Position numbers and translations under genes: made by a program
Shown here: positions 1-44,509 of the stretch, one piece after another
How the letters are laid out: each line of letters opens with the position of its first letter
Position numbering within the stretch: position 1 is the stretch's first letter
Notes under the pieces: generated by a model
The model's input: only the letters and a program-made list of their open reading frames with translations
Database searches by the model: none
Told to the model about the DNA's origin: nothing
Source: a phage
Sequence record: PZ049723.1
Reading direction: 5' to 3' (one strand)
Length of the DNA: 44,509 nt

Positions 1-14
1 CAGGAGATGATACC

Positions 15-233
15 ATGAAAACTTTAATTATGATTTGTGCGGTTCTTTTGTCCGGTTGTGCCGACATGCCGTCTAAAATCTGCGACGCAACATACATGAA
101 TAGCGGCATTGATTATGCGGTCCCTGTGTATGGTGTCGCAGACTTCTCCGGGCATAAAATGCTAAGGGCGGGTTATCCGTTTAGCTTCCAGTACGTGTCG
201 GTAGACCATTTCAAAAACACCACCTGCGAATAA
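15..233 (+). CDS. Putative secreted lipoprotein; candidate receptor-blocking superinfection-exclusion protein (Cor/Llp-like by position)
   Basis: ATG at 15 with AGGAGA RBS 7 nt upstream; N-terminal signal peptide with lipobox LLSGC; 72 aa; next to the tail-tip genes but on the opposite strand; hairpin terminator follows. Confidence 0.5.
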   Translation: MKTLIMICAVLLSGCADMPSKICDATYMNSGIDYAVPVYGVADFSGHKMLRAGYPFSFQYVSVDHFKNTTCE

Positions 234-253
234 TCCCCGAAAGGGGATTTTCC
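234..253. terminator. Hairpin terminator between convergent genes
   Basis: tcccc-gaaa-gggga stem-loop followed by TTTT on plus strand; lies between plus gene end (233) and minus gene end (254). Confidence 0.5.
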
Positions 254-928
254 TCAGTCGTAGTTGGCAGTGTTAATCGCCATGATTGCGTTGCCGTTAT
301 TCGTATACCCCACCACATCCCCCGTGGCGTTCCCTGACGACGCTGCCGATATACGCGTTCGCGACCCATCAAATCTGGCCCCCGTGTACGCCGTTACCGA
401 TACTACCTGCGGCTGGCCCTGCACAAAAAACCGGATCAGCGTAGACCCCAATATGCCCGGTGCGACGGCGTAGCTGCCGTTTAGCGTCTGGTCAATGTTA
501 ATCCCCCCGTTAGCGCCAGGCGATCCGACGGTAACTAAATCGCTTAATACGCGACTCTCATTAGTAAGCACTAGCTTCCCCGTCTTATCCCAAATAGCGA
601 AGCCCCACCGCGGAAGGGTCTGTGGGAATATGGCAAAGATGTAAGCCGTCATAGTGAAGCCTTTCCCGAATGGATTGCTGGCGCTCACCTTCACCACATT
701 ACCAACGCGAGAAGACCCTACGACGGTCGGCTGGGCGGTGTGCGTAGTTTTCACAAACGCTATTGCAGGGTAGTCACCGCCCAAATTAATATCGGCAGCC
801 GCCGACTGCGCAGTGCCGTTAGCCGAAGACCCAACAACCACACGGCGGAATAGACAAAACGGCGTCGATTCTGGCGTGATAAACGGGTTGCCGTTTGGTA
901 AGTCAATCAACGCGCCGTAATTAGCCAT
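254..928 (-). CDS. Hypothetical protein downstream of J-like gene (tail-associated by position)
   Basis: 224-aa ORF, ATG at 928 overlapping stop of upstream gene; Gly/Ser/Thr/Asn-rich; no motif recognised. Confidence 0.5.
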   Translation of the reverse strand: MANYGALIDLPNGNPFITPESTPFCLFRRVVVGSSANGTAQSAAADINLGGDYPAIAFVKTTHTAQPTVVGSSRVGNVVKVSASNPFGKGFTMTAYIFAIFPQTLPRWGFAIWDKTGKLVLTNESRVLSDLVTVGSPGANGGINIDQTLNGSYAVAPGILGSTLIRFFVQGQPQVVSVTAYTGARFDGSRTRISAASSGNATGDVVGYTNNGNAIMAINTANYD

Positions 929-1230
929 TAAGCTCGCTCCACAAAAACAATAACGTCACATTCAGATGCGGAGTAAACCCCGCCACCTACCGCACTTGCC
1001 GCGGAAACCGTGATAGTGTTCCCGCTGGCGGTTATTCTGCGTCCTGGCCCGACCGCGCCTTTATCCAGTGCGACCACGTATCCGACCTTCATCCCCGCCG
1101 GTACTGGGAACGACCACGCGCCTGATTTTTGTCCTTCCGCAAGATGAATCCTTCCGATCACGCTTACCGGTTTAATGCCGTAGTTGTTTGGGCGTCCTTG
1201 CGCGTCCCACGTTGCGATACCGAATGCCAT
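928..1230 (-). CDS. Hypothetical protein (tail-associated by position)
   Basis: 100-aa ORF, ATG at 1230 with GAGG RBS; follows J-like gene after a hairpin. Confidence 0.5.
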   Translation of the reverse strand: MAFGIATWDAQGRPNNYGIKPVSVIGRIHLAEGQKSGAWSFPVPAGMKVGYVVALDKGAVGPGRRITASGNTITVSAASAVGGGVYSASECDVIVFVERA

Positions 1231-1242
1231 AAATAACCTCGT

Positions 1243-1263
1243 TAAAAAGGGGCCAAAGCCCCT
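1243..1263 (-). terminator. Rho-independent terminator-like hairpin after J-like gene
   Basis: aggggc-caaa-gcccct stem; on minus strand followed by TTTTTAAC. Confidence 0.45.
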
Positions 1264-1266
1264 ATA

Positions 1267-4200
1267 CTACCAGCGACCAGTAAGCTCGCCAATTTGCACG
1301 CGTAAAACACCGTTCGCGTCTTTAACGCTGTAGTTGGTGTTGGTCTGCTTTGTACCACCACCGCTTCCAGTACCCAGGTTGATAAACGTCCCGTCTTTGC
1401 CTAAGCGCCATCCGCGCGTGCTGCCGTCGAAGTTATTCGATTGCAGCGTGTCTGTGATCTGCGCGAAGTTGATGGACGCGTTCTTGATGCGCGCCGTGTC
1501 AATATACACCTGCCCTCCGTCAACGATAAACGCGGACGAAAGCGACCCATTAGATGGGTGCATGATGTAGAACTGGTCGGCTTTGAATGCGATACGAGAT
1601 TTAACCGCGCTGCCAGACGTCACAACGGAAAGCTGCATACCGGCGTCATAGTAAGTCCCGTTATACGTCACGCCAGCCTTAAGGCTGTAAGTGGCGCTAC
1701 CTCCAGAGTGGTTAAACGAAGACGTCATCTTCTGCTCGATAGCCGCGGACTGCTGACCAAACTGCGCCGCGACCTGGGTCTTATACTCCGCCAGCGCGCC
1801 CGCTACGTCTGCCGTTGCCGTTTGTACCTGCTGGATAGCGGCTTCCTGTTCCGAAAACTTAGCGGCAACAGTTTGCTGGTACTGGGCGAACGCTTGTTCC
1901 TGCGTACTCTGCGCTGTCTGCAACGTGTGGATTGCCGCTTCAGCATCGTCAAGGCGAGTACCGATCAACGTTTCCAGTTGCGCTACCGCCTGGTGGGCCT
2001 CTGCCGCCACGTTATACGCGACCGAGATTTCTGCATAAATCCCCTTGTACTCGGCACGGGCGTTAAACAACTGCTGCGCGTCGGTGAGCATAGCCTCATA
2101 AATGCCTTGCGGCATGGTGTCGATCGCTTCCTGGAAGCGTTTACCATCTTCGGAAGTCAGGAACTCGTCATCAAGCCCCTTCATATACTCGTCAACATTG
2201 TCACTCACCTGCCCTTCAAACGGGGCAGACCAGTCCGATAGGTTGCCGATTTTATCCGCTACACGGGCGCGTAACTGCTGATAGATGCCGAACTCCAGCG
2301 ACGTTTGCGCATACTCCGACCCAGGATATGGGACGTTGGTTAAGAACTTCCATTCCGTTTCACCGGTCTTGCGCACTTCAAGCTCGGTGTACGAAATATC
2401 CGTCGCGGCGTTGTTGTGGTTCCACTTCCACAAAATCTGGTGAAGGCCCGAAATCGCGTTAGTGATGATAGGCGCGTTAAGCCCACCGAGACGACCTTCT
2501 ATCGGCGTGATGGCAGACGACACCCACGGGGATGAAATCTCGCCCATACCGATTGCGCGGACGCGTGCCTGGTAGTTACCGGAGAACACGTTAGGGATGT
2601 GCGCGCCGTTCGATGCCGTGCGGGGGATGTTCACCCAGTCGTTACCCCACTGGATTTCCATATTCTGCAAGCTGGTACGTCGCCACTGGATTTCATACAC
2701 CACGGCATCCTTCACCGGAGGGAATACAATATCCACGTTGGTGATTAGCTGGCCTTGCGATGAGATCTGCGACGGGGTGATGGTAACGGATTCCGGCCCC
2801 TTCATTACACCGTCTGGCACTTGCGTAAAGATGCCTGGGTCTAGGCGCGCGCCATTATCAACGGCATCATATTTGCTATCGTTGTATTCAATCCCGCGCA
2901 CCGAAAAAGTGCTGGTAGAGTCGTCATACTCCAGGTCGGTGATGCGGAATTTCTGCAACTGGATATCATCGCCATCAACGCAAAATGGTTGATCTGGAAT
3001 CGGGTCTGCATCCAGCGCGGTTTTTAGCGTAACCTTGTTGCCGTTGACGCTGGCGATCTCGCGAGTCTCCACATTACCGCTATCGGTGCGTACCAGGAAT
3101 TTATCACCGGGGCGGAACGTGATTTCGCTGTCTGTGTTCAGCACAGTCCGCGTGCCTGGATCTGACAACAGGCGACCGCCGCGGATCTCGAATCCGCCAG
3201 AAATATTAGTATCTGCGATCGCGACTACGCTACCGGGAATAAAGAATAACCCCTCCATGCCAACCTTAAAGCTAACTTGCTGGTCAAGCTGGTTGGAGAT
3301 TAGCGCCCAGTGCCCCCGGCGTTGCGCTTCTGATTCACGTGTACAGCCGATCGCCGTAATATCCAGACGGTTAATCTTATGGCGGCGTACCAGTTCGACA
3401 CGCTGCCCCGTAGCAATGGCATCTTCATAGTGGTTCTTCGGGTTGCCGTATGCTACCGCGAAAGTGGAGTACCGCGTTTTCTGGCTGCCAGATGCGTAGT
3501 CGAATCGACCATCAATAACCGAGGCGTTGGTGATAGTGTGCGACACTGCTGCGACAGGTTGGTCACTGACGATATTCAACATCTGGTTTCCCCACCAGGT
3601 CATCCCGGCGAAGATGGCAGCTAAATCCTTAAGCACGGTCCAGGCGTCTGTCTGCGACTGGATGTACATATCATTCTTAAATCTGATTTCCCGTCCGCCG
3701 TTGCCGTCGCTGACCAACTGATCGCAGCGCTGCGCGATCTGGTAGAGCGCGTACCGGTTCAGCATTTGCGGTTTGATCCGGCGACCGAGGCCGAAGCGCT
3801 CAGTAATACAAATATCGTACCAGTGCCACGCAGGGTTATCAGTCCATGCGCGTTTAAACGTGCCGTCCCAGTCCCCGGAATAGGTATGATTAATCGGGTC
3901 ATAGTTGTTCGGCACCAGCACTTTACGCCCTTTGCACTTGATGGACACGCGCGGGATGTTCTGGAACGCTTTGGCGTCGAACTCCACGAACAACAGCGCG
4001 GTTAGCGGGTATCGCAGGCGGGCGTCGATAATCTCAGTGATGGATTGCACCCGGATATCATTAACCACTTTCGCCGATGTGGAGTCTGCCGTTATGCGGT
4101 GCACCTCCACGCGCCAGCCGGTGTTAACGTTCGGCGGTAGCTCGATGCGGTGATCGCGCTCGTATAGCGACATTGTTTTACCAACGGCAGCGAAGGTAAA

Positions 4201-4686
4201 CTCACGCGGGTCGGCGTTATCCGTATACACAACGATCTTATAGTCGATGCGCCCGCCCACCAGGTCGCCATTATCTTCGCTAGTGTACAGGGCCGGAATG
4301 CCGATTCGAATGCGCACGGCGTCAAGACTGGTGTCATTAATCTGGCGCACCCACGGCGTGCCGTTTTCCAGTTTTACGCCGACTGACTGCTCACTTTCCA
4401 CCGCTGAAAATCCGTGGATCACATCCTGGTGCTGTGTGCCGGGGCGGAACTCCACGCGCGCGCCGGGGAAGTTTTCCGACAGGTCGGCGTTCTGGATCGG
4501 TGTTCCGTCCAGATATACGCGCTGCCGTAATTCGCTGGCGCTGGTAATACTTTCGAATTCACCTTCCCCCAGCGCAAGCAAGATGCGGATTTTAGCCAGG
4601 GAATGCAGGCTATCCGGCGTTTCCTGCGGGGTGTGCTGTTTGCCGCCGCCGCCTTTATGGCCCGTGACGTCGTAGATAATCGTCAT
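1267..4686 (-). CDS. Tail tip / host specificity protein (lambda J-like central tail fibre)
   Basis: 1139-aa ORF, ATG at 4686 overlapping (ATGA) the upstream gene; size and position after I/K/L-like genes are typical of J; fibronectin-like middle region. Confidence 0.85.
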   Translation of the reverse strand: MTIIYDVTGHKGGGGKQHTPQETPDSLHSLAKIRILLALGEGEFESITSASELRQRVYLDGTPIQNADLSENFPGARVEFRPGTQHQDVIHGFSAVESEQSVGVKLENGTPWVRQINDTSLDAVRIRIGIPALYTSEDNGDLVGGRIDYKIVVYTDNADPREFTFAAVGKTMSLYERDHRIELPPNVNTGWRVEVHRITADSTSAKVVNDIRVQSITEIIDARLRYPLTALLFVEFDAKAFQNIPRVSIKCKGRKVLVPNNYDPINHTYSGDWDGTFKRAWTDNPAWHWYDICITERFGLGRRIKPQMLNRYALYQIAQRCDQLVSDGNGGREIRFKNDMYIQSQTDAWTVLKDLAAIFAGMTWWGNQMLNIVSDQPVAAVSHTITNASVIDGRFDYASGSQKTRYSTFAVAYGNPKNHYEDAIATGQRVELVRRHKINRLDITAIGCTRESEAQRRGHWALISNQLDQQVSFKVGMEGLFFIPGSVVAIADTNISGGFEIRGGRLLSDPGTRTVLNTDSEITFRPGDKFLVRTDSGNVETREIASVNGNKVTLKTALDADPIPDQPFCVDGDDIQLQKFRITDLEYDDSTSTFSVRGIEYNDSKYDAVDNGARLDPGIFTQVPDGVMKGPESVTITPSQISSQGQLITNVDIVFPPVKDAVVYEIQWRRTSLQNMEIQWGNDWVNIPRTASNGAHIPNVFSGNYQARVRAIGMGEISSPWVSSAITPIEGRLGGLNAPIITNAISGLHQILWKWNHNNAATDISYTELEVRKTGETEWKFLTNVPYPGSEYAQTSLEFGIYQQLRARVADKIGNLSDWSAPFEGQVSDNVDEYMKGLDDEFLTSEDGKRFQEAIDTMPQGIYEAMLTDAQQLFNARAEYKGIYAEISVAYNVAAEAHQAVAQLETLIGTRLDDAEAAIHTLQTAQSTQEQAFAQYQQTVAAKFSEQEAAIQQVQTATADVAGALAEYKTQVAAQFGQQSAAIEQKMTSSFNHSGGSATYSLKAGVTYNGTYYDAGMQLSVVTSGSAVKSRIAFKADQFYIMHPSNGSLSSAFIVDGGQVYIDTARIKNASINFAQITDTLQSNNFDGSTRGWRLGKDGTFINLGTGSGGGTKQTNTNYSVKDANGVLRVQIGELTGRW

Positions 4687-5300
4687 TCGTTCAAGTCCTC
4701 GGTTACGATTCCGGCAGAAATAATAGCGCCGCCGATCTCACGCTCGCCCCATAATACACCAAGTGCCGTGCCTTGCGCGGTCGTGTTCACAGGCCCGCCG
4801 AACGCGTACGACGCCTTGTTATCAACGTCCTGCCGTGTCTGCAATCCCTTCGGTTGCGGAGACAGCAATTGCATAACGCCCCCCAGCGCCATCGACATCC
4901 CGAACGAAAACGTCGCTGCGCCGATAGAGGCCGCGGTTGCCGCTGAAGCTCCAAAAGCGGCAGTCGCAAGCCCGCCGGTATAGAACGACGCCACCACGAT
5001 TGCTACACCCGCCAGCAATTGGCCCAGTCCGCTTTTTGCACCAGTCATAACCGGCGCGATGGTCACTACGCGATTGCCGTGGAACTCGCCTAGCTCATCG
5101 TAGCCGGTCAGAGTGTGATTGCCCTTGCGCACTTTGAACATCATGTTGTCCAGGTGGGCCGACATTAGAAAGTCCTGTAAGCCGGGTAACTTCACGCACA
5201 GGCCGGTGATACCCTCGCCCGGTGTGAAGCAGTCCAGCTTATGCACTTTACCAAAACGACGTCCTAAGACGCCGTACAATTTAAATGTGGTCATTGCCAT
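4683..5300 (-). CDS. Tail assembly protein I-like
   Basis: 205 aa; C-terminal Gly/Ala-rich hydrophobic segment; position between K-like and J-like genes. Confidence 0.65.
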   Translation of the reverse strand: MAMTTFKLYGVLGRRFGKVHKLDCFTPGEGITGLCVKLPGLQDFLMSAHLDNMMFKVRKGNHTLTGYDELGEFHGNRVVTIAPVMTGAKSGLGQLLAGVAIVVASFYTGGLATAAFGASAATAASIGAATFSFGMSMALGGVMQLLSPQPKGLQTRQDVDNKASYAFGGPVNTTAQGTALGVLWGEREIGGAIISAGIVTEDLNE

Positions 5301-6031
5301 TCTGTGATATTCCCCGGTAGGTCTTTATGACGTACCCATTTAACCACATTGTCGCGGAAAAATCCTGCCCGGAAGGGTATCACGCTCGACAGGCTGCCGT
5401 AGATATGGTGTAGTAGTTGGTTGCCCGGAAGGTAGATTCCGGCATGGTTAGGCACTGGCGCGCTAATCTGCATGATGACCATCGCCCCCGGCGTATTCTC
5501 CTCACACTCCCGGAAGCCCGCGCTATACCAATTGTCCATATACAGGTTTTCGCCTGTCTCCCACCAGTTATACGGAACACGGAAGTCTGGCAGGTTTACG
5601 CCCTGCTTTTTATGCCAGTCCATAACGAGGCCATAACAATCCGTAATTCCGAGAACAAATCGGCGACCCACCAGCGGCGGGTCTTCCGGGTCGATCTCGA
5701 TAAAGTCGCCATATTCGTTAGTGATGGTCCAGACGACGCCGCTGCCGTTGCATCCGTTAACGTCGCCCAATGACGGGGTTAGCTCGCGCTGGCCCGGATG
5801 CGAGTGGACTACGCGCACGACGTCGCCCATATCCTCGGCATCCATCCAGGCCATATCACTAATCGTGAACGCGTCTTTGCGTGAGCGCACGCCGGTCGGG
5901 TCTTCGAATACGTTAACGCACGGGATAAAAACTTGCTTACGGCCCACCATGACAACCAGGCCGCAGGCTTCTTCCGGCAGACATGCCGCGACGTGTGCGG
6001 CGATATCGCTTTTAACCTTTTTCGTTAACAT
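5291..6031 (-). CDS. Tail assembly protein K-like (JAB/MPN plus NlpC/P60-like domains)
   Basis: Contains VVHSHPG (JAB-type HxH) and a downstream TDCYGL Cys motif; track ORF starts at GTG 6037, ATG at 6031 has AAGGGG RBS. Confidence 0.7.
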   Translation of the reverse strand: MLTKKVKSDIAAHVAACLPEEACGLVVMVGRKQVFIPCVNVFEDPTGVRSRKDAFTISDMAWMDAEDMGDVVRVVHSHPGQRELTPSLGDVNGCNGSGVVWTITNEYGDFIEIDPEDPPLVGRRFVLGITDCYGLVMDWHKKQGVNLPDFRVPYNWWETGENLYMDNWYSAGFRECEENTPGAMVIMQISAPVPNHAGIYLPGNQLLHHIYGSLSSVIPFRAGFFRDNVVKWVRHKDLPGNITEWQ

Positions 6032-6033
6032 GG

Positions 6034-6822
6034 TCACCCCTTGATTAATTTGGACCCAGGAAAACCACCGAAGTCCAGCACCGCAGCTTTAGGGTCCGCA
6101 AGCCCTTGCCCGAAACGAAGATAGCAGTCGGATAGACAGCCTCCGCATCGGTCCATATTCATCGCAATTACTTCATTACCCCGCTCGTCGTAATACTTGA
6201 TCCCAGGCTTCGCAAGGTTCCATGTGCACCCGTCCCCGCTGGCGTACTTCCCGTTGAGCGCCCATTCGCACATATTCATGATTTGGCGACGGGGAACGAC
6301 CTGCCCTTCCATATCCGCGGGTGAGGATAGTGCGAAGGTGATTTGCTTTCCCGGATTGCGCCCGACCTGCGAGTCGATGTAATACTCCTGGACTCGTTTC
6401 TGCGTCGGGTCTGGGTCTGTCCCGTTGTCCAGGAACTTCGCGAACGTATCAATGATCTCAACCTTCGCCCCCAGTAGCTGGTCGTGGTTCAGCGACAGCC
6501 TGGTGATTATGCCGCCAATATCGACAATGGTCAGCTGCGGTTCCGCTGCCGTTGACGTGGAGAAGTTGAGGCCGGACAAATCAAAGGGCCAAAATTCGAA
6601 CTCCTGCCCGCCGAAGAAGATGGATTTAGGCTTCAGCTTGTCCTCGTCACCCCCAGCGGCAGCAATATCCTCGGCAGTGTGTGGTATAAAGCAGTAATGA
6701 AAATAGTGGTGGCCCGCGCCGATCGCACCGTCTCCTGGTTCCACGTCCTGCGCGTCAATGTGAATCAGGCGAACGCGGCCCGATGGGTCAAAGCGCGTCG
6801 CCTCACGATATAATTTATTCAT
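6034..6822 (-). CDS. Minor tail protein L-like
   Basis: 262 aa; C-terminal Cys cluster (CGGCLSDC) as in lambda gpL; position between M-like and K-like genes. Confidence 0.65.
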   Translation of the reverse strand: MNKLYREATRFDPSGRVRLIHIDAQDVEPGDGAIGAGHHYFHYCFIPHTAEDIAAAGGDEDKLKPKSIFFGGQEFEFWPFDLSGLNFSTSTAAEPQLTIVDIGGIITRLSLNHDQLLGAKVEIIDTFAKFLDNGTDPDPTQKRVQEYYIDSQVGRNPGKQITFALSSPADMEGQVVPRRQIMNMCEWALNGKYASGDGCTWNLAKPGIKYYDERGNEVIAMNMDRCGGCLSDCYLRFGQGLADPKAAVLDFGGFPGSKLIKG

Positions 6823-7418
6823 CTTACAAACCCGATAGCAGTCTTAAGGGTGGCGGATACCGTTGCCGTGTAGTGTCCGTTGTCAGTGTACGACAAGCTC
6901 GAGCGCTCGACCACGAATAAACCTGTTTCTCCATCCGGCGCGGTGACGACAAACGGCTTGACGAAGTGCCCGCGAAGGAAGTTGTAAACCAGTTTAGGGT
7001 TGCACCACTTGTCGGTAGTCAGTCCTATGAATTGCACGGGGAACTGTTTCGTTTCGGCGTTCGGGCCGTCCGCAATGTTCTGTCCGTAACCGTTACCGAA
7101 TTGCAATTCCTCGGACCGGAAAGCCAACTGCACGTCTCCGCCGCCTTGCAATTGCATGTGCCAGTAATAGGGCCATTCGTTTGATCGCGGGTCGTGTGCT
7201 TCGATTAGCTCATATACCGCACCGGATTTCGTTGGCCCGGCCCAGTTATCCACCAGAGTGATGACGGTGTTAGAGTTGAATGCCGCAATTTTTCCGGTGT
7301 AGTCGTTGCCGTCGATGCTGGCGAATACGCGTACCTTCCCGATCTCGCTCAAGAACGCCGTCCCAGCGCCCGTGACGGTCTTACTTCCTTTCGTTAGTGT
7401 GATTGTACCTTGTGACAT
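6819..7418 (-). CDS. Minor tail protein (gpM position)
   Basis: ORF immediately after tape measure; ATG at 7418 preceded by GGGGG RBS; an upstream in-frame ATG at 7457 overlaps the tape-measure stop (ATGA) and is an alternative start. Confidence 0.5.
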   Translation of the reverse strand: MSQGTITLTKGSKTVTGAGTAFLSEIGKVRVFASIDGNDYTGKIAAFNSNTVITLVDNWAGPTKSGAVYELIEAHDPRSNEWPYYWHMQLQGGGDVQLAFRSEELQFGNGYGQNIADGPNAETKQFPVQFIGLTTDKWCNPKLVYNFLRGHFVKPFVVTAPDGETGLFVVERSSLSYTDNGHYTATVSATLKTAIGFVR

Positions 7419-7453
7419 AAAAAAGCCCCCACGCTGTAGTGAGGGCCATTTTA

Positions 7454-10096
7454 TCATCGTTTGTAAAGTACACCACCCGGTTTCGTTGCCTTCACGATCT
7501 CGGCCTTGACCGCCTCGGTGATTTGCTTACCGAACGCCTGCGCTGTGCGTGGGTCTGGGCCGCTCACACTGGTGTCTGTTTTACCGGCCCCCGTGTAAAC
7601 GTTAGTCGTCACGACCATACCACCGCCTGCCCCCGACGCGGCAACGCCAAGTTTCCCGTCCGGCCCGCGCTTCAGTGGCATGATGGCCTCGGGTCCCGCC
7701 TCACCCATCAATCCTGCGCCCTTAGCGAACGCCTGGACGCCATAACTGAAAAAGGTAGGCTGGCTTACCACTTTCCCCGAATAGGCCGCCAGATTGCCTC
7801 CTGCGTACGCTCCGCCGTCCGCATTCTTAGTGAGGCCCGAGAAGATAGCGCCGAACAATCCGTTTTTGCCGCCGTCACCACCGAAAGCGCTAACAATCGA
7901 CTTGAACGCCTGCGAGGTAGCCAGCTTGATTAACTCGCTCAGGATGGACTTAACCATATCCTTTGCGTTCAGCTTGCCAGTCTCGAAAAACTCGTTCATC
8001 GTGTCCTGCATAGCGCCGAACGTGAATTTTGTGAGTGACGTCATCTGCGTGTAGCCGTTACCCATTTCATCCACGCTATCCTTAAGCCCACGGCTGAATC
8101 CATCCCATAGTGAGGCGTTAGCACCGGTCTGTGCTTCCTGCACTTCGCGCAGTTTAGACACCGCCAGATCAATATCGGTATCACTAGCGCCCACCCGCTT
8201 AAGGCGGTCAATTAGCTGCAATTCTTCGCGCAGGTTAGCCGCTTCGCGAGTGGAAAGCGCATAGCCCGCCGCGGTGGCTTTTAGCTCGGCGTTCTGGTTC
8301 TTAACGAAGGCGTCGATCTGCGCGTGCGCCTTGACCTGCTTCTCTTTCGCGTCCAGCAATTTGGCTTCTTCGACGATCTGCTCGCGGACTTCCTTCACGC
8401 GCCCGAACTCGACTAATTGCTGCTTCTCTGCTGCCGTTAGTGCTCTTTCTTTGCTCGCAGCGATTAACTGCTCGTTGTCGGCAATCAGCTTGTTAAGGGC
8501 CGCTTGCGCGCGTTGCGTTCGGGTCTGCGTCGATGCGTTGGCTTCGATCTGCTTTCCAGACTCACGAAGCTGGGCTAATTCGCTTCGCGCGACTTCCAGC
8601 ATTTTCAGCCCTGCATCGACTCGAACAGCGGCGGCCTTCTTCGGGGCGGGGTCTTTGTAACGCTCGTTTACCTGCTTCACCGCCTCGGCAAGCTCTTTCT
8701 CGTCAATCACGCCGCGCTTATTCAGCAAATTGAGGCGGGCGATCTCGTCGGCTCGCCGCTTCGCGTTGGTTGCGTACTCCTTCTCGAACGCGGCGCGGTC
8801 GCGGGCGGTGCGGTTGGCCTCTTCGTTCGCCTTTGCTGCTTCGTCCGCGGCACTTGCGTTGTCCCGTTCGGCACGGTTGCGCAGGGTGAGCGACGCCACT
8901 ACTTTTTCCTGGGCGACCAGTTCGCTGTAAAGCATGTTAATACGCGCTTTCTGCGCTTCGGTCATCACCCCACCGGCAGCGTTTACCGCTTTCATCTCGG
9001 CATAGTAAGCCGTGGTCAGTCGCTGCAATGATTCACGCGCTTTCATCTCTGACTCATTCGAGGACTGCGCGCGTCCAACATCCAGGATGGCATCCCACAT
9101 AGATTTCGCTGCCGATGTGACGATGTTCATCGACCGCTCGAGCGTTCCCATGTTGGACTTAATATCGTTGGTCATGGTGGTGAACGACGCCGCGGCTGTT
9201 TTATTAGCCAGCGCCACCGCTTCAGTCTCACGACCCATATCCACCAGGGATTGTACCTGCTGGATCTGCGCTTCGTTTACGACGTGATACTTATCAGCCA
9301 ATGCTCGCAAGCCGCCTACCGGGTCTGTAGACAGCTTCGCCACCGCCGCGACCACATCCTCGATCGGCTGGCTGGACACCTTCGCGAAGTCATTCACTAC
9401 CTTAGCCAGCGTGCCGAAGTCTGCACCCGCTTTCACACCAGCCGCCGCCAGCGCCTGGATTGTGTCACGCGTCTTGCGGAATGACCCGCCCATGCGCTCG
9501 GCGTTCTCTGATAGCACCAGGATCTGGTTTGCCGTTAGGCCGGAAATGTTACCTGACAGCGCCAGCGTCTTGTTAAGCGCTGCGACCTGGTTCTCTGCGC
9601 GGGACGTAATTGCCACCCCTACGCCTAACGTTGCCGTTAGTGCTGCGATGCCGATCCCTACCGGACCGAGGACGCCCGCAACATAACGCAGCGTGTTTCC
9701 CAGTCCGCCAAACGCCCCAGTAAGCTGCGGTAGCTGCTGAAGCATAACGCGGTGGACCGGCATACCCATCTCAAGCGTTACCGCAATATCCTGTAACTGG
9801 AATGCGGCGTTACGCGAGGCAAAGCCCAGGTTTTTGGTCGACATGCCTAACCTGTTGGCGAGTCGCTCCTGTTTCGTCATACCGTCGGCGGCGCGCTGCG
9901 ATTCGTTCGCCAGCTTTTCCATTCCGCCCGCGGCATCACTCGTCACCTTTTTGGATTTGCCGAGGGTGTCGTTTAATTTCTTAACCTTGTTTTCTGTGTT
10001 CTCGGATTTCTGTGCGAAGGAGTCCAGCACAGTATTCGCCGTTCTGATTTGTGCAACATCAGCCTTTAGCGTGATGCCTGCTGCCTGATCTGCCAT
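7454..10096 (-). CDS. Tail tape measure protein
   Basis: 880 aa, Ala/Gln/Glu-rich coiled-coil-like sequence with Gly-rich hydrophobic segments; lies between G/G-T chaperone and minor tail genes; ATG at 10096 with AGGGGA RBS. Confidence 0.85.
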   Translation of the reverse strand: MADQAAGITLKADVAQIRTANTVLDSFAQKSENTENKVKKLNDTLGKSKKVTSDAAGGMEKLANESQRAADGMTKQERLANRLGMSTKNLGFASRNAAFQLQDIAVTLEMGMPVHRVMLQQLPQLTGAFGGLGNTLRYVAGVLGPVGIGIAALTATLGVGVAITSRAENQVAALNKTLALSGNISGLTANQILVLSENAERMGGSFRKTRDTIQALAAAGVKAGADFGTLAKVVNDFAKVSSQPIEDVVAAVAKLSTDPVGGLRALADKYHVVNEAQIQQVQSLVDMGRETEAVALANKTAAASFTTMTNDIKSNMGTLERSMNIVTSAAKSMWDAILDVGRAQSSNESEMKARESLQRLTTAYYAEMKAVNAAGGVMTEAQKARINMLYSELVAQEKVVASLTLRNRAERDNASAADEAAKANEEANRTARDRAAFEKEYATNAKRRADEIARLNLLNKRGVIDEKELAEAVKQVNERYKDPAPKKAAAVRVDAGLKMLEVARSELAQLRESGKQIEANASTQTRTQRAQAALNKLIADNEQLIAASKERALTAAEKQQLVEFGRVKEVREQIVEEAKLLDAKEKQVKAHAQIDAFVKNQNAELKATAAGYALSTREAANLREELQLIDRLKRVGASDTDIDLAVSKLREVQEAQTGANASLWDGFSRGLKDSVDEMGNGYTQMTSLTKFTFGAMQDTMNEFFETGKLNAKDMVKSILSELIKLATSQAFKSIVSAFGGDGGKNGLFGAIFSGLTKNADGGAYAGGNLAAYSGKVVSQPTFFSYGVQAFAKGAGLMGEAGPEAIMPLKRGPDGKLGVAASGAGGGMVVTTNVYTGAGKTDTSVSGPDPRTAQAFGKQITEAVKAEIVKATKPGGVLYKR

Positions 10097-10159
10097 TATG
10101 CAGTCCCCTTTTTTATGCAGTTGCCGATTGACATTGTATCAGCGAATTTAAAACAAACC

Positions 10160-10480
10160 TTATTCAGTCTCAGACGAGGGGGGCCGCCGACCCCCGTCTA
10201 GTCTGAAAGACTGGTGGTTGTCCCGCCTGTCCCGATCGGCTAAAAACCGCGGCAGCACTGGCGGGGACGGGGTGCTGTCCCGCTTTGTCCCGTCCCTTAT
10301 TTGTCCCGCTTTTTGTCCCGCTTAGTTTATGCAATAAAACTGCATAGGTATGCATATTTGCGGGGTGGGACAAAGCGGGACGTCCCGTCTGTCCCGCTTT
10401 TAGTTTATGCAATAAAAGTAAATAGGTATGCGGTTTTTGAGGGGCGGGACAAAACGGGATGTACCGCTTGTCCCGCTTCA
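10160..10480. repeat. Composite non-coding element, copy A (stem-loop + GTCCCGC arrays + TATGCA palindromes)
   Basis: 10160-10214 is a 55-nt GC-rich stem-loop identical except 2 nt to 27166-27220; 10269-10345 matches 27275-27351; about 12 GTCCCGC/GCGGGAC heptamers including palindrome CGGGACGTCCCG; TTAGTTTATGCAATAAAA box present twice. Confidence 0.7.
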
Positions 10481-11157
10481 TTATGCGGGGTTTTGTTGCG
10501 CCATTTCATCAAGCGCGATTCGCTCCATTAGCTTGATATCTTTAAACGCGCGCTGCTCGTTTTCGATACCGTGCATCTTAAATAACCACTCCAACACGCC
10601 GTAGTCGATGCCGTATGCGCCACCAAATCCGGTGCGCCATTGCGTGGAGCAATCTGTGAAGACTGCGACTACCTTCGCGTTGTCGGGCCATAGCGCAACA
10701 GGCGGACAAACATCTTCGGGGGCCGCACCCCATAAACTTGCTGCTAAATCTTCGGAGGGTGGCGGCGGGCCATAAAAGCGTCGCGCCGCCTCAATTAGTT
10801 TTTTTCACGCAACCCCATCAGTTCGAGATAGTACGACGTGTGGAACACACCGAACGCGCGTGGATAGTTGACCACCAGGCGGCGGACGTTCTCCGCGTTA
10901 AATTCGTCCGGCAGATTCCAGCCTTCAGCGACGTGCATGATGGCCTCGACCATAACGTTAAAGCCGTCCGGGTCATTGTCGTCATATTCCGACAGCTTGC
11001 GTTCGGTGTCCTGCATGGTCTGCGAAAATTCGTCGATAGGGCGGTGGCGGACGGTAAACGTCATCTTGCCCGGTTCGTTCTCGCCAGGGCGCGGGATCTC
11101 AATCGGCAGCTTAAAGGTTGGTTTAGGGTCAAGTGTGAAGAGTGGTGCTTTAGCCAT
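10481..11157 (-). CDS. Tail assembly chaperone G-T fusion made by programmed -1 frameshift
   Basis: Canonical slippery heptamer A_AAA_AAC at 10798-10804 (minus strand); the -1 frame stays open for about 105 codons to TAA at 10481; architecture matches the conserved G/G-T pair upstream of tape measure. Confidence 0.55.
10795..11157 (-). CDS. Tail assembly chaperone (lambda G-like)
   Basis: ATG at 11157 with GGAGAA RBS (track ORF begins at TTG 11172); 120 aa; ends GAA AAA AAC TAA, placing a slippery heptamer directly before the stop. Confidence 0.65.
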   Translation of the reverse strand: MAKAPLFTLDPKPTFKLPIEIPRPGENEPGKMTFTVRHRPIDEFSQTMQDTERKLSEYDDNDPDGFNVMVEAIMHVAEGWNLPDEFNAENVRRLVVNYPRAFGVFHTSYYLELMGLREKN

Positions 11158-11172
11158 TGTAGTATTCTCCAA

Positions 11173-11196
11173 TAAAAAAGGGGCCGTGCTGGCCCC
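11173..11196 (-). terminator. Terminator/attenuator hairpin after major tail protein gene
   Basis: ggggcc-gtgct-ggcccc stem followed on minus strand by TTTTTTATT; sits between major tail gene end (11227) and chaperone start. Confidence 0.55.
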
Positions 11197-11226
11197 ATAT
11201 TAACACTCGCTATTTAAGCGACCAAA

Positions 11227-11952
11227 TCAAGACAACGCCTCGACCAGGTCCTTACGGTAGATAACCATATCAGACTGCATGGTCAGAGTAGACTGTACCG
11301 TTTCCACGTTGTTTACTTCAGCGGAAGGAATCTTCTGGAAAGATACCTTTGCCGGGTAAATACGGATCTCACCTTTGCCGCTTGCCGCTGCGGGGTTAGT
11401 GAACTTAATCACAGTGGTTTTCTGTGTGTCGTCCAGGTCTTCCAGGATTGGGCGGATCGGGTCTTCTTCGTCGTGGGTGAAAGTGTAAGTCTGTACCAAC
11501 GGGTTTTTCGTGGTGTTCAGACTGATTGCGGTGTTCACCTGCAACGGCTGGAAGGTAGTCGTCTGCTGGTCGCCACCAGACACGGCAACGTTAGTAATGA
11601 AAGGGAAGTCGATAAAGCCCGACACCTTCACCACTTCGCCCGGAGTGCCTACGCTGAAAGCGCCGGTCGGGTATTTTGTGACGTCTTCGGTGTCGAAGCG
11701 CGCCAGCGTAACGTCGTTGGTGTCCACTTTACCCACGATGAATGCACGGTTAAGCGCTCGGACCCACGGGGTTTTAGTGAACATAACAACGTCGCCAACA
11801 ACCAGACCATGCGAAGCCGCACAGGTAATTACGCAACCTTGCGTAAGGTCGGAGATCGACGCCGCGGCGTTGGTAGCTGCCGTAACAGCGATGCCGCTAC
11901 CCAGTACGGACCCAATCTGGACGCTGGACCCGTTAGGAAGTTGATAACCCAT
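11227..11952 (-). CDS. Major tail protein
   Basis: 241 aa; ATG at 11952 with AGGAG RBS; position upstream of chaperone and tape measure; followed by an attenuator-like terminator. Confidence 0.7.
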   Translation of the reverse strand: MGYQLPNGSSVQIGSVLGSGIAVTAATNAAASISDLTQGCVITCAASHGLVVGDVVMFTKTPWVRALNRAFIVGKVDTNDVTLARFDTEDVTKYPTGAFSVGTPGEVVKVSGFIDFPFITNVAVSGGDQQTTTFQPLQVNTAISLNTTKNPLVQTYTFTHDEEDPIRPILEDLDDTQKTTVIKFTNPAAASGKGEIRIYPAKVSFQKIPSAEVNNVETVQSTLTMQSDMVIYRKDLVEALS

Positions 11953-12012
11953 AATGAAGCTCCTGTTTAGATATACGGATTAATGATACAGCACGCGCAG
12001 AAATGCGCCAAA

Positions 12013-12435
12013 TCAGGCGCAACAGGTGTAGGGGACTGTAACCACGATGCGGGCGCGATCAACATCCTCAATCACTGAACTGGTGTATGGCGCGTCCTGA
12101 AGCTGGAATGAAGCGCCTGCAAGCCTTACGGCCCGCCACTTGTCAGACGTCGCGATGGCGTCCGCCAGTTCGCTCGCATACTGTGTGCCAGTGCCCGCAG
12201 GAAATACCACGGCGACCTGATACACACCTGCATAGATCCGGCCCTTCTGCTGGAAGCCCACAAACTGGGTCGGGGCCGGAAGCAAATATGGTTCCAGGTA
12301 GACACCGCTGCCGTTTGCGTGGTCGCCGCTCACGTTCTCCCAGTTAACCTTTATCGGGCGCGTGCTAGTGCTCAGGCTAACCGATAGCTCTTCGACAACG
12401 CTGTTAAGCGCCTTGCGGATTAGAGTATTGCTCAT
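12013..12435 (-). CDS. Tail terminator / tail completion protein (by position)
   Basis: 140 aa ORF between head-tail joining genes and major tail gene; ATG at 12435. Confidence 0.4.
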   Translation of the reverse strand: MSNTLIRKALNSVVEELSVSLSTSTRPIKVNWENVSGDHANGSGVYLEPYLLPAPTQFVGFQQKGRIYAGVYQVAVVFPAGTGTQYASELADAIATSDKWRAVRLAGASFQLQDAPYTSSVIEDVDRARIVVTVPYTCCA

Positions 12436-13028
12436 TATTTCACCTTCGAATTAATTTCTGCCGCTACGACGCGAACAATCCCCGCGGGCGCTTGTTTACT
12501 CCAACCATACTCAAGTCGCTGCGCATACGGCACATTGTTAGTAAACCAGATCGACCCGTATTCACCTGAATCGTAATGTGCCAGCACTTCACGCCCTGCG
12601 GCTAATGTTGCCGTTCCGGCTTTGTCCACGCGGTCAATAGCGCCGACAGCCGGGCGGTCGAACGTAACCTGCCAGTTTCCCCGGAAGCGTCCGCCGGTGT
12701 AATTCTTCGCGGCCCAGCCACGCTGCCGGAATGTTACATTGCCGTTTTTAGTCTTGAATGAAACGAGCACACTGGCGTGCTTCTTCTGACCGCGCTTCAG
12801 TTTGCCACCATTCTTGCGACGCTGTGCGGCGTTCACCTTGTTCGCGTGCTGGCGGGCCATTGCATAAGCCTTGTTAATCTTCCACCGGCGAGGGTCGCCC
12901 ACCGGGGAGATCTCAATAAGGCGTCCGAGTATTTGCATCCCATACGCCCGCACAGCCTTGTCGTTGTTCTCCTTCGTCTTATCTACCCACGTAGCAATCG
13001 TGGCGGCGAACGAGTAGACTTCAGCCAC
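12435..13028 (-). CDS. Head-tail adaptor / neck protein (by position)
   Basis: 197 aa; only start available is GTG at 13028 with AAGGGG RBS; basic region in the middle. Confidence 0.4.
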   Translation of the reverse strand: MAEVYSFAATIATWVDKTKENNDKAVRAYGMQILGRLIEISPVGDPRRWKINKAYAMARQHANKVNAAQRRKNGGKLKRGQKKHASVLVSFKTKNGNVTFRQRGWAAKNYTGGRFRGNWQVTFDRPAVGAIDRVDKAGTATLAAGREVLAHYDSGEYGSIWFTNNVPYAQRLEYGWSKQAPAGIVRVVAAEINSKVK

Positions 13029-13029
13029 G

Positions 13030-13389
13030 TTAGCCCCTTAGCTGTAGTTGAAACAGCATGGTTGTGCCTGCCGGTTGCAGGGGGTTTGGATTGATGACCC
13101 TGTAGTCTGTATTGTTCAGGCTAACCAAATCCCCTACCTTCACCGGCTTGACGGCCTGGCACAAAAACTTCACATCACCGGCAACGATACGCGTTCCGTC
13201 GATCTCGCTAGGCTTGTACTCCTCGCGAAGACCGATGACGTCAAACGAGGTCGCAGGGATGACCACTTCGTCGCCGTCTACGCGGTCTACGGTGCCTGGA
13301 CGCGTCACCGTAGCCGTCATGCCGAACTTTTTAATCAGCGGATTGACTTTCCGCTTTAACCCCGCGTAATTAAAGCCCGCCATTATCAT
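13030..13389 (-). CDS. Head-tail joining / head closure protein (by position)
   Basis: 119 aa; ATG at 13389; small protein in the head-to-tail block. Confidence 0.4.
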   Translation of the reverse strand: MIMAGFNYAGLKRKVNPLIKKFGMTATVTRPGTVDRVDGDEVVIPATSFDVIGLREEYKPSEIDGTRIVAGDVKFLCQAVKPVKVGDLVSLNNTDYRVINPNPLQPAGTTMLFQLQLRG

Positions 13390-13487
13390 CCCCCTGTACC
13401 GGTGGTTCCGGTTCTGGCGCTGGTTCCGGTTCTGGTTGGCGTTTAGTATTTGCGGCGATAATAGCCGCCAGTAATGCAGGATTCATA

Positions 13488-13988
13488 TTACCCCCGGAAT
13501 ACATCAAAATTACCCGCTGCGTTGCCGTCTGAGTCAATCCAGTGGCCCAGCAAGCCATCCCACCACGGGAACGAGACACCGCTACCAATCGTCGCAGGGT
13601 CATATTCCATCGTGATCGGGCCAACAGTTTCGCGGATAGTCTCCTTACCGCTGCCCACAGGAGAAATATCAACCTCGTCCGCCACCAACATCGCCAACCG
13701 GTAAACGGCTTGCTCAACGGCAACGGGGATTGATGCGAAGTCTACGATTTGCCCCGCTGGAACTACTGCCAAATCTTCAGTAAGCGTGTTTTGCACCGGC
13801 TTACCGTCTGACGGGTAATTGATGCGGGGCCATGCGTCGATGCCTGTCTGGTCCGCTGGTTCTCCGATCCAGTTGATGCCGTTAAGGAAGTCATTAACGA
13901 CGGTAAGGTGGCGCGTCGCATCGATCAGCGTGACTTCAACGCCTCGCGCGGCGGCATAATCAATAAAGGTTTGTGGGTCGCCATACAT
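13488..13988 (-). CDS. Head completion / connector protein (by position)
   Basis: ATG at 13988 with AGGAG RBS (track start 14018 lies inside the upstream terminator hairpin); 166 aa. Confidence 0.4.
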   Translation of the reverse strand: MYGDPQTFIDYAAARGVEVTLIDATRHLTVVNDFLNGINWIGEPADQTGIDAWPRINYPSDGKPVQNTLTEDLAVVPAGQIVDFASIPVAVEQAVYRLAMLVADEVDISPVGSGKETIRETVGPITMEYDPATIGSGVSFPWWDGLLGHWIDSDGNAAGNFDVFRG

Positions 13989-14001
13989 TTCATTCACTCC
14001 T

Positions 14002-14027
14002 ATAAAAAAGGCGGGCATAAGCCCGCC
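14002..14027 (-). terminator. Terminator-like hairpin after major capsid gene
   Basis: ggcgggc-ataa-gcccgcc stem followed on minus strand by TTTTTTAT. Confidence 0.5.
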
Positions 14028-14046
14028 CCTTTGGGATGTGCGCCTG

Positions 14047-15147
14047 TTAGGACGCTGTGGTCGCAGTCAGCGTAACCAGTACGCCCGCCGTTTCCTTGAT
14101 GTGACGGGTAGGCACTGCCTGTGCGGCCTGGGTCTTACGACGGCCTTTAGTATCGCCATCACCAACGGCGCCGACATCCTGCACGGTTGCCGGTGCGTTG
14201 TCTACCTGGCCCTGGTCCAGTTCCCAGTTAGAGGAAGTGGTGATATCGGACAGCTTGAACGAACGAACGCCTTCGATCGGGGTACGAGCGTCCGCCTTCA
14301 GACGATAGCCTTTAACAGCCACGTTGAAGTCGAACTCGCCCTGCCACCAGCGCTCAATGTTCTCGTTACCGCCTTTTTCCTGCGCCAGCATATCGAGGCC
14401 GTTGGTGGTAACTGCAACCGCGCCAGGGACCAGGCCCAGCATTTTGCCAGCGCCCATAGCATCGGCAGCGGCATCGGAGATAATAAAACGGCGGCCCAGG
14501 CCGTCGCCCATCACTTGCAGATCGCCGATCGCGAATACCTGCTCGGCGGAAGGGAGCGCCTGGTAAGCAATGAAGTTTGCCCAGGTAACGCCGTCCATAA
14601 ACCAGGATTTAATCAAAGACGCCTGATCGCCGAACTTAGAAGCCGCCAGCGGGAAGTCTGCCAGGGTTGGGAAGGTACGACCGCCAACGCCGTCAACGCG
14701 CGCCGGTTGGGTGTAGTTTGCTGCTGTGTTGCTTTCAATAGCTGCTTTGCCCGCACCGATACCAGCTTTGAGGTAATGCAGCATAATCGCTTGAGTAGCC
14801 TGTGCCGCAATCTCAGCCGCAACGCTGTTAACGTTGGTTTCGATCTTAGCCATCATGGCCTTAGTGATCGCCACCGGACCCACTTTCGCGGACAGGTTAA
14901 CGGAGTTGGTCAGCATACGCGCCAGCACTTTTGCGGTAGCCGGAGTACCTACAGGGGCGTAGGCGTTACGGTCGGTAACGAGGTTGGCGATCAAGCCTAC
15001 GGACATTTTTTCTACAACGTCCTTCAGCACTTCACCCGTGCCGAGAACAACAGCACCGTTAGCGGCAGCGTTGAACACGTTCAGGTTATCAGGGATCATT
15101 TGCGTAACCGCGGTGACGAGTTTACGCTGGAACACTGTTAAAGACAT
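14047..15147 (-). CDS. Major capsid protein
   Basis: 366 aa; ATG at 15147 with AAGGA RBS; downstream of scaffold-like gene and upstream of head-tail genes; composition typical of coat proteins. Confidence 0.8.
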   Translation of the reverse strand: MSLTVFQRKLVTAVTQMIPDNLNVFNAAANGAVVLGTGEVLKDVVEKMSVGLIANLVTDRNAYAPVGTPATAKVLARMLTNSVNLSAKVGPVAITKAMMAKIETNVNSVAAEIAAQATQAIMLHYLKAGIGAGKAAIESNTAANYTQPARVDGVGGRTFPTLADFPLAASKFGDQASLIKSWFMDGVTWANFIAYQALPSAEQVFAIGDLQVMGDGLGRRFIISDAAADAMGAGKMLGLVPGAVAVTTNGLDMLAQEKGGNENIERWWQGEFDFNVAVKGYRLKADARTPIEGVRSFKLSDITTSSNWELDQGQVDNAPATVQDVGAVGDGDTKGRRKTQAAQAVPTRHIKETAGVLVTLTATTAS

Positions 15148-15213
15148 ATCGAAATCCTTTGAGTTGTGAGCATTCGCCCAGTACCGTTAATGTTACCTTA
15201 GATTTACGCGCTC

Positions 15214-15239
15214 GCAAAATTGCCCGCTTTCGCGGGCAA
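15214..15239 (-). terminator. Hairpin between scaffold and capsid genes (attenuator-like)
   Basis: ttgcccgc-tttc-gcgggcaa stem followed on minus strand by TTTTGCG. Confidence 0.4.
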
Positions 15240-15244
15240 TCTGC

Positions 15245-15946
15245 TTACTCGTCGCCCATTTTAGCGATGATATCCCCGGCCTGTTTGGTGAGATCGGTGA
15301 TACCGAAGCTATGGCCCATCGTAATTTTCGACTTCACATCTTCGACAACCTGCGTCGGTTTGCTAGGCGCGCCGCCTGCTGGCGTGCCAGCCAGGACGGA
15401 TGCAAAATCGGCGTTATTACGGAACTCTTTTTCCAGCTCTTCCATAGTCAGCGCGGACGGTTTGCCATCCTGCAATACTCGCACTTTCAAGCTGCCGTCT
15501 TCGCCGTCTTCCAGCGTCAGGCGGTCCATTACGTGGCGTTGCATGATGCCCGCATTCTTACCGAACAGCTTCGACGCCAGGTCTTTGGCAGCGCTGCCGA
15601 TGGTTAGATCGTGGATCTGCTTGCGGTAGGCTTCGATTTTTCCCGATGTGTCTGCTTCGTGTTTCGCAAACTTATCTTTCCAGGACTTGTCGATCGCTTC
15701 GAGGTCGCCATTTTTGCGCGCGGCGGCTTCCTCTTTCTCTTTCGCAAGGCGCTCAGCTTCGGCGCGGCGTTCGGCTTCTGCTTTCTTCTCGCTCACCAGC
15801 TTCGCGTTGTTGTCTTTCAGACCCTTAATTTCCGCCTGTACTTCTTCTGCGGTCATGAACGTTGATTTATACCCGTCGCCATCGGCAACAAAAAGCGCCT
15901 TCATACCTTCCGGCAACGCGTCATATTCTGCTTTAGTAAGTTTCAT
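15245..15946 (-). CDS. Scaffolding protein (putative)
   Basis: ATG at 15946 with GGGGGA RBS; 233 aa, highly charged with an Ala/Glu/Lys/Arg coiled-coil stretch; directly upstream of major capsid gene. Confidence 0.55.
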   Translation of the reverse strand: MKLTKAEYDALPEGMKALFVADGDGYKSTFMTAEEVQAEIKGLKDNNAKLVSEKKAEAERRAEAERLAKEKEEAAARKNGDLEAIDKSWKDKFAKHEADTSGKIEAYRKQIHDLTIGSAAKDLASKLFGKNAGIMQRHVMDRLTLEDGEDGSLKVRVLQDGKPSALTMEELEKEFRNNADFASVLAGTPAGGAPSKPTQVVEDVKSKITMGHSFGITDLTKQAGDIIAKMGDE

Positions 15947-16036
15947 GCTATCCCCCTGGGATTGTGGCAGAGCGGGCCACCCGCTCGACTTCACGCTTCT
16001 AATATTATCAGCGATAAAAATAATCGCAAAATTCGC

Positions 16037-16065
16037 TTGCAATCATCGTATTGGTTGCATATATT
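16037..16065 (+). promoter_or_regulatory. Sigma70-like promoter with embedded TTGGTTGCA motif pair
   Basis: TTGCAA (16037-16042), 17-bp spacer, TATATT (16060-16065); TTGGTTGCA at 16051-16059 and 16065-16073; GAGGA RBS and ATG at 16095 follow. Confidence 0.45.
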
Positions 16066-16094
16066 GGTTGCACACCAACAACGAGGACACAAAA

Positions 16095-16859
16095 ATGAGA
16101 CTGACGAAAGACATTAAAAACCAGATTCTGGCTAACATCCTGCGCGACCACGAAATCGCGACCGAAGCCAAATCAATAATGATGGACTCGCGCGACCTTG
16201 CGTACGCCATTACGCTGGACTGTATGCCGGAAGGCATTCGCACGTTCGCCGAGCTATTCGCGCACATTGAAGCAATCAGCGATGACCCGTCGCAGATGTA
16301 CGGCGTCTGCGTATACACCAACAAGGCGACGTATAGTTATAACACCGACCGCCCGAAAGGTATCGGCAGCGTTTACGACGCCACTTTCGAAATCAATGCG
16401 GGCGGAAATGTGCGCACACTGTCATTGAGCGGTGACGGACGACAATACCGAGTACATCGCGGATACTGGGAATATAAATACATGAATAAGCTATCTCCCG
16501 ATCTCGGCGATATTGTACCTGGGTACGAAGAAGTAATGCTGGCTTCTGTGTGCGAAGTGGACGAGGATGGGAAAGCGCTGCCGATCTATAAGCCGCGCTG
16601 TCGTGCAGAGTTCCCGGCGGATCATGATTTCTGCAAGCGCCTTGACCGTAACGATAAGGCCCGCCGCGATTTGCGAGCTAAGTATGACGCGTTCAAACTC
16701 ACCGTTACCGGTGTGCTGGACCTGCACAATACTGACAAGAAGCTGATTAAGGCATGGCCTGAAGTTGAGCAATTCATACCATACCCGGACAAGCAAAAAT
16801 CCACGGCGGTGGCGCTGGACGTGAAAACACTCAACGAGATTTGCGGCATTCCGCGCTAA
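16095..16859 (+). CDS. Hypothetical protein; opposite-strand moron inside the structural cluster
   Basis: 255-aa ORF with own promoter-like sequence, GAGGA RBS and bidirectional terminator; only plus-strand gene between 234 and 30437; no recognisable motif. Confidence 0.6.
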   Translation: MRLTKDIKNQILANILRDHEIATEAKSIMMDSRDLAYAITLDCMPEGIRTFAELFAHIEAISDDPSQMYGVCVYTNKATYSYNTDRPKGIGSVYDATFEINAGGNVRTLSLSGDGRQYRVHRGYWEYKYMNKLSPDLGDIVPGYEEVMLASVCEVDEDGKALPIYKPRCRAEFPADHDFCKRLDRNDKARRDLRAKYDAFKLTVTGVLDLHNTDKKLIKAWPEVEQFIPYPDKQKSTAVALDVKTLNEICGIPR

Positions 16860-16864
16860 CAAAA

Positions 16865-16893
16865 AGGGGCCATTACGGCCCCTTAATTATTTG
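16865..16893. terminator. Bidirectional hairpin terminator
   Basis: aggggcc-attac-ggcccct stem flanked by AAAAA upstream and TAATTATTTG downstream; between convergent gene ends. Confidence 0.55.
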
Positions 16894-17103
16894 CTGCAAC
16901 TCCAGCACCTGCGCCCTTAGCTTCGCCCCGCATTCCATATTTTTAACATCAATCATCAAATCTTCGTCGGGGTCCGCGGACGGGTTATCGAACTTGCACG
17001 GCGGTCGCAGTGCCGACTCCGTTAGCGGCATCAACGGCACGCTGCTTGATCCGCACGCGCTCAGCGTCAAAACTACAATCAGGGCGGTTAGGGCGCGTAA
17101 CAT
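16873..17103 (-). CDS. Outer-membrane spanin-like lipoprotein (o-spanin candidate)
   Basis: 76 aa; signal peptide with lipobox LTLSAC; Pro-rich; overlaps the 3' end of the preceding membrane-protein gene in another frame. Confidence 0.5.
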   Translation of the reverse strand: MLRALTALIVVLTLSACGSSSVPLMPLTESALRPPCKFDNPSADPDEDLMIDVKNMECGAKLRAQVLELQQIIKGP

Positions 17104-17314
17104 ATTTTACAACCTCTTTTGTGATAGTCCGGTATTCCACGTCGCGGGCTTGTTCTGCCTGCACGGAGCGCTCAATTACTTTAGTTTGCTGCCGTTGGGC
17201 TTGGGATTGCGCTTCTTGCGCCGCCTTCGCCACTACGCCAGCGCGGTAGGAGTCACCTAGCCAGAATCCTACCGCCAGACCTATAACCAGTCCAATAGCC
17301 GCATACTTAATCAC
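16985..17314 (-). CDS. Inner-membrane spanin-like protein (i-spanin candidate)
   Basis: 109 aa; N-terminal transmembrane helix then Gln/Ala/Glu-rich helical region; GTG start at 17314 with GGGGG RBS; overlapped by the lipoprotein gene. Confidence 0.45.
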   Translation of the reverse strand: MIKYAAIGLVIGLAVGFWLGDSYRAGVVAKAAQEAQSQAQRQQTKVIERSVQAEQARDVEYRTITKEVVKYVTRPNRPDCSFDAERVRIKQRAVDAANGVGTATAVQVR

Positions 17315-18410
17315 GCCATAACCCCCGGTTTTTAAGCTGTGCGATAGTCATCAGTTCGCCCGTATCGGTGAACATCTTCGGCACTTTCACGCCGCGCATA
17401 ATCTGGTCGGCGCGCTGCACTCCATATAATTCCTCCAGAATATGGCGCGGCTGGCGCTGCACCCATGAGAAGAAATCAGTCTGCGCGTCGACCTGCTCAC
17501 TCAGCAATCTGCCCGCTTCAGCCTTCAGTGCCGGACGCTTACCACTGGGCCAATCTTCCATGCCCTTAACTTTCCACGTCTCCGTCGAACGGCAGCAATA
17601 ATGCAGCTTGCCCGGACCAGCGCCATATTGTGATCCAGCCACCACTTTCCCGCCGCGTTTTCCTTTGGTGTCGGGAGTAATATCAACCGGATAAAACAGG
17701 CGATCGCGTAGCTGGCACATGGGAGAAGTATGCGTGTCCAATGTAGATAACCATTGGCGACCTTCGAGAATATCGACATTTGCTTTTACCATTAGTTCGC
17801 GGGCTGTAGCCGCATAGTGGTTGACTGCGGATTTAACAACGCTCGAGATGGCTTGCGCACTACGACCACCTAGCGCGCGCCTCACGTCCGCTATAATTTC
17901 CATAGTCGGCTTACCCTGGATGAATCCGGCGCGCACCTGATTGCCGATCTGCGTTCTGGTCCATTCTGAAAGTGAATCGGGCCATTGCATCAGGGTATTG
18001 CCCTGAAACGGGTTTTTCATTGCCGTCGCTGCGATCTGCGCACCGGTCACTACGCCAACCACCTCGACCGCAGGTACAGCGACCACCGGCTGGATCGCTG
18101 CCGTTAATGTGTCGGTAAGATAATCAGCCTCCGTGTCGGCAAACTCCTGAAGGCTTTCAGCTAACGCCTTAAACTCGGTGCGCAGTTCCGTTTTGACGGT
18201 CTTGTCCAGTTGCGTCAACAGTGTGGTAAGTGCCTTGTTACTCATGGTCTTTTTGCCATCAAGTAACTCGGTCAGCTTACCCAGTAACGTGGGCCGGAAC
18301 TTCTCCCACATAGCCAACACCCTTCGCGCCTGGTCATTACTCAGGCGCTGGGTGAAGATGTGTCGGCGGATCATTCGATCCGCCATATATTGATTAATTG
18401 TCTTCGCCAT
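17307..18410 (-). CDS. Head morphogenesis / minor capsid protein
   Basis: 367 aa ORF immediately downstream of portal, the usual position of this protein; ATG at 18410. Confidence 0.6.
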   Translation of the reverse strand: MAKTINQYMADRMIRRHIFTQRLSNDQARRVLAMWEKFRPTLLGKLTELLDGKKTMSNKALTTLLTQLDKTVKTELRTEFKALAESLQEFADTEADYLTDTLTAAIQPVVAVPAVEVVGVVTGAQIAATAMKNPFQGNTLMQWPDSLSEWTRTQIGNQVRAGFIQGKPTMEIIADVRRALGGRSAQAISSVVKSAVNHYAATARELMVKANVDILEGRQWLSTLDTHTSPMCQLRDRLFYPVDITPDTKGKRGGKVVAGSQYGAGPGKLHYCCRSTETWKVKGMEDWPSGKRPALKAEAGRLLSEQVDAQTDFFSWVQRQPRHILEELYGVQRADQIMRGVKVPKMFTDTGELMTIAQLKNRGLWRD

Positions 18411-19914
18411 TGTCCGCTACCTTGTCCGGGTCTTCTTCGGTGGATTCTACCGCATCAGGGGACATTTGAGGCAATGGATTCTGATTTCGCAGTTCGTCTT
18501 CCACCTGCTCGACGGTTTGCGAGTCGTCGATAACGCCCTGCGCCATCATCCACTTGATGAAGTCAGCCAGGCGGACCGTGCCAGTCTGCACACCAGACAT
18601 CATCGCGGTCATAAGCTGCGCATCAACCGTGATCTCGGTGTAGAACTTATTCAGCGTCACACGCTGGTCGGCGGTGTCACCTGTGAATAGCTGGACGATT
18701 TGCAGCGCACGGTTGAAAGCCTTCTCAACGTTACCGGCAATAAGCGACAGGATACTGTTATCAGTCTGCGCATCGTAGGCCGCCTCGGTTGCCGTCTTAG
18801 GTGCGGTCCCCTTCTCGACCAGGGCCGCGCCCAGTTTAGCCATTTGCAATTCGCGTCGCTCACACAGCGCAACAGACAAGTTGCGCTCCTCTGCCTGAAT
18901 AAGTTTAGCGTCCATGTTCTGGCCCAGGATAACGCCCTTAGTCGCTCCGAGGGCAATGCCGCCCTTCAGGTTCTTGTCCGCCCATGATTGAGTCAAGCCC
19001 GTCGCAACCAGGGTTGGTTGGCCCACGATGTGCGCAATCTCGGCGACGTCCGCTTCGGCGTTGTAGTGCTTAATGTTGATGGACGCAATATCCGCCAGCG
19101 GAGCGGCGTCAGGCGTTGCGTTGTTGTCCACCGCACCACACCAGCAAAACGGGAGTTGTGTCAGCGCTTTACCGGCAGCATCCACCAGCGGCACAAGGTC
19201 GGTGCGGGTAAATCCACGCGGCAAGTCCATTTGCACCTCTGACGTGTCCGCGTTATAAAACCAGCGGCGGGCGTGTGCCGCACCATTAATCATACGAAGC
19301 TCGGTCCAGATTGTTACTTCGTGGTTTGCGAAGTCGTCCGGGTCTTCGGTGCTGATTTCGTCCGTTTCCTTCAGCACGATTAGCGTATCTACGCCGTGGG
19401 TCTGCCGCCAGTTGATGATCTGCTCTGCCGTATACAGGCGGATAAGCGGGCGATGTGACGCCATCTCGGCGGCTGTCTGCGGCACTACGTTGCCCAGTTC
19501 ATCAAAATGCGCCTGGCGGTCGTAGTCCACCATAAAGCCCGCACGGCCTGATTGCAGCACTTCCGACATAGCACCGCGCAGGAGTTGCGGCAGCGGCATA
19601 CCACTGCCGTCTACGTCGTCAATCAGGTCAGCCATCGCCCCGGAAAGGTCCAGACTTACCGGTTTAGCAAAGGCGACGCCTAACAGGGCATTCAGTGTGC
19701 GGGCGGTGGCGTTCAGGAATACAGCGCGTTGCTTGTACGCCTTATACCGCGCCCGTGCTTTCGGGTCAGTGTTATCGCCACTGGCGGGAGGAGGCAGGTA
19801 CAAAGGACCACACGCCTTCACGGCGCGCTCGCCTGCTACACAGTCACGAATCATCTTCCACTCTGGCGCGATGCGCGCATATAGTGGGTGCTGGTTGTCA
19901 ACGTTAACGGTCAT
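18394..19914 (-). CDS. Portal protein
   Basis: 506 aa ORF directly downstream of large terminase; acidic C-terminus; ATG at 19914 with AAGGAAA RBS. Confidence 0.8.
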   Translation of the reverse strand: MTVNVDNQHPLYARIAPEWKMIRDCVAGERAVKACGPLYLPPPASGDNTDPKARARYKAYKQRAVFLNATARTLNALLGVAFAKPVSLDLSGAMADLIDDVDGSGMPLPQLLRGAMSEVLQSGRAGFMVDYDRQAHFDELGNVVPQTAAEMASHRPLIRLYTAEQIINWRQTHGVDTLIVLKETDEISTEDPDDFANHEVTIWTELRMINGAAHARRWFYNADTSEVQMDLPRGFTRTDLVPLVDAAGKALTQLPFCWCGAVDNNATPDAAPLADIASINIKHYNAEADVAEIAHIVGQPTLVATGLTQSWADKNLKGGIALGATKGVILGQNMDAKLIQAEERNLSVALCERRELQMAKLGAALVEKGTAPKTATEAAYDAQTDNSILSLIAGNVEKAFNRALQIVQLFTGDTADQRVTLNKFYTEITVDAQLMTAMMSGVQTGTVRLADFIKWMMAQGVIDDSQTVEQVEDELRNQNPLPQMSPDAVESTEEDPDKVADNGEDN

Positions 19915-19925
19915 GGTCGTTTTCC

Positions 19926-21311
19926 TTAGTAGAAGTCTACAGTTGGAACAACGGCGATCGGACGAATTACTGGGAACAGGTGCGCAATTGGATAGCCCGC
20001 GGCATCGTTCATGTGGTCCACCCCAGCGGTTTTATCCGGCTCGCCTTTCTTCAGGTCGTAAACCTGCTGTTCCAGGCATTTCGCTAGTGTAGGGCATTTA
20101 TCCAGGTTGACAAAATACTGGCGCACGCCCTTCGAGTTGCACATCATCGTATTCATCGCGATCAATCGGTCTTTCACAGGTGGGTTAACACTGTCATACT
20201 CCACCTCGAAGCCCGCGTCTTCCAGTTGCGCTATATCGGACGATGATGCGTTTACAGTCTTGCGAGACTTGCCGCTGCTGTCCGGGTAAACGACGACCCG
20301 ACCGGCAGCACAATGATCGGGGTAGCGCTCCTCGATCGCCTCAATCATAGCTGGGGTATCAAACAGGTCCACAAACTCATCCACTGCGTGGATCTCGTCG
20401 CGGAACTCCTTGTTCTCGGTGATACGCTGCCGTCTGACATACACAACCGCCGCCATTTTCGTGACGTTAAAGTCCATACCGATAATCAGTGTGTCTTCGG
20501 GCTGCACTTCTTCGGTGCTGGCGTTCTCCTCACGGTTGAACATCTTGTATACTGCGCCAGACGTAAGGTTTACAAACAGGCCGTTCAAGTACGCATCAAT
20601 CAGGTTAGCCGGGTACTGACTGCGCAGCGTGTCGATAAAGTCTGCGGGCAAATGGTGGTTATCGGTAGTCTTCGCCCGGATCAAACGTTTTTGGCTATCC
20701 TTCTCCACTTCGAAAATCTGGTACATCGCCCGGTAGCCTTCCGGGGTGGACACGATGACGAACTGGCGGACAAAGCCCGCACGCAGACGACCGAGCAATT
20801 TGTGATACGCCGCCAGCGCAACGTCTTGCTTCGTGGTATCGAACTCGTCGGCAACAATCCACGCGGCGTTAACCCCGATCAGGCGGGTATAGTTCTCCAT
20901 TGACTCACAGATAACGCGGGTCCATTTGCCTTTCACAAGCACGTTATAGATCTTGTCCTGCTTATTGAACTTCCACCGGAAGCCCGCCTCGTCGAATGCC
21001 TTTTCCAATTCCGGGTACATGATTTTAACCAGAAGTGGAATAGTCGGTTCTGTCACGATGCCATCATGACCGGGGTTCAGTGTTAAAAGCTGGATAACCT
21101 TTCTCGCCGCAACCCATGACTTACCGCCACCGAAGCCGGAACACAGGCCGAGGATTTTAGTCTTCGTGTCGCGCAGTAGTTCCACCTGGTGGGGAAGGCA
21201 ATCAGGCTGGTAAAGGCGGACGGCCTGCGCAACGCGTGTCGGACGCGGCGGTCGGTTTCGCTTTGCGATCGCTCGTTCAAGGGCGCGATGTTCTGCCGCA
21301 TAGTTACGCAT
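19926..21311 (-). CDS. Terminase large subunit
   Basis: 461 aa; Walker A-like GFGGGKS near N-terminus, Walker B-like VADEFD, C-terminal nuclease-like acidic residues; ATG at 21311. Confidence 0.85.
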   Translation of the reverse strand: MRNYAAEHRALERAIAKRNRPPRPTRVAQAVRLYQPDCLPHQVELLRDTKTKILGLCSGFGGGKSWVAARKVIQLLTLNPGHDGIVTEPTIPLLVKIMYPELEKAFDEAGFRWKFNKQDKIYNVLVKGKWTRVICESMENYTRLIGVNAAWIVADEFDTTKQDVALAAYHKLLGRLRAGFVRQFVIVSTPEGYRAMYQIFEVEKDSQKRLIRAKTTDNHHLPADFIDTLRSQYPANLIDAYLNGLFVNLTSGAVYKMFNREENASTEEVQPEDTLIIGMDFNVTKMAAVVYVRRQRITENKEFRDEIHAVDEFVDLFDTPAMIEAIEERYPDHCAAGRVVVYPDSSGKSRKTVNASSSDIAQLEDAGFEVEYDSVNPPVKDRLIAMNTMMCNSKGVRQYFVNLDKCPTLAKCLEQQVYDLKKGEPDKTAGVDHMNDAAGYPIAHLFPVIRPIAVVPTVDFY

Positions 21312-21862
21312 TAATCACCCTGGCCTTTGCCGGTAGGTTCCACAACGACGTCGCCGTTATCATCTTCGTCGTCGTCCAGCGGCACATCGTCCCGGACGCC
21401 GTGGTTTGCTTTAAGCAGGAACGTAGCGAAGCCTGCCGCGATGGTCACGCCGCCAGCTTCCATCAGGAAAGTTTTCTGTAGCTCCATAGCGTCCGCCATC
21501 GCCTCGGCGAACTCCTCATGCGCACGCGCCCAGCGATACAGGCAAGCTACGCCCACGCCGATTTCCGCGGCAAATCGACCGAAGGTTGGCATTTTGTTGC
21601 GGGGGATTACTTGCGCAGCGCCTTTATCGGAGTAGTTTACCTGCCAGGCGTCGGCGTCGGCAAAATAGCGGCGAAGCTGGTCGCAGTAAACGGATCGGTA
21701 GTCAGTAGGGCGCCCACATTTGCCGCCTTTACGACGCTTGCCATATTCGATCTCAGGTCCGAGATTGGTATGTTCTGTTTGCTCGCCTGGTTTACGGCGC
21801 GGGGTTACTGCCACTCGTCCGTCCAGTTTGGCGCGTCGGCCCTTAACTTTGATTTCTGCCAT
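21311..21862 (-). CDS. Terminase small subunit (putative)
   Basis: ATG at 21862 (MAEIKVKG...); 183 aa basic protein immediately upstream of large terminase with overlapping stop/start. Confidence 0.5.
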   Translation of the reverse strand: MAEIKVKGRRAKLDGRVAVTPRRKPGEQTEHTNLGPEIEYGKRRKGGKCGRPTDYRSVYCDQLRRYFADADAWQVNYSDKGAAQVIPRNKMPTFGRFAAEIGVGVACLYRWARAHEEFAEAMADAMELQKTFLMEAGGVTIAAGFATFLLKANHGVRDDVPLDDDEDDNGDVVVEPTGKGQGD

Positions 21863-21992
21863 GATATAAGCCCTTTTGTGCATATGCGCCGACCATCGGC
21901 AACATAGGAGACGGCCCTGCCATCTAATTGGGATTATAACAGGCACAAAAAAGCCCACCAAATCGGCAGGCTGGGAGGGTTACGGGTCGCCG

Positions 21993-23135
21993 TTACTTCA
22001 ACATTTCCGGGCTAATGGTTAAGCGCGCTACTTCGCCGTAGTTGGCGCTGTAGGTGATGACGTTTGCGCTGCGGCCGGACATCCAACCGCCACGACTGGC
22101 GTAGGCGTCTTTCGCTGCGAGCGTCCTGTGCTGTTCAACAATCATGTTGCGGGATTCAACAATCTTCTGGTGGTGCAAATGGCCTACGTGCGCGTAGCTG
22201 TATTCGCTCGACCCGAACGCCTGTCTGAATTTAGCGATCATAACCTGCTCGATAACATCGAATCGCGCTTTGTGCCCGTGGTGGAAGAACAGCGTTGTTT
22301 TACCGTGCTGCACCATTTTGTAGACGTCCGGGGACGTATCCACATCGACGCGCGGCTCGTTCTCATACAGAGTATTGAACATCTCCGCCAGCCAGATCAT
22401 GCCAGACTCGTCATGATTACCCTGGACGATTAGAAGTTTGACTTTGTGGTGTTTTTGCAGCGCCAGCTCCACCACGTTGCGCACCATGCGAATCATGTAG
22501 CGGACCAGCTTCTGGTATCGGGTATCCGCGTCCAGGATGTGACCGCTGGCAGGTGTGACGGCATCAAGGCTATCAAAGTGCGCCATATCACCGAGGATAT
22601 TAATTACGGCAGTGCCTGCGTCCGGTGCGCGTGCAAAGGCTTCGACAAACCAGCGGTAGAACAGGTCTTCGGCAATCGCCATATCCCAGTCCTCGCCAGT
22701 CTCCTCGCCCCAGGCCAGCATCCCCAGGTGGAAGTCTGACACGGTGTACAGGTTGAGTAGGTCAAGTGCCTGGATCGGTACTGGCGGGGAGCTTACTGGT
22801 GCTGCCGGTGTGATTTCGCTGTTCATGCCCTCGACAACGGCGCGCATTGCTTCAAGCTGGCGCTCTTTGTCCTGCTCTGTGATAACCCACGACATGACCT
22901 CTTCGCCATTGCCACGCACCAGGGCGGAGACACGCTTCACGCCGAAGCCATCGGCAACGCGCTTACGGATTACGGCATCATTACCGTGACCAATACCTTT
23001 CTTCGACAGGCGGGCTTTGCGCATGTAGACGTTTCGTAGGGAAAGGCCGTACTTCTTCGCAATCTCTTTCGCGGTAGTGCCGGATTGCAACTCGGCGATC
23101 AATTGCTCGTCGGTGATTTTAGTTTGCGGGTGCAT
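21993..23135 (-). CDS. HTH domain fused to calcineurin-like metallophosphoesterase
   Basis: 380 aa; N-terminal helix-turn-helix (TAKEIAKKYGLSLRNV); phosphoesterase motifs SDFH, GDMAHFD, GNHDE, HHGH, GHLHH; ATG at 23135. Confidence 0.7.
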   Translation of the reverse strand: MHPQTKITDEQLIAELQSGTTAKEIAKKYGLSLRNVYMRKARLSKKGIGHGNDAVIRKRVADGFGVKRVSALVRGNGEEVMSWVITEQDKERQLEAMRAVVEGMNSEITPAAPVSSPPVPIQALDLLNLYTVSDFHLGMLAWGEETGEDWDMAIAEDLFYRWFVEAFARAPDAGTAVINILGDMAHFDSLDAVTPASGHILDADTRYQKLVRYMIRMVRNVVELALQKHHKVKLLIVQGNHDESGMIWLAEMFNTLYENEPRVDVDTSPDVYKMVQHGKTTLFFHHGHKARFDVIEQVMIAKFRQAFGSSEYSYAHVGHLHHQKIVESRNMIVEQHRTLAAKDAYASRGGWMSGRSANVITYSANYGEVARLTISPEMLK

Positions 23136-23196
23136 ATTAATTCACTTCCAGATTATGGGACCGAGGACAATATACCACGGCCCATATTGTGGCGGG

Positions 23197-23277
23197 TTAT
23201 AGCAATTCGCAAATAACCATACCGATAAACGCTGCGGCGGACCAGATTGCCAATACCCAAATATCACTACGTGCCAT
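23197..23277 (-). CDS. Small hydrophobic peptide (26 aa), speculative
   Basis: ATG at 23277 preceded by GAGGAG RBS; MARSDIWVLAIWSAAAFIGMVICELL; between promoter-like sequence and phosphoesterase gene. Confidence 0.25.
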   Translation of the reverse strand: MARSDIWVLAIWSAAAFIGMVICELL

Positions 23278-23307
23278 AGTGTAATACTCCTCTCGTTGAT
23301 TGGTAGC

Positions 23308-23337
23308 AGTATGGTCTGATAGTTGGTTGCAAGTCAA
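23308..23337 (-). promoter_or_regulatory. Promoter-like sequence at head of the structural operon
   Basis: Minus strand TTGACT (23337-23332), TGCAACCAA motif, about 18-bp spacer, CATACT (23313-23308); follows the lysis-operon terminator. Confidence 0.4.
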
Positions 23338-23340
23338 GCA

Positions 23341-23366
23341 ATAAAAAGCCCGGAATTAACCGGGCT
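23341..23366 (-). terminator. Rho-independent terminator after lysis-region operon
   Basis: agcccgg-aattaa-ccgggct 7-bp stem followed on minus strand by TTTTTAT. Confidence 0.6.
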
Positions 23367-23373
23367 GGTGGTT

Positions 23374-23787
23374 TTATTCTTCTGCTTCCGTTACGGTGAA
23401 GATGGCGGACGCCATTGCCCCGCTACCATCGGATGCCACCCAAAAGATGTGAGCGCTACCTGCCGTTTGGGCTGTGATTTCGCCGGTAGTCTGATCGATT
23501 GCCGCACAGGCAGGATTCGACGACACCCACTTCCCTGCCTTGTTAGTTGCGTCGGATGGCAGGACGGCAACAGAAGCGGAGGCCTTCGCACCAACTGCGG
23601 CTGACACTGGAGTGAGGGTTACGGTCGCACTTGCTACCGGCTTACTTTCTGGCACGCTAGGCAGCTTCGCGTCAAAGACGCCCGCATGGCTGATAGTGTC
23701 CGCAATAATAGCGCGTGCGCCTGGGTCTTTGGTTTTAGCCAGCGCGGCGAGCGCGTCGGCGTTATGATCAAGAATACTTTTTAACAT
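23374..23787 (-). CDS. Bacterial Ig-like (Big_2-type) domain protein
   Basis: 137 aa; Ala/Ser/Thr/Val-rich beta-rich region whose spacing resembles Big_2 domains; last gene before terminator. Confidence 0.45.
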   Translation of the reverse strand: MLKSILDHNADALAALAKTKDPGARAIIADTISHAGVFDAKLPSVPESKPVASATVTLTPVSAAVGAKASASVAVLPSDATNKAGKWVSSNPACAAIDQTTGEITAQTAGSAHIFWVASDGSGAMASAIFTVTEAEE

Positions 23788-23803
23788 ACTGTGTTACCCC
23801 ATG

Positions 23804-24295
23804 TTATGCTGCGTTACGTCCGATCTTCTCGGCAACGTCCCACTGCTTCCCATCAAACAACGCCTGTCTGCCGATTGCTCGACGGACAAGTCCCTTCAGC
23901 ACTTCCCCGCCTTGCTTGCGGAACTGTGGCAGCGTAGCACGGACCTTCGCCCAGTCACCCAGGCGCACCGCATCATCGAAATCACCGGCTACGTCGTCCG
24001 GCATGATCGGACCAGGACCGGCATTGATTACCAGGTCCACCAGCGCGTCGAATTGCGCCTGATTGATGCTCGGGTGTGCGTACTTGTTCACCCAGTTCTC
24101 GGCATATGCCACATCGCGCTTGAGTAGCTCCAGTGCTTCCGCACGGGTAATGCTCCGCGGCGGGTTAGTGCCGGTGTGACCATAGCCCCAGGTATACAGG
24201 CCGCGGGCCTGCTCTTTCTTAGTCGCGAAATACGGCACTGGGCTGAACGCCTCCCATGCTGCCGTAAATCGTAGACCGTTGTCACTGAATCGCAT
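23804..24295 (-). CDS. Endolysin, GH24 (T4 lysozyme-like) family
   Basis: 163 aa; N-terminal catalytic pattern E..F....Y then TWGYGHTG; follows two membrane-protein genes. Confidence 0.8.
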   Translation of the reverse strand: MRFSDNGLRFTAAWEAFSPVPYFATKKEQARGLYTWGYGHTGTNPPRSITRAEALELLKRDVAYAENWVNKYAHPSINQAQFDALVDLVINAGPGPIMPDDVAGDFDDAVRLGDWAKVRATLPQFRKQGGEVLKGLVRRAIGRQALFDGKQWDVAEKIGRNAA

Positions 24296-24527
24296 GTTTT
24301 ACCCCATTCAAAACAGCATTACGCAGTGTGCGCAATGCAAACAGCCATATTAACGCGGTCCAGGTGGTATCAGATACGTCTCCGGTTTGCAACAATCCGA
24401 TAAAACAGACCATTGCCGTTAACAGATACAGCACCCGACCGAAAAAGCCATCCCGGACGGACGGCGCATACACGTTAAACAGGGACGAAGCCCCGATGAT
24501 AACAAACAACAGGACGGAGATAATCAT
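24282..24527 (-). CDS. Holin/antiholin-like small membrane protein
   Basis: 81 aa with two or three hydrophobic helices and charged C-terminus; GGGGGG RBS; overlaps endolysin start. Confidence 0.5.
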   Translation of the reverse strand: MIISVLLFVIIGASSLFNVYAPSVRDGFFGRVLYLLTAMVCFIGLLQTGDVSDTTWTALIWLFALRTLRNAVLNGVKHAIQ

Positions 24528-24814
24528 TTTGCACCCCCCGGAAGTCGGAACGACGCAATAGTCTCCCTGATCCGGTCGGCGATTGGCATCCAGAAGATGG
24601 CAGTTACGAAGCCCAAACCGGCGACAGTGCGCTCACCCGACAAACCAGCCCACTCAGCGATAGCCGGTGCGCCAAATATGGCACACAGGAAGCCAACTAC
24701 AACATACAAAACGAAGTTTAGCGGCCCCTTCGTAGCCTCACCATGAATGCGTGCGCCTACGAAGCCACCCGCCAGACATGCCAGGGCGAATAGCCACTCG
24801 TTTAGCTTATCCAT
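24524..24814 (-). CDS. Holin-like membrane protein
   Basis: 96 aa with three predicted transmembrane segments; first gene of lysis cassette. Confidence 0.55.
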   Translation of the reverse strand: MDKLNEWLFALACLAGGFVGARIHGEATKGPLNFVLYVVVGFLCAIFGAPAIAEWAGLSGERTVAGLGFVTAIFWMPIADRIRETIASFRLPGGAK

Positions 24815-24866
24815 AAAAAAGTCCCAGTAAGTTTTATCTCACTGGGACTATATCACGCTTGCATAA

Positions 24867-25166
24867 TTAATCGAAAACGGACCACTTGCCGACGCCTTTC
24901 CACTCCCACCCGGATGAGCGGACGGCTTCGAATGTTCGACCGCCTATCATATCCCGATACCACAGCCACCACATGCGCAACCTGGTCGGGTGCTCCGTTA
25001 TTCCACGGCGCTTGTAGATCTCGAACGTCATGCGGGTAATACTGGCGGCTTCCACTGCTGGCCATACGACGAACATCAGGATGCCAAACAGCACCGCGGT
25101 AAGCAGGCACAGCCCGCAGATCAAACCAAACCAATAAATCACATCATGAATCATAATCTGCCCCAT
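24867..25166 (-). CDS. Hypothetical membrane protein
   Basis: 99 aa with N-terminal hydrophobic helices; two short overlapping ORFs (48 and 33 codons) lie upstream at 25231-25377. Confidence 0.4.
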   Translation of the reverse strand: MGQIMIHDVIYWFGLICGLCLLTAVLFGILMFVVWPAVEAASITRMTFEIYKRRGITEHPTRLRMWWLWYRDMIGGRTFEAVRSSGWEWKGVGKWSVFD

Positions 25167-25373
25167 AGGTATTTAACCAGACTAATAACCGACGCCAACA
25201 GCACCAGGGCCGCCAGACTACCGCCACATACTACCGCGAAGACGTATAGCATCGAATTGCCCCTTCCGGTTTGCCAATATGGCGCGCCCATGCACGCGCC
25301 ACGAAGTAATTGCGAAACACACGACCGCCGATCTCAAAGCGGTTGTGCATGAGTATATCGCGGATGGTCGCAC

Positions 25374-25991
25374 TCATTTCAGAATCACCGAGCGCGGGTC
25401 TATGGCCTTCATGCTGCCGTCACGTTCGACCCGGATGAATCCAACGCCGTATTCCTGCGCATGACGCTGTGCGTTCGTCACGGCATCAAAACGATTTATG
25501 ATTTCGTGCGCGGTACGTTCCATCTTCGATTGCACCTGGTGGGCGTCGTAGGTTGCATAGGCTGGCTGTGACTTGCGGAACTCCACACGCGTCTTTTGCG
25601 CCACATCATGCGTTACGCGGTTAACGGCATCCGCTATAGCGTTCGCGCGCTCATGCGGCTGGCGGTCGCGCAGGCAGTATTTGCGGCCCACGCGCTCGTA
25701 ATTTACGAGGCCGAAGTAAGTCATACCGGCGACGCCATCCTTGCGGGATTGCATACGCAGGCCATGAAGCCCGGCATACTCGACGACCCACATACTGCCG
25801 TCGCGAATATCACGCAGCACATCACCGCGCTCAATATCATGCGTGACAATATCGTATTTCTCCGGCAGCTTTGCCTTACTCGCCCACCAGACACGATCGC
25901 TTGCGGCGTGGTGCAAGCGGACGTGTGCCGCAAGGGTCTGTATTGGCCTCAGGATTTTGCCATCTGCTTTACGGCGGAATAATAATTTCAT
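25374..25991 (-). CDS. Hypothetical protein
   Basis: 205 aa ORF, ATG at 25991; no motif recognised. Confidence 0.5.
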   Translation of the reverse strand: MKLLFRRKADGKILRPIQTLAAHVRLHHAASDRVWWASKAKLPEKYDIVTHDIERGDVLRDIRDGSMWVVEYAGLHGLRMQSRKDGVAGMTYFGLVNYERVGRKYCLRDRQPHERANAIADAVNRVTHDVAQKTRVEFRKSQPAYATYDAHQVQSKMERTAHEIINRFDAVTNAQRHAQEYGVGFIRVERDGSMKAIDPRSVILK

Positions 25992-26003
25992 TGCTCAATC
26001 TCC

Positions 26004-26213
26004 TTAAAGTTTAACCGTGCCGCACTTGTCGCACACGATGATTTCATCTTGCGGGTTGTGGTCGCATTCGCTTTCGTCGATCTCGTCGGCGGTTTTGCTG
26101 TCGCCGTCGCATACCGTAGCGATGCCGTAATAGGTGTAGGAGTCGCGGCAGCTGTCAAGGTCGATATTACCTTGCAAGAAGCCGTCCATTAGCGTTATTT
26201 GCATTGGTGTCAT
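26004..26213 (-). CDS. Small acidic Zn-ribbon-like protein
   Basis: 69 aa with Cys pairs (C..C .. CDKC) and acidic stretch. Confidence 0.4.
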   Translation of the reverse strand: MTPMQITLMDGFLQGNIDLDSCRDSYTYYGIATVCDGDSKTADEIDESECDHNPQDEIIVCDKCGTVKL

Positions 26214-26479
26214 TTGCTCAGTCTCCAGTGTTTGCCTACCCGCTCAACGGCGGGCTTCCGGCGTAATGTAATACGGATCCCCATTGGTTGCAAGGAGGTC
26301 CGCACCCTGAAATCGTGTTGTGCTGCGAACTGGTGCAAGTAGCGAGTCTGCGTCAACGGCTTTACGTCGTCGCGATAGCACCAGAATACAGATTCACCCT
26401 CAACCGCATTCTCAGCCCATATTCGTATGCAATGCAGGGGAATATGCCACGAAAGCTGTTTGGCGCGCCTACGGCTCAT
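26210..26479 (-). CDS. Hypothetical protein
   Basis: 89 aa ORF with overlapping stop/start to neighbours. Confidence 0.4.
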   Translation of the reverse strand: MSRRRAKQLSWHIPLHCIRIWAENAVEGESVFWCYRDDVKPLTQTRYLHQFAAQHDFRVRTSLQPMGIRITLRRKPAVERVGKHWRLSK

Positions 26480-26488
26480 TTTGGCCCC

Positions 26489-26779
26489 TTATTTCGCAAG
26501 CTGGGCGAATAGTTCGCGCTGGGCTTTAATCCGGGCGACGTTTGTCACTGCCTTATCGCCAATACCGAAGCGATAGGCCAGGCGTTCACGGGCAAATGCA
26601 AGCGCGTAAGCCCTGATAGCCGCGCGCAACGGCTCGGGGTCTTCCATGCCCGCGGTCGCATCCATGATCGCAAACCAGGTCGGAGCTACCAGGCGCTCCC
26701 ACGGTGCGCTGCCGTTGGTATATCTCACTTCGACCGGTTTTGCCACCGCCATTGTGTAATTCCAGATTAACGCTCTCAT
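26489..26779 (-). CDS. Hypothetical protein
   Basis: 96 aa ORF; ATG at 26779 overlaps the stop of the upstream small gene. Confidence 0.45.
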   Translation of the reverse strand: MRALIWNYTMAVAKPVEVRYTNGSAPWERLVAPTWFAIMDATAGMEDPEPLRAAIRAYALAFARERLAYRFGIGDKAVTNVARIKAQRELFAQLAK

Positions 26780-26955
26780 AGTTCCGTAACCCTCTCAACC
26801 GGTTTATACCCCAAACGATAGCTGTCGCCCCAAAGTAGCAGGCCCATAAATTCATCTATGCTAAACGCTCGCTTGCACACAGTGCGAAGCTCCCCGTTGT
26901 GGACTACCGTATCGCCGATCTTGATTTCGCGCTTATTAACCATTTCGGTTTTCAT
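26776..26955 (-). CDS. Hypothetical small protein (59 aa), not in ORF track
   Basis: ATG at 26955 preceded by GGAGGG RBS; MKTEMVNKREIKIGDTVVHNGELRTVCK...; stop overlaps next gene start (ATGA). Confidence 0.4.
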   Translation of the reverse strand: MKTEMVNKREIKIGDTVVHNGELRTVCKRAFSIDEFMGLLLWGDSYRLGYKPVERVTEL

Positions 26956-26956
26956 G

Positions 26957-27015
26957 TTCTACCCTCCTGTTGGTGTGCAACCAATGTAGCAAGGTGCCGG
27001 GTTGGATGCAACCAA
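26957..27015 (-). promoter_or_regulatory. Promoter-like sequence with two TTGGTTGCA motifs and conserved leader
   Basis: On minus strand TTGGTTGCAT, 17-bp spacer, TACATT, then GGTTGCACACCAACA and GGAGGG RBS; the last 15-mer is shared exactly with 16066-16080. Confidence 0.45.
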
Positions 27016-27165
27016 TATTAATCACGCGCATGAAAAAGTTGATCGCTATCTGCTGTAGCTGCAAACTGCATTTTTCACCCACCATTCTACATATCGCATT
27101 GGTTGCCTAGTTCACCCACGACCGCGATTCGCATCCTGCTGCCGTGTATTTTGCAATCCCGGATT

Positions 27166-27351
27166 TTATTCAGTCTCAGACGAGGGGGGCCGTTGACCCC
27201 CGTCTAGTCTGAAAGACTGGGGTGCTGTCCCGCTGTCCCGCTCCTCGCCAGGCCGCGCCATCCGGGGCGGGACGGGGGTGCTGTCCCGCTTTGTCCCGCC
27301 CCTTGGCTGTCCCGCTTTTTGTCCCGCTTAGTTTATGCAATAAAACTGCAT
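27166..27351. repeat. Composite non-coding element, copy B
   Basis: 27166-27220 stem-loop identical to 10160-10214 except the loop (gccgTTga vs gccgCCga); 27275-27351 near-identical to 10269-10345; GTCCCGC arrays and TATGCA-N7-TGCATA palindrome. Confidence 0.7.
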
Positions 27352-27433
27352 AACTATTCACTATATTTACACTACACGGCAACCAATGCGACCAGCTAAA
27401 AACACTCGAAATGGCAACCAATGCGACCAGAAT

Positions 27434-27664
27434 TTAATCTTTTAAATCATCATCGGTCGCAGAAAGCGTGATGGGTATACTCGTTTTAATGACAATATTC
27501 GACGACCCGTAGATGGCCCCGGTGTGCGGATCGGTATAAAAACCGAGCACGCCGCGCTCGACCATATCGTCGATTGCCTTCGTCGATGTGCCACCTTTCG
27601 CCAGCCCAGCCTGGCGGACAATTGCCGATTTACTGAATCCGGTATGGTCCGGGTTATCTTCCAT
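27434..27664 (-). CDS. Small HTH DNA-binding protein (putative regulator)
   Basis: ATG at 27664 overlaps the helicase stop (ATGA); 76 aa; helix-turn-helix-like SKSAIVRQAGLAKGGTSTKAIDDMVERG; a longer in-frame start at 27691 is possible. Confidence 0.5.
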   Translation of the reverse strand: MEDNPDHTGFSKSAIVRQAGLAKGGTSTKAIDDMVERGVLGFYTDPHTGAIYGSSNIVIKTSIPITLSATDDDLKD

Positions 27665-29040
27665 CAGTTTTTCCAGTGCCGCATAAAGCACTTTCTCTTT
27701 TCGTTGCGCGGTCCCGCGGCGTTCTCTTCCTTAACTGCTGCCTTGCCCGCGGCCTTCGCCTGTTCGATGGCGAACGGTGCCAGGGCGACCGGTACGAGGT
27801 ACAGAGTCTCGTCGCGAGGCGTGGAGGCAATCGGCTTGACGTCCCAACCGGCGACCACATCACCGAAGTCCGGCCCGGTGCTGGTGGACTGGTGGGCTTC
27901 GAACGCCTCGGACTTGCGGAGATCCACCTTAACCTTGCACTTGAGCAGGACGAAGCCGCGCGGCGCTTGCTTGATGCCGTTACGTGCCTTTTCGTGATAC
28001 AGGTTAAGTTGTCCCGGCTGGTTGTCGTCCGGCTGTTCCAGGAAGAACGCGGAATCAACAGCACCATGAAGCGCGCCGGACCCGCGTGGCGTTCTGCTGC
28101 CGTTTGCACCTTTAGCAGGGTGGTGGATGACGCCCGCACTGCCGCCTGTATTTTCCGCAATGGCCTTCAGCGCCTTGACCACTTCGCCCATATCGCTGGC
28201 GTTGTTCTCGTCGAACGGTTTAGCATCGGCGGACCGCAGCGCAACAGTCTGGTTGAGTGAGTCGAATGCCACCAGGCCAACCGGTTCGCCGTTAGCGGTG
28301 CGGTTGATAAAGCTGATAACTTCGCGCAAGCCCGATTTGCTGGTGATATCCCAGCCGCGTGACTGCAGATCGATAATGTGCAGCTTGTCCAGGTCGTGCT
28401 CGTATTTAATCTGCAATGCCTCCTTACGCTGGTTGGAGGCTTCGCCACCTTCCGCGTCGAAATAGAAGCAATGAGACTGGACGACCTTCGCACCGCCAAA
28501 CGGAATACCCGCGGCAACCGCACCCATCTGCCCCAGCACGTAGAACGATTTACCGATGTTCGATTCGCCAGCCATATACCAGGTCGATTTGAAGTTAATC
28601 AACCCCTCGATGATCGGGTCGTGCTTACTGAACAGCGCAACCGGCTCGTTGTCCAGGTCTGCATCGGTGCACACGCCGTATTCTTCGCCGTCGCCAACTG
28701 CATCAACGATATGTTCATAGCAGGATTCCACTTCCTCGTCGTCCAGTCCTGGAAGGATGGCGGCGATTTGCTTGCGGGACATATTGTGTGGCTCGACGTT
28801 CAGGTGGTCCGGGATCCCGATAAGACGCAGCGCCAGGTGCTGGTGTCTGTTCAGTTCCGAGCAACACTCGTTGCCGGTGTGCATACACTTGAAACGGATC
28901 TCGCCATCCTTGACCATGATAGCCGTCGACCCTTCGCCGCTGTGCAGATGTTCGTTCGGGCACGGCACTTCATAACCCCGACCGGACGACAGCGGTTCGA
29001 ATCCGGCCTGGAAGCACCAATCCAGAATGCCGTCAGCCAC
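27664..29040 (-). CDS. Replicative helicase with N-terminal Zn finger (RecA-fold, RepA/DnaB-like)
   Basis: Walker A GESNIGKS and Walker B-like LVAFDSL; N-terminal Cys/His cluster (CPNEH ... CMHTGNECC); ORF opens immediately after an in-frame TAA and has only a GTG start. Confidence 0.65.
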   Translation of the reverse strand: MADGILDWCFQAGFEPLSSGRGYEVPCPNEHLHSGEGSTAIMVKDGEIRFKCMHTGNECCSELNRHQHLALRLIGIPDHLNVEPHNMSRKQIAAILPGLDDEEVESCYEHIVDAVGDGEEYGVCTDADLDNEPVALFSKHDPIIEGLINFKSTWYMAGESNIGKSFYVLGQMGAVAAGIPFGGAKVVQSHCFYFDAEGGEASNQRKEALQIKYEHDLDKLHIIDLQSRGWDITSKSGLREVISFINRTANGEPVGLVAFDSLNQTVALRSADAKPFDENNASDMGEVVKALKAIAENTGGSAGVIHHPAKGANGSRTPRGSGALHGAVDSAFFLEQPDDNQPGQLNLYHEKARNGIKQAPRGFVLLKCKVKVDLRKSEAFEAHQSTSTGPDFGDVVAGWDVKPIASTPRDETLYLVPVALAPFAIEQAKAAGKAAVKEENAAGPRNEKRKCFMRHWKN

Positions 29041-29696
29041 CCCATCATCGCCCTGGGTAAGCTCGCGGCGTACTTCCTCTTCTCCACCCCCAGCTTATCC
29101 GCCAGGCGGAGCAGACGACGGACGCTGGCGCGTTTGCCGTAGTGGCACTTAACGACAGACTGCTGATGTGGCAGGTACATAAGGCGGTTTGTGTCTTTAG
29201 TACAATCGTCGAAGTCCACATCTGACAGACCCAGTTGGTGTAATAGTGCATACTGGACGCGGCCCAGGTCTTCAGCCGGTACAGGCTTGTCCGTGAGCAC
29301 CAGGAAACGGGCGCAACGCGTGCCGCCTTTCAGCGGGTGGCGGTCGCCGGTTGTGGTGTGAAATACGTGCTCCAGTCCCGCGTCGATGAACGCCTTACGG
29401 CAGCGGCGTAGGGTGCGGGTGTCGGTACGGTCGATATCGAAGAACATGATCGAGCGGTCCACCGCACTGGTCTTACGACGCAATCCGTCACGGGTATACG
29501 CCACGATGCCATCGGCCTTACGCTTGCGGCGCGCATACTCGGCTTTATCTTCCGTCTTGTTGATATGCACCGAGGAGATTTCTTTCGCATCATTGATAAA
29601 GGCGAAAAACTCTTCGGTAGTCATCTGGAAGTTTTCCGCCCTGGCTTTTTCGCCTTTTTTAGCGGGTCGTGTTACAGCGAATTTAATTAAGCTCAT
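28851..29696 (-). CDS. Primase-like replication protein, N-terminal part; 3' end overlaps helicase out of frame
   Basis: ATG at 29696; DxD-like FFDIDRTD and HTTTGDRHP motifs; last ~60 codons are Arg/Ser/Cys-rich and read as the wrong frame of the helicase N-terminus; G5 run at 29087-29091. Confidence 0.4.
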   Translation of the reverse strand: MSLIKFAVTRPAKKGEKARAENFQMTTEEFFAFINDAKEISSVHINKTEDKAEYARRKRKADGIVAYTRDGLRRKTSAVDRSIMFFDIDRTDTRTLRRCRKAFIDAGLEHVFHTTTGDRHPLKGGTRCARFLVLTDKPVPAEDLGRVQYALLHQLGLSDVDFDDCTKDTNRLMYLPHQQSVVKCHYGKRASVRRLLRLADKLGVEKRKYAASLPRAMMGWLTAFWIGASRPDSNRCRPVGVMKCRARTNICTAAKGRRLSWSRMARSVSSVCTPATSVARN

Positions 29697-29706
29697 TGCC
29701 GTGGCC

Positions 29707-30036
29707 TTACTTAGAAGTTTTATTATTGCGTACCCAAGAGCGCACTGTGCTCTGATTAATTCCGGTCAACTCGGCAATCATCGCCCAGGATTTGCCCTCG
29801 GCGCGCAAACGGATAACCTGCTTTTTGTATTCTTCCATTTCTTCATTGTGTTTTTGCAGCTTGCTTGCTGCCGTACCGTTGAGTAATTCCAGCCGGGCGC
29901 GCAATTCTTTTTCGACACTGCGCAGGCGCTCGATTTCAAATAACACCGCACCCACGGCATCGGTATAAGCCCATGACCGGCTTGTCTCACTGCAAACAGT
30001 CTTCGTTAACATTTCGATTGCGTCGTTTACATTCAT
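29707..30036 (-). CDS. HTH transcriptional regulator (LuxR/sigma region-4-like C-terminal HTH)
   Basis: 109 aa; C-terminal SWAMIAELTGINQSTVRSWV; first gene of the leftward operon from the divergent promoter region. Confidence 0.6.
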   Translation of the reverse strand: MNVNDAIEMLTKTVCSETSRSWAYTDAVGAVLFEIERLRSVEKELRARLELLNGTAASKLQKHNEEMEEYKKQVIRLRAEGKSWAMIAELTGINQSTVRSWVRNNKTSK

Positions 30037-30067
30037 TGTTCTGCCCTCAGTTGGTTAATGACCAACG

Positions 30068-30096
30068 AAACTACACCTAAAACCGCAAGGTGTCAA
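30068..30096 (-). promoter_or_regulatory. Leftward early promoter
   Basis: Minus strand TTGACA (30096-30091), 17-bp spacer, TAGTTT (30073-30068); about 30 nt upstream of the regulator gene RBS. Confidence 0.45.
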
Positions 30097-30166
30097 ATCC
30101 TTTGGATATTGAAACGGGCGCGCACGCGTGTAATAATAATTCCCGTCTCATTGTCTCTTATTGGTT

Positions 30167-30201
30167 AGCGCCGTCGCATTTTGCCTCGGCGCTTTTTTTT
30201 T
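30167..30201 (+). terminator. Rho-independent terminator in divergent promoter region
   Basis: agcgccg / cggcgct 7-bp stem with 13-nt loop followed by nine T residues. Confidence 0.6.
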
Positions 30202-30211
30202 AAATTAGTTG

Positions 30212-30241
30212 TTGACACCCATCCTGCAACCAATCTATTAT
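30212..30241 (+). promoter_or_regulatory. Rightward early promoter (strong sigma70 consensus)
   Basis: TTGACA (30212-30217), 18-bp spacer containing TGCAACCAA (30225-30233), TATTAT (30236-30241). Confidence 0.6.
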
Positions 30242-30437
30242 TCTCCCCGTCGACAGGATGCAGGACGCAAACTGGAGAGGGGCAACGCAGGGGCCGGATC
30301 GAAGTGTCAGGATTCCCAACCGTGATTATATAACCAGGTCCACTACCCGAAGGGGAGAACGCGTAACCTGGCAATATGTTAAGGCCACCGACGAAGTTAA
30401 CTGCCGACACCTAAACTTAACCAATCGGAGATATACC

Positions 30438-30950
30438 ATGTTTGAGCAAATCGTAAACCTGATCACTCGCGGCGTAGTAGCACTGGAAACCATCGCTAAA
30501 CATTATGAAACCGTTGGCGCTGCCGTTGGTAAGCAGGAGGACAAGAAGCCGTCTAAGGCCAAAAAAGAAGTTGTCGAAGATGACGACGATGACGCCGAAG
30601 ACGAAAAACCGGCTAAATCTAAAAAAGCCCCGGCGAAAGGCAAGGCCAAAAAAGAAGTCGTAGAAGACGACGACGATGCCGAAGACGAAAAACCGGCTAA
30701 GGCTAAGAAAGCACCGGCGAAAGGCAAAGGTAAGAAAGATGCCGATCCGCTGGCAGAGATGCGCGACGAGATCAAACAATATGCCGCGATTATCGCTGGC
30801 GGTGATGACGACGACGCGAACGACGAATTCGACGACCTGCTGGAGTCGTTCGAGATCAAATCAATCGCCAAGCTGGAAGATGACGACGTCGAAGACTTCC
30901 ACACAGAGCTAAAAGAAATCGTCGAAACCTATTTCGAATTGGAAGATTAA
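30438..30950 (+). CDS. Highly acidic tandem-repeat protein; first early gene (DNA-mimic / anti-restriction candidate)
   Basis: ATG at 30438 with GGAG RBS; 170 aa; two copies of KKEVVEDDDDxAEDEKPAKxKKAPAKGK and acidic C-terminus; followed by terminator. Confidence 0.65.
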   Translation: MFEQIVNLITRGVVALETIAKHYETVGAAVGKQEDKKPSKAKKEVVEDDDDDAEDEKPAKSKKAPAKGKAKKEVVEDDDDAEDEKPAKAKKAPAKGKGKKDADPLAEMRDEIKQYAAIIAGGDDDDANDEFDDLLESFEIKSIAKLEDDDVEDFHTELKEIVETYFELED

Positions 30951-30956
30951 TATATT

Positions 30957-30986
30957 CCGGCCCGCTAATCTGCGGGCCTCTTTTTA
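30957..30986 (+). terminator. Rho-independent terminator after first early gene
   Basis: ggcccgc-taatct-gcgggcc stem followed by TCTTTTT. Confidence 0.6.
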
Positions 30987-30998
30987 GAGGACGAGACA

Positions 30999-31250
30999 AT
31001 GGCACGATTCACGCTAATCGAGGCGGTGGACTCCCGCGACCAGCGCCCATATTATTGGCTATTCGAACGCATCGGCAATTTTCAGTCACGCGTTGCCGTA
31101 ATAGACAAGCGCCGCAATACCCCCGCGCAAATTAAGCGCACCACCTTTATTAATCCCGACTTTTATATTTGGGCGGATTCCAATCTGGAATTTGTTCGCT
31201 TCGCAGTTGCATCAGAAGCAAAAACAATCGACCGCTGGGAGACAAAATAA
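30999..31250 (+). CDS. Hypothetical protein
   Basis: 83-aa ORF, ATG at 30999 with AGAGG RBS. Confidence 0.5.
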   Translation: MARFTLIEAVDSRDQRPYYWLFERIGNFQSRVAVIDKRRNTPAQIKRTTFINPDFYIWADSNLEFVRFAVASEAKTIDRWETK

Positions 31251-31439
31251 ATGGCTATATTCTTTGTTTTATTTCGTTGCCGTATTACCGGCGACGAGCA
31301 ACCGGAAATTGTTATGAATCAAAACTGGAATTGCTGCTGGATGCAAGCCCGAGGACTGGCGGCTACCATGAACAATGCCGCTAAGCGGGCCAATGTTGAA
31401 CACGATTATTACATTGCTCAATTTTCAAGGGTGGAATAA
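31251..31439 (+). CDS. Hypothetical small protein
   Basis: 62-aa ORF tightly packed between neighbours; weak RBS. Confidence 0.3.
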   Translation: MAIFFVLFRCRITGDEQPEIVMNQNWNCCWMQARGLAATMNNAAKRANVEHDYYIAQFSRVE

Positions 31440-32869
31440 TGGCGATTAAACCAAAACGTAAAACGCAATCCGGTAGCAATACGGAACACTCATTACTCGG
31501 CCCATCCGGTGCTAAAAAATGGATGGGTTGCCCCGCCGCCCTGGTGGTGGAAAAAGATATACCGAACGAATCCGGGCAAGCGGCGATTAACGGTACGAGT
31601 ATGCACACCGTATCTGAAGTCGTGCTCAACCGCATCATTGCCGGTGAGAAGCTGATAACCGCTAAGACGTACAAAGGGTGCTACGTCGAGAACGAAGGTA
31701 AGGGGCCGGTAAAGGCACACCCTAAAGCACCGAAAGGCGGCGTACTGGTCAACGACGACATGGTGAAACAGTGCGACGCGTACATCGACCACTGGCGACC
31801 GCTCCTCGAAGTGGCGGAGTTTGTCCAGCTTGAGATGCGCGCCGATCTGACCCGCGTCCTTCACTCAGGCTACGAGATCGACGGCAACAGGATTAAAACG
31901 TTCGGTACTGCCGATATGGTCATGGTCATGAAAAAGACCGATGGGACGTACATGCTGATTGTTGGCGACCTGAAGACCGGGCGGCATAAGGTCGAGGCGA
32001 AAGAGAACAAACAGCTTATGTTGTATGCGCTGGGCCTGCTGCGCAAGCTGAAAACCATGTACGACATTACGACCGTGCGCCTGGTTATCTTCCAGCCGTA
32101 TTGCGGCGGGGCGTCGGAGTGGGATATTTCGGTAGAAGCCCTGGAGATATTCGCGAAGTTTGCATCCAAGCGCGCTATTGCCGCACTGGAGGCGTACGCC
32201 CGCGGCAAGAAGGGACTAACCCGAGCAGACTTCCGGCCCAGCGTTGATGCGTGCCAGTGGTGTCGATTTGCAGACCAGTGCAGCGTCCGGGCGAAGGCTG
32301 CAATCGACACTATGACACCACCAACGGCAACCGACGAAGACCTGGGCGACGACGTGAGCGTGGCAACCGAGGAAGAGTGCGCCATCCACGACCGCAATAT
32401 GGCCCGCGAAGCCCGGAAGGCTGCCAGACGTGCTAAACGGGGCAAGAAGGAATCCACCCCCGGCGCTATGAGCGCGGCGGAACTGCGCAAGGCTTATGAA
32501 GGTCTTGACGCGATGCGCCAGCACATCAAGGCTATCGAGTCCGCGGTATTCAAGGCGGTCATGGCGGGCGATGGCGAATCGTTGGGCCTTAAGATGGTTG
32601 CCGGTAAGGAAGGGATCCGTAAGTGGGCAGACGAGAGCGAAGTGATTGAAATCTTCACGAAGGCCCGGATCAAGCGCGATGTGATGTACAAAGAAACATT
32701 ACTCAGCCCTACTGATGCCGAGAAGGTATTGAAGGACGAGAAGCCGAAAGTGTGGGCGAAATTGTGTGATAAAATCACGCGCGCACCGGCTAAACCGGTA
32801 TTAGCCCCTATAGACGACCCGCGCCCAGCGTGGTCCGAAGCTACAGACGAGGATTTAAATAATGAATAA
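31439..32869 (+). CDS. PD-(D/E)XK / Cas4-like nuclease (DUF2800-like)
   Basis: 476 aa; N-terminal GPSGAKKWMGCPA and C-terminal Cys cluster (C..CQWCRFADQC) as in RecB/Cas4-family nucleases; lies upstream of SSB-like and polymerase genes. Confidence 0.6.
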   Translation: MAIKPKRKTQSGSNTEHSLLGPSGAKKWMGCPAALVVEKDIPNESGQAAINGTSMHTVSEVVLNRIIAGEKLITAKTYKGCYVENEGKGPVKAHPKAPKGGVLVNDDMVKQCDAYIDHWRPLLEVAEFVQLEMRADLTRVLHSGYEIDGNRIKTFGTADMVMVMKKTDGTYMLIVGDLKTGRHKVEAKENKQLMLYALGLLRKLKTMYDITTVRLVIFQPYCGGASEWDISVEALEIFAKFASKRAIAALEAYARGKKGLTRADFRPSVDACQWCRFADQCSVRAKAAIDTMTPPTATDEDLGDDVSVATEEECAIHDRNMAREARKAARRAKRGKKESTPGAMSAAELRKAYEGLDAMRQHIKAIESAVFKAVMAGDGESLGLKMVAGKEGIRKWADESEVIEIFTKARIKRDVMYKETLLSPTDAEKVLKDEKPKVWAKLCDKITRAPAKPVLAPIDDPRPAWSEATDEDLNNE

Positions 32870-33104
32870 AGTATTCGCAATCTTATTGATGTTTTTGCTC
32901 GGCGCGCTGGGCTTTATCCTGCATTGCGTGCAAGGCGTGTTAATGGTGGCCTGGATGATTCGCCATCCAACCCAATGGCTGGATGATGGATACAGCACCA
33001 TTGCCGTGGCGTGGATCGCGAGACATGGCGACCGACCGCCGCTAAGCTGGATCGAGAACGCCACCAACTACGTTACCCGAAATCTTTTTAATGAAAATGC
33101 TTGA
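32862..33104 (+). CDS. Small membrane protein
   Basis: 80 aa with two hydrophobic helices; ATG overlaps the upstream stop. Confidence 0.45.
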   Translation: MNKVFAILLMFLLGALGFILHCVQGVLMVAWMIRHPTQWLDDGYSTIAVAWIARHGDRPPLSWIENATNYVTRNLFNENA

Positions 33105-33129
33105 CCGCTTAGGCGCAACCAAGTAGATT
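33101..33129 (+). promoter_or_regulatory. Promoter-like sequence upstream of SSB-like gene
   Basis: TTGACC (33101-33106), 17-bp spacer containing GCAACCAAG (33115-33123), TAGATT (33124-33129); second GCAACCAAG at 33131-33139. Confidence 0.4.
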
Positions 33130-33194
33130 AGCAACCAAGCCGAACGGGGTGGCTTCCAATAGCCCCGATACATGTGAAAATGAGGAATTGGAAA

Positions 33195-33980
33195 ATGGCT
33201 AAAGTCAACCTGAAAAATGTGCGTGTATGTTTCCTGAAAATTTGGGAACGTGATACCCCTAAACAGGATGGACAAAAACCAGCATACCGTGCCGTGATTC
33301 TTCTTGATAAAGAAGATCCGCAGGTGGACAAAGTGGAAGCGGCAGCGCGCGCAGTGCTCACCGACAAGCTGAAATCTGAGAAGAATGCCGATAAGTGGAT
33401 GGACCGCCACTACGCCCAGGATTCTAAGGAATGCGCAGTTCGTGACGGTGACGAGCGCGACGAAGTAACCGAAGAATTCGAAGGCATGTTGTACATCAAC
33501 GCTAAATCGTTCAAACAGCCAAACATTCAAACGTCACTCGGCGAGAAGCAGACCGAACAGGGTCTGACCGTAGAAGGCGACGAGATTGAAGGCCAGGAGA
33601 TCTACTCCGGTTGTTATTGCAACGTGTCCCTTGATATCTGGGCGTGGAACAATACCAACGGCAAGGGGCTCGGTGCTGGCTTGCTGGGTCTGCGATTCCG
33701 TGAAGACGGCGAAGCCTTCGGAGGTGGCGGGTCTTCATGTTCCGACGAAGACCTGGACAACGACGACGAAGACGAAAGCCCGCGTAAGTCCAAAAAGTCA
33801 AAACGTCGTGATGACGATGATGAAGATGACAAGCCGCGCAAGTCCAAGAAATCCAAGCGCCGCGATGACGACGACGATGAGGAAGATGAAAAACCTCGCA
33901 AACGCCGCAAGTCCCGCGATGACGAAGATGAGGACGAAGACGACGAAGACGAAGCACCACGTAAACGTCGCCGCCGTTAA
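33195..33980 (+). CDS. ssDNA-binding protein (DUF2815-like) with unusual alternating basic/acidic repeat tail
   Basis: ATG at 33195 with GAGGA RBS; 261 aa; C-terminal ~80 aa are repeats of PRKSKKSKRRDDDDE-type units ending in RKRRRR. Confidence 0.55.
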   Translation: MAKVNLKNVRVCFLKIWERDTPKQDGQKPAYRAVILLDKEDPQVDKVEAAARAVLTDKLKSEKNADKWMDRHYAQDSKECAVRDGDERDEVTEEFEGMLYINAKSFKQPNIQTSLGEKQTEQGLTVEGDEIEGQEIYSGCYCNVSLDIWAWNNTNGKGLGAGLLGLRFREDGEAFGGGGSSCSDEDLDNDDEDESPRKSKKSKRRDDDDEDDKPRKSKKSKRRDDDDDEEDEKPRKRRKSRDDEDEDEDDEDEAPRKRRRR

Positions 33981-33999
33981 GGGCAAAGCCCACTATTCA

Positions 34000-34023
34000 A
34001 GCCCGCTTAATGCGGGCTTTTTA
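34000..34023 (+). terminator. Rho-independent terminator after SSB-like gene
   Basis: agcccgc-ttaat-gcgggct stem followed by TTTTTAAT. Confidence 0.6.
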
Positions 34024-34038
34024 ATAGGACAACGAAAA

Positions 34039-34209
34039 ATGCGTATTAAAGCCAGCGAAGTAAAAGTCGGAATGCAAGTATGGTCCAAGCTACTGGGGGA
34101 ATATTTCACGGTTGCCGAGATTCGCAACAACGGCGAAGAGATCGCCCTGTCAGACGGCATCTTCTCCATGATCGGCAGCGCTGACGCCGTAGTGAGGATT
34201 AAGCAATGA
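34039..34209 (+). CDS. Hypothetical small protein (56 aa)
   Basis: ATG at 34039; stop overlaps the polymerase start (ATGA). Confidence 0.35.
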   Translation: MRIKASEVKVGMQVWSKLLGEYFTVAEIRNNGEEIALSDGIFSMIGSADAVVRIKQ

Positions 34210-36497
34210 AAGACTTCGAACGTCTGTTTCTCGACACCGAGACATTTAGCGATGTGGACCTGAAGAAAGTGGGCGCATACGCCTACGCGGAACACCCAAC
34301 TACTGAGATTATGATTTGCACCTACGCCATCGACGAGGGGCGCGTGCAGACATGGGATTGCACCGAATCCCCTACAATGCCGCGTGAACTGCGCAAGGCG
34401 CTCCGCCGGGTATCCCGCAAGAAAGCAAAAATCGTGATGGCTAACGGCCTCCTGTTTGACCGCCTGGTCATTCGCGAGAAGTGGGGCATTGACCTGCCAG
34501 TGTGCCAGATCGAAGACACCATGATTATGGCCTTTCGCCACGCGCTGCCCGGTAGCCTCGATATGCAGTGTCAGGTACTGGGCGTTGACGCAGAGCACGC
34601 GAAGGATAAGGCGGGCAAGGCGCTGATCAAACGGTTCTGTAAGCCTACCCCTAAGACCTACAAAATCCGCCGCTACACTCGCGAGACTCACCCAGAAGAG
34701 TGGGCCAAATTTCTGCGCTATGCCGCGCTGGATATTGTTGCCATGCGTGAAGTCTACTGGCGCATACCGGACTGGGGCAACTCACCGAAGGAAGACGAAA
34801 TCCTGCTCATCGACCAGATTATTAACGACCGAGGCTTCTATGTGGACGTTGACCTGGCGAACGCCGCGATCAAGGCGGTGCGGGCGCATAAGGAAGAATT
34901 GAAGGAAGAGGCATGGGAGCGGTTTGGCGGCAAGCTGACCGGAAACGACTTCCTGCCGATTCTGCGTGATATTGCCCCGGCGTTCACGATCCACAACGCG
35001 CAGAAATCCACGCTGAACGACTTGCTTGAAGACCCGGACTTCCCCGACGAAGGCAAAGCGCTTATCGAAATGCGCCTCGGCGCGTCATCAACGGCATCGA
35101 CTAAATACAATCCGCTCGTTAATGGCCTGTCTGCCGATGGTCGTCGCCGTGGGTGTATTCAGTATGGCGGCGCAAAGCGCACGCTACGCTGGGCTGGTAA
35201 AGGCTTCCAGCCGCAAAACCTGGCACGCGGCGAGTATAGCGACGACCACGAAGGGAAGATTAAGCGCCGCGAAGGCGAGAGCGACGTCTCGTTTTGGGTG
35301 CGGTCGCACATGCTCACCAATGGCATCAATTCCCTGTTACGCGGGACAGCGCACTGGGCGTACGACATATCGAAGCTGACCGCCTCGACCGTTCGCGGGT
35401 GCATTATCCCTGCAAAGGGCAAGAAGTTTGTCGTAGCTGACTACTCCAACGTGGAAGGGCGCGGCCTTGCCTGGATCGCTGGCGAGAAAACCGCGCTAAT
35501 GGTGTTTAAGGCCGGGCGCGATATCTATTGCGAGACTGCCGGTAAGATGTTCGGCCTGGACCCGGACTACATCAAAGCCAACCGCAAAGACTTGCGCCAG
35601 ATCGGTAAGGCGTGTGAGTTGGGGCTGGGCTATGGTGGCGGCGTGGCGGCGTTCTTACAGTTCGCTAAAAACCTGGGCCTCGACCTTTACACTATGGCGG
35701 ACGTCATGAAAGGCACGTTCCCGGATCACATTTGGGCAGCGGCTAAACGGGGTTATGAATACGCCCGCATTAACGAAGCGAAGCGCCCGCCGAAGCCTGG
35801 CAAGAAAGACGAGCGACCAACATACATACTGCCGAAAAACGTATGGCTTACCTGTGACGCGATCAAACGTATGTGGCGTGAGGCTCACCCGAAGACGGTA
35901 GCCTTTTGGGCCGAGCTTGAGGACGCGGTGTTGTGTGCAATCCGCAATCCGGGCAAAGCCTACTGGGCTGGCGCTAACGTTCGCCCAGACGGTAGAAAAG
36001 CGCTCAAGATTGTGCGCACGAAGGCGAAGCACGACCCAACCTTCGACGAGGAGCGCGACGACCCGAACGCTGCGGGGTGGTGGTTGAAAATTGAGTTGCC
36101 GTCAGGGCGCATCATGAGCTATCCCGGTATCGCGCTGTCTGTCACGACCGAGATCGACGAAGACACCGGCAAGAAGCGCACCAGCACACGCATCAAATAC
36201 CAGGGCGAGAATCAGACGACGCGCCAGTGGGGTTTCCAGTACACCTACGGCGGCAAACTAACGGAGAACATCGTACAGGCGTTGTGCCGCGATATTCTCG
36301 CGTGGTCCATGCCTGGCGTTGAAGCCGCCGGATATGAGATCGTCCTGTCAGTGCACGATGAATTGGTCACCGAAGTGCCGGACACCGACGACTACACCAC
36401 CGAGGAGCTTTGCGCGCTGATGTGCGACCTGCCTATTTGGGCAAAAGGCTTCCCACTTGCCGCCGAAGGCGACATTATGTACAGGTACAGGAAGTAA
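34206..36497 (+). CDS. DNA polymerase, family A, with 3'-5' exonuclease domain
   Basis: 763 aa; exonuclease motif LFLDTETFS near N-terminus; polymerase motif KQIGKACELGLGYGGG; motif C VLSVHDELV. Confidence 0.9.
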   Translation: MKDFERLFLDTETFSDVDLKKVGAYAYAEHPTTEIMICTYAIDEGRVQTWDCTESPTMPRELRKALRRVSRKKAKIVMANGLLFDRLVIREKWGIDLPVCQIEDTMIMAFRHALPGSLDMQCQVLGVDAEHAKDKAGKALIKRFCKPTPKTYKIRRYTRETHPEEWAKFLRYAALDIVAMREVYWRIPDWGNSPKEDEILLIDQIINDRGFYVDVDLANAAIKAVRAHKEELKEEAWERFGGKLTGNDFLPILRDIAPAFTIHNAQKSTLNDLLEDPDFPDEGKALIEMRLGASSTASTKYNPLVNGLSADGRRRGCIQYGGAKRTLRWAGKGFQPQNLARGEYSDDHEGKIKRREGESDVSFWVRSHMLTNGINSLLRGTAHWAYDISKLTASTVRGCIIPAKGKKFVVADYSNVEGRGLAWIAGEKTALMVFKAGRDIYCETAGKMFGLDPDYIKANRKDLRQIGKACELGLGYGGGVAAFLQFAKNLGLDLYTMADVMKGTFPDHIWAAAKRGYEYARINEAKRPPKPGKKDERPTYILPKNVWLTCDAIKRMWREAHPKTVAFWAELEDAVLCAIRNPGKAYWAGANVRPDGRKALKIVRTKAKHDPTFDEERDDPNAAGWWLKIELPSGRIMSYPGIALSVTTEIDEDTGKKRTSTRIKYQGENQTTRQWGFQYTYGGKLTENIVQALCRDILAWSMPGVEAAGYEIVLSVHDELVTEVPDTDDYTTEELCALMCDLPIWAKGFPLAAEGDIMYRYRK

Positions 36498-36775
36498 TGA
36501 CACCAGAAGGCAAGATTCAAAGTCACCTGATGAGACGGGTGAAAGATGTTGGCGGATTCTGCCGAAAACTGGCATGGGAGGGGCGCGCAGGTGCGCCCGA
36601 CCTGATTATTATCATCAACGGCAAAATAGTGTTCGTCGAAGTGAAGCGCCCCGGCGGAAAACCGAAGCCGCACCAGGTACGTGAACATGAGAGGATGGCC
36701 CGCCGCGGCGCGGACGTTCGCGTTATAGACAACATCGCCGACTGTGATTTATTGGTTGCTGAATTGGTCGCATAG
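36497..36775 (+). CDS. VRR-NUC domain nuclease
   Basis: ATG at 36497 overlapping the polymerase stop; 92 aa; GAPDLIIIINGKIVFVEVKRPGGKPKPHQ matches the VRR-NUC D...E.K core. Confidence 0.7.
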   Translation: MTPEGKIQSHLMRRVKDVGGFCRKLAWEGRAGAPDLIIIINGKIVFVEVKRPGGKPKPHQVREHERMARRGADVRVIDNIADCDLLVAELVA

Positions 36776-36784
36776 CGGTATAGT
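36756..36784 (+). promoter_or_regulatory. Promoter-like sequence inside 3' end of VRR-NUC gene
   Basis: TTGGTTGCT at 36751-36759 supplies TTGCTG (36756-36761); 17-bp spacer; TATAGT (36779-36784); GAGGA RBS follows. Confidence 0.35.
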
Positions 36785-36815
36785 GTGCCGGTTAGCCATA
36801 TCGAGGATTTTAGAG

Positions 36816-36989
36816 ATGATTGAAGAAAAACGTTGCAGTAATTGCGGCTGCGTTAAACCGCTATCCCAGTTCCATAAATACACCGGTAAGACTGCGCGAA
36901 GCCCGGACGGGTATCGGGCAGAGTGCAAATCGTGCCGCAATAAAAAAGAGCGCGAACGGCAGCGCCGCTACCGCGCAGAGCAAAAATAA
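36816..36989 (+). CDS. Small Zn-finger protein
   Basis: ATG at 36816 with GAGGA RBS; 57 aa; CSNCGC ... CKSCR four-Cys pattern and basic C-terminus. Confidence 0.45.
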   Translation: MIEEKRCSNCGCVKPLSQFHKYTGKTARSPDGYRAECKSCRNKKERERQRRYRAEQK

Positions 36990-36996
36990 TTAATAC

Positions 36997-37019
36997 GGCG
37001 GGCTTGTCCCGCCATTTTT
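36997..37019 (+). terminator. Rho-independent terminator
   Basis: ggcggg-cttgt-cccgcc stem followed by ATTTTTG. Confidence 0.55.
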
Positions 37020-37032
37020 GGGAGACATGACG

Positions 37033-37251
37033 ATGAAAGAACATTACCGACTCACCAAGCTGGGCGAATGTAAACCGGGCGATCGCGTGTGGTTTATTGC
37101 TGGCCTGAATTACCCGCTGCCGTTGACGGTGTGCTGGCAGAAGTTTAAGAGCTTCCGGGCTACCGGTGTCCACATCGGACACGCCACCAACTACGACGCC
37201 ACAAAAAGGAACTGGAACAGTGAGACTGAAGTCTGGAAAAAGGCGGAATAA
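37033..37251 (+). CDS. Hypothetical protein
   Basis: ATG at 37033 with GGAGAC RBS 6 nt upstream (track ORF begins at TTG 37018); 72 aa. Confidence 0.4.
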   Translation: MKEHYRLTKLGECKPGDRVWFIAGLNYPLPLTVCWQKFKSFRATGVHIGHATNYDATKRNWNSETEVWKKAE

Positions 37252-37255
37252 AGAC

Positions 37256-38680
37256 ATGGCAAGATTCCGACGCCGCGAATATCAGAAGTTGATAACCGCG
37301 TTCATCCTCAAGCATAAGCGGTGTAATATTTGGGCGACAATGGGATCCGGTAAAACCGGCGCGACAATGTGGGCGCTGAATAAGATGTTCCAGACTGGTA
37401 TCCTGTCCAGCCTGGAGGACCGCGTACTGGTGCTGGCCCCGCTGCGCGTTGCGTCAGGTACGTGGCCCCCGGAGCAAGAAAAATGGCGATTCCCCGCCTT
37501 GCTGGTAGTAGACGGCACAGGATCAGAAAAAGACCGCATAGCCGCGCTGGAGAGCGACGCTAACGTGGTTTGTGTTAACTACGATGTGGTTGAGTGGCTG
37601 GTTGATTATTACGGCGATGCGTGGCCATTTACGGTCGTTGTTGCCGATGAATCCACTAAGCTGAAAGGCTACAGGAGTAAGCAGGGGAGTAAGCGCGCCC
37701 GCGCACTGGCAGCGATTGCACATAAGCACGTCAAGCGCTGGATTAACCTGACCGGCACACCCGCGCCAAATGGCTTGAAAGACTTATGGGGTCAGACGTG
37801 GTTTGTCGACGGCGGAGAACGCCTCGGCAGTAGCTATAAGGCATTTACCGATCGCTGGTTCATTAGCAAGCCTGTTAAGCCTGGCAGCTTCACGATGCAG
37901 CACGCTCCGCTAAAGAACTCCGAGAAAGAAATACAACAACGCCTGTCGGACGTATCACTAACCGTTGACGCGGCTGAATACTTCGGGTGCGACAAGCCAA
38001 TCTATACGCCGGTTGTCGTGGACCTGCCGAAGAAAGCCCGCAAGATTTACGACCAGTTTGAAAGCGAGCTATTTGCAGAACTGGAAAGCGGAACAGTGGA
38101 AGCGGCGAACGCTGCGTCGAAGACAATTAAGTGCCTTCAGCTTGCTTCCGGCGCTGTGTATAAGGTGGATGAAGACGGCGAACGGACCGACGAGTGGGTG
38201 AAGATTCACGACGCGAAGCTGGACGCGCTGGAAAGTATCGTGGAGGAGTTGAACGGTGCGCCGTTGCTCGTCGCGTATCAGTATAAACATGACCTGGCTC
38301 GTCTTAAGAAGAAATTTCCGCACGGCGTTGCGTTGGGTAAAGGAAAGCAGGGCAATAAGGATATGGAAGCGTGGAACAGGGGCGAGATCCCCATCATGTT
38401 CGCGCACCCGGCATCGGCGGGTCATGGACTTAACTTGCAGGACGGCGGACACCACCTGGCAATCTTCTCCGATACCTGGAACTTTGAGCACTTTTCGCAG
38501 ATCGTTGAACGTATCGGGCCGGTTCGCCAGATGCAGGCTGGACACCCTCGACCGGTATTCGTCTACATTATCCAGGCGCGCGGGACACTGGACGAACTGG
38601 TCGCCGAGCGTCGCGACAGTAAGCGAGATATACAGGACGATTTGATGGAATACATGAAAGCTAAAAAGGCGCGCAAATGA
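37256..38680 (+). CDS. SNF2-family helicase/ATPase
   Basis: ATG at 37256; Walker A MGSGKTG, motif II VVADESTKL, SNF2-type motif III LTGTPAPNGLKDLW. Confidence 0.8.
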   Translation: MARFRRREYQKLITAFILKHKRCNIWATMGSGKTGATMWALNKMFQTGILSSLEDRVLVLAPLRVASGTWPPEQEKWRFPALLVVDGTGSEKDRIAALESDANVVCVNYDVVEWLVDYYGDAWPFTVVVADESTKLKGYRSKQGSKRARALAAIAHKHVKRWINLTGTPAPNGLKDLWGQTWFVDGGERLGSSYKAFTDRWFISKPVKPGSFTMQHAPLKNSEKEIQQRLSDVSLTVDAAEYFGCDKPIYTPVVVDLPKKARKIYDQFESELFAELESGTVEAANAASKTIKCLQLASGAVYKVDEDGERTDEWVKIHDAKLDALESIVEELNGAPLLVAYQYKHDLARLKKKFPHGVALGKGKQGNKDMEAWNRGEIPIMFAHPASAGHGLNLQDGGHHLAIFSDTWNFEHFSQIVERIGPVRQMQAGHPRPVFVYIIQARGTLDELVAERRDSKRDIQDDLMEYMKAKKARK

Positions 38681-39387
38681 CTATTGCTAAAATGACAATC
38701 TGGCCATTATTCGACGGCAGCGGGTTGATGATTGAGCGTGCTGCCGAGATGGGGCATAAGTGTTATTGCTTCAACTACTCCGAAGCCGATCACGGGTCTT
38801 ACCTTGACTACCGGATCTATGGTCGCGGAATCCGCTATCGTAATGAGTTTATCGATCTGGACTTCGTGGACCGCGCGATGAATGGTGATTTTGGAACGCC
38901 GGATATCATCTATGCGTTCCCTCCGTGTACGGATCTGGCCGTGAGCGGCGCGCCAGCTTTCCCGCGCAAGCGTGCAAAAGACCCTGCCTTCCAGCTTAAG
39001 GCGGTGCGCACCGCGAAGATCGCCGCTTACCTGGGTGATTTCTTCGAAGTGCCGTACATGATTGAGAATCCGCGCAGTGTGCTTTCCACCAAGTGGCGCA
39101 AGCCAGACCACTCGTTTGACCCGTGGGAGTATGGGGGATATCTGCCGGAGGATGACGTACACCCGCTCTTCCCGGAATACATCAACGCCCGCGATTCATA
39201 TCCGAAGCTGACCTGCTTGTGGACCGGCAACGGCTTCCGTATGCCGGAGAAAAAGCCTGTATTCGTTGAAAAAGGGTACTCGAAGCAGTATAGTCGCCTC
39301 GGAGGCAAATCAGCCCGCACAAAATTAATCCGGTCGCTCACCCCGCGCGGCTTCGCGATAGCAGTCAATGAGGAAAATTTAAAATGA
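38677..39387 (+). CDS. Short DNA cytosine-5 methyltransferase-like protein
   Basis: 236 aa; motif I-like LFDGSG, catalytic-type FPPC (PCT rather than PCQ), ENP (motif VI-like ENV); apparently lacks a long target-recognition region. Confidence 0.45.
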   Translation: MTIAKMTIWPLFDGSGLMIERAAEMGHKCYCFNYSEADHGSYLDYRIYGRGIRYRNEFIDLDFVDRAMNGDFGTPDIIYAFPPCTDLAVSGAPAFPRKRAKDPAFQLKAVRTAKIAAYLGDFFEVPYMIENPRSVLSTKWRKPDHSFDPWEYGGYLPEDDVHPLFPEYINARDSYPKLTCLWTGNGFRMPEKKPVFVEKGYSKQYSRLGGKSARTKLIRSLTPRGFAIAVNEENLK

Positions 39388-39707
39388 ATACTACATTCGA
39401 AGCCATTGATTTTTCGGTTGCAATGACTAACCAGTTATTCTCCTACGACAGCAAAACCGGAGTCATCCGTCTGAAGTCCACAGGCTGCAAAATTGGCAAC
39501 ATCAATACTGCCGATGGTGGCACACGTATCGAATGCAACGGCAAAACGCTATCGGGCGCCCGCGTGGCGTGGATCATTGAGACTGGCAATACAATCCCTC
39601 CAGGCTATGCCGTAGTGTGCCGTCAACGCACACCAGGCCATTACGGCAACCGCATTAGTAACCTGTATCTGGTAGACGTTGCGCGCGACCCAAATTTTTA
39701 TTCGTAA
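39384..39707 (+). CDS. HNH-like (HNH_3/NUMOD-type) endonuclease-like protein
   Basis: 107 aa; pattern ARVAWIIETGNTIPPGYAVV ... GNRISNLYLV resembles HNH_3 cores, but the usual first His is not evident. Confidence 0.4.
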   Translation: MNTTFEAIDFSVAMTNQLFSYDSKTGVIRLKSTGCKIGNINTADGGTRIECNGKTLSGARVAWIIETGNTIPPGYAVVCRQRTPGHYGNRISNLYLVDVARDPNFYS

Positions 39708-39708
39708 A

Positions 39709-39741
39709 TTGGTTGCATAACCGTATTGGTTGCATTATATT
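39709..39741 (+). promoter_or_regulatory. Promoter-like sequence formed by tandem TTGGTTGCA motifs
   Basis: TTGGTTGCA at 39709-39717 and 39726-39734; TTGCAT (39713-39718), 17-bp spacer, TATATT (39736-39741). Confidence 0.4.
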
Positions 39742-39743
39742 GA

Positions 39744-39769
39744 GGGTGTCCGGTTTGGACGCCCTTTTT
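39744..39769 (+). terminator. Rho-independent terminator overlapping predicted transcription start
   Basis: gggtgtcc-ggttt-ggacgccc 8-bp stem (one G-U pair) followed by TTTTT. Confidence 0.5.
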
Positions 39770-39788
39770 AATACCCGGAGACAGTGAT

Positions 39789-40031
39789 ATGAAATCATTA
39801 TTTTTCGACTACGACGGCGACCTTCGATTTTGGGTGCTTCTCACCCTCATGATTGCCGGTTGTATTGGCATACCTTCGACGGCTATTTACTACACGGAAC
39901 GCTACGAATGCAAGACCGTGTATGCCGAGCAAACCGGACGCAATACCCAATGGCGATATGGTGTCTGCTGGGTTGAAATGGATGGCAAATTTATTCCTCG
40001 CGATGAGATTCGCACAACGGAGCTTAAATAG
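39789..40031 (+). CDS. Small membrane protein / possible lipoprotein
   Basis: 80 aa; hydrophobic helix WVLLTLMIAGCIGIP with Cys in lipobox-like context; GGAG RBS. Confidence 0.45.
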   Translation: MKSLFFDYDGDLRFWVLLTLMIAGCIGIPSTAIYYTERYECKTVYAEQTGRNTQWRYGVCWVEMDGKFIPRDEIRTTELK

Positions 40032-40496
40032 ATGAAAATTTTACAAGAAGAGAAAAATTACTGGGCCGCGCAATGCCTTGAAGCCCGCGAACAGGCCGAA
40101 CGTGCGAACGCGTTGGCGGACACCAACCAGGCGCTATATGAAGGAGAGAAGAAAGTGCGCCAGGAGCTAGCGGAGCGCTTCGGACTGCTATTCGAATTGA
40201 TGGGGATTATGCAGCGCACCGGATACACCACCAGCGTTGCACTAAACCGCATCACTGCCGATGGTTTGCGTGAACATTGTAAACGTGCTGAGGAGTACGT
40301 GCGACCGAAGGGTCGCACGTCTAAGGTTGACCGTAAAGATTTGGTGCTTATGGCGTGGCGCAACCCTACAAATGGCAGCTTCTACCCGGACGCGCGCCCG
40401 CTTAGTGCCGAGGAATCAAAGCGCGTGCAACGCATTATCAAAACCGGCAATAAAATCGCCCTGTATGCGATAGATCCAGATCATGCAGAAGAGTGA
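40032..40496 (+). CDS. Hypothetical protein
   Basis: 154 aa; N-terminal coiled-coil-like region; no motif recognised. Confidence 0.45.
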   Translation: MKILQEEKNYWAAQCLEAREQAERANALADTNQALYEGEKKVRQELAERFGLLFELMGIMQRTGYTTSVALNRITADGLREHCKRAEEYVRPKGRTSKVDRKDLVLMAWRNPTNGSFYPDARPLSAEESKRVQRIIKTGNKIALYAIDPDHAEE

Positions 40497-40968
40497 GCAA
40501 AAAGATAGCTGGCGCACGCCGCCAGCTTTATTTAAACCGCTGCGACGGAAGTACCGATTTCGTTACGATATGGCGGCAAGCGATGCAAACCACCTGCTCC
40601 CGCGATACTTCACGGCGGATAACAGCGCGCTTGAGGTGGACTGGGCAGAGTTGAAAGGGTGGAAGTGGTGCAACCCGCCGTATTCCGATCCGCTGCCGTG
40701 GGTTGAGTGCGCGGCGCACGGACGCCGGACCGTCATGCTACTGAATCAGGACACGTCGACGAAGTGGGCGAAGCTGGCCCGGAGGACCGCCAATATGATA
40801 ATTCTTCTGGACTGGCGTGTTCGATTCATTCACGCCGTCACCGGCGAAGTCGGTCCGAGCAATAGCAAGTGCCAGCAATTAATAATATTTGACGAAGCGC
40901 CGCCCCTCGGCAGCGCACAAATTGAAATAATGAGCGAGAGTGAGCTACATGAATATCTTAATCGTTGA
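40483..40968 (+). CDS. DNA N6-adenine methyltransferase (phage Dam-like)
   Basis: 161 aa; N-terminal WRTPPALF and catalytic NPPY motif (CNPPYS). Confidence 0.75.
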   Translation: MQKSEQKDSWRTPPALFKPLRRKYRFRYDMAASDANHLLPRYFTADNSALEVDWAELKGWKWCNPPYSDPLPWVECAAHGRRTVMLLNQDTSTKWAKLARRTANMIILLDWRVRFIHAVTGEVGPSNSKCQQLIIFDEAPPLGSAQIEIMSESELHEYLNR

Positions 40969-41173
40969 TCGCAGTATGCGCGTCGTGGACGAAATTGCTA
41001 AACGCTACCAAATCAACCCGCGGGAGAACAAAGTGCGGCGTTGCAGCCGCCCGGAGCAATTACTGGGTATGGACCTTACCGGTTGGCTTGTAATGACCGC
41101 CCGTTGTCATCTTGTGTGTGACACGTTTTCCGCCCGTATTGTTCGTATGAATCTTATTGAGGAATTGAAATGA
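40949..41173 (+). CDS. Hypothetical protein
   Basis: ATG at 40949 (track ORF begins at GTG 40940); 74 aa; overlaps Dam-like gene end. Confidence 0.35.
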   Translation: MNILIVDRSMRVVDEIAKRYQINPRENKVRRCSRPEQLLGMDLTGWLVMTARCHLVCDTFSARIVRMNLIEELK

Positions 41174-41640
41174 AATTACTGATTTGTGATCTGGATGGCG
41201 TTATTAACGGTTCAAGTGATGCGCGCGCCGACCTGGTGCCGGGGATAAAAACGAAATCAACATTTTGGGCGAAGTGGCACAAAGCGCACGTACGCGAAGA
41301 CCTGAACATGGATATGCTGCCGCTACTGCGCATGTACAAAGAGCAAGGCTTCGAGATCGCGTATCTGACCAACCGGCAGCGCGAATGTTGGGACACCACC
41401 GCCGAGCAATTGGAGGTCTTCCCCGTAGGTCGATTGTTCATGCGCCACATGCTGGACGACACCCCGCCGCCAGAGTTTAAGGCGTGCGCCGTTTTCAAAA
41501 TGGTCTGCTATGCGGACGTGTCGGAACTGGTCATCATTGAAGACTGTCCGAAGAACATCGCGGCAATTCGTCGGGCGTGTGGCGATCTGGTCCCGAAAAT
41601 TTACGCAATAAACGTTGCAAAATTCACTTGCAACCAATAG
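41170..41640 (+). CDS. HAD-superfamily phosphatase
   Basis: 156 aa; N-terminal HAD motif I ICDLDGVI; GAGGAA RBS. Confidence 0.6.
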   Translation: MKLLICDLDGVINGSSDARADLVPGIKTKSTFWAKWHKAHVREDLNMDMLPLLRMYKEQGFEIAYLTNRQRECWDTTAEQLEVFPVGRLFMRHMLDDTPPPEFKACAVFKMVCYADVSELVIIEDCPKNIAAIRRACGDLVPKIYAINVAKFTCNQ

Positions 41641-41657
41641 GTTGGTTGCACTATAGT
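41628..41657 (+). promoter_or_regulatory. 22-bp perfect palindrome TGCAACCAA-TAGG-TTGGTTGCA embedded in promoter-like sequence
   Basis: TTGCAA (41628-41633), 18-bp spacer made of the palindrome, TATAGT (41652-41657); a GC hairpin (41667-41687) and AAGGA RBS follow. Confidence 0.45.
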
Positions 41658-41704
41658 TAACGCGTCGGGAGGCAATACCGCCTCCCGCTAAAAAGGAAAA
41701 CATC

Positions 41705-42226
41705 ATGAAAGCGTACGAATACTGCAAAAGCGCCGCCACCACTATGGAACAGCGCGGGAAGGAAAACGGCTATGACAACGCGAAAGAAGAACGCAGCGCT
41801 AAACAAATCGCTGCCGTGTTTAACGCGCTTACCGGGCGCGACCTTACCGAGCAAGAAGCCTGGACCTTCCTGATCTGCCTGAAGCTGGTGCGCCAGCACC
41901 GTAAGCACCAGGAAGATAACATCGTTGACCTGGTAGCATACGCCGCACTGCTGGGTGAGTCTTACATGACCGTGCATGACGAGATTCAGATCGATACAAC
42001 GGCAGCACAATTCGACAGCCTCAAAGGCGGGCCCATCGCCACTGGAGGAACGTGGCATCCTTCGGCATCGGCGGGCAAGACGGTTAAGGCCCGCGATTTT
42101 GGAGTTGTAGCCCAGGACGTCCAGCCTATGGTCGTGCTCACCGGCGAAGACGGATCGAAAATCTGCATGACGCAGGAAGACTTCCGTAACATGGAAAAAA
42201 CACTGGTACGTAGCGCACTGAAATAA
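41705..42226 (+). CDS. Hypothetical protein
   Basis: 173 aa; helical N-terminal region (SAKQIAAVFNALTGRDLTEQEAWTFLICLKLVRQ); function not assigned. Confidence 0.5.
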   Translation: MKAYEYCKSAATTMEQRGKENGYDNAKEERSAKQIAAVFNALTGRDLTEQEAWTFLICLKLVRQHRKHQEDNIVDLVAYAALLGESYMTVHDEIQIDTTAAQFDSLKGGPIATGGTWHPSASAGKTVKARDFGVVAQDVQPMVVLTGEDGSKICMTQEDFRNMEKTLVRSALK

Positions 42227-42268
42227 TTCTAATCGCGGGCTTCGGCCCGCATCAATGAGGACCACACG

Positions 42269-42844
42269 ATGTACGGCGAATATGAAATATCCGGTAAACA
42301 ATTCCACCTGGCGGCAATGATAGCAAGCATCGAGTTTGATCAATGGCGCTTAAAGTCTGACGCATGCAAGCAAAGCCGACTGGTCGGTGTGCTGGGCGAA
42401 ATGTTTGCGGGCATGTATCTCGAAGGGCAAGCAGGCGGTCGCAGTTGTATACCGCAGGGTCTGCTCATGCGTACCGGCCTGTTTAGCGCCAACACCATTG
42501 ACCGCGGCGATATCATCATGGTCGGCAAGCGCAAGGTTAAGTCCGGTCCAGACTTCCGCGAGCATGTGGTCGATGCCGTATGGACCTACGAGGTTAAGGC
42601 CACCAGCGGCATCCGTAGGGGCCTGGTTGAGGCACGTTGCGCTCGCGAGTATCTCACTCGTCGAGTTGCCGGTGTTATTCTGGTTGGGGTATCGTTCGGG
42701 CAACATAGCGCCAGCGGCGTGATCGAGGATATTGCGGAGCCATACGTGATAGTGAACGACTGGCCCCTGGTGGAAGTGGACGGAAAGGAATATTACGAAA
42801 GCCCGCTTGTGCGGCGAAAAATAGACTGGGAAAACTCAAACTAA
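42269..42844 (+). CDS. Hypothetical protein
   Basis: 191 aa; GAGGA RBS; contains DAVWTYEVKA, which could be a PD-(D/E)XK-like D...E.K core but is unverified. Confidence 0.5.
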   Translation: MYGEYEISGKQFHLAAMIASIEFDQWRLKSDACKQSRLVGVLGEMFAGMYLEGQAGGRSCIPQGLLMRTGLFSANTIDRGDIIMVGKRKVKSGPDFREHVVDAVWTYEVKATSGIRRGLVEARCAREYLTRRVAGVILVGVSFGQHSASGVIEDIAEPYVIVNDWPLVEVDGKEYYESPLVRRKIDWENSN

Positions 42845-42866
42845 AAACAGGGGCCATGTGGCCCCT
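42843..42866. terminator. Bidirectional terminator between convergent early and tail-fibre genes
   Basis: Palindromic aggggcca-tg-tggcccct stem flanked by A-run upstream and T-rich sequence downstream. Confidence 0.55.
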
Positions 42867-42871
42867 TATCC

Positions 42872-44443
42872 TTATTTCTCCGCCAACTTACTTTCTAAGG
42901 CCTCAATCTTCGCCGCCAAATGCTGAACAGTCGCGACAAGGTCAAGTAGCAGGACGTTTTCGTCTAATGCCAGAAACTCTTTACCAGTTGCGTCGGCGTA
43001 CTTGCGAACATACTGCGGGTCGATCTCTTCCAACTGCTGCGCGATAAAACCACGTCTGACCGTTTCCTTTTTGTCGTAATTATAAACAAAGGAAGAGTAT
43101 TCCATAGCCATGACGTTAGTGTATGCAACTTGAGTATCGATCCGGGCGATATCATGCTTCAGCGCCCTGTCGGATACCGGGGATTTTGAGAAAATATAGT
43201 TAACCGACCCAGTGTTGTTGCCGAAGGTAATATCGTATGACTCGGCGTTAAAGAAAGTATTCCGAATGATATCGCCGTTAGGCTGTATTCCTGACGCCAT
43301 ATCATAGTCATAGACCTGCGAAATCATAGCGTTAGGGTGTGACGACACCGATGTGGGGTGGATCAACGCCCCGAACGAAATAAAGTTACGCCACCCGCCA
43401 CCAGTCGCACCAGTGCCGCCGCCGACAAAACCTACGTGACCCGAGTATTGACCGTTATTCCATGTATTCGCGAGGGTGACGTAGGTATTACCAGGCGACG
43501 CCCCGGTGGACGCTGGATTCAATCCTTTGTTAAAGATGATCTTGCCATCATATTTAAAGTCCCACGACGGCGAGGTGCTTGGATCGAGGGCGTTAACGGT
43601 TGCCAAACGGGTCCAGATGTCTACGTTATTACGCCCCTGAATCTGAAGCGATGTTCTGTATTTTTCGCCCCCGGCAACGAACACAGATGAGTCAAATCGA
43701 CCGCCGTATACTTCTGTGCCATTCGCCGGATCTGAAGCGTAATTATTGCGTAAACCCCATAGTCCCACGTCATCAAGACCGCGCCACACCCACCCTTTAG
43801 TCGCAGAGTCAAGAGGGTCGACTGGGTCCGCGCCTACGCGAAGCGGTCCTGACGGCATAAGGTTAGCCCACGACGCACTTTTGTCCGCAAGCCCGGCGAG
43901 GTTGCCGGATTTGGTTAGCAGATTGTCTGGGTTTACGCTTTGCGCCCATTCTTCGGCCTCATTGCGAAATCCTTGCGCTGCTGCTTCTGATGCCGCGGCT
44001 TGTTGTTGCAGGTTGCGCATTTCAACGGGGTCAACTTCCTTCAGCAATTGCGAAAGATAGCCCCACGACATACCCTGCATAACTTGCCCGTTCGGCAGCG
44101 TTACCGTGATTTCCTCAGCGTCACCGAAGATTGCACGCCAGTTGTTTTCGTCCGCGATCATCAAGCGCAATGCTTTCTGTGCCTGGACTGTTACGCCCAT
44201 CGTCGCCAGTGACATGGTATCGCGCGCAACGCCATCCCAGGCAAGGCCGGTTGCCGTGGGGCCGTCGAACGGCAGCACCAGCGTAAGCGCGGTGTCGCTT
44301 TCGACGGACGCGATAGCAACAGTGTAAGGGACTTGCCCCACCACCAGCGTTAAGAAGTCGCCAGCTTTAAACGCGGTGAACGTCGTGCCTACCCCGACAA
44401 CCGCCTTGCTGTTATTCGTTACGGATAGTGTACCCGCTGCCAT
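42872..44443 (-). CDS. Tail fibre protein with C-terminal intramolecular chaperone (peptidase S74-type) domain
   Basis: ATG at 44443 with GAGGA RBS (an upstream in-frame ATG at 44470 lies inside a TTGGTTGCA motif); C-terminal RGFIAQQLEEIDPQYV ... LAAKIEALESKLAEK matches the chaperone-domain signature. Confidence 0.7.
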   Translation of the reverse strand: MAAGTLSVTNNSKAVVGVGTTFTAFKAGDFLTLVVGQVPYTVAIASVESDTALTLVLPFDGPTATGLAWDGVARDTMSLATMGVTVQAQKALRLMIADENNWRAIFGDAEEITVTLPNGQVMQGMSWGYLSQLLKEVDPVEMRNLQQQAAASEAAAQGFRNEAEEWAQSVNPDNLLTKSGNLAGLADKSASWANLMPSGPLRVGADPVDPLDSATKGWVWRGLDDVGLWGLRNNYASDPANGTEVYGGRFDSSVFVAGGEKYRTSLQIQGRNNVDIWTRLATVNALDPSTSPSWDFKYDGKIIFNKGLNPASTGASPGNTYVTLANTWNNGQYSGHVGFVGGGTGATGGGWRNFISFGALIHPTSVSSHPNAMISQVYDYDMASGIQPNGDIIRNTFFNAESYDITFGNNTGSVNYIFSKSPVSDRALKHDIARIDTQVAYTNVMAMEYSSFVYNYDKKETVRRGFIAQQLEEIDPQYVRKYADATGKEFLALDENVLLLDLVATVQHLAAKIEALESKLAEK

Positions 44444-44509
44444 AGCTGAATCCTCATAAATTGGTTGCATTCTTGGTCGAGCGGTGCAATACTAAAACTC
44501 AACCAAATA

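Follow-up and report, generated by a model that had tools for sequence, protein, structure and literature searches.

The DNA analysed here, called the window below, is a stretch of 44,509 nucleotides from a phage (sequence record PZ049723.1). On its minus strand, at 21993..23135, lies an ORF of 380 amino acids with an ATG start, in whose product a preliminary description had recognised a helix-turn-helix (HTH) fused to a calcineurin-like metallophosphoesterase (MPE). The question raised by this locus is which kind of MPE the phage encodes, and what an enzyme of this superfamily would do when joined to a DNA-binding domain. A regulator, a nucleotide or second-messenger phosphodiesterase and a DNA-end processing enzyme had all been put forward. 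We have examined the protein, its family, its transcriptional setting and the neighbourhoods of related genes in other phages.

Results

An HTH joined to a divergent metallophosphoesterase

The AlphaFold2 model of the full-length protein was confident (pLDDT 89, pTM 0.75) and placed, in order, an HTH at residues 9-45, a flexible stretch, a β-hairpin at residues 64-88, a helix at residues 90-107 and the α/β sandwich of the MPE fold at residues 123-380. The MPE core ends at residue 380, and no extra C-terminal domain follows the sandwich in this model. Conservation was assessed in an alignment of 36 family members with identities as low as 32%. W83, in the β-hairpin of the linker, is near-invariant in this alignment, and structural comparison of the linker (β-hairpin and helix) gave no informative match. 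The MPE domain also contains a conserved, family-specific insert, VTPxSGHxLDADxR, located after motif II at residues ~193-206.

The set of motifs that defines the superfamily (DxH, GDxxD/H, GNH(D/E), H and GHxH) was found complete and in the right order, as SDFH (residues 133-136), GDMAHFD (182-188), GNHDE (239-243), HHGH (285-288) and GHLHH (318-322). Nine residues, D134, H136, G182, D183, N240, H241, H286, G318 and H321, are invariant in 36/36 sequences, while conservation reaches at least 90% at H186, H288 and H319. The five motifs quoted in the preliminary description are thus real and not due to chance, since the metal-binding and catalytic residues are invariant across the 36 sequences, and the domain composition proposed there, an HTH and an MPE with an intact active site, was correct. 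Pfam scores were close to or under the cut-offs: the full-length protein reached 20.3 bits with Metallophos (cut-off 21.5) and 22.8 with Metallophos_2 (cut-off 27), and the MPE domain alone scored 21.5 with Metallophos, against the cut-off of 21.5. On these profile scores, the HTH-MPE family is a divergent one within the calcineurin-like MPE superfamily.

When the window protein was searched alone, the matches to GerE and HTH_28 fell under the Pfam gathering scores. A profile built on residues 1-122 matched GerE (E = 3.6e-4), together with many LuxR-type response regulators and sigma factors, and single relatives matched Sigma70_r4_2 at 2e-10 and GerE at 5e-9. The predicted N-terminal HTH of the LuxR/sigma-region-4 type is genuine, and it is at the level of the family that it becomes clear. 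Residues 1-60 are basic (13 K+R vs 5 D+E), and the HTH would be expected to bind DNA. It is also the least conserved region of the protein, with a median identity to the window protein of 25% over residues 1-60, vs 45% over the MPE domain. No similarity was found between the N-terminal region and the small terminase subunit (TerS) of the same phage.

A core gene of Dhillonvirus and a member of a large phage family

The 6 kb of DNA around the gene are 90-94% identical to E. coli siphophages of the genus Dhillonvirus, such as PTXU06, SECphi18 and Gluttony. The window belongs to this genus, and HTH-MPE genes nearly identical to its own have been deposited before. The protein matched PHROG 704 end to end (E = 4e-161, residues 5-380, profile positions 2-390 of 390); the name of this PHROG, 'DNA repair exonuclease', is a computational annotation. 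Identity reaches 99% with a protein of phage Sponge and 44% with gp61 of phage Rtp, annotated in GenBank as 'highly similar to gp16 of phage T1', and the T1 gp16/Rtp gp61 family has the same length and architecture as the window protein. Other members are labelled in GenBank as 'calcineurin-like phosphoesterase' or 'HTH and metallophosphatase domains containing protein'. Compared with members of PHROG 704, nothing structural sets the window protein apart and only the genomic position differs, the gene lying upstream of terS in Dhillonvirus. NCBIfam and PADLOC searches matched nothing useful. No biochemical, genetic or other functional study of any member of the T1 gp16/PHROG 704 family was found in the literature; a preprint on PUA-Cal-HAD concerns a host defence MPE and was set aside as not relevant.

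The family proved to be widely distributed. Matches were obtained by tblastn in 2,061 phage records, 1,670 of which cover at least 80% of the query, and the relatives came from Drexlerviridae (Rtp among them), Webervirus, Jerseyvirus, Jedunavirus and a Pantoea podophage, as well as from Vibrio Ackermannviridae, Campylobacter phages and Rhizobium phages. When 1.8 billion cluster representatives were searched exhaustively, with relatives counted as 50%-identity representatives, 4,644 were recovered at E <= 1e-3, and 1,125 with the stricter limit of E <= 1e-30. Since the best 150 relatives are almost all 370-420 amino acids long and full-length matches are abundant, the association of HTH and MPE is the standard architecture of the family. 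The suggestion that the fusion is unusual in comparison with stand-alone phage phosphatases does not hold, the two domains together being the norm in a large, catalogued phage family.

An MPE protein at least 90% identical to that of the window is present in 155 phage records, vs 157 records with a matching TerL, and by these counts the HTH-MPE gene is a core gene of the genus Dhillonvirus. A free-standing homing endonuclease or a selfish cassette, an idea prompted by the variable location of the gene and by HNH neighbours, was rejected because the presence of a core gene such as this one is not sporadic among close relatives. The feature is real and already catalogued: it is an ordinary core gene of its genus, with an existing annotation.

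A putative transcription unit separate from the packaging genes

The gene adjoins the small terminase gene, as previously noted: terS is the next gene downstream on the same strand, with a match to PHROG 3064. Terminator-like hairpins lie on both sides of the HTH-MPE gene (Table 1). On the upstream side, the order is endolysin gene, Ig-domain gene, hairpin, and the fold of this hairpin is far better than that of shuffled sequence (z = -3.95), whereas the one between the HTH-MPE stop codon and terS folds no better than shuffled sequence (z = -1.1). Both are kept in SECphi18; in its downstream stem, a G-C pair replaces the G-U of the window. The TTGACT-18 nt-CATACT site is fully kept in two other Dhillonviruses, and the motif TGGTATATT is kept also in SECphi18, which is devoid of the 26-codon ORF. 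The promoter and terminator assignments are all consensus matches. A search for operator-like repeats near the MPE gene recovered only weak imperfect palindromes.

Because the hairpins bracket the MPE gene and promoter-like signals lie between them, we regard it as a self-contained unit and not as the first gene of the packaging operon. The conserved terminator-like hairpins argue for a predicted transcription unit of its own. The preliminary description had the gene opening the packaging/structural operon, a reading that is not supported, given the hairpin separating its stop codon from terS and the second one upstream, both of which are found in SECphi18.

Table 1. Features of the HTH-MPE gene and its surroundings in the window (all on the minus strand).
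Feature	Coordinates	Strand	Remarks
Small terminase gene (terS), downstream neighbour	21311..21862	-	likely ATG at 21862; matches PHROG 3064
Intrinsic-terminator-like hairpin + T-run	21952..21972	-	21 nt past the stop codon, before terS
HTH-MPE gene	21993..23135	-	380 aa + stop; T1 gp16/Rtp gp61 orthologue, PHROG 704 member
Calcineurin-like metallophosphoesterase (MPE) domain, aa 123-380	21996..22769	-	five motifs
Family-specific β-hairpin (aa 64-88) and helix (aa 90-107)	22815..22946	-	linker from HTH to catalytic domain
Tri-helical HTH, aa 9-45, LuxR/GerE / sigma-70 region 4 / resolvase type	23001..23111	-	
Extended -10-like motif TGGTATATT	23169..23177	-	~35 nt 5' of the MPE ATG; consensus match only
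Unannotated hydrophobic 26-codon ORF (MARSDIWVLAIWSAAAFIGMVICELL)	23197..23277	-	strong SD; upstream of the MPE gene, in the same putative unit
Sigma-70 promoter-like site TTGACT-18 nt-CATACT	23308..23337	-	consensus match only
Intrinsic-terminator-like hairpin + T-run	23347..23366	-	ends the upstream lysis/Ig-domain unit

Fold and motifs resemble those of nuclease-type metallophosphoesterases

Structure comparison placed the predicted fold nearest to DP1, the small subunit of PolD, and then to Mre11/SbcD, with PPP phosphatases far lower. The scores were 15.0 for T. maritima Mre11, 14.6 for S. aureus SbcD, 13.8 for MJ0936, 13.6 for LpxH, 13.5 for P. furiosus Mre11 and 12.1 for the cyclic-nucleotide phosphodiesterase Rv0805, against 8.4-9.1 for PP1, PP5 and calcineurin. 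The ranking in favour of nuclease-type MPEs was also obtained with Foldseek.

Searched singly against the sequences of solved structures, the protein gave only spurious matches to repeat proteins. When full-length and MPE-only profiles were compared with PDB sequences, the MPE matches were non-significant, at E 0.6 or worse; among solved MPE structures, the MPE-only profile retrieved only T. maritima Mre11/SbcD and the Nuclease MPE of P. putida (E 0.6-2, non-significant). The motifs line up unambiguously with those of these two nucleases, as DxH(L/I)G for motif I and GD(F/L)LH for motif II. The PPP signatures GDxHG, GDxVDRG and GNHE are absent from the window protein. Profile searches had been proposed for separating the MPE families; the motifs and the histidines associated with DNase activity (see below) point to the nuclease type, with E-values against PDB sequences of 0.6 or worse. 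A nuclease is favoured and a protein phosphatase disfavoured because of the fold neighbours, the motif line-up and the lack of PPP signatures. The predicted structure, in short, favours a nuclease-type MPE; a small-molecule phosphodiesterase is less likely.

Comparison with characterised nucleases and phage metallophosphoesterases

In an alignment to T. maritima Mre11/SbcD, the window protein has the motifs DxHLG, GDxxH and GNHD in common with that enzyme. It differs by the absence of the C-terminal capping domain, the alignment covering about 188 of 362 T. maritima Mre11 residues, and by the presence of an extra N-terminal HTH and of the family-specific insert after motif II. No Rad50/SbcC SMC-like ATPase partner is annotated in the 93%-identical genome of SECphi18 or in the neighbourhoods examined, and curated HMMs gave no family-level match to SbcD/Mre11 in NCBIfam or Pfam. 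On these three grounds (capping domain, partner gene and curated-model match), membership of the Mre11/SbcD family was ruled out. With DP1 of archaeal PolD, a 3'-5' proofreading exonuclease, identity is 10-15% and the biological setting differs; neither a DP2 partner nor an OB-fold was identified.

The window protein resembles the P. putida Nuclease MPE studied by the Shuman laboratory, a DNA endonuclease, in being stand-alone and without a capping domain. In the P. putida enzyme, His81 (in GDFLH) and His113 (in GNHD) are essential for DNA cleavage and not for the hydrolysis of bis-pNPP (PMC7826289). His81 aligns to H186, at least 90% conserved in the family, and His113 to the invariant H241.

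Recent work links two unrelated phage MPEs to the destruction of the host genome. The MPE gp48 of mycobacteriophage A10ZJ24 degrades linear, plasmid and genomic DNA in vitro, and it disrupts the integrity of the host genome and so blunts host defence (PMC12287305). Among the pre-early genes of T5, A1 alone is both necessary and sufficient for the degradation of host DNA, and its product is a predicted metallophosphatase that resembles double-strand-break-repair nucleases and polymerase proofreading subunits (bioRxiv 10.64898/2026.04.02.716235). The same two types of structural neighbours were found for the window protein, which also has the extended motif III, NHDxxxSxWL, in common with T5 A1, and some T5 A1 relatives carry an N-terminal HTH too, at residues ~8-42. 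T5 A1 differs by its length of 556 amino acids and by the location of its MPE motifs in the C-terminal half, and A10ZJ24 gp48 by the absence of an N-terminal extension, the Asp of motif I being residue 10.

Homology to T5 A1, which belongs to a different PHROG (PHROG 1745), was assessed with a single sequence and with a 24-sequence profile; the hhalign match was limited to 22 columns, with a probability of 31%. Since this match is local and confined to motif III, orthology with T5 A1 was ruled out, and we consider A1 as an analogue within the superfamily and not as a demonstrable orthologue. Neither T5 A1 nor A10ZJ24 gp48 is an orthologue of the window protein; both are stand-alone phage MPEs implicated in host-DNA destruction. 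A role of the window protein in degrading host DNA is an argument by analogy, because homology to T5 A1 is not demonstrable beyond the level of the superfamily.

Genomic neighbourhoods across lineages

Neighbouring genes were scored in 80 related loci from viral contigs, fetched with a 7-sequence alignment. Among relatives at least 90% identical, TerS was encoded within 300 bp downstream in all five loci with enough flank. At 70-89% identity, a terminase gene was nearby in none of the 33 loci, and an opposite-strand tape-measure gene was located upstream in 25 of them; in Bas76 and Kenya-K22, the gene forms an opposite-strand island within the tail module. Below 60% identity, TerS was never closer than 300 bp, and 10 of 39 loci had a TerL gene 1.3-3 kb downstream, in the same orientation. 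A functional tie to the terminase, as might be read from the position in the window, is not borne out, TerS adjacency (<=300 bp) being confined to the group with at least 90% identity among the 80 loci scored. The idea of a terminase accessory factor is unsupported because this adjacency is specific to the genus and a terminator-like hairpin intervenes.

Other lineages gave a different picture of the company that the gene keeps. In Rtp, Webervirus and T1-like phages, it closes an operon with helicase and VRR-NUC genes, ahead of the lysis genes. In the Vibrio phage VAP7 (Ackermannviridae) it adjoins a primase gene. In the Pantoea podophage it is placed between the gene for endonuclease VII and those for a phosphatase, a dNMP kinase and a DNA ligase, and an endonuclease VII gene is directly upstream also in four uncultivated viral contigs. 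A PNKP-type HAD 3'-phosphatase is encoded immediately downstream in 17 of the 80 loci, followed by a dNMP kinase in 14 of these 17 and then, in some, by a DNA ligase. The arrangement with the PNKP-type phosphatase is also that of Webervirus, Jedunavirus and the Pantoea phage. The phosphatases are stand-alone proteins (Pfam HAD_PNKP, E between 2e-13 and 4e-21); neighbours annotated as 'polynucleotide kinase' hold the phosphatase domain alone, and no kinase domain partner was detected. Beside the gene of the window phage, PNKP-type phosphatase and dNMP kinase neighbours are absent. The PNKP-type 3'-phosphatase is the one recurrent immediate partner in the 80 loci, and the gene family travels with genes of DNA and nucleotide metabolism.

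Discussion

We propose, with a probability of roughly 0.6, that the HTH-MPE protein is a stand-alone, metal-dependent DNA nuclease that is tethered to DNA by its HTH; we infer DNA as the substrate, and likewise the biological role. Among the three functions initially put forward, a nuclease for the processing of DNA or DNA ends is the best supported, and a regulator or a second-messenger phosphodiesterase less well. The gene would be co-transcribed with the 26-codon ORF, which may encode a membrane peptide, as a small unit between the lysis cassette and the terminase genes. The LuxR/sigma-r4-type HTH, through the linker made of a β-hairpin and a helix, would keep the nuclease on DNA, and the catalytic domain, most like those of PolD DP1 and Mre11/SbcD, would cut it in a metal-dependent manner. 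The preferred role would be the breakdown of DNA or the processing of its ends during infection, the likeliest targets being the host chromosome or DNA ends. In other lineages, the PNKP-type 3'-phosphatase and the dNMP kinase whose genes follow the HTH-MPE gene may go on to heal or salvage the resulting products.

If the protein is a DNA nuclease, degradation or salvage of host DNA is a tentative assignment, made by analogy, and a part in recombination or replication, through the processing of phage DNA ends, is an equally tentative one. Breakdown of the host chromosome, which would supply nucleotide salvage and contribute to host shut-off, would fit because of the phosphatase and dNMP kinase neighbours and of the T5 and mycobacteriophage precedents. 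Processing of ends or branched intermediates would fit because of the helicase, VRR-NUC, endonuclease VII and primase neighbours. We consider these two roles to be about equally likely.

Other functions have to be weighed against a DNA nuclease. A phosphodiesterase acting on nucleotides or second messengers (cyclic mono-, di- or oligonucleotides, 2',3'-cyclic phosphates) could serve in anti-defence or in nucleotide catabolism, with an HTH used for another purpose such as autoregulation. We hold it to be unlikely: the best structural matches are nucleases, the Mre11-type motifs DxHLG and GDxxH are present, including the histidine that the P. putida MPE needs specifically for its DNase activity, and a conserved DNA-binding domain is hard to square with a small-molecule enzyme. 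The lack of a PADLOC match goes in the same direction, as weak evidence, given that this library models defence proteins. An RNA or DNA end-healing enzyme would work with the PNKP-type phosphatase and a ligase, and mend, as Pnkp/Hen1 or T4 Pnk/Rnl do, the breaks made by host defence nucleases. An MPE module is present in bacterial Pnkp, and the HAD_PNKP 3'-phosphatase directly downstream in 17/80 loci, with a DNA ligase in some, would suit such a function; yet the Pnkp- and lambda-type motifs GDxVDRG and GNHE are missing, PPP-like folds score low, no kinase domain partner was detected among the neighbours and the dNMP kinase suits salvage better than repair. End healing is, on this evidence, quite improbable. 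A protein phosphatase acting on Ser/Thr/Tyr, of the lambda phosphatase type, belongs to the same superfamily and would agree with five intact motifs, but GDxHG and GDxVDRG are absent and the folds of PP1, PP5 and calcineurin score 8.4-9.1, which makes it the least probable reading of all.

The remaining alternatives start from the HTH and from the position of the gene. The protein could be primarily a transcription factor controlling a middle-to-late switch or its own cassette, the MPE domain providing a sensor or accessory activity. Its HTH is of the LuxR/GerE/sigma-70 region 4 type, the gene sits at a boundary between module blocks, and an imperfect palindrome overlaps the candidate promoter just 5' of the gene. 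We nevertheless find this very doubtful, as the catalytic residues are invariant and the HTH is the least conserved part, the opposite of what would be expected from a regulator with a degenerate enzyme domain, and a conserved target motif was not found near the gene. Highly improbable, finally, is a terminase accessory or pac-site processing factor, even though an HTH with a nuclease could in principle act at pac, the gene is directly 5' of terS in 5/5 Dhillonvirus loci with enough flank and 10/39 distant loci have a same-strand TerL gene 1.3-3 kb downstream. Against it stand the conserved terminator-like hairpin between the gene and terS, the lack of a nearby terminase in 33/33 loci at 70-89% identity, 25 of which have the gene as an opposite-strand island of the tail module, the proximity of the gene to lysis and replication genes in T1, Rtp and Webervirus, and an N-terminal region without similarity to TerS.

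To come back to a DNA nuclease, a bolder and rather doubtful extension is that HTH-MPE may be the nuclease with which T1-like, Dhillonvirus, Jersey-like and many other lytic phages degrade the host chromosome. If this were true, the variable HTH would direct the nuclease to host DNA or tether it there, and HTH-MPE, the PNKP-type 3'-phosphatase and the dNMP kinase would together convert DNA to dNDP in a compact pathway of three enzymes. Functionally, the protein would be analogous to T5 A1 and gp48, and MPE nucleases would represent a general strategy of host takeover and anti-defence in phages. Such an activity would explain how small siphophages shut down their host and feed their replication, and would bear on defence systems that sense DNA damage or the products of DNA breakdown. 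The family is among the more widespread 'DNA metabolism' genes of phages, with ~2,000 sequenced phages, and its carriers include the model phages T1, Rtp and SECphi18, phages of the BASEL collection and many candidate therapeutic phages of Klebsiella, Salmonella and E. coli.

The HTH-MPE gene and its upstream region

An unannotated 26-codon ORF, preceded by a strong SD sequence (GAGAGGAG), lies close upstream of the HTH-MPE gene, with which it shares a predicted transcription unit. Its product, MARSDIWVLAIWSAAAFIGMVICELL, consists of a single hydrophobic helix. The segment of about 136 bp that carries this ORF is found in 111 phage records, mostly without annotation, and is missing from the related Dhillonvirus SECphi18. 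The ORF is intact in two further Dhillonviruses, where the changes are restricted to 6 synonymous and 3 conservative ones, a pattern that makes a genuine micro-gene probable.

An imperfect palindrome between this ORF and the MPE gene encloses an extended -10-like motif, which lies some 35 nt before the MPE start codon and is conserved, in SECphi18 too. Judged from its sequence, this site could be a promoter of the HTH-MPE gene itself, an operator, or both.

Features of the window and of related loci
Feature	Location	Strand	Remark
Unannotated 26-codon ORF	23197-23277	-	product MARSDIWVLAIWSAAAFIGMVICELL
Extended -10-like motif	23169-23177, within 23148-23192	-	TGGTATATT, conserved
Big_2 Ig-like protein gene	23374-23787	-	137 aa, domain C-terminal
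156-aa ORF	41170-41640	+	HAD acid-phosphatase match below threshold (Acid_phosphat_B, E = 3.7e-5)
HTH-MPE/3'-phosphatase/dNMP kinase module	L010 6166-7226; L003 1904-3019; L004 6175-7367
HTH-MPE island, Bas76	L008 19471-21352
HTH-MPE island, Jerseyvirus Kenya-K22	L009 4747-7682

The gene encoding the Big_2 protein sits between the endolysin gene, directly before it, and a strong terminator, an odd position for an Ig-domain "structural" protein. Residues 1-48 match PHROG 11068 (function unknown), and the SECphi18 annotation splits the counterpart region into two short pieces, each labelled "major tail protein".

Gene neighborhoods of HTH-MPE homologues

Across unrelated phage lineages, the HTH-MPE gene recurs as the first member of a three-gene module. 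The second gene encodes a stand-alone PNKP-type HAD 3'-phosphatase, for which "polynucleotide kinase" is a frequent mis-annotation, and the third a dNMP kinase. Besides the three related loci tabulated, the module is present in 14-17 of the 80 viral-contig loci (L015-L094). It is sometimes flanked by an endonuclease VII gene upstream and a DNA ligase gene downstream. The 156-aa ORF of the window, whose SECphi18 equivalent is annotated "acid phosphatase", may be the counterpart of the PNKP-type phosphatase, located away from the MPE gene.

In Bas76 and Kenya-K22, the tail-gene block contains the HTH-MPE gene as a small island on the opposite strand, adjoining the genes for the tape measure and the tail assembly chaperone. 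Since HNH and KilAC-type genes sometimes join it there, this site looks like an accessory-gene hot spot.

An N-terminal HTH is common to HTH-MPE and to relatives of the T5 host-DNA-degradation factor A1 (P0462, P0465, P0492 and P0504; 46-49% identity), in which it spans residues ~8-42 and is of the HTH_23, HTH_38, HTH_7 or CENP-B_N type. No Pfam family, HTH or other, was detectable in T5 A1 itself. The HTH of these relatives therefore suggests that the HTH+MPE combination may be a recurrent design of phage nucleases.

Follow-up and report, generated by a model that had tools for sequence, protein, structure and literature searches.

A repeat region beside the helicase-primase gene of Dhillonviruses as a candidate iteron-type replication origin, with an old duplicate in the tail operon

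Satellite phage P4 possesses two separated cis regions, ori and crr, which carry one octamer in direct and inverted orientation, one of the regions being located beside the primase-helicase gene. Its initiator is a single protein, the alpha primase-helicase, whose C-terminal winged helix binds the octamer iterons. The 44-kb lytic pac-type Bacillus siphophage SPP1 has two similarly organized origins made of direct repeats together with an AT-rich unwinding element; one lies in a replication gene and the other, some 13 kb away, splits the conserved order of the late morphogenesis genes (PMC6316719). SPP1 oriR was proposed to stall forks and to trigger the switch to concatemer synthesis. In the archaeal plasmid pRN1, a stem-loop directly downstream of the orf56/orf904 operon serves as the origin and works when displaced; this operon codes first for a small HTH repressor and then for a multifunctional primase-helicase that includes a winged-helix domain, and a similar arrangement was proposed for Bordetella phage BIP-1 (PMC4234260). 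The RSF1010 oriV contains RepC iterons bound by the initiator (through work cited in PMC8567376) and ssi hairpins required by the primase; next to the hairpin lies a specific sequence bound by RepB', which primes downstream of it (PMC8567376).

The DNA analysed here (the window, 44,509 nucleotides, overall GC content 54.6%) belongs to a Dhillonvirus, i.e. a lytic siphophage of the SO-1/HK578 type. Dhillonviruses are among the coliphages isolated most often, include members of the BASEL collection and serve in phage-therapy and phage-defence work. In the literature searched, neither a replication origin nor a regulatory map was found for them. In the SO-1 GenBank record (2009), the two loci considered below are already labelled as repeat regions, under the names 'region A' and 'region B'. 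Both regions were matched in all 159 Dhillonvirus records of the phage collection, and the element is conserved in related genomes. Region B lies at an operon boundary, as reported in the initial annotation of this DNA: the stop codon of the helicase-primase gene is at 27434–27436 and the next leftward open reading frame starts with the ATG at 26955. The helicase-primase frame is broken into three in the window by two 1-nt deletions within A-runs. A small HTH gene (29707–30036, orthologue of SO-1 gp47) is located upstream of it. The features of the two regions are given below with their window coordinates, strand and basis.

27434–29696, minus strand: helicase-primase gene (orthologue of SO-1 gp48).
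27413–27430, minus strand: 18-mer copy 1, the gene-proximal class-1 site (exact match).
27378–27395, minus strand: 18-mer copy 2, the class-1 site adjoining the AT-rich stretch (exact match).
27327–27377, no strand assigned: AT-rich stretch of 26% GC, candidate DNA-unwinding element (50-mer GC ranking).
27226–27328, minus strand: array of CGGGACA boxes (class-2 repeats) and GC-rich spacer (box counts, alignment).
27171–27219, no strand assigned: 49-nt GC-rich inverted repeat, hairpin or cruciform (RNA fold, alignment).
27090–27107, plus strand: third class-1 site, inverted relative to both 18-mers (15/18 match).
26976–27016, minus strand: promoter-like region of the next leftward operon (sequence reading; conserved across relatives).
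10097–10480, minus strand: region A, located between the genes for the tail assembly chaperone and the tape measure (alignment of 15 genomes).
10133–10141, minus strand: extended -10-like sequence TGATACAAT (invariant in 15/15 genomes).

The two exact 18-bp direct repeats described in the initial annotation were recovered: GGCAACCAATGCGACCAG is present on the plus strand at both positions. By chance, 0.07 matches with at most three mismatches were expected, and 0 of 100 shuffles reached 3. On the sense strand, copy 1 reads CTGGTCGCATTGGTTGCC, with CGCATTGGTTGCC as its conserved core. This core was kept in 17 of 18 relatives, EP23 being devoid of copy 1, and the core of copy 2 was unchanged in all Dhillonvirus genomes aligned. 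The exact identity over 18 nt is a peculiarity of the present genome. Most relatives have TTTGCGCGCATTGGTTGCC as the gene-proximal copy and CTGGTCG(C/T)ATTGGTTGCC as the distal copy, and only a core of 13–14 nt, tCGCaTTGGTTGCC, i.e. CG(C/T)(A/G)TTGGTTGCC, is conserved. One class-1 copy is found upstream of the element in EP23, two in most genomes and three in Ioannina, EE09 and SM_S22. The third class-1 site of the window, at 27090–27107, was absent from the initial annotation. Its core is TCGCATTGGTTGCC at 27094–27107, and its GGCAACCAATGC was kept in the Dhillonvirus genomes aligned. The 18-mers had been said to flank the element. Two direct copies do stand on one side, but it is the inverted third copy that turns the layout into a bracket with the element in between; the copy in the tail operon contains no class-1 sites, and the 18-mers are not part of what was duplicated. 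The 18-mers had also been taken for a variant of a promoter-associated motif. Both contain TTGGTTGCC on the minus strand, but the tCGCaTTGGTTGCC sub-class is nearly confined to region B in each genome (3–4 copies), whereas promoters use taTTGGTTGCA, from which the region-B sub-class consistently differs in both flanks.

The AT-rich stretch abuts these repeats and ties for the second-lowest GC content among the 50-mers of the window (rank fraction 0.0004). It includes GTGAATAGTTAT, a 12-mer identical in Salmonella phage PhiSTP2 (helicase 43% identical), and the palindrome TATGCA-N7-TGCATA (27334–27352), whose N7 spacer is flipped between relatives. Seven CGGGACA boxes were counted in region B, six direct on the sense strand and one inverted, and at least eight in region A. 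GTCCCGC occurs 24 times in the window for 8.5 expected, and 15 of these occurrences are within regions A and B. The boxes remained unchanged while the spacers drifted (18 genomes for region B, 15 for region A). For each box, 7–8 nt are conserved; orientation and copy number vary, from 4 boxes per genome in EE09 to 12 in SM_S22, both of which are isolated phages with deposited genomes. Box spacing is 8–16 nt, which is irregular compared with classical iterons.

The 49-nt inverted repeat folds as RNA with -28.7 kcal/mol (z -4.25 against shuffles) into a stem of about 20 pairs with internal bulges, and is followed on the sense strand by GAAUAAAAUCC. Its arms are invariant and its loop varies freely, the 18 distinct versions collected differing mainly in the loop. 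A first hairpin sample was biased, as the search pattern fixed the 5' arm; six independently fetched loci confirmed that this arm does not vary. Covariation of the hairpin across related phages, a check suggested in the initial annotation, was measured: 15 of the 20 pairs never vary and none covaries beyond the controls. Invariant arms with a free loop fit sequence-specific recognition better than bare structure, and protein binding, judged from the sequence, would be a reasonable function for the element. The open reading frames at 27176–27421 and 10170–10481 were rejected as genes because the alignments show 1-nt indels and large changes in copy number.

Region A consists of three tandem modules (boxes with a TGCATA-type AT-rich piece) followed by the composite at 10160–10354, with its hairpin at 10165–10213. 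The composite element is indeed present twice, as first proposed: copy A (10160–10354) is 83% identical to copy B (27166–27360), in the same orientation and 17 kb apart. Identity amounts to 0.86–0.87 between orthologous copies versus 0.79–0.81 between paralogous ones, so the duplication is old and both copies were retained. Concerted evolution of the two copies was considered and rejected, the within-genome excess of identity being only about 2%. The sequence TGATACAAT lies 25 nt past the copy-A hairpin and about 36 nt ahead of the tape-measure ATG at 10096; it resembles an extended -10 element in our own reading, the scan having not flagged it.

Region B is under purifying selection. Among 16 genomes, the mean pairwise identity of the non-coding region was 0.70–0.90, versus 0.75–0.95 for the essential helicase-primase coding sequence, and the region exceeds the small genes downstream in conservation. 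In IMG/VR, an exact scan gave matches in 16 Dhillonvirus contigs only. Region B begins 3 nt past the helicase-primase stop codon, and likewise in clades at 68%, 46% and 43% identity. PhiSTP2, TS33 and a metagenomic contig, L039 (helicase-primase 43–46% identical), have the same layout after this stop codon: the motif TGTTGGC(T/A)GC in both orientations, some AT-rich DNA, G-rich boxes, a GC hairpin and then a promoter. Layout is common, and motif and box sequences are lineage-specific. The G-rich boxes of the distant relatives are GGGGGAGA, AGGGAGA and GGGGATC, direct and inverted, and the boxes of all lineages share the core GGGA; PhiSTP2 combines the motif TTGGCTGC with the box GGGGGAGA. The motif of the distant relatives (TGTTGGCTGC or TGTTGGCAGC) is nearly confined to the stretch after the helicase-primase gene.

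The helicase-primase is orthologous throughout all lineages compared, and 1,253 phage records contain a related helicase. The product of the small HTH gene is HTH_23/sigma70_r4-like in Dhillonviruses and of the Cro/C1 HTH_3 family in the distant relatives, and the motif is still recognizable across lineages despite this switch. The tail-operon copy was absent from PhiSTP2, the one complete distant genome checked, in which the gap between the chaperone and tape-measure genes is coding. Since the distant relatives share the region-B layout and PhiSTP2 has no second copy, copy A is probably a Dhillonvirus-specific duplication. The site adjoining the helicase-primase gene appears ancestral, with a position fixed across lineages. 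A position-independent function had been deduced from the two locations of the element; the duplicate in the tail operon agrees with it, but the fixed place of the other copy does not.

With moderate confidence, region B (about 27090–27433) is read here as a cis-acting replication-origin region of the iteron type, and copy A as a secondary site. A repeat array with drifting spacers, an AT-rich neighbour and linkage to a candidate initiator gene are all found, as in iteron origins. Region B belongs to a familiar class of elements and both repeat regions were already annotated in SO-1, so the discovery is modest. We infer the following binding and initiation steps, as well as the protein assigned to the repeats. 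Both 18-mers, together with the inverted copy at 27090–27107, would be three origin-specific protein-binding sites (tCGCaTTGGTTGCC), bracketing an origin core composed of the 50-bp AT-rich unwinding element, the CGGGACA iterons and the GC-rich inverted repeat. The repeats would be bound by a phage protein, for which the helicase-primase, via its divergent C-terminal domain, is the most economical candidate. Upon binding, the AT-rich stretch would melt, the RepA-like helicase would be loaded and the primase domain would prime synthesis; the inverted repeat may provide a loading or priming structure. Copy A, as an old duplicate of the core devoid of the bracketing sites, may be a secondary binding site or a second origin, like SPP1 oriR.

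Fold searches placed the core of the helicase-primase nearest to RSF1010 RepA, with a RepA/DnaB/RecA-like fold. Its least conserved section is the C-terminal domain, which resembles a winged helix and has the predicted secondary structure H-H-H-E-E. Pfam and PDB sequence searches with the N- and C-terminal parts gave no match. The C-terminal domain was matched to no solved winged-helix origin-binding domain, and the fold searches gave helicase-core matches only. A single-sequence model of this domain was too poor (pLDDT 44); the full-length model made with an alignment was usable. GC skew tracked the direction of transcription only; it was lowest near 30 kb, where divergent promoters lie, and showed no inflection at region A or region B, a pattern that equally allows an origin near 30 kb. 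Given the conserved gene order, a position beside the helicase-primase gene is inseparable from one where the long late operon begins.

With the motif family TTGGTTGCA present at many Dhillonvirus promoters, the class-1 sites could also be transcription-factor operators. We consider it unlikely, though worth weighing, that region B serves transcription control at the boundary between early and late operons. The TTGGTTGCC sites and CGGGACA boxes would then be operators or activator sites for a phage regulator, e.g. the small HTH protein, and roadblock or looping would set both the read-through from the replication operon and how the promoter downstream fires; an equivalent role would fall to copy A, ahead of a tape-measure promoter. 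The distribution of TTGGTTGC agrees with this: it occurs 20 times in the window versus 2.1 expected, most occurrences being at promoter-like sites between genes, frequently as pairs overlapping -35 and -10 elements. This dispersed promoter motif class co-occurs with a small protein of the HTH_23/sigma70_r4 type. Promoter-like sequence also follows each copy. Past copy B, two ATTGGTTGCA sites (27016–27007 and 26985–26976) are arranged as TTGCAT-17-TACATT, and GGAGG lies between them and the ATG at 26955; the consensus promoter scan was silent on this arrangement because only 3 of the 6 positions of the -35 hexamer match. Past copy A, TGATACAAT takes this place. One motif copy of PhiSTP2 is immediately upstream of a good promoter, TTGCAA-17-TAATAT.

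The geometry fits such a control less well. The hairpin centre is about 70 nt (copy A) versus about 220 nt (copy B) upstream of the presumed start, and the gap between element and promoter ranges from 0 to 170 nt in relatives and is not conserved. Class-1 sites are missing from copy A, and the sites of region B keep flanks of their own. The distant relatives have no motif at other promoters, and their small HTH protein is of another family. Host-factor motifs (sigma-54, DnaA-box, IHF, Pho-box) were searched for by eye and no convincing resemblance was seen.

A function at the RNA level is doubtful in either of two forms. In the first, the composite would be an RNA element, either cis-acting or stand-alone. 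Sense transcription would produce it within the long rightward transcript (minus strand of the window) or from a weak promoter, TTGCCG-18-AATAGT. The hairpin would be an RNase III processing or stabilizing site or an antitermination signal, or the GGGA-type boxes would bind an RNA-binding protein. No more probable is the second form, in which the composite, occurring twice in the late transcript (where the late operon starts and again ahead of the tape-measure gene), would be an RNA cis signal that modifies RNA polymerase or RNA processing (put/nut-like or RNase III), or a sponge for an RNA-binding protein of the host, e.g. CsrA. Copies A and B share their orientation relative to transcription, the hairpin is far stabler than its shuffles, and its bulged stem resembles the RNase III sites of T7. 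A GGGA core in the boxes of all lineages is likewise consistent with an RNA element. The weak promoter, read by eye in the second 18-mer, matches at 8 of 12 positions and was kept as TTGCCG-18-AATAGT/AATAAT in the window, SO-1 and Ioannina, but PhiSTP2 does not preserve its spacing, copy A lacks an equivalent promoter, and no promoter was called by the scan in 26700–27700.

The initial annotation had proposed a structured RNA, and this proposal gained no support. Compensatory changes were absent from the hairpin. No Rfam 15 family matched at gathering score over the whole window, and a relaxed search of 26900–27500 gave chance-level snoRNA hits only (13–20 bits versus thresholds of 39–70). An intrinsic terminator at 27171–27219 was rejected, as the scan was negative and the U-tract after the hairpin was missing on both strands. 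The boxes, with their short conserved part, occur inverted as well as direct and in variable number, and the flipped N7 spacer suggests events at the DNA level.

The pac sites of SPP1 and P22 are in or beside the small-terminase gene, and the present region is about 5–6 kb away from that gene. It is very unlikely that the repeats are functionless, selfish or recombination-generated and simply tolerated, or that they form a headful packaging (pac) site: three GenBank assemblies begin or end within region A, two direct copies could recombine, region B of SM_S22 contains an A-type spacer and PhageTerm predicted headful packaging for a member of the genus (PMC9022532), but both copies were matched in all 159 records and are conserved as strongly as coding DNA, both have outlasted an old duplication, and no copies exist among 5,426 complete E. 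coli genomes or 72,556 PLSDB plasmids. A mobile element or a host or plasmid origin was rejected from this last search. Some records start in region A, which would suit a physical end of the genome or a pac site there; this was rejected, the Kente record showing a plain assembly break at the repeat, with the middle of region A lost.

If the origin reading of region B is true, the region would be an engineering target, e.g. for origin plasmids amplified by infection or interfering with it. It would also offer a testable model of how a fused primase and RepA-like helicase finds its start site. Lineage-specific motifs and boxes within a common layout provide natural material for specificity-swap experiments.

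Compared with the systems described above, the Dhillonvirus locus resembles P4 in having two separated cis regions with direct and inverted repeats, one of which adjoins a primase-helicase gene. Unlike the SF3 helicase of P4, the Dhillonvirus helicase is RecA/DnaB/RepA-like, and the iterons of the two are unrelated in sequence. Neither by sequence nor by fold did the C-terminal domain of the helicase-primase match the P4 origin-binding domain. As in pRN1, an HTH gene and a primase-helicase gene are followed by a hairpin (27171–27219) in non-coding DNA after the stop codon. In pRN1, the stem-loop keeps its structure although its sequence is poorly conserved, whereas the Dhillonvirus arms are sequence-invariant and do not covary; moreover, the pRN1 helicase is of the SF3 type and its origin lacks an iteron array and an AT-rich block like those of region B. 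With the oriV of the IncQ plasmid RSF1010, region B shares iterons, an AT-rich block and hairpin structures, RSF1010 also having GC-rich blocks. The order of the blocks differs, and RSF1010 has ssiA and ssiB on opposite strands of one origin and a separate RepC, whereas there is one inverted repeat per Dhillonvirus element and the annotations of SO-1 and Ioannina list no RepC-like gene.

For SPP1, binding and initiation were demonstrated; for the Dhillonvirus region they are predicted from the sequence. SPP1 uses a separate origin-binding protein (gp38), a loader and a DnaB-type helicase; in Dhillonviruses, one fused helicase-primase is the predicted initiator. SPP1 oriL is inside gene 38 and region B is intergenic. 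Region B has an additional class of bracketing sites that copy A does not have, unlike the SPP1 pair. Like oriL and oriR, the two Dhillonvirus sites combine repeats with AT-rich DNA, one in the replication module and the other among the late structural genes, here 17 kb apart. By analogy, copy A could act in an oriR-like role, in fork stalling and the switch to concatemers, and the two regions, if origins, would be a Gram-negative counterpart to the two-origin design of SPP1.

By sequence comparison the window belongs to Dhillonvirus (lytic siphophages of the SO-1/HK578 type) and is an almost complete genome. A total of 159 phage records matched bases 26500-28500 with identities of 80-99%; Escherichia phages ZCEC10-12 stood at about 92.6% and Sodalis phage SO-1 at 90%. 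The homologous loci are already annotated in the SO-1 GenBank record as repeat_region 'region A' and 'region B', described as direct, inverted and palindromic repeat sequences with mutual sequence similarity with region A/B. No paper assigning a function to these regions was found in the literature searched. Read in the sense direction (window minus strand), the small HTH gene and the helicase-primase come first. Region B follows, then small genes and lysis genes, the terminase, the head and tail genes and the tail chaperone, with region A between the chaperone and the tape-measure gene. Copies A and B of the composite element (a box array and an inverted repeat) share one long transcription direction, that of the minus strand. 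A small ORF comes first past region B (26776-26955, minus strand, 59 aa, SO-1 gp49-like) in a subset of genomes only (window, SO-1, HK578, SM_S22 and JL1); in the others a different gene takes this place. Direct repeats of 51-84 nt lie inside two plus-strand replication-module ORFs, at 30564-30731 (ORF 30258-30950, by position SO-1 gp46-like) and 33746-33973 (ORF 33174-33980, by position gp41/SSB-like). Their GAC/GAA-rich DNA suggests that they encode acidic, lysine-containing segments.

The initial annotation placed copy B beside two exact 18-bp direct repeats and described a second copy of the element in the tail operon. Both observations were confirmed: GGCAACCAATGCGACCAG is exact at 27378-27395 and 27413-27430, and the segment 27166-27360 shares 83% identity with copy A (10160-10354). 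A search allowing up to 3 mismatches retrieved a third, inverted 18-mer (chance expectation 0.07 matches). Region B is arranged as follows, in sense order.

27434-27436, minus strand: end of the helicase-primase gene; the stop codon is followed by 3 nt
27413-27430: 18-mer, followed by a 17-nt spacer
27378-27395: second 18-mer
Next after the second 18-mer: AT-rich stretch (50 bp, 26% GC) containing GTGAATAGTTAT and the palindrome TATGCA-N7-TGCATA
Box array: four direct CGGGACA boxes, one inverted box, a GC-rich spacer and two more boxes
27219-27171: GC-rich inverted repeat of 49 nt (RNA fold -28.7 kcal/mol, z -4.25), then about 60 conserved nt
27090-27107: inverted third 18-mer site, then about 80 conserved nt
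Far end: promoter-like ATTGGTTGCA pair, then the next ORF

The AT-rich stretch ties for second-lowest GC among the 50-mers of the window. A 26-codon ORF (MKKLIAICCSCKLHFSPTILHIALVA; 27030-27110, plus strand), antisense to the late operon, has the third TTGGTTGCC site as its final codons. Most relatives retain it, but some have a shortened or lengthened version and the sister clade lacks it; it is probably not a gene.

The window contains 20 occurrences of TTGGTTGC (2.1 expected), mostly paired at intergenic promoter-like sites. The promoter-associated sub-class reads (t/a)aTTGGTTGCA, its TTGCA often being -35-like, 17 nt before a -10. Example sites are as follows.

Window 16051/16064, 26977/27008, 30226, 33115/33131, 36752, 39709/39726, 41630/41642, 44461: promoter-associated motif

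Each of the four complete genomes examined carries three or four sites of a second sub-class, with a CGC(A/G) 5' flank and a 3'-end C, almost exclusively in region B. The 18-mer motif, initially described as a variant of the promoter-associated motif, is of the same motif family but of this second sub-class. Dispersed promoter use was observed solely in clades with a small gene of HTH_23/sigma70-region-4 type before the helicase-primase. This co-occurrence makes the SO-1 gp47 orthologue (window 29707-30036) a candidate reader of the (t/a)aTTGGTTGCA motif.

Full-length homologues of the helicase-primase occur in Guernseyvirinae-type phages (43-49% identity) and in a sister clade (about 68%); the sister clade retains TTGGTTGC, the CGGGACA boxes and the hairpin. 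In Salmonella phage PhiSTP2, Hafnia phage TS33 and metagenomic contig L039, the region-B layout lies directly past the helicase-primase stop with sequences of its own: TGTTGGCTGC or TGTTGGCAGC in both orientations, an AT-rich piece (carrying the identical 12-mer GTGAATAGTTAT in PhiSTP2), G-rich boxes (GGGGGAGA, AGGGAGA or GGGGATC, direct and inverted), a GC hairpin and a promoter. The motif is essentially limited to the post-helicase-primase region in these distant phages, and the upstream small HTH gene is of Cro/C1 type (HTH_23/sigma70_r4 type in Dhillonvirus and the sister clade). Region A is absent from PhiSTP2, the sole complete distant genome checked, where the gap between chaperone and tape measure is ordinary coding sequence. 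This distribution makes it probable that region B, linked to the helicase-primase gene, is the ancestral site and that region A arose by duplication of its core at the Dhillonvirus level.

The helicase-primase gene (27434-29696, minus strand) is in three frames owing to single-base deletions at ~29084 and ~27702, both within A-runs (GGAAAAAGAG in SO-1). All relatives have an intact gene, so these are most likely homopolymer sequencing or assembly errors. The protein was modelled from a 37-sequence alignment (mean pLDDT 75). Its N-terminal part matches phage 'DNA primase' families and has invariant acidic residues (D87, D89, D118) and Cys/His residues. The C-terminal 80 residues, the least conserved part, have a predicted make-up of three helices and two strands that resembles a winged helix; sequence searches (PDB, Pfam) gave no match for this domain.

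The reading that best fits the evidence, to which we give about an even chance, is that region B serves as a replication-origin region and is recognised by a replication protein of the phage. This reading rests on short invariant repeats, variable in number and orientation, beside the most AT-rich DNA of the neighbourhood, on a position beside the replicative helicase-primase fixed across deep divergence, and on repeat sequences that differ lineage by lineage. An operator or late-control region would agree with the promoter association of the motif family, but it is unlikely given the inconsistent geometry, the absence of class-1 sites (the 18-mers and their inverted copy) from copy A and the lack of promoter use of the motif in distant relatives.

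Conservation was analysed in alignments of 18 region-B and 15 region-A sequences, plus six independently fetched loci. Region B matches the helicase-primase coding sequence in degree of conservation and exceeds the downstream genes. The sole conserved part of the 18-mers is the core CG(C/T)(A/G)TTGGTTGCC, present in 1 to 3 upstream copies per genome; exact 18-nt identity of both repeats is peculiar to the window genome. The CGGGACA boxes are all invariant while the spacers drift, and box number varies among isolated phages. Two natural variants illustrate this. Escherichia phage SM_S22 has 12 boxes in a duplicated array, and its region-B spacer is of region-A type, which indicates A-to-B recombination. 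In phage EE09, a deletion between two copies of GCGGGACAGCACCCC has removed from region B the inverted box, the GC-rich spacer and boxes 5-6. Eight genomes have ATAAAAC as the N7 spacer of the palindrome (27334-27352), and six, the window among them, have its exact reverse complement GTTTTAT at the same position; this is a small inversion polymorphism of the kind made by hairpin/cruciform-mediated template switching. The hairpin arms are invariant and the loop occurs in more than a dozen versions. The structured RNA initially suggested, to be sought by covariation, gained no support: 15 of 20 pairs never vary, and covariation was no better than in controls. Despite the stable hairpin and the common orientation of both copies, an RNA element is improbable; it has no Rfam match, terminator features are absent and the inverted boxes are left unexplained.

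Region A is arranged as follows.

Region A: three tandem modules (boxes and AT-rich piece), then the composite as in copy B; no TTGGTTGC site
10133-10141, minus strand: TGATACAAT, invariant, extended -10-like, 25 nt past the composite and ~36 nt before the tape-measure start codon

From its position, TGATACAAT may mark an internal promoter that serves the distal tail genes, directly past region A. Identity between A and B was 0.81 within a genome and 0.79 between genomes, against 0.86-0.87 for orthologous copies, so that the duplication is old and both copies have been maintained. SO-1 region A (11214-11250) opens with a perfect 34-bp palindrome of four boxes (GCGGGACAAAACGGGAC | GTCCCGTTTTGTCCCGC). 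The assemblies of Kente, vB_Eco_Maverick and CHD5UKE2 start or end inside region A. The Kente record lacks the middle of the region, which indicates that the A/B repeat breaks short-read assemblies, and such ends should not count as physical termini. The remaining readings (pac site, neutral repeat, mobile element) are very improbable even when taken together, since the Kente ends are an assembly break, conservation is universal and the element is absent from the E. coli genomes and plasmids searched.

Under the origin reading, the 18-mers would be origin-specific binding sites marking copy B as primary, and copy A would be a secondary site. The chance is put no higher than even because GC skew was uninformative for origin mapping, a related motif lies at promoters, and the conserved gene order makes a position following the helicase-primase indistinguishable from one that opens the late operon. 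The finding is genuine and has biological meaning, but the element is of a familiar kind, and public annotation had already flagged both repeat regions. What is new is the dissection of two repeat classes (class-1 sites and CGGGACA boxes), the class-1 bracket arrangement, the layout conservation across lineages and the probable status of copy A as a derived duplicate.

Three experimentally studied systems are, by analogy, close precedents. The pRN1 origin is a stem-loop just past an HTH and primase-helicase operon and is functional when displaced (PMC4234260). RSF1010 oriV combines initiator-bound iterons with primase-specific hairpins (PMC8567376). The nearest parallel is SPP1, whose two origins are organised alike: one lies in the replication module, like region B, and the other interrupts late genes, like region A; the second was proposed to stall forks and trigger concatemer synthesis (PMC6316719).

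Follow-up and report, generated by a model that had tools for sequence, protein, structure and literature searches.

Reading frames and the gene at the locus

The window (the whole 44,509-nt stretch of phage DNA analyzed here, sequence record PZ049723.1) matches its relatives as a genome of the genus Dhillonvirus (HK578-like coliphage; siphovirus). On its minus strand, upstream of a repeat region, lie three reading frames, with the following features:

27434..29696, minus strand: whole primase-helicase gene, orthologue of HK578 gp46 and SO-1 gp48
29696-28851, minus strand: ORF1, ATG start, 281 aa
29079..29696, minus strand: authentic N-terminal part of the protein, residues 1-206, predicted AEP/PrimPol-fold primase domain
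28851..29078, minus strand: wrong-frame tail of ORF1, 75 Arg/Ser/Cys-rich codons and a stop, the +1 reading of the Cys/His-cluster region
29097-29095, minus strand: TAA bounding the helicase frame upstream, an out-of-frame reading of GAT AAG (Asp-Lys)
29091-29087, minus strand: G5 run, which intact genes of relatives have as GGGGG or GGGAG
29040-27664, minus strand: ORF2, GTG start, 458 aa, comprising native residues 220-667, 10 wrong-frame codons and TGA
27691-27434, minus strand: ORF3, GTG start, 85 aa, native residues 670-754 in a third frame

The sequence-only reading of this DNA described a primase-like ORF overlapping, out of frame, a Zn-finger/helicase ORF. Minus-strand reading and the ORF listing confirm the features it named, namely the ORF at 29696-28851, the TAA at 29097-29095, the G5 run and the helicase ORF having only a GTG start (29040), which is the first start codon in that frame. 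The two frames do differ by one nucleotide, the helicase frame being -1 relative to the primase frame. The tail of ORF1 (residues 207-281; 12 Arg, 9 Ser and 4 Cys, counted by eye) is wrong-frame sequence as described, but it runs for 75 codons rather than about 60. The native part of ORF2 contains a conserved Cys/His cluster and a RepA-like RecA-fold helicase, while ORF3, which that reading did not mention, is the C-terminal helical domain of the native protein, a domain that we infer to be a winged helix.

GenBank has 157 phage records matching the locus, almost all from Escherichia or Shigella phages of the genus Dhillonvirus. The window sequence itself is absent from the phage collection, IMG/VR, the metagenome contigs and the protein-position index, and exact matches to the proteins of ORF1, ORF2 and the neighboring nuclease are likewise not on record. 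The locus shares 97% identity with phages ZCEC10, ZCEC11 and ZCEC12 and ~94% with most other matching phages, and the rest of the window is ~92% identical to the same phages. A near-identical genome for counting differences was not found, the best being ZCEC11 (96.8% over the locus). Over the window's first 25 kb, the highest identity is ~92-93%, to phages other than ZCEC10/11/12, versus 97% at the primase-helicase locus. This unevenness points to a mosaic or recombinant ancestry around the replication module.

Relatives are annotated with one 2265-nt CDS at this position, encoding a 754-aa "DNA primase/helicase" or "replicative helicase-primase" directly after a 109-aa helix-turn-helix (HTH) gene. 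The window gene likewise lies between the 109-aa HTH gene and the repeat region, spanning 2263 nt versus the 2265 nt of relatives, in three reading frames. One uninterrupted gene of ~754 aa is found in about 150 GenBank relatives, 13 IMG/VR contigs and eight metagenome or genome contigs. In all eight of the latter, which are independent, the 754-aa product is called beside an identical HTH protein. The Dhillonvirus helicase-primases (HK578 gp46, Sodalis phage SO-1 gp48 and phage Envy gp57; PHROG 3228) are orthologous to the window gene, with 94-97% identical DNA, the same position and, once the window copy is restored, the same length of 754 aa. The window copy differs from the family in being broken by two 1-nt deletions.

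The restored protein sequence was used to query 5.8 billion proteins. Among the matches listed, the 120 homologues have identities between 98% and 43%, and their lengths are 747-781 aa with one exception, a fragment truncated by the end of its 1.4-kb contig; they include proteins of Salmonella phages FSL SP-031, St162 and VSiP. The PHROG 3228 profile ("replicative helicase-primase") aligns with residues 1-752 of the restored protein in one stretch, covering profile positions 3-765 of 766 (1141 bits). Members of this family have a single uninterrupted ORF of ~750 aa, whereas the window has three open frames, and we conclude that the window holds a PHROG 3228 family member that is either a disrupted allele or mis-sequenced.

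The sequence-only reading had also entertained two genes, one with an unusual start. Separate ancestry of two or three genes, with a simple overlap between a primase and a helicase that has an unusual GTG start, would be compatible with domains that fold independently and with plasmid RSF1010, where the homologous functions are encoded apart. Against this, zero relatives encode separate proteins with these boundaries, which refutes it by the criterion that the sequence-only reading had itself set; complete homologues among the matches listed are single 747-781-aa proteins down to 43% identity, and the PHROG 3228 profile matches end to end. The ORF1 overlap is moreover the wrong frame of conserved Cys/His-cluster sequence. 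We regard ancestral separation as exceedingly improbable.

Two features lie upstream of the gene. The 109-aa gene (29707-30036, minus strand) has only HTH_23, HTH_28 and sigma-70 region 4 matches in Pfam, and is inconsistently named across GenBank relatives ("transposase", "resolvase" or "DNA recombination nuclease inhibitor gamma"). The OLD preprint regards its HK578 counterpart, gp45, as part of an operon with the helicase-primase, and describes an HK578 gp46 point-mutation escaper. On the plus strand, the ORF at 30258-30950 encodes an acidic/lysine-rich protein with a tandem duplication (KKEVVEDDDD(D)AEDEKPAK(S/A)KKAPAKGK, two copies). The called lengths of its orthologues range from 133 to 202 aa among relatives, which suggests variation in repeat number.

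Two single-base deletions in the window copy

Global and BLAST alignments to more than 20 relatives contain exactly two 1-nt gaps, in the same places every time:

29081-29080, minus strand: deletion site 1, AAA of relatives shortened to AA; codon 206, context GGTGGA[A/G]AAAGAGGAAG
27701-27698, minus strand: deletion site 2, A5 of relatives shortened to A4; codons 666-668

Site 1 reads GGAGAAGAGG in the window (longer context GGGGGTGGAGAAGAGGAAG) and GGAAAAAGAGG or GGAGAAAGAGG in relatives (longer context GGGGGTGGAAAAAGAGGAAG). The deletion lies 6-7 nt 3' of the G5 run and shifts the downstream reading to the -1 frame. At site 2 the window has CAACGAAAAGAGAAAG versus CAACGAAAAAGAGAAAG in relatives; ORF2 consequently closes with 10 codons read in the wrong frame, and the gene's last 85 codons pass to the third frame. 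Alignment of both frames to the primase-helicases of related phages, a check that the sequence-only reading had itself proposed, thus recovers one continuous gene with two 1-nt gaps. Its favored idea of a single-base indel in a fused primase-helicase was sound as far as it went, since every relative examined has one 2265-nt ORF and a base is missing from the window, but the second deletion had been missed. The G5 run, which that reading noted in the switch region, is unchanged in intact relatives, and the missing base is in the adjacent A-run.

Restoring one A per site yields a 754-aa protein that differs from ZCEC11 at nine nonsynonymous and 61 synonymous codons, distributed over all three segments. 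These counts indicate that purifying selection acted on the gene as a single ORF until very recently, and that the breaks are recent mutations or artefacts. Pseudogenization in the sense of long-term decay, another of the earlier suggestions, finds no support in them.

The window's version of site 1 is absent from GenBank phage records (42-nt query), IMG/VR contigs and metagenome contigs, the two contig collections being scanned with variable-gap patterns; the intact version occurs in 29 phage records with matching flanks. At site 2, a single GenBank phage record, phiEco273 (PP786691), has A4, versus 105 records with A5, and none of the true relatives in IMG/VR or among metagenome contigs has A4. 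Several hits of these scans were discarded. IMG/VR locus L013, which matched the pattern with a 4-nt spacer, is an unrelated high-GC phage matching by chance, and chance also accounts for the N3 and N6 matches and for L042, itself unrelated, in the metagenome scan. The genome of phiEco273, otherwise intact, has the same contraction independently of the window, on a different local haplotype. Its gene is annotated as two "putative helicase primase" CDS. The literature yielded no report of a frameshift in the helicase-primase gene and nothing useful on phiEco273.

Genome-wide alignment to five complete relatives identified only these two uncompensated 1-2-nt indels as absent from all five. An apparent third window-specific 1-nt deletion, at 27159, was rejected as a natural C3/C4 polymorphism common to many relatives. 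Single open frames of the window cover at least 90% of each of 57 of the 62 CDS of phage JLBYU37 (RefSeq), and the primase-helicase is the only CDS that is split. The remaining JLBYU37 CDS are three tiny ones without a match and a tail fibre, which is a divergent allele contained within one frame.

Both ORFs described by the sequence-only reading are therefore very probably pieces of one conserved 754-aa Dhillonvirus replicative primase-helicase interrupted by two 1-nt deletions. Two single-base losses in short A-runs inside purine tracts would have spread the gene over three frames, and these losses would account, as by-products, for the overlap between frames, for the tail rich in Arg/Ser/Cys and for the apparent GTG start. 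The GTG at 29040 would simply be an internal Val codon of the native protein.

A layout of overlapping frames next to a homopolymer also raises the idea that ribosomes are programmed to shift by -1, or that transcription slips, at the G5 or A-run, to yield primase-only and fusion products. In its favor, the helicase frame is -1, and the stretch from the -1-frame TAA to the divergence of the two frames contains a G_GGG tetramer. In these respects, overlapping -1 frames and a nearby homopolymer, the site resembles the programmed sites of dnaX, IS3/IS911 and the phage tail chaperone G/GT. It is not a member of that group, for it has no slippery heptamer, conserved two-frame layout or stimulatory structure. 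As the sequence-only reading had said, there is no canonical heptamer (the site reads CTG GGG GTG GAG AAG, with the G_GGG tetramer only, and no X_XXY_YYZ is present in the upstream frame), and shuffled sequences fold as well as the 87 nt that follow each site (z = -1.54 and -0.49). Efficient slippage by RNA polymerase needs long runs, and A5, A4 and G5 are shorter, which counts against recoding as well. The second, independent frameshift would need recoding too, and the two-frame layout is unique to the window sequence. In E. coli, G_GG.G is not shift-prone, and A_AA.G shifts at about 0.15% without a stimulator and at 5.6% only with a strong pseudoknot (PMC4066793, Sharma et al. 2014). Programmed recoding is effectively excluded by the in-frame gene of all relatives; we consider it highly improbable and conclude that the breaks are not an evolved recoding signal.

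Domain anatomy of the restored protein

An AlphaFold2 model was built for a protein 98% identical to the restored one (P0001), and its N-terminal domain was also modelled separately. The model has a confident N-terminal domain (residues 1-206) followed by a low-confidence linker (207-218), after which come the Cys/His-cluster region and the ATPase core. A second low-confidence stretch (618-660) precedes a helical C-terminal domain (666-737), whose helices at 666-715 have a pLDDT of about 70-84. These borders place both deletions at predicted interdomain linkers. From the N terminus onward, the protein comprises an AEP-fold primase, a cluster of Cys and His residues that probably binds Zn, an ATPase of the RepA-like hexameric-helicase kind and a helical domain at the C terminus.

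The modelled N-terminal domain has the AEP catalytic-core fold. Across 38 sequences, D87-x-D89 and D163 are invariant and H113 is nearly so, making these residues candidates for the catalytic motifs of the superfamily (DxD, sxH and hD). Residues 1-206 match no Pfam family even at E up to 10, and their matches to PHROG primases are weak (phrog_9765, E 1e-5); the structural model suggests an AEP/PrimPol-fold primase. The helicase region matches Pfam AAA_25 (PF13481) with 70.7 bits against a cut-off of 27 (E 1.7e-19), and a Walker-A-like stretch (G377...G382-K383-S384) is invariant. Also invariant are C246, H252, C271, H273 and C279, which probably form a Zn-binding module, judging by the conserved residues. 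A PDB sequence search with the full protein returned nothing significant. Top Foldseek matches of the helicase domain are RSF1010 RepA structures (1nlf, 1olo and 1g8y; E about 1e-7), and the T7 replisome (5ikn) was also matched; matches to the helicase domain dominated the Foldseek search with the full-length model, which is why the N-terminal domain was modelled on its own. From such comparisons we infer the functional roles of the primase, helicase and C-terminal domains.

RSF1010 encodes RepB' (an AEP primase) and RepA (a hexameric helicase) as separate proteins, whereas the phage family has the two fused, together with the Cys/His cluster and a C-terminal domain. Sequence identity between the RSF1010 proteins and the phage domains is only 12-19%. 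Phage T7 gp4 and the P4 alpha protein likewise join a primase and a replicative helicase in one polypeptide, with an origin-binding domain at the C terminus of P4 alpha, but the Dhillonvirus protein falls outside those families. The primase of T7 gp4 is of the DnaG/TOPRIM type, in contrast to the AEP/PrimPol fold of the Dhillonvirus protein.

The primase-helicase gene is followed directly by an iteron-like array (27090-27430), with at least seven copies of TGTCCCGCT at 27224-27332. Repeats extend over 27215-27332, and the array is flanked by 14-nt inverted repeats (GGCAACCAATGCGA). The region also has a G/C hairpin element, CCCCCGTCTAGTCTGAAAGACTGG, that recurs at 10191, within region 10190-10470. 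The iteron region and region 10190-10470 correspond to "region B" and "region A" of Sodalis phage SO-1, which are annotated as possible origins. We suggest that these iteron-like and hairpin regions may be the binding target of the C-terminal domain of the primase-helicase.

Origin of the deletions

Whether the bases are missing from the phage or only from its sequence is a separate question. We lean slightly toward sequencing or consensus errors. Both lesions are 1-nt contractions of A-runs in 13-14-nt purine tracts with a common core, GA(A/G)AAAGAG, and a double break in an apparently essential replication gene is hard to reconcile with viability. The A5 to A4 change of phiEco273 could itself be a context-specific miscall.

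Very recent genuine mutation, to which we give a substantial though less than even probability, draws on a different set of observations. The assembly has no other frameshifts beyond the two unshared deletions. Random error fits poorly with the fact that this gene holds only 4-5% of the A/T runs of the genome, and with the absence, at all 17 A/T runs of six or more, of any indel lacking from all aligned relatives. The location of both breaks at predicted linkers and the occurrence of A4 in phiEco273 on a different haplotype likewise count against plain random error. A systematic context error at GARAAAGAG was considered and rejected, the other copies in the genome (GAAAAAGAG or GAGAAAGAG) being intact. 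Taken together, the lone indels, the intact copies, the linker positions and the recurrence in phiEco273 make genuine and tolerated deletions more likely; the same points give no support to two ancestral genes or to programmed recoding. Explanations beyond error, genuine mutation, and a functional split or slippage rescue have very little probability left to them.

Genuine deletions would have to be tolerated because the protein is modular and both cuts fall in flexible linkers, a reading that we find somewhat unlikely. The three modules would then be made as separate polypeptides from internal GTG starts or by termination-reinitiation, or else a little full-length protein would arise by spontaneous -1 slippage. 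The indels do border confidently folded domains (low confidence at 207-218, and at 618-660 up to the helix from 666), they are the sole coding frameshifts in an otherwise intact genome, and an isolated, otherwise intact phage, phiEco273, has the site-2 A4 too. RSF1010 RepB' and RepA, the structural neighbors of these domains, are separate proteins. The stop of ORF2 overlaps an in-frame ATG of the third frame (CTGATGG). Slipping back one nucleotide on GAA_AAG (A_AAG) at site 2 would recover precisely the native sequence, and doing so on G_GGG at site 1 would give a protein of the same length with three substitutions.

Several observations weigh against such tolerance. No relative in any collection has kept the split, and ORF1 would bear 75 junk residues. 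A properly spaced Shine-Dalgarno sequence is lacking at the GTG at 29040, where just a GGGG directly abuts the codon, and nothing better than AAGAG, 3 nt upstream, precedes the GTG at 27691. For an isolate, a frameshifted replication gene that looks essential would, as a rule, more often reflect an error than a mutation. Unstimulated tetramer slippage, at about 0.1-0.2% (PMC4066793), would leave a negligible amount of full-length protein through both sites. A functional split or slippage rescue is accordingly unlikely in our estimation, and we are a shade more doubtful of the full proposition that both deletions are genuine in a plaque-forming phage whose tri-modular protein works when cut at two linkers or is rescued by slippage.

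The gene itself is already known and the finding is an ordinary one: a conserved Dhillonvirus primase-helicase, broken twice in this sequence. Its value is for annotation. The three ORFs should be recorded as one frameshifted primase-helicase gene, or the sequence corrected; separate primase, helicase and hypothetical genes, or a recoding site, would be the wrong annotation for them. Were the tolerated split true, the phage would be a natural experiment on a tri-modular replication protein divided into an AEP primase, a Cys/His-helicase and a C-terminal domain, and the independent recurrence in phiEco273 would point to an A-run that is prone to mutation and tolerates it, not to an artefact of sequencing. 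Even then the current understanding of phage replication would be unchanged, and real deletions would make a modest point about the modularity of AEP-primase/RepA-helicase fusions and the tolerance of frameshifts at linker-encoding A-runs.

Follow-up and report, generated by a model that had tools for sequence, protein, structure and literature searches.

The divergent control region

The 44,509-nt stretch of DNA analysed here (record PZ049723.1; the window, 44.5 kb) represents an HK578/SO-1-like siphophage of E. coli, a Dhillonvirus, whose genome is essentially complete here. All genes from 1 to 30036 lie on the minus strand, in the order structural genes, helicase-primase and HTH protein up to the control region, and all genes from 30438 to ~42844, which are early/replication genes, lie on the plus strand. 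Therefore, the 402-nt gap between the two groups (30037-30437) is the single divergent control region of the phage. It is matched by 193 phage records, 141 of which cover at least 80% of the query, most of them at 90-99% identity. A Pfam scan identified HTH_23/Sigma70_r4_2 in the protein upstream of the control region. Additionally, the helicase-primase gene of PZ049723.1 is split by a 1-nt deletion, which is absent from 20 of the 20 relatives checked.

The features of the region are collected in Table 1. Transcripts from P_L, whose equivalent is annotated in HK578, are predicted to start at ~30061 and to run leftwards, away from the short RNA described below. P_R matches the promoter consensus at 11 of 12 positions and is also annotated in HK578. 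The 8-mer GCAACCAA occurs in 20 copies in the genome, compared with ~2 expected; most of these occur in pairs, between genes or within promoter spacers, that of P_R among them.

Table 1. Features of the control region and its flanks, with the number of variable columns in the alignment of 27 Dhillonvirus sequences.
Feature	Position	Strand	Description	Variable columns
Gene of 109-aa HTH protein	29707-30036	minus		
Candidate target 3, ribosome-binding site of HTH regulator gene	30032-30057	minus	UAACCAACUGAGGGCAGAACAAUG	
P_L region				46/72
P_L, leftward promoter of HTH/helicase-primase operon	30068-30096	minus	TTGACA 30096-30091, 17-bp spacer, TAGTTT 30073-30068	
P_s -35 hexamer	30109-30114	plus	TTGAAA; promoter annotated there in HK578 GenBank record NC_019724	1/6
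P_s spacer				4/14
P_s extended -10 (TGn and -10)	30129-30137	plus	TGtAATAAT; TG 30129-30130, hexamer AATAAT 30132-30137, 17-bp spacer	0/9
Discriminator and predicted start (-6 to +1)	30138-30144	plus	variable, indel-rich patch	7/7, with 1-3 nt indels
Predicted non-coding RNA, ~55-58 nt	30144/30145 to ~30199-30201	plus	predicted from promoter geometry and terminator	
Conserved single-stranded 5' segment, candidate seed	30145-30166	plus	GUCUCAUUGUCUCUUAUUGGUU	1/22
Terminator hairpin	30167-30193	plus	7-bp lower stem, 2x2 internal loop, 3-bp upper stem, UUU loop	2/7 and 2/6 (stem arms)
U/T tract, T9	30193-30201	plus	8-13 T in relatives	
P_R, main rightward early promoter	30212-30241	plus	TTGACA, 18-bp spacer, TATTAT; TGCAACCAAT motif in spacer	
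Candidate target 1, ribosome-binding site of first rightward gene	30418-30440	plus	UAACCAAUCGGAGA..AUG	
Candidate target 2, ribosome-binding site of second rightward gene	30992-31006	plus	GAGACAAUGGCAC	

An extended -10 promoter back to back with P_L

A sequence-only reading of this DNA had proposed a rightward promoter composed of TTGAAA (30109-30114) and TAATAA (30131-30136) with a 16-bp spacer. Both hexamers are present at these positions and the promoter, here termed P_s, is retained. Its register is not: the hexamer AATAAT, one base to the right, gives a better, 17-bp spacing. With this extended -10 register the start predicted near 30143 has to be given up, and +1 shifts to 30144/30145. 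P_s and P_L are arranged back to back, with 12 bp between their -35 boxes.

P_s combines 10 of 12 sigma-70 consensus matches with a TG extension. Sites with at least 10 of 12 matches are as frequent as expected from shuffles on both strands of the whole 44.5-kb genome (4 versus 3.9), and P_s is the only TG-extended 10/12 site genome-wide on both strands (0.19 expected). By our own estimate, the chance of a site of P_s quality within ~100 nt upstream of the terminator, on the right strand, is ~0.005.

A strong terminator that follows no gene

The sequence-only reading had also placed a terminator with nine T residues at 30167-30201, upstream of the main rightward promoter. This terminator is present as described, and P_R indeed lies downstream of it, with 11 bp between the terminator end and the P_R -35 box. 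The lower stem arms are AGCGCCG (30167-30173) and CGGCGCT (30187-30193), and the hairpin folds with -16.7 kcal/mol (z = -3.35 versus shuffles). Of all T runs in the genome T9 is the longest, and the hairpin that it directly adjoins is among the most stable of this kind. The terminator is already annotated in the WF5505 record NC_073060; an automated terminator scan missed the hairpin, because its apical part is over the loop limit of the scan.

To the left of 30036 the minus strand carries every gene, and so no gene precedes this plus-strand terminator. Moreover, the ~30 kb upstream are transcribed leftwards, and thus only transcripts born in the intergenic region reach it. The T tract probably doubles as a distal UP element of P_R, because it occupies positions -55 to -47 relative to the P_R start, and insulation of P_R by the terminator may well be an additional role.

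The predicted RNA and its coding capacity

From the promoter geometry and the terminator, we infer that transcription takes place between P_s and the T tract and that the exact RNA ends are those listed in Table 1. The 27 nt 5' of the hairpin are predicted to be unpaired, and 30145-30166 is unpaired in both MFE and centroid folds. The predicted RNA begins with an unstructured 22-nt pyrimidine-rich 5' end; a U-rich stretch comes next, then the GC hairpin and, last, a long U tail. An attenuator or riboswitch leader was considered and rejected: the RNA has only ~23 nt before the stem, and neither the MFE nor the centroid structure nor any variant contained a competing fold.

The absence of coding capacity, which had been predicted earlier, is confirmed. 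The only plus-strand ORFs across the unit (30058-30168 and 30090-30203) both start upstream of P_s, and the ORF list contains none that begins downstream of the P_s +1 within the unit. The two crossing ORFs are broken by indels in relatives, and small ORFs on either strand were rejected as candidates, being disrupted there by frameshifting indels.

The reverse complement of the conserved block resembles an SD-spacer-ATG arrangement, and in RuthEpting_Bas85 small CDSs have been assigned to the minus strand here by automated annotation. The block might thus provide ribosome binding for a micro-ORF on the minus strand (AAGAGACA-ATG at 30152, 19-26 codons) transcribed from a leftward promoter near P_R. 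We regard this as extremely improbable: the translations are frameshifted among relatives (LLLHACAPVSIS versus YYYTRARPFQYS), and vary in length (19-26 aa) and at their C-termini, the promoter scan found no minus-strand promoter here, and the best leftward promoter read by hand (TTGCAG-16-TAATTT) matches the consensus at only ~6 of 12 positions.

Rfam 15 scans of the region and its homologues (E up to 10) yielded no family at the gathering threshold; the top overlapping matches, ncS54 (18.1 bits, GA 43) and STnc480 (22 bits, GA 72), are terminator-driven chance matches. A BLAST search against 5,426 E. coli genomes, the sensitivity of which does not extend to short imperfect matches, revealed no homologue or host mimic. 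The Dhillonvirus literature searched yielded no transcriptome or RIP data and no report of this RNA. Similarly, none of the database records annotates an RNA here; the promoter (HK578) and the terminator (WF5505) are marked separately.

Conservation follows the layout of a transcription unit

We aligned 27 distinct Dhillonvirus sequences, obtained from GenBank, IMG/VR and metagenomes. As listed in Table 1, variation is frequent in the P_L region and rare in P_s, becomes complete in the seven positions from -6 to +1, and almost disappears in the 22 nt that follow. The variable patch fits the low sequence constraint expected between -10 and +1. Conservation begins and ends where the predicted transcription unit would, which supports its existence. 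Positions 30202-30211 are also invariant in this alignment, and part of the conservation of the T tract and of the hairpin flank may serve P_R, as a UP element. One genome, L013, carries a 2-bp deletion in the P_s spacer.

The four variable stem columns amount to two base pairs, each changed on both sides with pairing fully kept (G-C to U-A in one and G-C to C-G in the other); these compensatory changes are limited to a single clade (Ioannina/LM40P1/L013). These changes were read directly from the aligned sequences; MAFFT had set the hairpin of the distant relative L016 out of register.

L016 (IMGVR_UViG_3300045988_050407) encodes a helicase-primase that is ~68% identical, and its intergenic region is not BLAST-alignable. 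It has a promoter, TTGCGC-17-TATTAT, in the equivalent place, followed by a 35-nt segment that keeps the 10-nt core CTCATTGTCT. The hairpin of L016 has a different 7-bp stem (TCCCCAG/CTGGGGA) of like shape and is followed by T13, with the P_R of this phage a short distance beyond; the promoter of its short RNA physically overlaps the leftward one. L016 rebuilds the layout of the predicted unit from different sequence.

These data bear on whether there is a transcription unit at all. The region adjoins replication genes (the helicase-primase operon) and contains an AT-rich tract next to a GC-rich inverted repeat, such that it might instead hold DNA-level elements, such as part of a replication origin or a protein-binding cruciform, with the hexamers being incidental or part of the site. 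It seems improbable that this is the case. The conservation of the -35 and extended -10 elements (1/6 and 0/9 columns vary) next to 7 bp that vary freely is a promoter-specific signature, and the promoter-like boxes of L016 occur at the right spacing in different sequence. Moreover, the stem changes keep the pairing and not the sequence, which argues against sequence-specific protein binding, and no iterons were found in the region.

Another explanation retains transcription and treats the RNA as a by-product of the act of transcription, which would itself be the function. P_s would compete or cooperate with P_L via polymerase occupancy or supercoiling, a regulator of the phage or the host would bind the conserved 22 nt as a DNA operator, and the terminator would keep P_s polymerases from occluding P_R, with the T tract as the UP element of the latter. 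Such a role is consistent with the 12 bp between the -35 boxes and the overlap of the promoters in L016, with the end of the terminator 11 bp before the P_R -35 box, and with the invariant 30202-30211, which fits a UP element. The over-represented GCAACCAA (20 copies) indicates that the phage uses short DNA motifs for regulation, and the conserved segment holds a degenerate copy of it (TAACCAAT) as well as a GTCTC direct repeat. However, the segment is not GCAACCAA itself (2 mismatches in 8), no second good copy of GTCTCATTGTCTC exists in the genome, and the compensatory stem changes point to selection on the folded strand. Additionally, insulation requires only the terminator and not a conserved 22-nt transcribed sequence; insulation alone fails to explain the strong purifying selection on P_s and on this segment. 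We therefore consider a function of the transcription act alone rather unlikely.

Taken together, the comparison with relatives supports the anatomy proposed from the sequence alone, consisting of a promoter, ~24 nt of untranslated sequence and a strong terminator located upstream of the main rightward promoter, except that its start and register were off by 1-2 bases; the sRNA interpretation itself is partly supported. The conserved P_s-terminator unit most likely yields a ~55-nt non-coding RNA.

Three phages of sister genera that have a homologous helicase-primase (Cornellvirus Shemara, Eiauvirus eiAU-183 and Kagunavirus L AB-2017) contain divergent regions without the module, and the module is therefore Dhillonvirus-specific. 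A metagenome scan based on the HTH protein alignment and a pattern scan of IMG/VR retrieved only close Dhillonviruses plus chance matches, and thus the comparative depth is limited to three clades.

Candidate pairing with neighbouring ribosome-binding regions

The heptamer TAACCAA has three of its six genomic copies in this 400-nt region, oriented so that the predicted RNA complements both flanking mRNAs. At the first rightward gene, 30154-30167 and 30418-30431 form a 14-nt inverted repeat with 86% complementarity. The predicted duplex has an energy of -16.6 to -17.7 kcal/mol, which shuffled seeds reach at p 0.0045, and the site is only in the top 4% of windows genome-wide. In the Ioannina clade, this site reads CUAAAC instead of CCAAUC, and the RNA does not change to match. 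At the second rightward gene, the RNA 5' end could form 9 contiguous Watson-Crick pairs over GAGACAAUG (30993-31001), spanning the Shine-Dalgarno sequence and the AUG; this site is invariant across the Dhillonviruses checked apart from L016, where another gene occupies the position. The duplex predicted with the HTH gene reaches -17.5 to -18.8 kcal/mol, and the ribosome-binding region of the third rightward gene also pairs with the candidate seed.

Of 63 ribosome-binding regions compared, that of the HTH gene has rank 2, that of gene 3 rank 3, that of gene 1 rank 4 and that of gene 2 rank 12, and the best neighbouring sites lie only ~2 SD from the mean of all 63. The summed cognate energies of the seed with its own three neighbouring sites beat those of shuffled seeds in each of the three clades (p 0.001, 0.013 and 0.002). 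Non-cognate seed/target combinations between clades pair as well as cognate ones, and hence there is no specific co-evolution. Since the seed complement resembles a generic ribosome-binding site (GAGACAAUG), the seed pairs moderately with many sites; a genome-wide duplex scan found many equally good sites, and thus no unique target. Pairing of the RNA 5' end with the neighbouring ribosome-binding sites is only suggestive.

Comparison with known short RNAs

Hfq-type trans-acting sRNAs with 5' seeds include prophage-encoded members, such as RybB, DicF of Qin, and AgvB/AsxR of EHEC prophages. The predicted Dhillonvirus RNA resembles this class in having its own sigma-70 promoter, a length in the range of ~50-80 nt, a conserved unstructured 5' seed at or near +1 and no coding capacity. 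Also shared are a Rho-independent terminator that is rich in GC and ends in at least 8 U residues, a U-rich stretch just upstream, and complementarity to Shine-Dalgarno and start-codon regions. Unlike the sRNAs named above, it would be encoded by a strictly virulent siphophage, within a divergent immediate-early control region, and its candidate targets are the phage's own neighbouring genes.

Lambda OOP and P22 sar are short phage regulatory RNAs of ~70 nt, which run from a dedicated promoter to an intrinsic terminator in the early control region and influence the expression of early genes. The predicted RNA is built and located in the same manner. However, OOP and sar act in cis, as antisense RNAs of the gene that they overlap, whereas opposite the Dhillonvirus RNA there is neither a gene nor a transcript. 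A cis-antisense role was rejected: the nearest minus-strand gene starts at 30036, P_L fires leftwards from ~30061, and there is no conserved minus-strand ORF.

StxS is a short terminated P_R' transcript of Shiga-toxin phages that is itself regulatory (PMC7547250). It shares with the present unit a phage promoter with termination directly downstream, and the StxS promoter fires constitutively (PMC7547250). Such a precedent raises the question of whether the unit is a constitutively terminated antitermination leader of the lambda P_R'-t_R' type (6S RNA/StxS). In that case, a phage factor would allow P_s polymerases to pass both this terminator and a strong one after gene 1 (30959-30985), boosting the replication genes later. 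The promoter indeed looks constitutive, is followed at once by a terminator and lies upstream of an operon that holds further terminators, and the short P_R' transcript of Stx phages is a functional sRNA (PMC7547250). StxS, however, belongs to a late-gene antitermination leader of temperate lambdoid phages, whereas the present phage is virulent, has a separate consensus promoter (P_R) between the terminator and the genes, and has no evident antiterminator. In addition, the downstream genes are early/replication genes rather than late genes, a Pfam scan of five neighbouring proteins found no Q-like family, and there is no alternative antiterminator fold, with only 23 nt before the hairpin. An antitermination leader is thus a very improbable explanation.

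A structured leader RNA downstream of P_R

The 5' leader between P_R and gene 1 (~30249-30408, ~160 nt) is a covarying structured RNA. It is common, with 77-94% identity, to unrelated siphophages, including Drexlerviridae (slyngel, KMI8 and PHB17), Murrayvirus Lumpael, Jilinvirus Arya and HeidiAbel_Bas97, and is also present in several IMG/VR contigs. In a set of 11 distinct sequences, pairing is kept in 97.7% of cells, and double compensatory changes occur in 14 of the 32 pairs; controls gave at most 3 such pairs when the structure was slid, and 0 of 500 shuffles reached the observed value. The leader is cleanly absent from some Dhillonviruses; in every phage that has it, it starts a few bases downstream of a -10 box. 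The Rfam scans gave no match for it. There is good support for regarding the leader at 30249-30408 as a candidate new family of phage RNAs; it is more striking than the short RNA and deserves its own study.

Discussion

We describe a conserved promoter-terminator unit in the centre of the divergent control region of Dhillonviruses, from which a discrete short RNA is likely made. Our favoured, though tentative, reading, to which we give slightly less than an even chance, is that this self-contained unit makes a ~55-nt Hfq-type sRNA that pairs with neighbouring early ribosome-binding regions. Hfq involvement and targets are features that we infer from the build of the RNA and from its complementarity to these regions.

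Under the proposed mechanism, host sigma-70 RNA polymerase would start at the extended -10 promoter P_s, back to back with P_L, and would stop ~55 nt further on at the intrinsic terminator, just before P_R. The product, with its 22-nt unstructured pyrimidine-rich 5' end, GC hairpin and long U tail, would have an Hfq-type build. Its 5' end (UGUCUCU..., CAU and UUGGUUA) may base-pair with Shine-Dalgarno and start-codon regions. The best candidate targets would be the immediate-early mRNAs of the phage, encoding the HTH regulator and the first three rightward genes, and host mRNAs are possible further candidates. As the RNA accumulates, it would dampen the translation of its targets.

Repression of the translation of neighbouring early genes is the leading but unproven function of the RNA. 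A more specific form of this idea, in which the RNA acts as an anti-Shine-Dalgarno/anti-start-codon riboregulator that shuts off translation of the HTH gene on the left and of the gp46/gp45-like genes on the right, and perhaps of host mRNAs via Hfq, is in our view distinctly unlikely. If this holds, the RNA would serve a strictly virulent siphophage as its early-to-middle timer.

A conserved sRNA gene in Dhillonviruses is a new proposal and an unsurprising one, as phage sRNAs and short terminated phage transcripts are already known kinds. To our knowledge, the regulatory RNAs of virulent phages are poorly catalogued and the early gene control of Dhillonviruses is unstudied. Dhillonviruses are common, easily handled coliphages, several of which are in the BASEL collection and others of which have been studied as therapy candidates. 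A conserved minimal sRNA unit at the centre of their early switch would provide a tractable model for an RNA-timed lytic programme, and would add a regulatory element that is now missed by genome annotation pipelines.

A candidate RNA family in the rightward early leader

The transcript from P_R, the main rightward early promoter, would begin with a structured leader ahead of gene 1, the first rightward gene. The leader contains long invariant blocks (GGAGAGGRGCRACGCWGGGGC, GATCGWAGTGTYAGGATTCCYAACCGTGA, AGAACGC and AGGCYRCCGACGAAG), and its distribution across the Dhillonviruses is one of clean presence or absence. The element is also found in unrelated enterobacterial siphophages, including the Drexlerviridae phages slyngel, KMI8 and PHB17, and further in Murrayvirus Lumpael, Jilinvirus Arya, HeidiAbel_Bas97 and IMG/VR contigs. 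In every carrier phage it occupies an intergenic gap, of ~240 nt in most, begins a few bases past a -10 box and lies on the strand of the flanking genes.

An alignment of 11 sequences revealed compensatory double changes at 14 of the 32 pairs of the leader, with 97.7% of cells able to pair; slid controls gave at most three such pairs. A comparison with Rfam 15 returned no match. We propose the leader as a candidate for a new phage RNA family. As ideas only, it could bring about put-like antitermination, work as a leader in the manner of a riboswitch or be processed to an ncRNA.

The product of gene 1 is acidic and rich in lysine and contains an internal tandem repeat (KKEVVEDDDD..EDEKPAK.KKAPAKGK), marked as repeat_region in the annotation of phage welsh; the protein had no match in Pfam. 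Because a strong terminator directly follows gene 1, the downstream replication genes need read-through or additional promoters.

Features of the early control region and sites of the repeated 8-mer
Feature	Position	Strand	Details
Structured RNA leader	30249-30408	+	~160 nt; between P_R -10 (30236-41) and gene-1 start (30438)
Gene 1 region	30438-30985	+	product 170 aa
Terminator directly 3' of gene 1	30959-30985	+	GGCCCGC..GCGGGCC TCTTTTT
Overlapping opposite-strand promoters	L016 2340-2400 (= window 30060-30140)		leftward TTGCAC-17-TATATT; short-RNA TTGCGC-17-TATTAT
GCAACCAA sites, examples	16051/16064, 23323, 26284, 26977/27008, 27099, 27379/27414, 30226
GCAACCAA sites, further examples	33115/33131, 36752, 39709/39726, 41630/41642, 44461

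Sequence elements at P_R and a repeated motif

The T tract of the upstream terminator, together with AAATTAGTTG (30193-30211, + strand), spans -55 to -38 from the P_R start and is similar to a sigma-70 UP element; AAATTAGTTG itself (30202-11) is invariant in 27 sequences. Judged only by position, these bases may double as terminator tail and P_R enhancer.

The 8-mer GCAACCAA, with the consensus TGCAACCAAT, occurs 20 times in the window versus 1.98 +/- 1.45 expected. The copies are intergenic for the most part and often paired 13-35 bp apart or palindromic. Promoter spacers hold the motif at P_R and in TTGACT-TGCAACCAAC at 23323, and the P_R spacer of the distant relative L016 (IMGVR_UViG_3300045988_050407) carries two tandem copies; P_s, the predicted short-RNA promoter, has none. 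The motif probably serves as an operator or as a promoter element specific to the phage, and the HTH_23/Sigma70_r4-like protein encoded at 29707-30036 is a candidate for its binder.

A possible frameshift in the helicase-primase gene

The helicase-primase gene (27664-29696, - strand) carries a 1-base deletion at about 29078 (TACTTCCT-CTTCTCC) relative to all 20 aligned relatives, which divides the ~755-aa protein into overlapping ORFs (28851-29696 and 27664-29040). The deletion may reflect a sequencing error; otherwise it is a real frameshift in an essential replication gene.

Variation at P_s and promoter overlap

The -10 box of P_s sits within an (AAT)3 microsatellite (30131-30139). RuthEpting_Bas85 has four AAT copies there, and several phages have 1-nt indels immediately downstream; thus, the -10 register and start site of P_s can shift between strains. 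In L016, the overlap between the leftward and short-RNA promoters centres on the near-palindrome CTTGCGCGCGTATAGTGCAAG, and RNA polymerase can probably occupy just one of the two at once. Such one-at-a-time occupancy would make a switch possible.

Follow-up and report, generated by a model that had tools for sequence, protein, structure and literature searches.

Acidic C-terminal tails are treated, in textbooks and primary papers, as universal for the SSBs (single-stranded DNA-binding proteins) of bacteria and phages (e.g., PMC5686142). A gene in the 44,509-nucleotide stretch of phage DNA analyzed here (PZ049723.1, referred to below as the window) raises the question of what an SSB would do with a tail of alternating basic and acidic repeats that ends in arginines, and whether the protein is an SSB with a genuine tail at all. 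The source phage of the window is a Dhillonvirus, an HK578-like E. coli siphophage. Coordinates for the gene, the parts of its product, and neighboring features are listed in Table 1.

The open reading frame encodes 261 amino acids followed by TAA and has a GAGG upstream of its ATG. Residues 3–193 match positions 2–173 of the 176 in the Pfam profile PF10991 (Enc34_ssDNA-bd), scoring 111.1 bits (E = 6.4e-32) where the cut-off is 26. The protein also matches PHROG 112, "Gp2.5-like" (E = 2.7e-51), and has no match at E <= 0.01 to PF00436, the OB domain of bacterial-type SSBs. AlphaFold2 (AF2) modeled residues 1–170 with pLDDT values above 90. The best Foldseek matches for the core in the PDB are 4klk (DUF2815; E = 2e-12), 5odl (Enc34 SSB with ssDNA; E = 2.8e-12), and 1je5 (T7 gp2.5; E = 1e-6), with target-length normalized TM-scores of 0.49–0.76, and the OB-fold variant of 5ODJ and 1JE5 was found in the model. 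Y137 (in a YSGC motif), G139, and F168 are invariant in an alignment of 76 sequences, and C140 is present in at least 90%. The core is 97%–100% identical to Dhillonvirus records labeled as ssDNA-binding or annealing proteins. The N-terminal domain therefore has the SSB fold that the first-pass annotation had claimed for it, and sequence similarity indicates that the protein is a probable ssDNA-binding and annealing protein. The SSB of the Dhillonvirus SECphi4 triggers retron Eco8, as T7 gp2.5 does (bioRxiv 10.1101/2022.08.27.505566).

Residues 183–261 (nt 33741–33977) form a tail of 79 residues with four acidic and four basic blocks. Basic/acidic tandem repeats ending in APRKRRRR had been reported at 33740–33980, and both the repeats and the ending are as described, with coordinates that agree to within one base. 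The tail contains 28 K+R and 37 D+E residues, making it 82% charged with a net charge of −9. Charge segregation (kappa) is 0.57, compared to 0.105 ± 0.044 for 2000 shuffles (z = 10.7, shuffle maximum 0.32). With charges of both signs segregated far beyond chance, the tail is a blocky polyampholyte. Most of residues 206–255 have pLDDT values below 50 in the AF2 prediction, the only secondary structure in the modeled tail is a three-residue helix (184–186), and the tail is predicted to be intrinsically disordered. A protein search using only the tail gave 8000 candidates, and composition filtering left none of them significant.

The DNA encoding the tail has a 54-bp period with 2.3 copies and 76% matches (Tandem Repeats Finder). 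T makes up 9.7% of it, compared with 23% of the window overall, and stops are absent from four of the six reading frames and occur once in a fifth. This T-poor composition leaves frames open and accounts for the ORFs at 33511–33993(−), 33614–33910(−), 33798–33986(−), and 33586–34209(+), in agreement with the earlier view that the repetitive DNA produces long spurious antisense ORFs. We considered whether the SSB might be linked to a small downstream ORF by programmed frameshifting, as frame +2 stays open over 33586–34209, and rejected this because T-poor composition opens frames and because the shifted frame of phage 101114B2 stops short of that ORF. The terminator-like hairpin beyond the SSB stop folds as RNA at −24.6 kcal/mol (z −4.3 versus shuffles). 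A "terminator" is annotated at its position in phages PTXU06 and WFI, and the hairpin is missing from the terminator list of a simple consensus scan.

Table 1. Features of the SSB locus in the window (all on the + strand).
Feature	Coordinates	Strand	Basis
Companion protein, 170 aa, phrog_3127, function unknown	30438..30950	+	PHROGs, AF2, locus survey
DUF2800 PD-(D/E)XK nuclease	31439..32869	+	PF10926, E 1e-65
SSB gene, T7-gp2.5/Enc34-type	33195..33980	+	ORF, PF10991, phrog_112, annotated relatives
OB-fold core, aa 1–175	33195..33719	+	AF2, Foldseek, invariant residues
Gly/Ser hinge GGGGSSC, aa 176–182	33720..33740	+	Translation; pLDDT drop from 98 to 69–64
Acidic block A SDEDLDNDDEDE, aa 183–194	33741..33776	+	Aligned with Enc34 ORF6 acidic tail
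Repeat unit 1 SPRKSKKSKRR-DDDDEDD, aa 195–212, net charge 0	33777..33830	+	Sequence, repeat analysis
Repeat unit 2 KPRKSKKSKRR-DDDDDEEDE, aa 213–232, net charge −1	33831..33890	+	Sequence, repeat analysis
Repeat unit 3 KPRKRRKSR-DDEDEDEDDEDE, aa 233–253	33891..33953	+	Translation
Arginine-rich C-terminus APRKRRRR, aa 254–261	33954..33977	+	Followed by TAA at 33978–33980
Intrinsic-terminator-like hairpin AAGCCCGC/GCGGGCTT with T run, just past SSB stop	33999..34024	+	RNA fold
Family A DNA polymerase (PolA)	34206..36497	+	PF00476

The repeats had been read as standing in place of the usual acidic tip. This is accurate for the terminus, where APRKRRRR is basic and the acidic, hydrophobic-terminated tip of typical PF10991 members (a trait of those members that lies outside the Pfam definition) is absent, but an acidic tail is kept at residues 184–194. 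These residues (DEDLDNDDEDE) align with DEDEDEWDEDE, the acidic tail of Enc34 ORF6 over its full length, indicating that the ancestral acidic tail was retained and that 67 residues were added after it. Enc34 ORF6 (PF10991/DUF2815; 5ODJ, 5ODK, 5ODL) has the same Pfam family, fold, and module context as the window SSB, and in both the acidic segment lies directly behind a ...DGEAFG motif and aligns residue for residue. Enc34 ORF6 stops at this segment (...WDEDEV), whereas the window SSB runs on to its arginine end. A long acidic tail is present in each of the four T7-type SSBs of known structure; that of the Enc34 SSB sits in the DNA-binding groove, and its removal leads to dsDNA binding (PMC5686142). 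Relative to this family background, the basic/acidic units, each close to charge neutrality, and the end in arginines are additions.

A core-only search against 1.84 billion representatives was used to place the tail in its family. Plain acidic tails are the norm in the family. Among the 150 best matches, an unbiased sample, 127 have no basic block, the last six residues are net acidic in 99 and net basic in 10, and the final residue is A, F, L, I, or V in 87. The window SSB falls within a 62-member clade of the family tree whose members all have basic blocks, and such blocks were gained or lost at least 15 times on the tree. The alternating pattern persists at 27% to 97% core identity, with unit sequences that are quite different. 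Across 242 tails, D+E = 7.5 + 1.135 × (K+R) (r = 0.965), and because acidic residues track basic ones the net charge stays near −8 throughout. Of 120 homologues, 45 have PRRRRR-type ends, which are confined to the closest relatives, and SSBs of Kagunavirus-like and Jersey-like phages end in PRRERRRR or PRRERRRNR. The group of Dhillonvirus, Jerseyvirus, and Kagunavirus takes in the BASEL and SECphi model phages. From the series of termini in St162 (...PRRKRRSYEDDEE), Bas70 (...PRRERRRR), and Dhillonvirus (...PRKRRRR), the basic terminus looks to be derived by loss of an acidic end that Salmonella phage St162 retains. We found no description of alternating or arginine-ended SSB tails in the literature, coverage of which was incomplete.

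An assembly artefact would explain a repetitive tail trivially, but the tail was found in 149 of 161 matching phage records and is intact in seven independently sequenced Dhillonviruses, all of which end in EDEAPRKRRRR. Copy number compared across Dhillonvirus relatives (about 150 genomes with the tail) ranges from zero to three internal units, with protein lengths of 202–264 aa in the seven intact genomes and an invariant terminus. Unit 2 is missing from HK578, Envy, and welsh; among the intact Dhillonvirus variants examined, only welsh lacks unit 3. Phage welsh was isolated and forms plaques with zero internal units, so the units are dispensable for viability. In the deposited or assembled sequences of 101114B2, 22664B1, and P0008 the tail is frameshifted and the arginine end lost; if these three frameshifts are not sequencing errors, the arginine end is dispensable too.

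Variation of this kind would also arise if slippage or unequal recombination had produced the internal units as functionally neutral low-complexity expansions in a disordered tail that tolerates them. Close relatives differ in copy number, a near charge-neutral unit costs little, and frameshifted variants exist. Rates of substitution argue otherwise. When compared to five Dhillonvirus genomes with well-aligned tails (L002–L005 and L007; the unreliable 20-codon alignment of welsh, L001, was excluded), pN and pS are 0.011–0.036 and 0.27–0.50 in the tail and 0.005–0.029 and 0.20–0.30 in the core. The more divergent L008 has a tail pN of 0.072 and pS of 0.47. Purifying selection on the tail is comparable to that on the folded core. 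Between units 1 and 2, 7 of 7.3 synonymous sites in the PRKSKKSKRR block have changed, with 0 non-synonymous changes. The low tail pN/pS, the identity of the basic block over saturated synonymous divergence, and the retention of the alternation across the range of core identities and repeated block gains and losses make neutral expansion very unlikely. Tail variation could alternatively help the phage to evade, or act as a decoy for, bacterial defences that detect phage SSBs. Both retron Eco8 (bioRxiv 10.1101/2022.08.27.505566) and type III Sir2-HerA (PMC13434337) are triggered by Dhillonvirus SSBs, and length polymorphism is a type of variation that arms races can produce. Selection on the tail is purifying and not diversifying, however, and PADLOC returned no match for the SSB or the companion protein; we give this explanation hardly any weight.

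The window has the complete duf2800-gp2.5-polA neighborhood (PF10926, SSB, PF00476), a module described previously (PMC8093625). The ORF upstream of the SSB is DUF2800 in 82 of the 82 loci checked. Homologues of the companion lie upstream of both DUF2800 and the SSB in 74 of 90 loci and downstream in none. Pfam searches of the companions produced nothing above threshold, and PHROGs returned only families of unknown function. Foldseek comparison of the companion with the PDB gave no significant match (best E 0.56), and the C-terminal domain of Red-beta came up only at E about 7. AF2 predicts a helix (2–27), a disordered region (23–99), and a C-terminal three-helix bundle (104–166, pLDDT >90). 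The disordered region is basic/acidic-repetitive, with two copies of EDEKPAKSKKAPAKGKAKKEVVEDDDD, and the bundle is very acidic. A related repeat style had been ascribed to this first early protein and is evident in the two copies; the SSB and the companion are the only window ORFs with a striped charged segment. DNA matches between the two repeat regions extend over only 26–32 nt, in GA-rich acidic-coding DNA; these were taken as compositional and homology at the DNA level was rejected. Part of the shared style could reflect genome base composition. The numbers of repeats in the SSB and companion do not co-vary (rho 0.20, p 0.45, n = 16 Dhillonviruses). The companion's invariant DEFDDLL was considered as a free linear motif (cf. 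EFDDL, the commonest SSB-tail motif) and dropped because AF2 places it in helix 125–137 of the folded bundle.

Tail motifs match between proteins of the same genome. SSB and companion C-termini are alike, with pairs such as DDDPLA/DDDPLA, RRDHDDV/RRDDDV, and DDDDVV/EDDVV, and the C-terminal tail of the window nuclease (SEATDEDLNNE, nt 32834–32866) contains ATDEDLNNE, which resembles SSB block A. Both matches survive permutation testing, with figures that overstate independence because the genomes are phylogenetically related; the tips fall into roughly 10 distinct types. The observed SSB-companion tip match was reached in 0 of 20000 permutations (50 pairs). With clusters formed at 60% SSB-core identity and each of the 17 represented by a single genome, it was reached in 0 of 50000 permutations when scored by BLOSUM and in 232 of 50000 when scored by identity. 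SSB tails have their best scores against their own genome's companion, a result reached in 13 of 20000 permutations, and the match of the nuclease C-terminus to the start of its own genome's SSB tail was reached in 2 of 50000 (18 clusters) or 0 of 50000 (30 clusters). The SSB-companion matches cover 80+ related loci, and that of the nuclease tail is general across genomes. Recent gene conversion was rejected as the source of matching SSB and companion tips because their codons differ at synonymous sites. Charge follows the same pairing: the companion C-terminal region has a net charge of −10.0 with basic-block SSBs and −2.4 otherwise (p = 1e-5). The window has the extreme charge pair, with +6 at the SSB end and −20 in the companion region. 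In its own clade the SSB and companion termini are unmatched and opposite in charge, and the pairing proposed for this clade is an extrapolation. Tip matching and charge tracking support, at the level of sequence, the shared interaction mode suggested in the first-pass annotation for the SSB and the first early protein. The motifs mirrored in companion and nuclease point to an undescribed tail-based interaction network.

The best precedent for such matching is T7. The window SSB and T7 gp2.5 (1je5) have a common fold with only 11%–14% identity, and gp2.5 uses its disordered tail to dock on partner proteins and to compete with ssDNA for the groove. According to work from the Richardson laboratory, gp2.5 and the gp4 helicase-primase reportedly have look-alike tails for one receptor, gp5. 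The gp2.5 tail is acidic, Phe-terminated, and without basic blocks, whereas the window SSB has no acidic or aromatic terminus. T7 also lacks the DUF2800 nuclease and the companion protein, both of which are present in the window phage.

Partner proteins might not be needed. T4 gp32 combines a K/R-S/T-rich basic element and an acidic, partner-binding, self-inhibiting element in one SSB, and its N-terminal (Lys/Arg)3(Ser/Thr)2 motif is said to give cooperativity (work of Casas-Finet and Karpel). The basic blocks and arginine end could likewise be mainly a second, non-specific nucleic-acid-binding site for cooperative coating or faster annealing, with acidic blocks preserving solubility and self-inhibition and no role for the companion. 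PRKSKKSKRR appears to resemble the gp32 motif, the family is annotated as SSB and annealing protein, and the basic block is identical between units despite saturated synonymous change. The module is also without any other ssb gene (PMC8093625). The fold of gp32 is unrelated, however, and its elements are at opposite ends of the protein, neither interleaved nor repeated. A second binding site leaves unexplained both the tracking of SSB basic blocks by companion acidity and the matching of motifs between proteins, and a net charge that stays negative is contrary to a simple gain in DNA affinity. We consider it unlikely, but worth weighing.

E. coli SSB offers another comparison, as it too has an OB core, a disordered spacer of variable length, and a short, highly conserved terminal motif, and the composition of its spacer tunes cooperativity and condensation (PMC12143593). 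It belongs to a different OB family (PF00436), with a Gly/Gln/Pro-rich and nearly uncharged linker and an acidic DDDIPF tip in place of APRKRRRR. A striped tail might by analogy drive condensates, by associating with itself or by coacervating with DNA or the companion, and so concentrate the replication machinery. The kappa value, the predicted disorder, and the similarly striped companion region are consistent with this, as is the control of E. coli SSB condensation by linker composition. The argument is one of analogy throughout, and welsh is viable and plaque-forming without stripes. The Plasmodium SSB linker does not sustain condensation, which is ascribed to its excess of negative charge (PMC12143593), and the tail described here is also net negative. 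We regard condensation as improbable.

We tentatively favor a reading, held at somewhat less than even confidence, in which the selected, disordered, net-acidic tail is a three-layer polyampholyte that serves as an electrostatic interaction hub. The identity of the protein, its predicted disorder, the selection on its tail, the evolutionary history, and the matching of tail motifs within genomes are shown, and the binding partners are inferred. The SSB is part of a replication/recombination module of companion, DUF2800 nuclease, SSB, and PolA. The first layer is the ancestral acidic segment (aa 183–194), and the second the zero to three units of PRKSKKSKRR plus acidic run, which lengthen the tail and leave its net charge of about −8 unchanged. 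The third is the conserved arginine-rich end, which looks like a remnant: SSBs of this module and the companion normally have an acidic/hydrophobic tip in common, and here the SSB has lost it. Block A would compete with DNA for the OB groove, with the nuclease C-terminus as its mimic, and the basic blocks and arginine end would bind acidic surfaces. The best candidate surface is the companion's C-terminal domain, which is unusually acidic and has kept its acidic terminus in this clade; neighboring SSB tails and nucleic acid would be alternative ligands. Extended further, and with a good deal less confidence, a co-evolving code of C-terminal tails might hold companion, nuclease, SSB, and PolA together, with the hub split in Dhillonvirus, Jerseyvirus, and Kagunavirus. 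The nuclease tail would copy the first acidic segment of the SSB, and the companion end would copy the SSB tip. In the split hub, the SSB would have exchanged its acidic tip for poly-arginine that docks on a hyper-acidic companion, and the receptor they share would then be offered the acidic tip in trans, by the companion.

The rule of an acidic SSB terminus is broken by a large and well-cultured group comprising Dhillonvirus, Jerseyvirus, and Kagunavirus, which account for several hundred genomes of the phage collection. Dhillonvirus SSBs are model triggers of retron Eco8 and Sir2-HerA, and the trigger work set the tail aside as "flexible C-terminal residues" (bioRxiv 10.1101/2022.08.27.505566). 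The natural variants with zero to three units are a ready-made deletion series. Tail matching among three proteins leads to concrete, cheap hypotheses on the wiring of a widespread but unstudied replication/recombination module, and provides a first testable role for a conserved but functionally uncharacterized protein (phrog_3127, phrog_408, and relatives).

The SSB lies in a rightward early operon that runs from a small ORF through the companion protein, further small ORFs, the nuclease, and an 80-aa ORF to the SSB, a 56-aa ORF, and the polymerase; the helicase-primase gene is divergently transcribed. The 8-kb stretch around the SSB tail is shared, at 93%–96% identity, with over 130 genomes of Escherichia phages in the genus Dhillonvirus (HK578-like siphophages), and the duf2800-gp2.5-polA module was already known (PMC8093625). 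Three records with ~92%–93% DNA identity to E. coli Dhillonviruses here, MG065648.1 ("Campylobacter phage A144"), OQ221563.1 ("Acinetobacter phage NJ01"), and OQ291023.1 ("Salmonella phage Kenya-K19"), may have wrong host labels or come from contaminated samples. The nuclease and SSB genes are 325 nt apart, and this gap holds a sigma-70-like promoter match that overlaps the end of the 80-aa ORF and may be an internal promoter for abundant SSB; the count of such matches is no higher than the shuffled expectation. The polymerase gene appears uninterrupted in the window and is interrupted in some relatives: it is annotated as intein-containing in Pubbukkers and with a type I self-splicing intron in SO-1, and is 3189 nt long in PS2 versus 2292 nt in the window.

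Coordinates of features in the window and of related features in other phages
Feature	Coordinates	Strand	Remark
Companion	30438-30950		170 aa
DUF2800 PD-(D/E)XK nuclease	31439-32869	+	
Nuclease C-terminus	32834-32866		SEATDEDLNNE
80-aa ORF	32862-33104		
Promoter match	33101-33129	+	TTGACC, 17 nt, TAGATT
SSB gene	33195-33980	+	striped tail at 3' end
Second open frame	33586-34209	+	
SSB acidic block A	33741-33776		CSDEDLDNDDEDE
DNA matching jumbo phages	~33917-33950		query positions 418-451
56-aa ORF	34039-34209		
Family A DNA polymerase	34206-36497	+	
Companion copy, L010	694-1350		
Companion copy, L016	3080-3520		
Companion copy, L017	3311-3721		
Companion copy, L052	5370-5804		further copies in other loci
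Frameshifted SSB, L006	396-1190		vB_EcoS-101114B2
Upstream protein and SSB, L020	4973-5797, 7001-7891		
Upstream protein and SSB, L021	5068-5691, 7001-7888		
Match in Erwinia jumbo phages	~256,300-256,660		

The SSB has 261 aa and an ATG start preceded by GAGG; family alignments also have MAKV as their starting point. Profile searches assigned its N-terminal domain to the SSBs (PF10991, E 6e-32; phrog_112 "Gp2.5-like", E 3e-51), as the first-pass annotation had proposed, and sequence matches in the PDB were 4klk, 4jg2, and 5odj. An AlphaFold2 model has pLDDT >90 for residues 1–170 and <50 for most of 206–255, and its top structural matches are a DUF2815 protein, the Enc34 SSB with ssDNA, and T7 gp2.5. 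The protein is the SSB of the module and a member of PF10991, with predicted T7-type action. Dhillonvirus SSBs are experimental SSB-type triggers of retron Eco8 (bioRxiv 10.1101/2022.08.27.505566) and type III Sir2-HerA (PMC13434337), and defense evasion is one alternative explanation for the tail; the Eco8 work left the tail out as "flexible C-terminal residues" (bioRxiv 10.1101/2022.08.27.505566).

The alternating repeat tail first noticed by eye was borne out. Residues 183–261 comprise eight charged blocks, four acidic and four basic, and finish with APRKRRRR; they are 82% charged with a net charge of −9 and have a charge segregation (kappa) of 0.57 versus 0.105 ± 0.044 in shuffles (z = 10.7). 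The tail is conserved, net acidic, and predicted to be disordered; condensate formation is another possible explanation for it. Its coding DNA has a 54-bp unit in 2.3 copies with 76% matches (Tandem Repeats Finder) and contains 9.7% T, with four of six frames stop-free and one interrupted by a single stop. The long overlapping ORFs here, suspected earlier to be spurious, are accounted for by this scarcity of stops. Beyond the SSB stop codon lies a strong hairpin and T run, so the protein really ends in arginines. A second plus-strand frame stays open from within the SSB gene, across this terminator, up to where the 56-aa ORF stops; that ORF overlaps the start of the polymerase gene. The open frame is not conserved (it is closed in 101114B2) and so probably results from base composition. 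In the unrelated Erwinia jumbo phages pEa_SNUABM_16 and pEa_SNUABM_28, a hypothetical gene matches 34 nt of the acidic-repeat DNA at 97% identity; GA-rich low-complexity sequence is the most likely reason. Residues 184–259 also weakly match positions 301–392 of 421 in phrog_15004 (E 1e-4), annotated as a single-strand DNA binding protein, which hints at similar striped tails in unrelated phage SSB families or could be a composition effect.

The tail region was present in 161 phage records, of which 149 cover at least 80% (matching spans of 384–570 bp for a 561-bp query). Eight were translated, and the seven intact SSBs vary in length (welsh, 202 aa; Envy, 236; HK578, 240; SO-1, 256; LM40P1, 257; B2, 260; PS2, 264). 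All seven end in EDEAPRKRRRR, as does the window, and the welsh tail lacks the internal units, being only SDEDLDNDDEDE-APRKRRRR. The eighth, 101114B2 (L006), and two further database sequences, P0005 (vB_EcoS-22664B1) and P0008, have a frameshift within the repeat; their reading continues as ...MTKTRTTTTKTKHHVNVAAVKGKAHYSSPL... until a later stop, without the arginine end. Either sequencing or assembly went wrong in the T-poor repeats, or these are natural variants in which loss of the terminus is tolerated. Compared with five Dhillonvirus genomes with well-aligned tails (L002–L005, L007), the window has a pN of 0.011–0.036 and a pS of 0.27–0.50 in the tail, where low-complexity alignment can flatter such figures, and a pN of 0.005–0.029 and a pS of 0.20–0.30 in the core. 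Values of pN for the more divergent L008 are 0.072 in the tail and 0.050 in the core; the 20-codon welsh tail alignment (pN 0.236) was unreliable and set aside. Units 1 and 2 of the window share an identical PRKSKKSKRR while differing at 7 of ~7.3 synonymous sites and no non-synonymous site. Neutral drift is hard to reconcile with these data, and neutral expansion is counted among the rival explanations. Together, these findings indicate that the repeat is not an assembly artefact and that the tail is under selection.

A whole-protein search, which is biased toward similar tails, returned 120 homologs: 45, the closest relatives (~40%–97% identity), combine repeats with a basic end; 35 have an acidic end (...DDDVA, ...DDDDVV, ...DDDDI) after 2–12 basic/acidic repeats; and 23 are short proteins with a plain acidic tail. 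The less biased core-only search of 1.84 billion cluster representatives yielded 2191 relatives, and 127 of the best 150 have no basic block (median length 192 aa). Within the family, striped tails are a derived condition of a minority of members. According to the Enc34 paper, every T7-type SSB of known structure has a long acidic tail (PMC5686142); the window SSB departs from this type by its interleaved basic blocks and basic terminus. In the literature searched, an incomplete set that cannot prove novelty, no account was found of an SSB tail that alternates or ends in arginines, of the companion, or of matching tails. Across 242 tails, D+E = 7.5 + 1.135 × (K+R) (r = 0.965); the net charge of the striped tail stays at about −8, as in plain acidic tails, each added basic residue being compensated. 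HMMER aligned SSB residues 184–194 with the acidic tail of Enc34 ORF6 over its full length; therefore, the classical acidic tail was kept and the next 67 residues were added. The original observation is thus confirmed and its interpretation supported with one correction: the terminus has changed, but the basic repeats do not stand in place of the acidic tail, which is retained. From this ancestral acidic segment, the tail continues through near-neutral spacer units to a conserved arginine end.

A rough neighbor-joining tree of cores placed the window in a clade of 62 members, every one with basic blocks and 76% with a basic end; overall, there were at least 15 gains or losses of basic blocks. 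Termini of cultured relatives, from St162 (...ERPRRKRRSYEDDEE) through Kagunavirus-like Bas70 (...DEAPRRERRRR) and Jersey-like SE-W112 (...ETPRRERRRNR) to Dhillonvirus (...DEAPRKRRRR), form a plausible series. Tails of the more distant phages 611R5, APSE-2, and UF_RH7 are plain acidic with hydrophobic ends.

The companion is the only other charge-striped ORF in the window and shares the motif EDEKPxKxKK with the SSB tail, in agreement with the related repeat style first attributed to it. Its repeat number is polymorphic among Dhillonviruses (homologs of 115 to ~179 aa), and in its AlphaFold2 model an N-terminal helix precedes a disordered striped middle rich in K/A/P/E/D and a confident, very acidic C-terminal three-helix bundle. 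A further 80 loci were taken from IMG/VR, along with several metagenomic contigs, and a profile was built from the equivalently placed proteins. It converged on a single ORF in 74 of 90 loci with a DUF2815 SSB, always upstream of the SSB and upstream of the DUF2800 nuclease, with a median companion–SSB gap of 1324 nt, the size of the nuclease gene; the window companion was recovered at E 3e-15 (profile-profile probability 97.7%). The companion is therefore a conserved, uncharacterized module member; it has no Pfam family and matches only PHROGs of unknown function. In two distant phages, L020 and L021, the SSB tail has a lineage-specific repeat style in common with the protein encoded upstream of the nuclease: both show Ser/Lys-rich blocks and poly-Asp in low-GC L020, and PAKKPA..VVEDDEEDE units in L021. 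The companion profile did not recover the L020 protein.

Tail motifs co-vary among the SSB, companion, and nuclease. SSB and companion C-termini match within genomes, and the companion end often copies the SSB tip (SSB/companion: DDDPLA/DDDPLA, PARRSRRDHDDV/KPARSRRDDDV, DDDDVV/EEDDVV, DDDLV/DDALV, DDDVA/EEDLA, DDEMI/GDSAI, SYEDDEE/KYYDIED). The matching tips are encoded by synonymously different codons; the match has therefore been maintained and is not a recent copy. When partners were permuted across 50 non-redundant genomes, the observed score was reached in 0 of 20,000 trials; with 17 clusters (one genome each, 60% SSB-core identity), this occurred in 0 of 50,000 by BLOSUM score and 232 of 50,000 by identity. 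The last 12 nuclease residues likewise match the start of the SSB tail in the same genome (82 loci; NDFDLIN/DDFDVIDEDF, DEFDDLD/EEFDDLEEE, and, in the window, ATDEDLNNE/CSDEDLDND, where the nuclease C-terminus resembles acidic block A), with permutation counts of 2 of 50,000 for 18 clusters and 0 of 50,000 for 30. Phylogenetic relatedness of the genomes inflates all these statistics, which counts against a binding role for the tail, as do the lack of co-variation between SSB and companion repeat numbers, the absence of internal units in welsh, and the viable phages with frameshifted tails that may exist. Charge also pairs: the last 65 companion residues are strongly acidic where the SSB has basic blocks (net charge −10.0 ± 3.7, n = 14) and near-neutral where its tail is plain (−2.4 ± 4.3, n = 36; P = 1e-5), and the window is the extreme (SSB end +6, companion region −20).

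Acidic block A may occupy the basic DNA groove of the SSB, like the Enc34 acidic tail, which lies in the groove in crystals and whose removal leads to dsDNA binding (PMC5686142). The nuclease tail would use the same site, and the terminal SSB motif would normally be a docking signal common to the companion. An analog is found in T7 gp2.5 and gp4, whose look-alike acidic tails dock on T7 polymerase. The basic blocks could alternatively be a second DNA-binding or cooperativity element, as in T4 gp32. Under the docking model, the SSB of the window clade would have lost its terminal docking signal, and its basic blocks and arginine end would bind acidic surfaces instead, the companion being the most plausible partner.

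What the first reader, a model, noticed from the sequence alone, without database searches (positions are those of the whole stretch)
37256..40968. DNA-modification / anti-restriction style cluster: SNF2 ATPase, short C5-MTase-like protein, HNH-like protein and Dam-like methylase
Translationally coupled genes encode an SNF2-family ATPase, a 236-aa protein with C5-methyltransferase-like motifs (LFDGSG, FPPC, ENP) but no obvious long target-recognition domain, a possibly degenerate HNH-like protein, and shortly afterwards a Dam-like N6-adenine methylase, followed by a HAD phosphatase. Two different methyltransferase-type enzymes plus a remodelling ATPase suggest self-DNA modification for restriction evasion. 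The short C5-MTase-like protein could be a minimal orphan methylase or could have a different substrate.
Basis: partly seen in the sequence, partly recalled or inferred. Interest (0 to 1): 0.55.

Follow-up and report, generated by a model that had tools for sequence, protein, structure and literature searches.

The report
Dhillonvirus replication genes with two methylases
This is the ordinary, already annotated early-gene block of a Dhillonvirus coliphage: a replication helicase followed by two stand-alone DNA methylases, one of them a short cytosine methylase whose close relative has already been shown to methylate DNA and to set off a bacterial retron defence.

Summary
The window is a Dhillonvirus (HK578-like) genome. 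The block 37256-40968 is about 91-92% identical to over 150 deposited phages, where the same genes are annotated.

The 236-aa protein gets no Pfam hit itself, but it is a real C5 DNA methyltransferase:
- 53% identical over its full length to the Dcm of phage KarlJaspers. The K42 allele of that Dcm produces 5mC on retron Ec86 msDNA and triggers that defence.
- Cys84, Glu130 and Lys177 are invariant across the family.

The Dam-like protein is a PF05869 methylase with NPPY. The SNF2 ATPase is intact but travels with PolA and VRR-NUC, not with the methylase: 53 of 79 Dcm loci lack it. It is therefore a replication gene, not part of a modification machine. The HNH-like protein has lost the catalytic His.

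Anti-restriction by methylation is plausible but inferred. Six-base palindromes are strongly avoided, while CCWGG and GATC are not. However, Dhillonviruses are reported as comparatively RM-sensitive.

Also present is Ksap1, the known KpAvs2 trigger. Verdict: already known, low interest. The methylase's exact sequence specificity remains open.

The parts
36497..36775 (+). VRR-NUC nuclease (context). It forms the replication module with PolA (34206-36497) and the SNF2 gene.
   Evidence: PF08774 E 7.7e-06, 26.4 bits against cut-off 23.8. It co-occurs with PolA and SNF2 in all 22 loci that extend far enough upstream. The start was corrected to the ATG at 36497.
37256..38680 (+). SNF2-family ATPase/helicase, minimal core of 474 aa.
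   Evidence: PF00176 above cut-off. phrog_62 'DNA helicase' E 4.9e-156. PDB matches to Snf2 and the Sulfolobus Rad54-like core. Motifs at 37343-37360 (GSGKTG), 37646-37657 (DEST), 37748-37762 (LTGTP), 38420-38440 and 38498-38518.
38677..39387 (+). Short (236 aa) orphan DNA cytosine-C5 methyltransferase of the phage 'Dcm-like' family. Motif I is at 38707-38724, motif IV with the catalytic Cys84 at 38917-38928, and motif VI (ENP) at 39064-39072.
39384..39707 (+). HNH_3 / I-HmuI-like 107-aa protein without the catalytic His; restricted to Dhillonvirus relatives.
39789..40031 (+). 80-aa ORF of unknown function, variably present among dhillonviruses.
   Evidence: phrog_18961 E 2.9e-53. Found in only 6 of the 15 Dhillonvirus-like loci that carry the HNH-like gene.
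40032..40496 (+). 154-aa ORF of unknown function. The 'DNA ligase' label in PHROGs and some records is unsupported.
   Evidence: phrog_10530 E 4.2e-97. No Pfam, NCBIfam or PADLOC match. One record notes 'Possible DNA ligase but no evidence'.
40483..40968 (+). Phage Dam-type N6-adenine DNA methyltransferase (161 aa). NPPY is at 40672-40683 and DMAAS at 40567-40581.
   Evidence: PF05869 E 2.6e-34, 118.8 bits against 28.1. TIGR01712 83 bits, below its 97 cut-off. PADLOC orphan MTase E 2.1e-10. 29% identical to KarlJaspers Dam.
40949..41173 (+). Ksap1 homologue (74 aa), the Dhillonvirus protein sensed by Klebsiella Avs2.
   Evidence: Syntenic 74-aa ORF between the methylase and the phosphatase. 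59.5% identical to the SECphi18 locus and 91.9% to KarlBarth Bas17. Described in PMC11564622.
41170..41640 (+). HAD-superfamily phosphatase (156 aa); lies outside the finding's coordinates.
   Evidence: DLDG motif at 41188-41199. phrog_415 E 4.6e-37. PF03767 23.8 bits, below cut-off 27.

Best explanation
The region is the early DNA-replication and DNA-metabolism block of a Dhillonvirus. It contains two functionally separate things.

(1) The SNF2 ATPase belongs with DNA polymerase I and the VRR-NUC nuclease as a replication/recombination module. That role is inferred from co-inheritance.

(2) Two stand-alone ('orphan') DNA methyltransferases are expressed with the replication genes and methylate newly made phage DNA.
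- The 236-aa enzyme is a minimal C5-cytosine methyltransferase. It uses Cys84 (PPC) as nucleophile, Glu130 (ENP) to hold the flipped cytosine, and a divergent motif I for AdoMet. A conserved ~60-residue segment (aa 148-205) and a C-terminal RS-TPRGF helix stand in for the usual large recognition domain. That mapping is inferred.
- By homology with phage K42 Dcm it makes 5-methylcytosine, probably at CCWGG.
- The PF05869 enzyme makes N6-methyladenine. GATC is the likely site, based on my recollection of characterised members of that family, not on anything tested here.

The likely benefit is that fast-replicating phage DNA carries a full host-like Dam/Dcm pattern, and so resists nucleases blocked by those marks. 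The cost is that the cytosine methylase can be sensed by retron Eco1/Ec86, and the neighbouring Ksap1 by Avs2.

Shown here: gene content, homology, fold, conserved catalytic residues and gene-neighbourhood statistics. Taken from a paper: 5mC formation by the K42 homologue. Inferred: activity and specificity of this particular allele, and the anti-restriction role.
For: - Identity of the phage and conservation of the block: 163 phage records match, 151 over at least 80% of 4.7 kb; the best is KS_S9 at 92.2%. Oekolampad annotates the same gene order, including 'Dcm-like' and 'Dam-like' methyltransferases.
- C5-MTase: phrog_757 E 6.9e-83. 53% identity, E 1e-85, with KarlJaspers Dcm, same length.
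- Experimental data on the K42 allele: it is a 711-bp gene. Escape mutants of retron Ec86 map to it. Its expression raises 5mC on msDNA by LC-MS, and a C82A/E128A/K175A/K176A mutant is inactive.
- The equivalents here, C84, E130 and K177, are invariant in 55 representatives at 34-54% identity.
- 36 of 68 close homologues hit PF00145. The best scores 28.5 bits against cut-off 22, over motifs I-IV.
- Dam: PF05869, 118.8 bits.
- SNF2 separate from the methylase: only 26 of 79 Dcm loci have it, always alongside PolA and VRR-NUC where the locus reaches that far. The order is reversed in Jerseyvirus-like loci. Vequintavirus, Krischvirus and Drexlerviridae have other neighbours.
- Site statistics: 28 of 64 six-base palindromes have observed/expected below 0.5 (median 0.58). 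CCWGG is 148 against 160 expected and GATC 168 against 205.
- Hanrivervirus pSf-1, which carries the same Dcm family, is reported resistant to at least six restriction enzymes.
Against: - The window protein itself has no Pfam, NCBIfam or PDB sequence match.
- CCWGG specificity was assumed, not demonstrated, for K42 Dcm. At 53% identity, specificity need not be the same.
- The BASEL study reports Dhillonvirus phages as comparatively sensitive to type I, II and III RM systems, and no simple link between methylase genes and resistance. It did not test a CCWGG- or GATC-cutting enzyme.
- Neutral CCWGG and GATC frequencies are also what host Dam/Dcm protection alone would give.
- No methylome data for any Dhillonvirus were found.
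Confidence: 0.78

Rival explanations
1. The SNF2 ATPase and the recognition-domain-poor C5 methylase work as one machine. The ATPase remodels or opens DNA so that the minimal methylase can act, as in eukaryotic DNMT5 (a fused SNF2-MTase) or the DISARM DrmD/DrmMII pair.
Against: 53 of 79 loci encoding the methylase have no SNF2 homologue within 6 kb. SNF2 always co-occurs with PolA and VRR-NUC. K42 Dcm expressed alone in E. coli raises 5mC on msDNA. The DrmD matches are generic SNF2 similarity, 26 bits against a cut-off of 950.
Confidence: 0.05
2. The 236-aa protein is not a DNA methylase. It acts on RNA, tRNA or free nucleotides, transfers a group other than methyl, or is catalytically dead.
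Confidence: 0.05
3. The methylases are active on phage DNA, but their main role is not restriction evasion. Candidates are host mimicry for replication, mismatch repair or packaging control, or interference with host methylation-dependent processes or other defence systems.
For: Dhillonviruses are reported as comparatively RM-sensitive, with no pattern linking methylases to resistance. E. coli hosts usually already supply Dam and Dcm (my own knowledge). The genome relies heavily on palindrome avoidance.
Against: Orphan phage Dam and Dcm enzymes are classically linked to protection from nucleases that cut the same sites (my own knowledge). The related pSf-1 is resistant to several enzymes. No positive evidence for another role was found.
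Confidence: 0.2

Closest known systems
Phage K42 / KarlJaspers (Bas06) Dcm, the trigger of retron Ec86 (Eco1). Sources: Wang et al., bioRxiv 10.1101/2023.08.16.553469; published as Cell Rep 2024;43:114857 (citation seen).
   Same: Same length (236 aa). 53% identity end to end. Same PPC, ENP and K-T-C-L-W motifs. Three of the four residues mutated in the inactive K42 variant are conserved (C84, E130, K177). Same PHROG family.
   Different: Different phage family: Dhillonvirus, not Drexlerviridae/Hanrivervirus. Different gene neighbours. K175 of K42 is Pro176 here. Activity, specificity and retron triggering have not been tested for this allele.
Canonical bacterial C5 DNA methyltransferases (PF00145: E. 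coli Dcm/M.EcoRII, M.HhaI, M.HaeIII) and the DNMT3A/3B catalytic domain.
   Different: About 90-100 residues shorter than M.HhaI (327 aa). There is no recognisable TRD. No Pfam hit for this sequence, and only 9-17% identity in structural alignments. Like DNMT3, which also has a very small recognition region, it may need oligomerisation for DNA contact; that is speculation.
Phage Dam family PF05869 / TIGR01712 (phage N-6-adenine methyltransferase).
   Same: 161-aa protein matches PF05869 at 118.8 bits with the NPPY catalytic motif.
   Different: It scores below the TIGR01712 equivalog cut-off, 83 against 97 bits. It is only 29% identical to the 233-aa Dam of KarlJaspers. Specificity is untested.
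Ksap1 of Dhillonvirus SECphi18 (KpAvs2-stimulating protein 1; PMC11564622).
   Same: 74-aa ORF in the same position between the methylase and phosphatase genes. 59.5% identical to SECphi18 and 91.9% to Bas17, whose Ksap1 was chosen in that study as coming from a KpAvs2-restricted phage.
   Different: The allele differs. Natural Ksap1 variants are known to escape Avs2, so its sensing status is unknown.
I-HmuI-type HNH homing endonucleases (HNH_3, PF13392).
   Different: No C-terminal DNA-binding domains. The Asp-His general-base position reads Arg80-Gln81 in all homologues. The Pfam score is below the cut-off.

Membership tests
C5 cytosine DNA methyltransferase (PF00145 superfamily) | Catalytic Pro-Cys (motif IV) | tested here: met
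   F81-P82-P83-C84. C84 is invariant in 68 close and 55 distant homologues.
C5 cytosine DNA methyltransferase (PF00145 superfamily) | Glu-Asn-Val-type motif VI | tested here: met
   E130-N131-P132. E130 and P132 are invariant and N131 is at least 90% conserved.
C5 cytosine DNA methyltransferase (PF00145 superfamily) | AdoMet-binding motif I (FxGxG) after the first beta strand | tested here: inconclusive
   LFDGSG follows strand 7-11 of the model. Across distant relatives only a D-x-(T/S)-G core persists.
C5 cytosine DNA methyltransferase (PF00145 superfamily) | Profile match above Pfam's gathering score | tested here: not met
   No PF00145 match for this protein even at E<=1. 36 of 68 close homologues do match; the best is 28.5 bits against cut-off 22, over profile positions 4-92 only.
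C5 cytosine DNA methyltransferase (PF00145 superfamily) | C5-MTase three-dimensional fold | tested here: met
C5 cytosine DNA methyltransferase (PF00145 superfamily) | Large variable target-recognition domain between motifs VIII and IX | tested here: not met
   Only about 60 residues (148-205) lie between the WRKP segment and the C-terminal helices. That segment is highly conserved rather than variable.
C5 cytosine DNA methyltransferase (PF00145 superfamily) | AdoMet-dependent formation of 5mC in DNA | not testable with these tools
   Shown only for the 53%-identical K42 homologue, by LC-MS of msDNA.
Phage short Dcm-like family (phrog_757; K42/KarlJaspers Dcm) | Full-length homology and the same ~230-aa architecture | tested here: met
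   phrog_757 E 6.9e-83 over aa 2-234. E 1e-85 and 53% identity with Bas06 Dcm. 1511 phage records carry the family.
Phage short Dcm-like family (phrog_757; K42/KarlJaspers Dcm) | Residues needed for K42 Dcm function (C82, E128, K175, K176) | tested here: met
   C84, E130 and K177 are conserved. K175 corresponds to P176 here, and that position is not conserved in the family.
Phage short Dcm-like family (phrog_757; K42/KarlJaspers Dcm) | CCWGG specificity and retron Eco1 triggering | not testable with these tools
   The specificity was assumed from E. coli Dcm in the source paper. CCWGG is not depleted in the window, ratio 0.93, which is compatible but not diagnostic.
Phage Dam (PF05869) | Profile match above cut-off, and (D/N)PPY catalytic motif | tested here: met
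   118.8 bits against 28.1. NPPY at aa 64-67. It is below the TIGR01712 equivalog cut-off.
SNF2 family ATPase (PF00176) | Profile match above cut-off, and helicase motifs I, II, III, V and VI | tested here: met
   43.3 bits against 24.9. Motifs located. PDB Snf2 and Rad54-like matches.
HNH endonuclease (HNH_3, I-HmuI type) | Catalytic His (general base) of the H-N-H/N motif | tested here: not met
   The position reads R80-Q81 in all 7 homologues. Only the N89...N93-L94 part is retained. The alignment to the motif was made by eye from the Pfam match.
HNH endonuclease (HNH_3, I-HmuI type) | Profile or fold match | tested here: inconclusive
DISARM / DNMT5-type SNF2-coupled methylation system | Obligate co-occurrence of the SNF2 ATPase with the C5 methylase | tested here: not met
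   53 of 79 methylase loci lack an SNF2 homologue within 6 kb. The DrmD match is 26 bits against a cut-off of 950.

The most novel reading that the evidence does not exclude
The short, recognition-domain-poor phage Dcm family may not simply copy host Dcm (inner C of CCWGG). It might instead methylate a different position, a relaxed motif, or hairpin/single-stranded DNA.

This would explain an oddity in the retron Ec86 study. msDNA from E. coli MG1655, which to my knowledge is dcm+, carried little 5mC until the phage enzyme was expressed. It would also explain why the retron is not self-activated by host Dcm.

If so, this roughly 230-aa family, present in over 1500 phage genomes, would be a minimal C5 methylase with its own recognition mechanism, and its mark would be a true 'non-self' signal.
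Probability: 0.2. Interest if true: 0.55.

Novelty: already known. Interest (0 to 1): 0.2.

Why it matters
For this window, little. The gene block is conserved and annotated in over 150 Dhillonvirus genomes.

The practical value is in annotation:
- The 236-aa protein can be called a Dcm-like C5 DNA methyltransferase even though Pfam and NCBIfam are silent.
- The SNF2 gene should be read as a replication gene.
- The 'HNH endonuclease' and 'DNA ligase' labels on the two neighbouring ORFs are doubtful.

The block also holds two proteins that host immune systems use as infection signals, Dcm for retron Eco1 and Ksap1 for Avs2. That matters for predicting host range in phage therapy.

The remaining scientific question is how a C5 methylase without a normal recognition domain reads its site, and which site that is.

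Tried and rejected
- Sequence searches of the 236-aa protein, and of a 68-sequence profile, against the PDB found nothing relevant: one spurious kinase match at E 0.5-1.7.
- Pfam and NCBIfam gave no hit for the protein itself, and PADLOC gave none. The link to C5-MTases therefore had to come from relatives, fold and literature.
- I tested whether SNF2 and the methylase form a conserved pair. This was rejected.
- The helicase next to Dcm in KarlJaspers is not a homologue of the SNF2 protein here, E 0.13.
- Antisense ORFs of 101-158 aa inside the SNF2, Dcm and 154-aa genes have no phage-family match and are treated as chance.
- The Rfam scan of 36400-42900 found nothing.
- The promoter scan was no better than shuffles, 7 found against 6.6 expected.
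- Literature searches for a Dhillonvirus or Drexlerviridae methylome, or a demonstrated recognition motif, found none.
- The published Cell Reports version of the retron paper is not held, so I relied on the preprint.
- Site-frequency analysis cannot discriminate specificity. CCGG, GCGC, AGCT and TCGA are as neutral as CCWGG.
- The PHROG labels 'DNA ligase' (154 aa), 'phosphofructokinase' (DUF6378 protein) and 'polynucleotide kinase' (HAD protein) were not accepted as functions.


Full report
**What the window is.** A 4.7-kb query spanning the finding matches 163 phage records. 151 of them match over at least 80% of its length, nearly all Escherichia or Shigella phages of the genus Dhillonvirus. 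The best is KS_S9 at 92.2% identity. In the BASEL phage Oekolampad (Bas18) the same stretch is annotated, in the same order, as: DNA polymerase I, three small hypothetical proteins, DNA helicase, 'Dcm-like C5 cytosine methyltransferase', 'putative homing endonuclease', two hypothetical proteins, 'Dam-like N6-adenine methyltransferase', a hypothetical protein, and 'putative phosphatase'. The window is therefore a 44.5-kb Dhillonvirus genome, and the finding is its early DNA-metabolism block.

**Checking the observation.**
- SNF2 protein (37256-38680, 474 aa): it passes Pfam's threshold for PF00176. It matches yeast Snf2 and the Sulfolobus Rad54-like core among solved structures. All the expected helicase motifs are present.
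- 236-aa protein (38677-39387): it carries LFDGSG, FPPC and ENP at residues 11-16, 81-84 and 130-132.
- Dam-like protein (40483-40968): PF05869 at 118.8 bits, with an NPPY motif.
- HAD protein (41170-41640): a DLDG motif and a strong PHROG match, but it is below Pfam's cut-off.
- Translational coupling is real: ATGA overlaps join SNF2 to the methylase and the methylase to the HNH-like gene.
- Antisense ORFs in the region match nothing, and there is no Rfam family.

**The 236-aa protein.** Taken alone it is silent in Pfam, NCBIfam, PADLOC and PDB sequence searches. Four independent lines nevertheless place it among DNA C5-methyltransferases.
1. *Family size and link to PF00145.* It belongs to a large phage family. 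It matches phrog_757 at E 6.9e-83. There are 2888 clusters with E<=0.001 in the 90% database. There are 809 representatives in the 50% library. 1511 phage records carry it, almost all about 225-260 aa long. 36 of 68 close relatives hit PF00145. The best scores 28.5 bits, above the cut-off of 22, over the part of the profile that holds motifs I to IV.
3. *Conserved residues.* In an alignment of 55 representatives only 34-54% identical to the query, the invariant residues include Cys84, Glu130, Pro132, Tyr175, Lys177, Thr179 and Trp182. These are the catalytic Cys of motif IV, the Glu of motif VI, and a conserved strand after a roughly 30-residue insert.
4. *An experimentally studied homologue.* The protein is 53% identical (E 1e-85, end to end, same length) to the Dcm of phage KarlJaspers. 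The K42 strain of that phage was studied directly. All four escape mutants of retron Ec86 hit this 711-bp gene. Its expression was toxic only with the retron present. LC-MS showed high 5mC on msDNA with the wild-type enzyme and low 5mC with a C82A/E128A/K175A/K176A mutant or empty vector. Three of those four residues correspond to the invariant C84, E130 and K177 here.

*Where it departs from the canonical family.* There is no large variable target-recognition domain. Only about 60 residues (148-205) lie there, and they are highly conserved. A C-terminal RS-TPRGF helix follows. Motif I is divergent.

**Is the SNF2 ATPase part of a modification system?** I fetched 79 viral loci that encode the methylase, with 6-kb flanks, and searched them for every gene of the block.
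- SNF2 is present in 26 loci. In every one that extends far enough upstream it comes with PolA and VRR-NUC.
- 53 loci lack it. These are mostly T1-like siphoviruses and large myoviruses.
- In Jerseyvirus-like phages the order is VRR-NUC, methylase, SNF2, the reverse of the order here.
- In Vequintavirus the methylase precedes a primase/helicase and polymerase. In Krischvirus it sits among small early genes. In KarlJaspers the nearby helicase is unrelated to this SNF2 protein.
- K42 Dcm works when expressed alone.

The ATPase therefore belongs to the PolA/VRR-NUC replication module. The methylase is an independent gene that tends to lodge in replication regions. One uncultured lineage (L029) has SNF2, Dcm and Dam directly adjacent. 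That suggests the HNH-like, 80-aa and 154-aa genes are lineage-specific insertions between the two methylases. The 80-aa ORF is found in only 6 of the 15 Dhillonvirus-like loci that carry the HNH-like gene.

**How it most likely works.** The two orphan methylases are made together with the replication proteins and mark new phage DNA. The marks are 5mC, probably at CCWGG by analogy with K42 Dcm, and m6A, probably at GATC. The GATC expectation rests on my recollection of characterised PF05869 enzymes, not on a test here.
- *In support.* The genome shows heavy avoidance of six-base palindromes: 28 of 64 have observed/expected below 0.5, and AAGCTT, GCCGGC, TCCGGA, CCCGGG and CCATGG are absent. 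CCWGG (148 against 160 expected) and GATC (168 against 205) are near neutral. This fits sites that are protected rather than avoided, but host Dam/Dcm protection would give the same picture. The related pSf-1 is reported resistant to at least six restriction enzymes.
- *Against a strong anti-restriction role.* BASEL found Dhillonvirus and Drexlerviridae comparatively RM-sensitive, with no simple link to methylase genes. It did not test CCWGG or GATC cutters.

**Cost side.** The block contains two known immune triggers.
- The Dcm family is the trigger of retron Eco1/Ec86.
- The 74-aa ORF between Dam and the phosphatase is Ksap1, the Dhillonvirus protein bound by Klebsiella Avs2. It is 59.5% identical to the SECphi18 protein and 91.9% identical to that of Bas17.

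**Open point.** The CCWGG specificity of K42 Dcm was taken from E. coli Dcm, not measured. The control msDNA came from MG1655, which to my knowledge is dcm+, yet it carried little 5mC. The preprint does not discuss host Dcm. The phage enzyme may therefore differ from host Dcm in site, position or substrate form. This is the only part with real novelty potential, and it concerns the family rather than this window.

**Verdict.** The feature is already known and annotated, so interest is low.

Noticed in passing
window 40949-41173 (+): The 74-aa ORF between Dam and the HAD phosphatase is a homologue of Ksap1, the Dhillonvirus-specific protein that activates Klebsiella pneumoniae Avs2 (PMC11564622). 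It is 59.5% identical to the SECphi18 locus and 91.9% to KarlBarth Bas17. It is the most variable gene of the block among dhillonviruses, at 62-91% identity.
   Followed up: yes
window 36816-36989 (+); the longer ORF call is 36744-36989: A 57-aa CxxC...CxxC zinc-ribbon protein just upstream of the SNF2 gene matches phrog_5558 'Lar-like restriction alleviation protein' (E 1.6e-18). It also matches, more weakly, N-terminal zinc regions of endonuclease VII and HNH families. It has no Pfam match. It could be an anti-restriction factor, but that is unverified.
   Followed up: partly
window 16051/16064, 23300/23323, 26976/27007, 33114/33130, 39709/39726, 41629/41642, 44461 and others: The 9-mer TTGGTTGCA occurs 27 times with at most one mismatch (12 exact), against 11.5 +/- 3.5 in shuffles (maximum 22). 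The copies are often in closely spaced pairs in gaps between genes. The pair at 39709/39726 lies in the gap after the HNH-like gene and is followed by TATATT and a hairpin plus T-run at about 39746-39769. It looks like a phage promoter or operator element.
   Followed up: partly
whole window: Very strong avoidance of six-base palindromes: median observed/expected 0.58, and 28 of 64 below 0.5. GCCGGC, TCCGGA, AAGCTT, CCCGGG, CCATGG and GGTACC are absent. CTAG (0.30) and GGCC (0.67) are also depleted. The phage appears to rely mainly on site loss to escape type II restriction.
   Followed up: partly
window 41705-42226 (+); also L073 and L087: The DUF6378 protein (PF19905, E 8.4e-10) downstream of the phosphatase also lies between a Dam homologue and the Dcm-like gene in two unrelated viral contigs. 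This hints at a link with the methylases. The PHROG label 'phosphofructokinase' looks unreliable.
   Followed up: no
window 40032-40496 (+): The 154-aa ORF is labelled 'DNA ligase' in PHROGs (phrog_10530) and in some GenBank records. It has no Pfam, NCBIfam or PADLOC match, and one record itself says 'no evidence'. This is probably a propagated mis-annotation.
   Followed up: partly
L029 (IMGVR_UViG_3300045988_071173), about 1176-7200: An uncultured 40-kb phage at 60-66% protein identity has PolA, VRR-NUC, SNF2, Dcm-like and Dam genes directly adjacent, without the HNH-like, 80-aa and 154-aa genes. This suggests those three are insertions specific to dhillonviruses.
   Followed up: no
bioRxiv 10.1101/2023.08.16.553469 (retron Ec86 study): The host used for the msDNA methylation assay, MG1655, is to my knowledge dcm+. 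Even so, control msDNA had little 5mC, and the CCWGG specificity of the phage enzyme was assumed rather than measured. The preprint does not mention host Dcm.
   Followed up: partly
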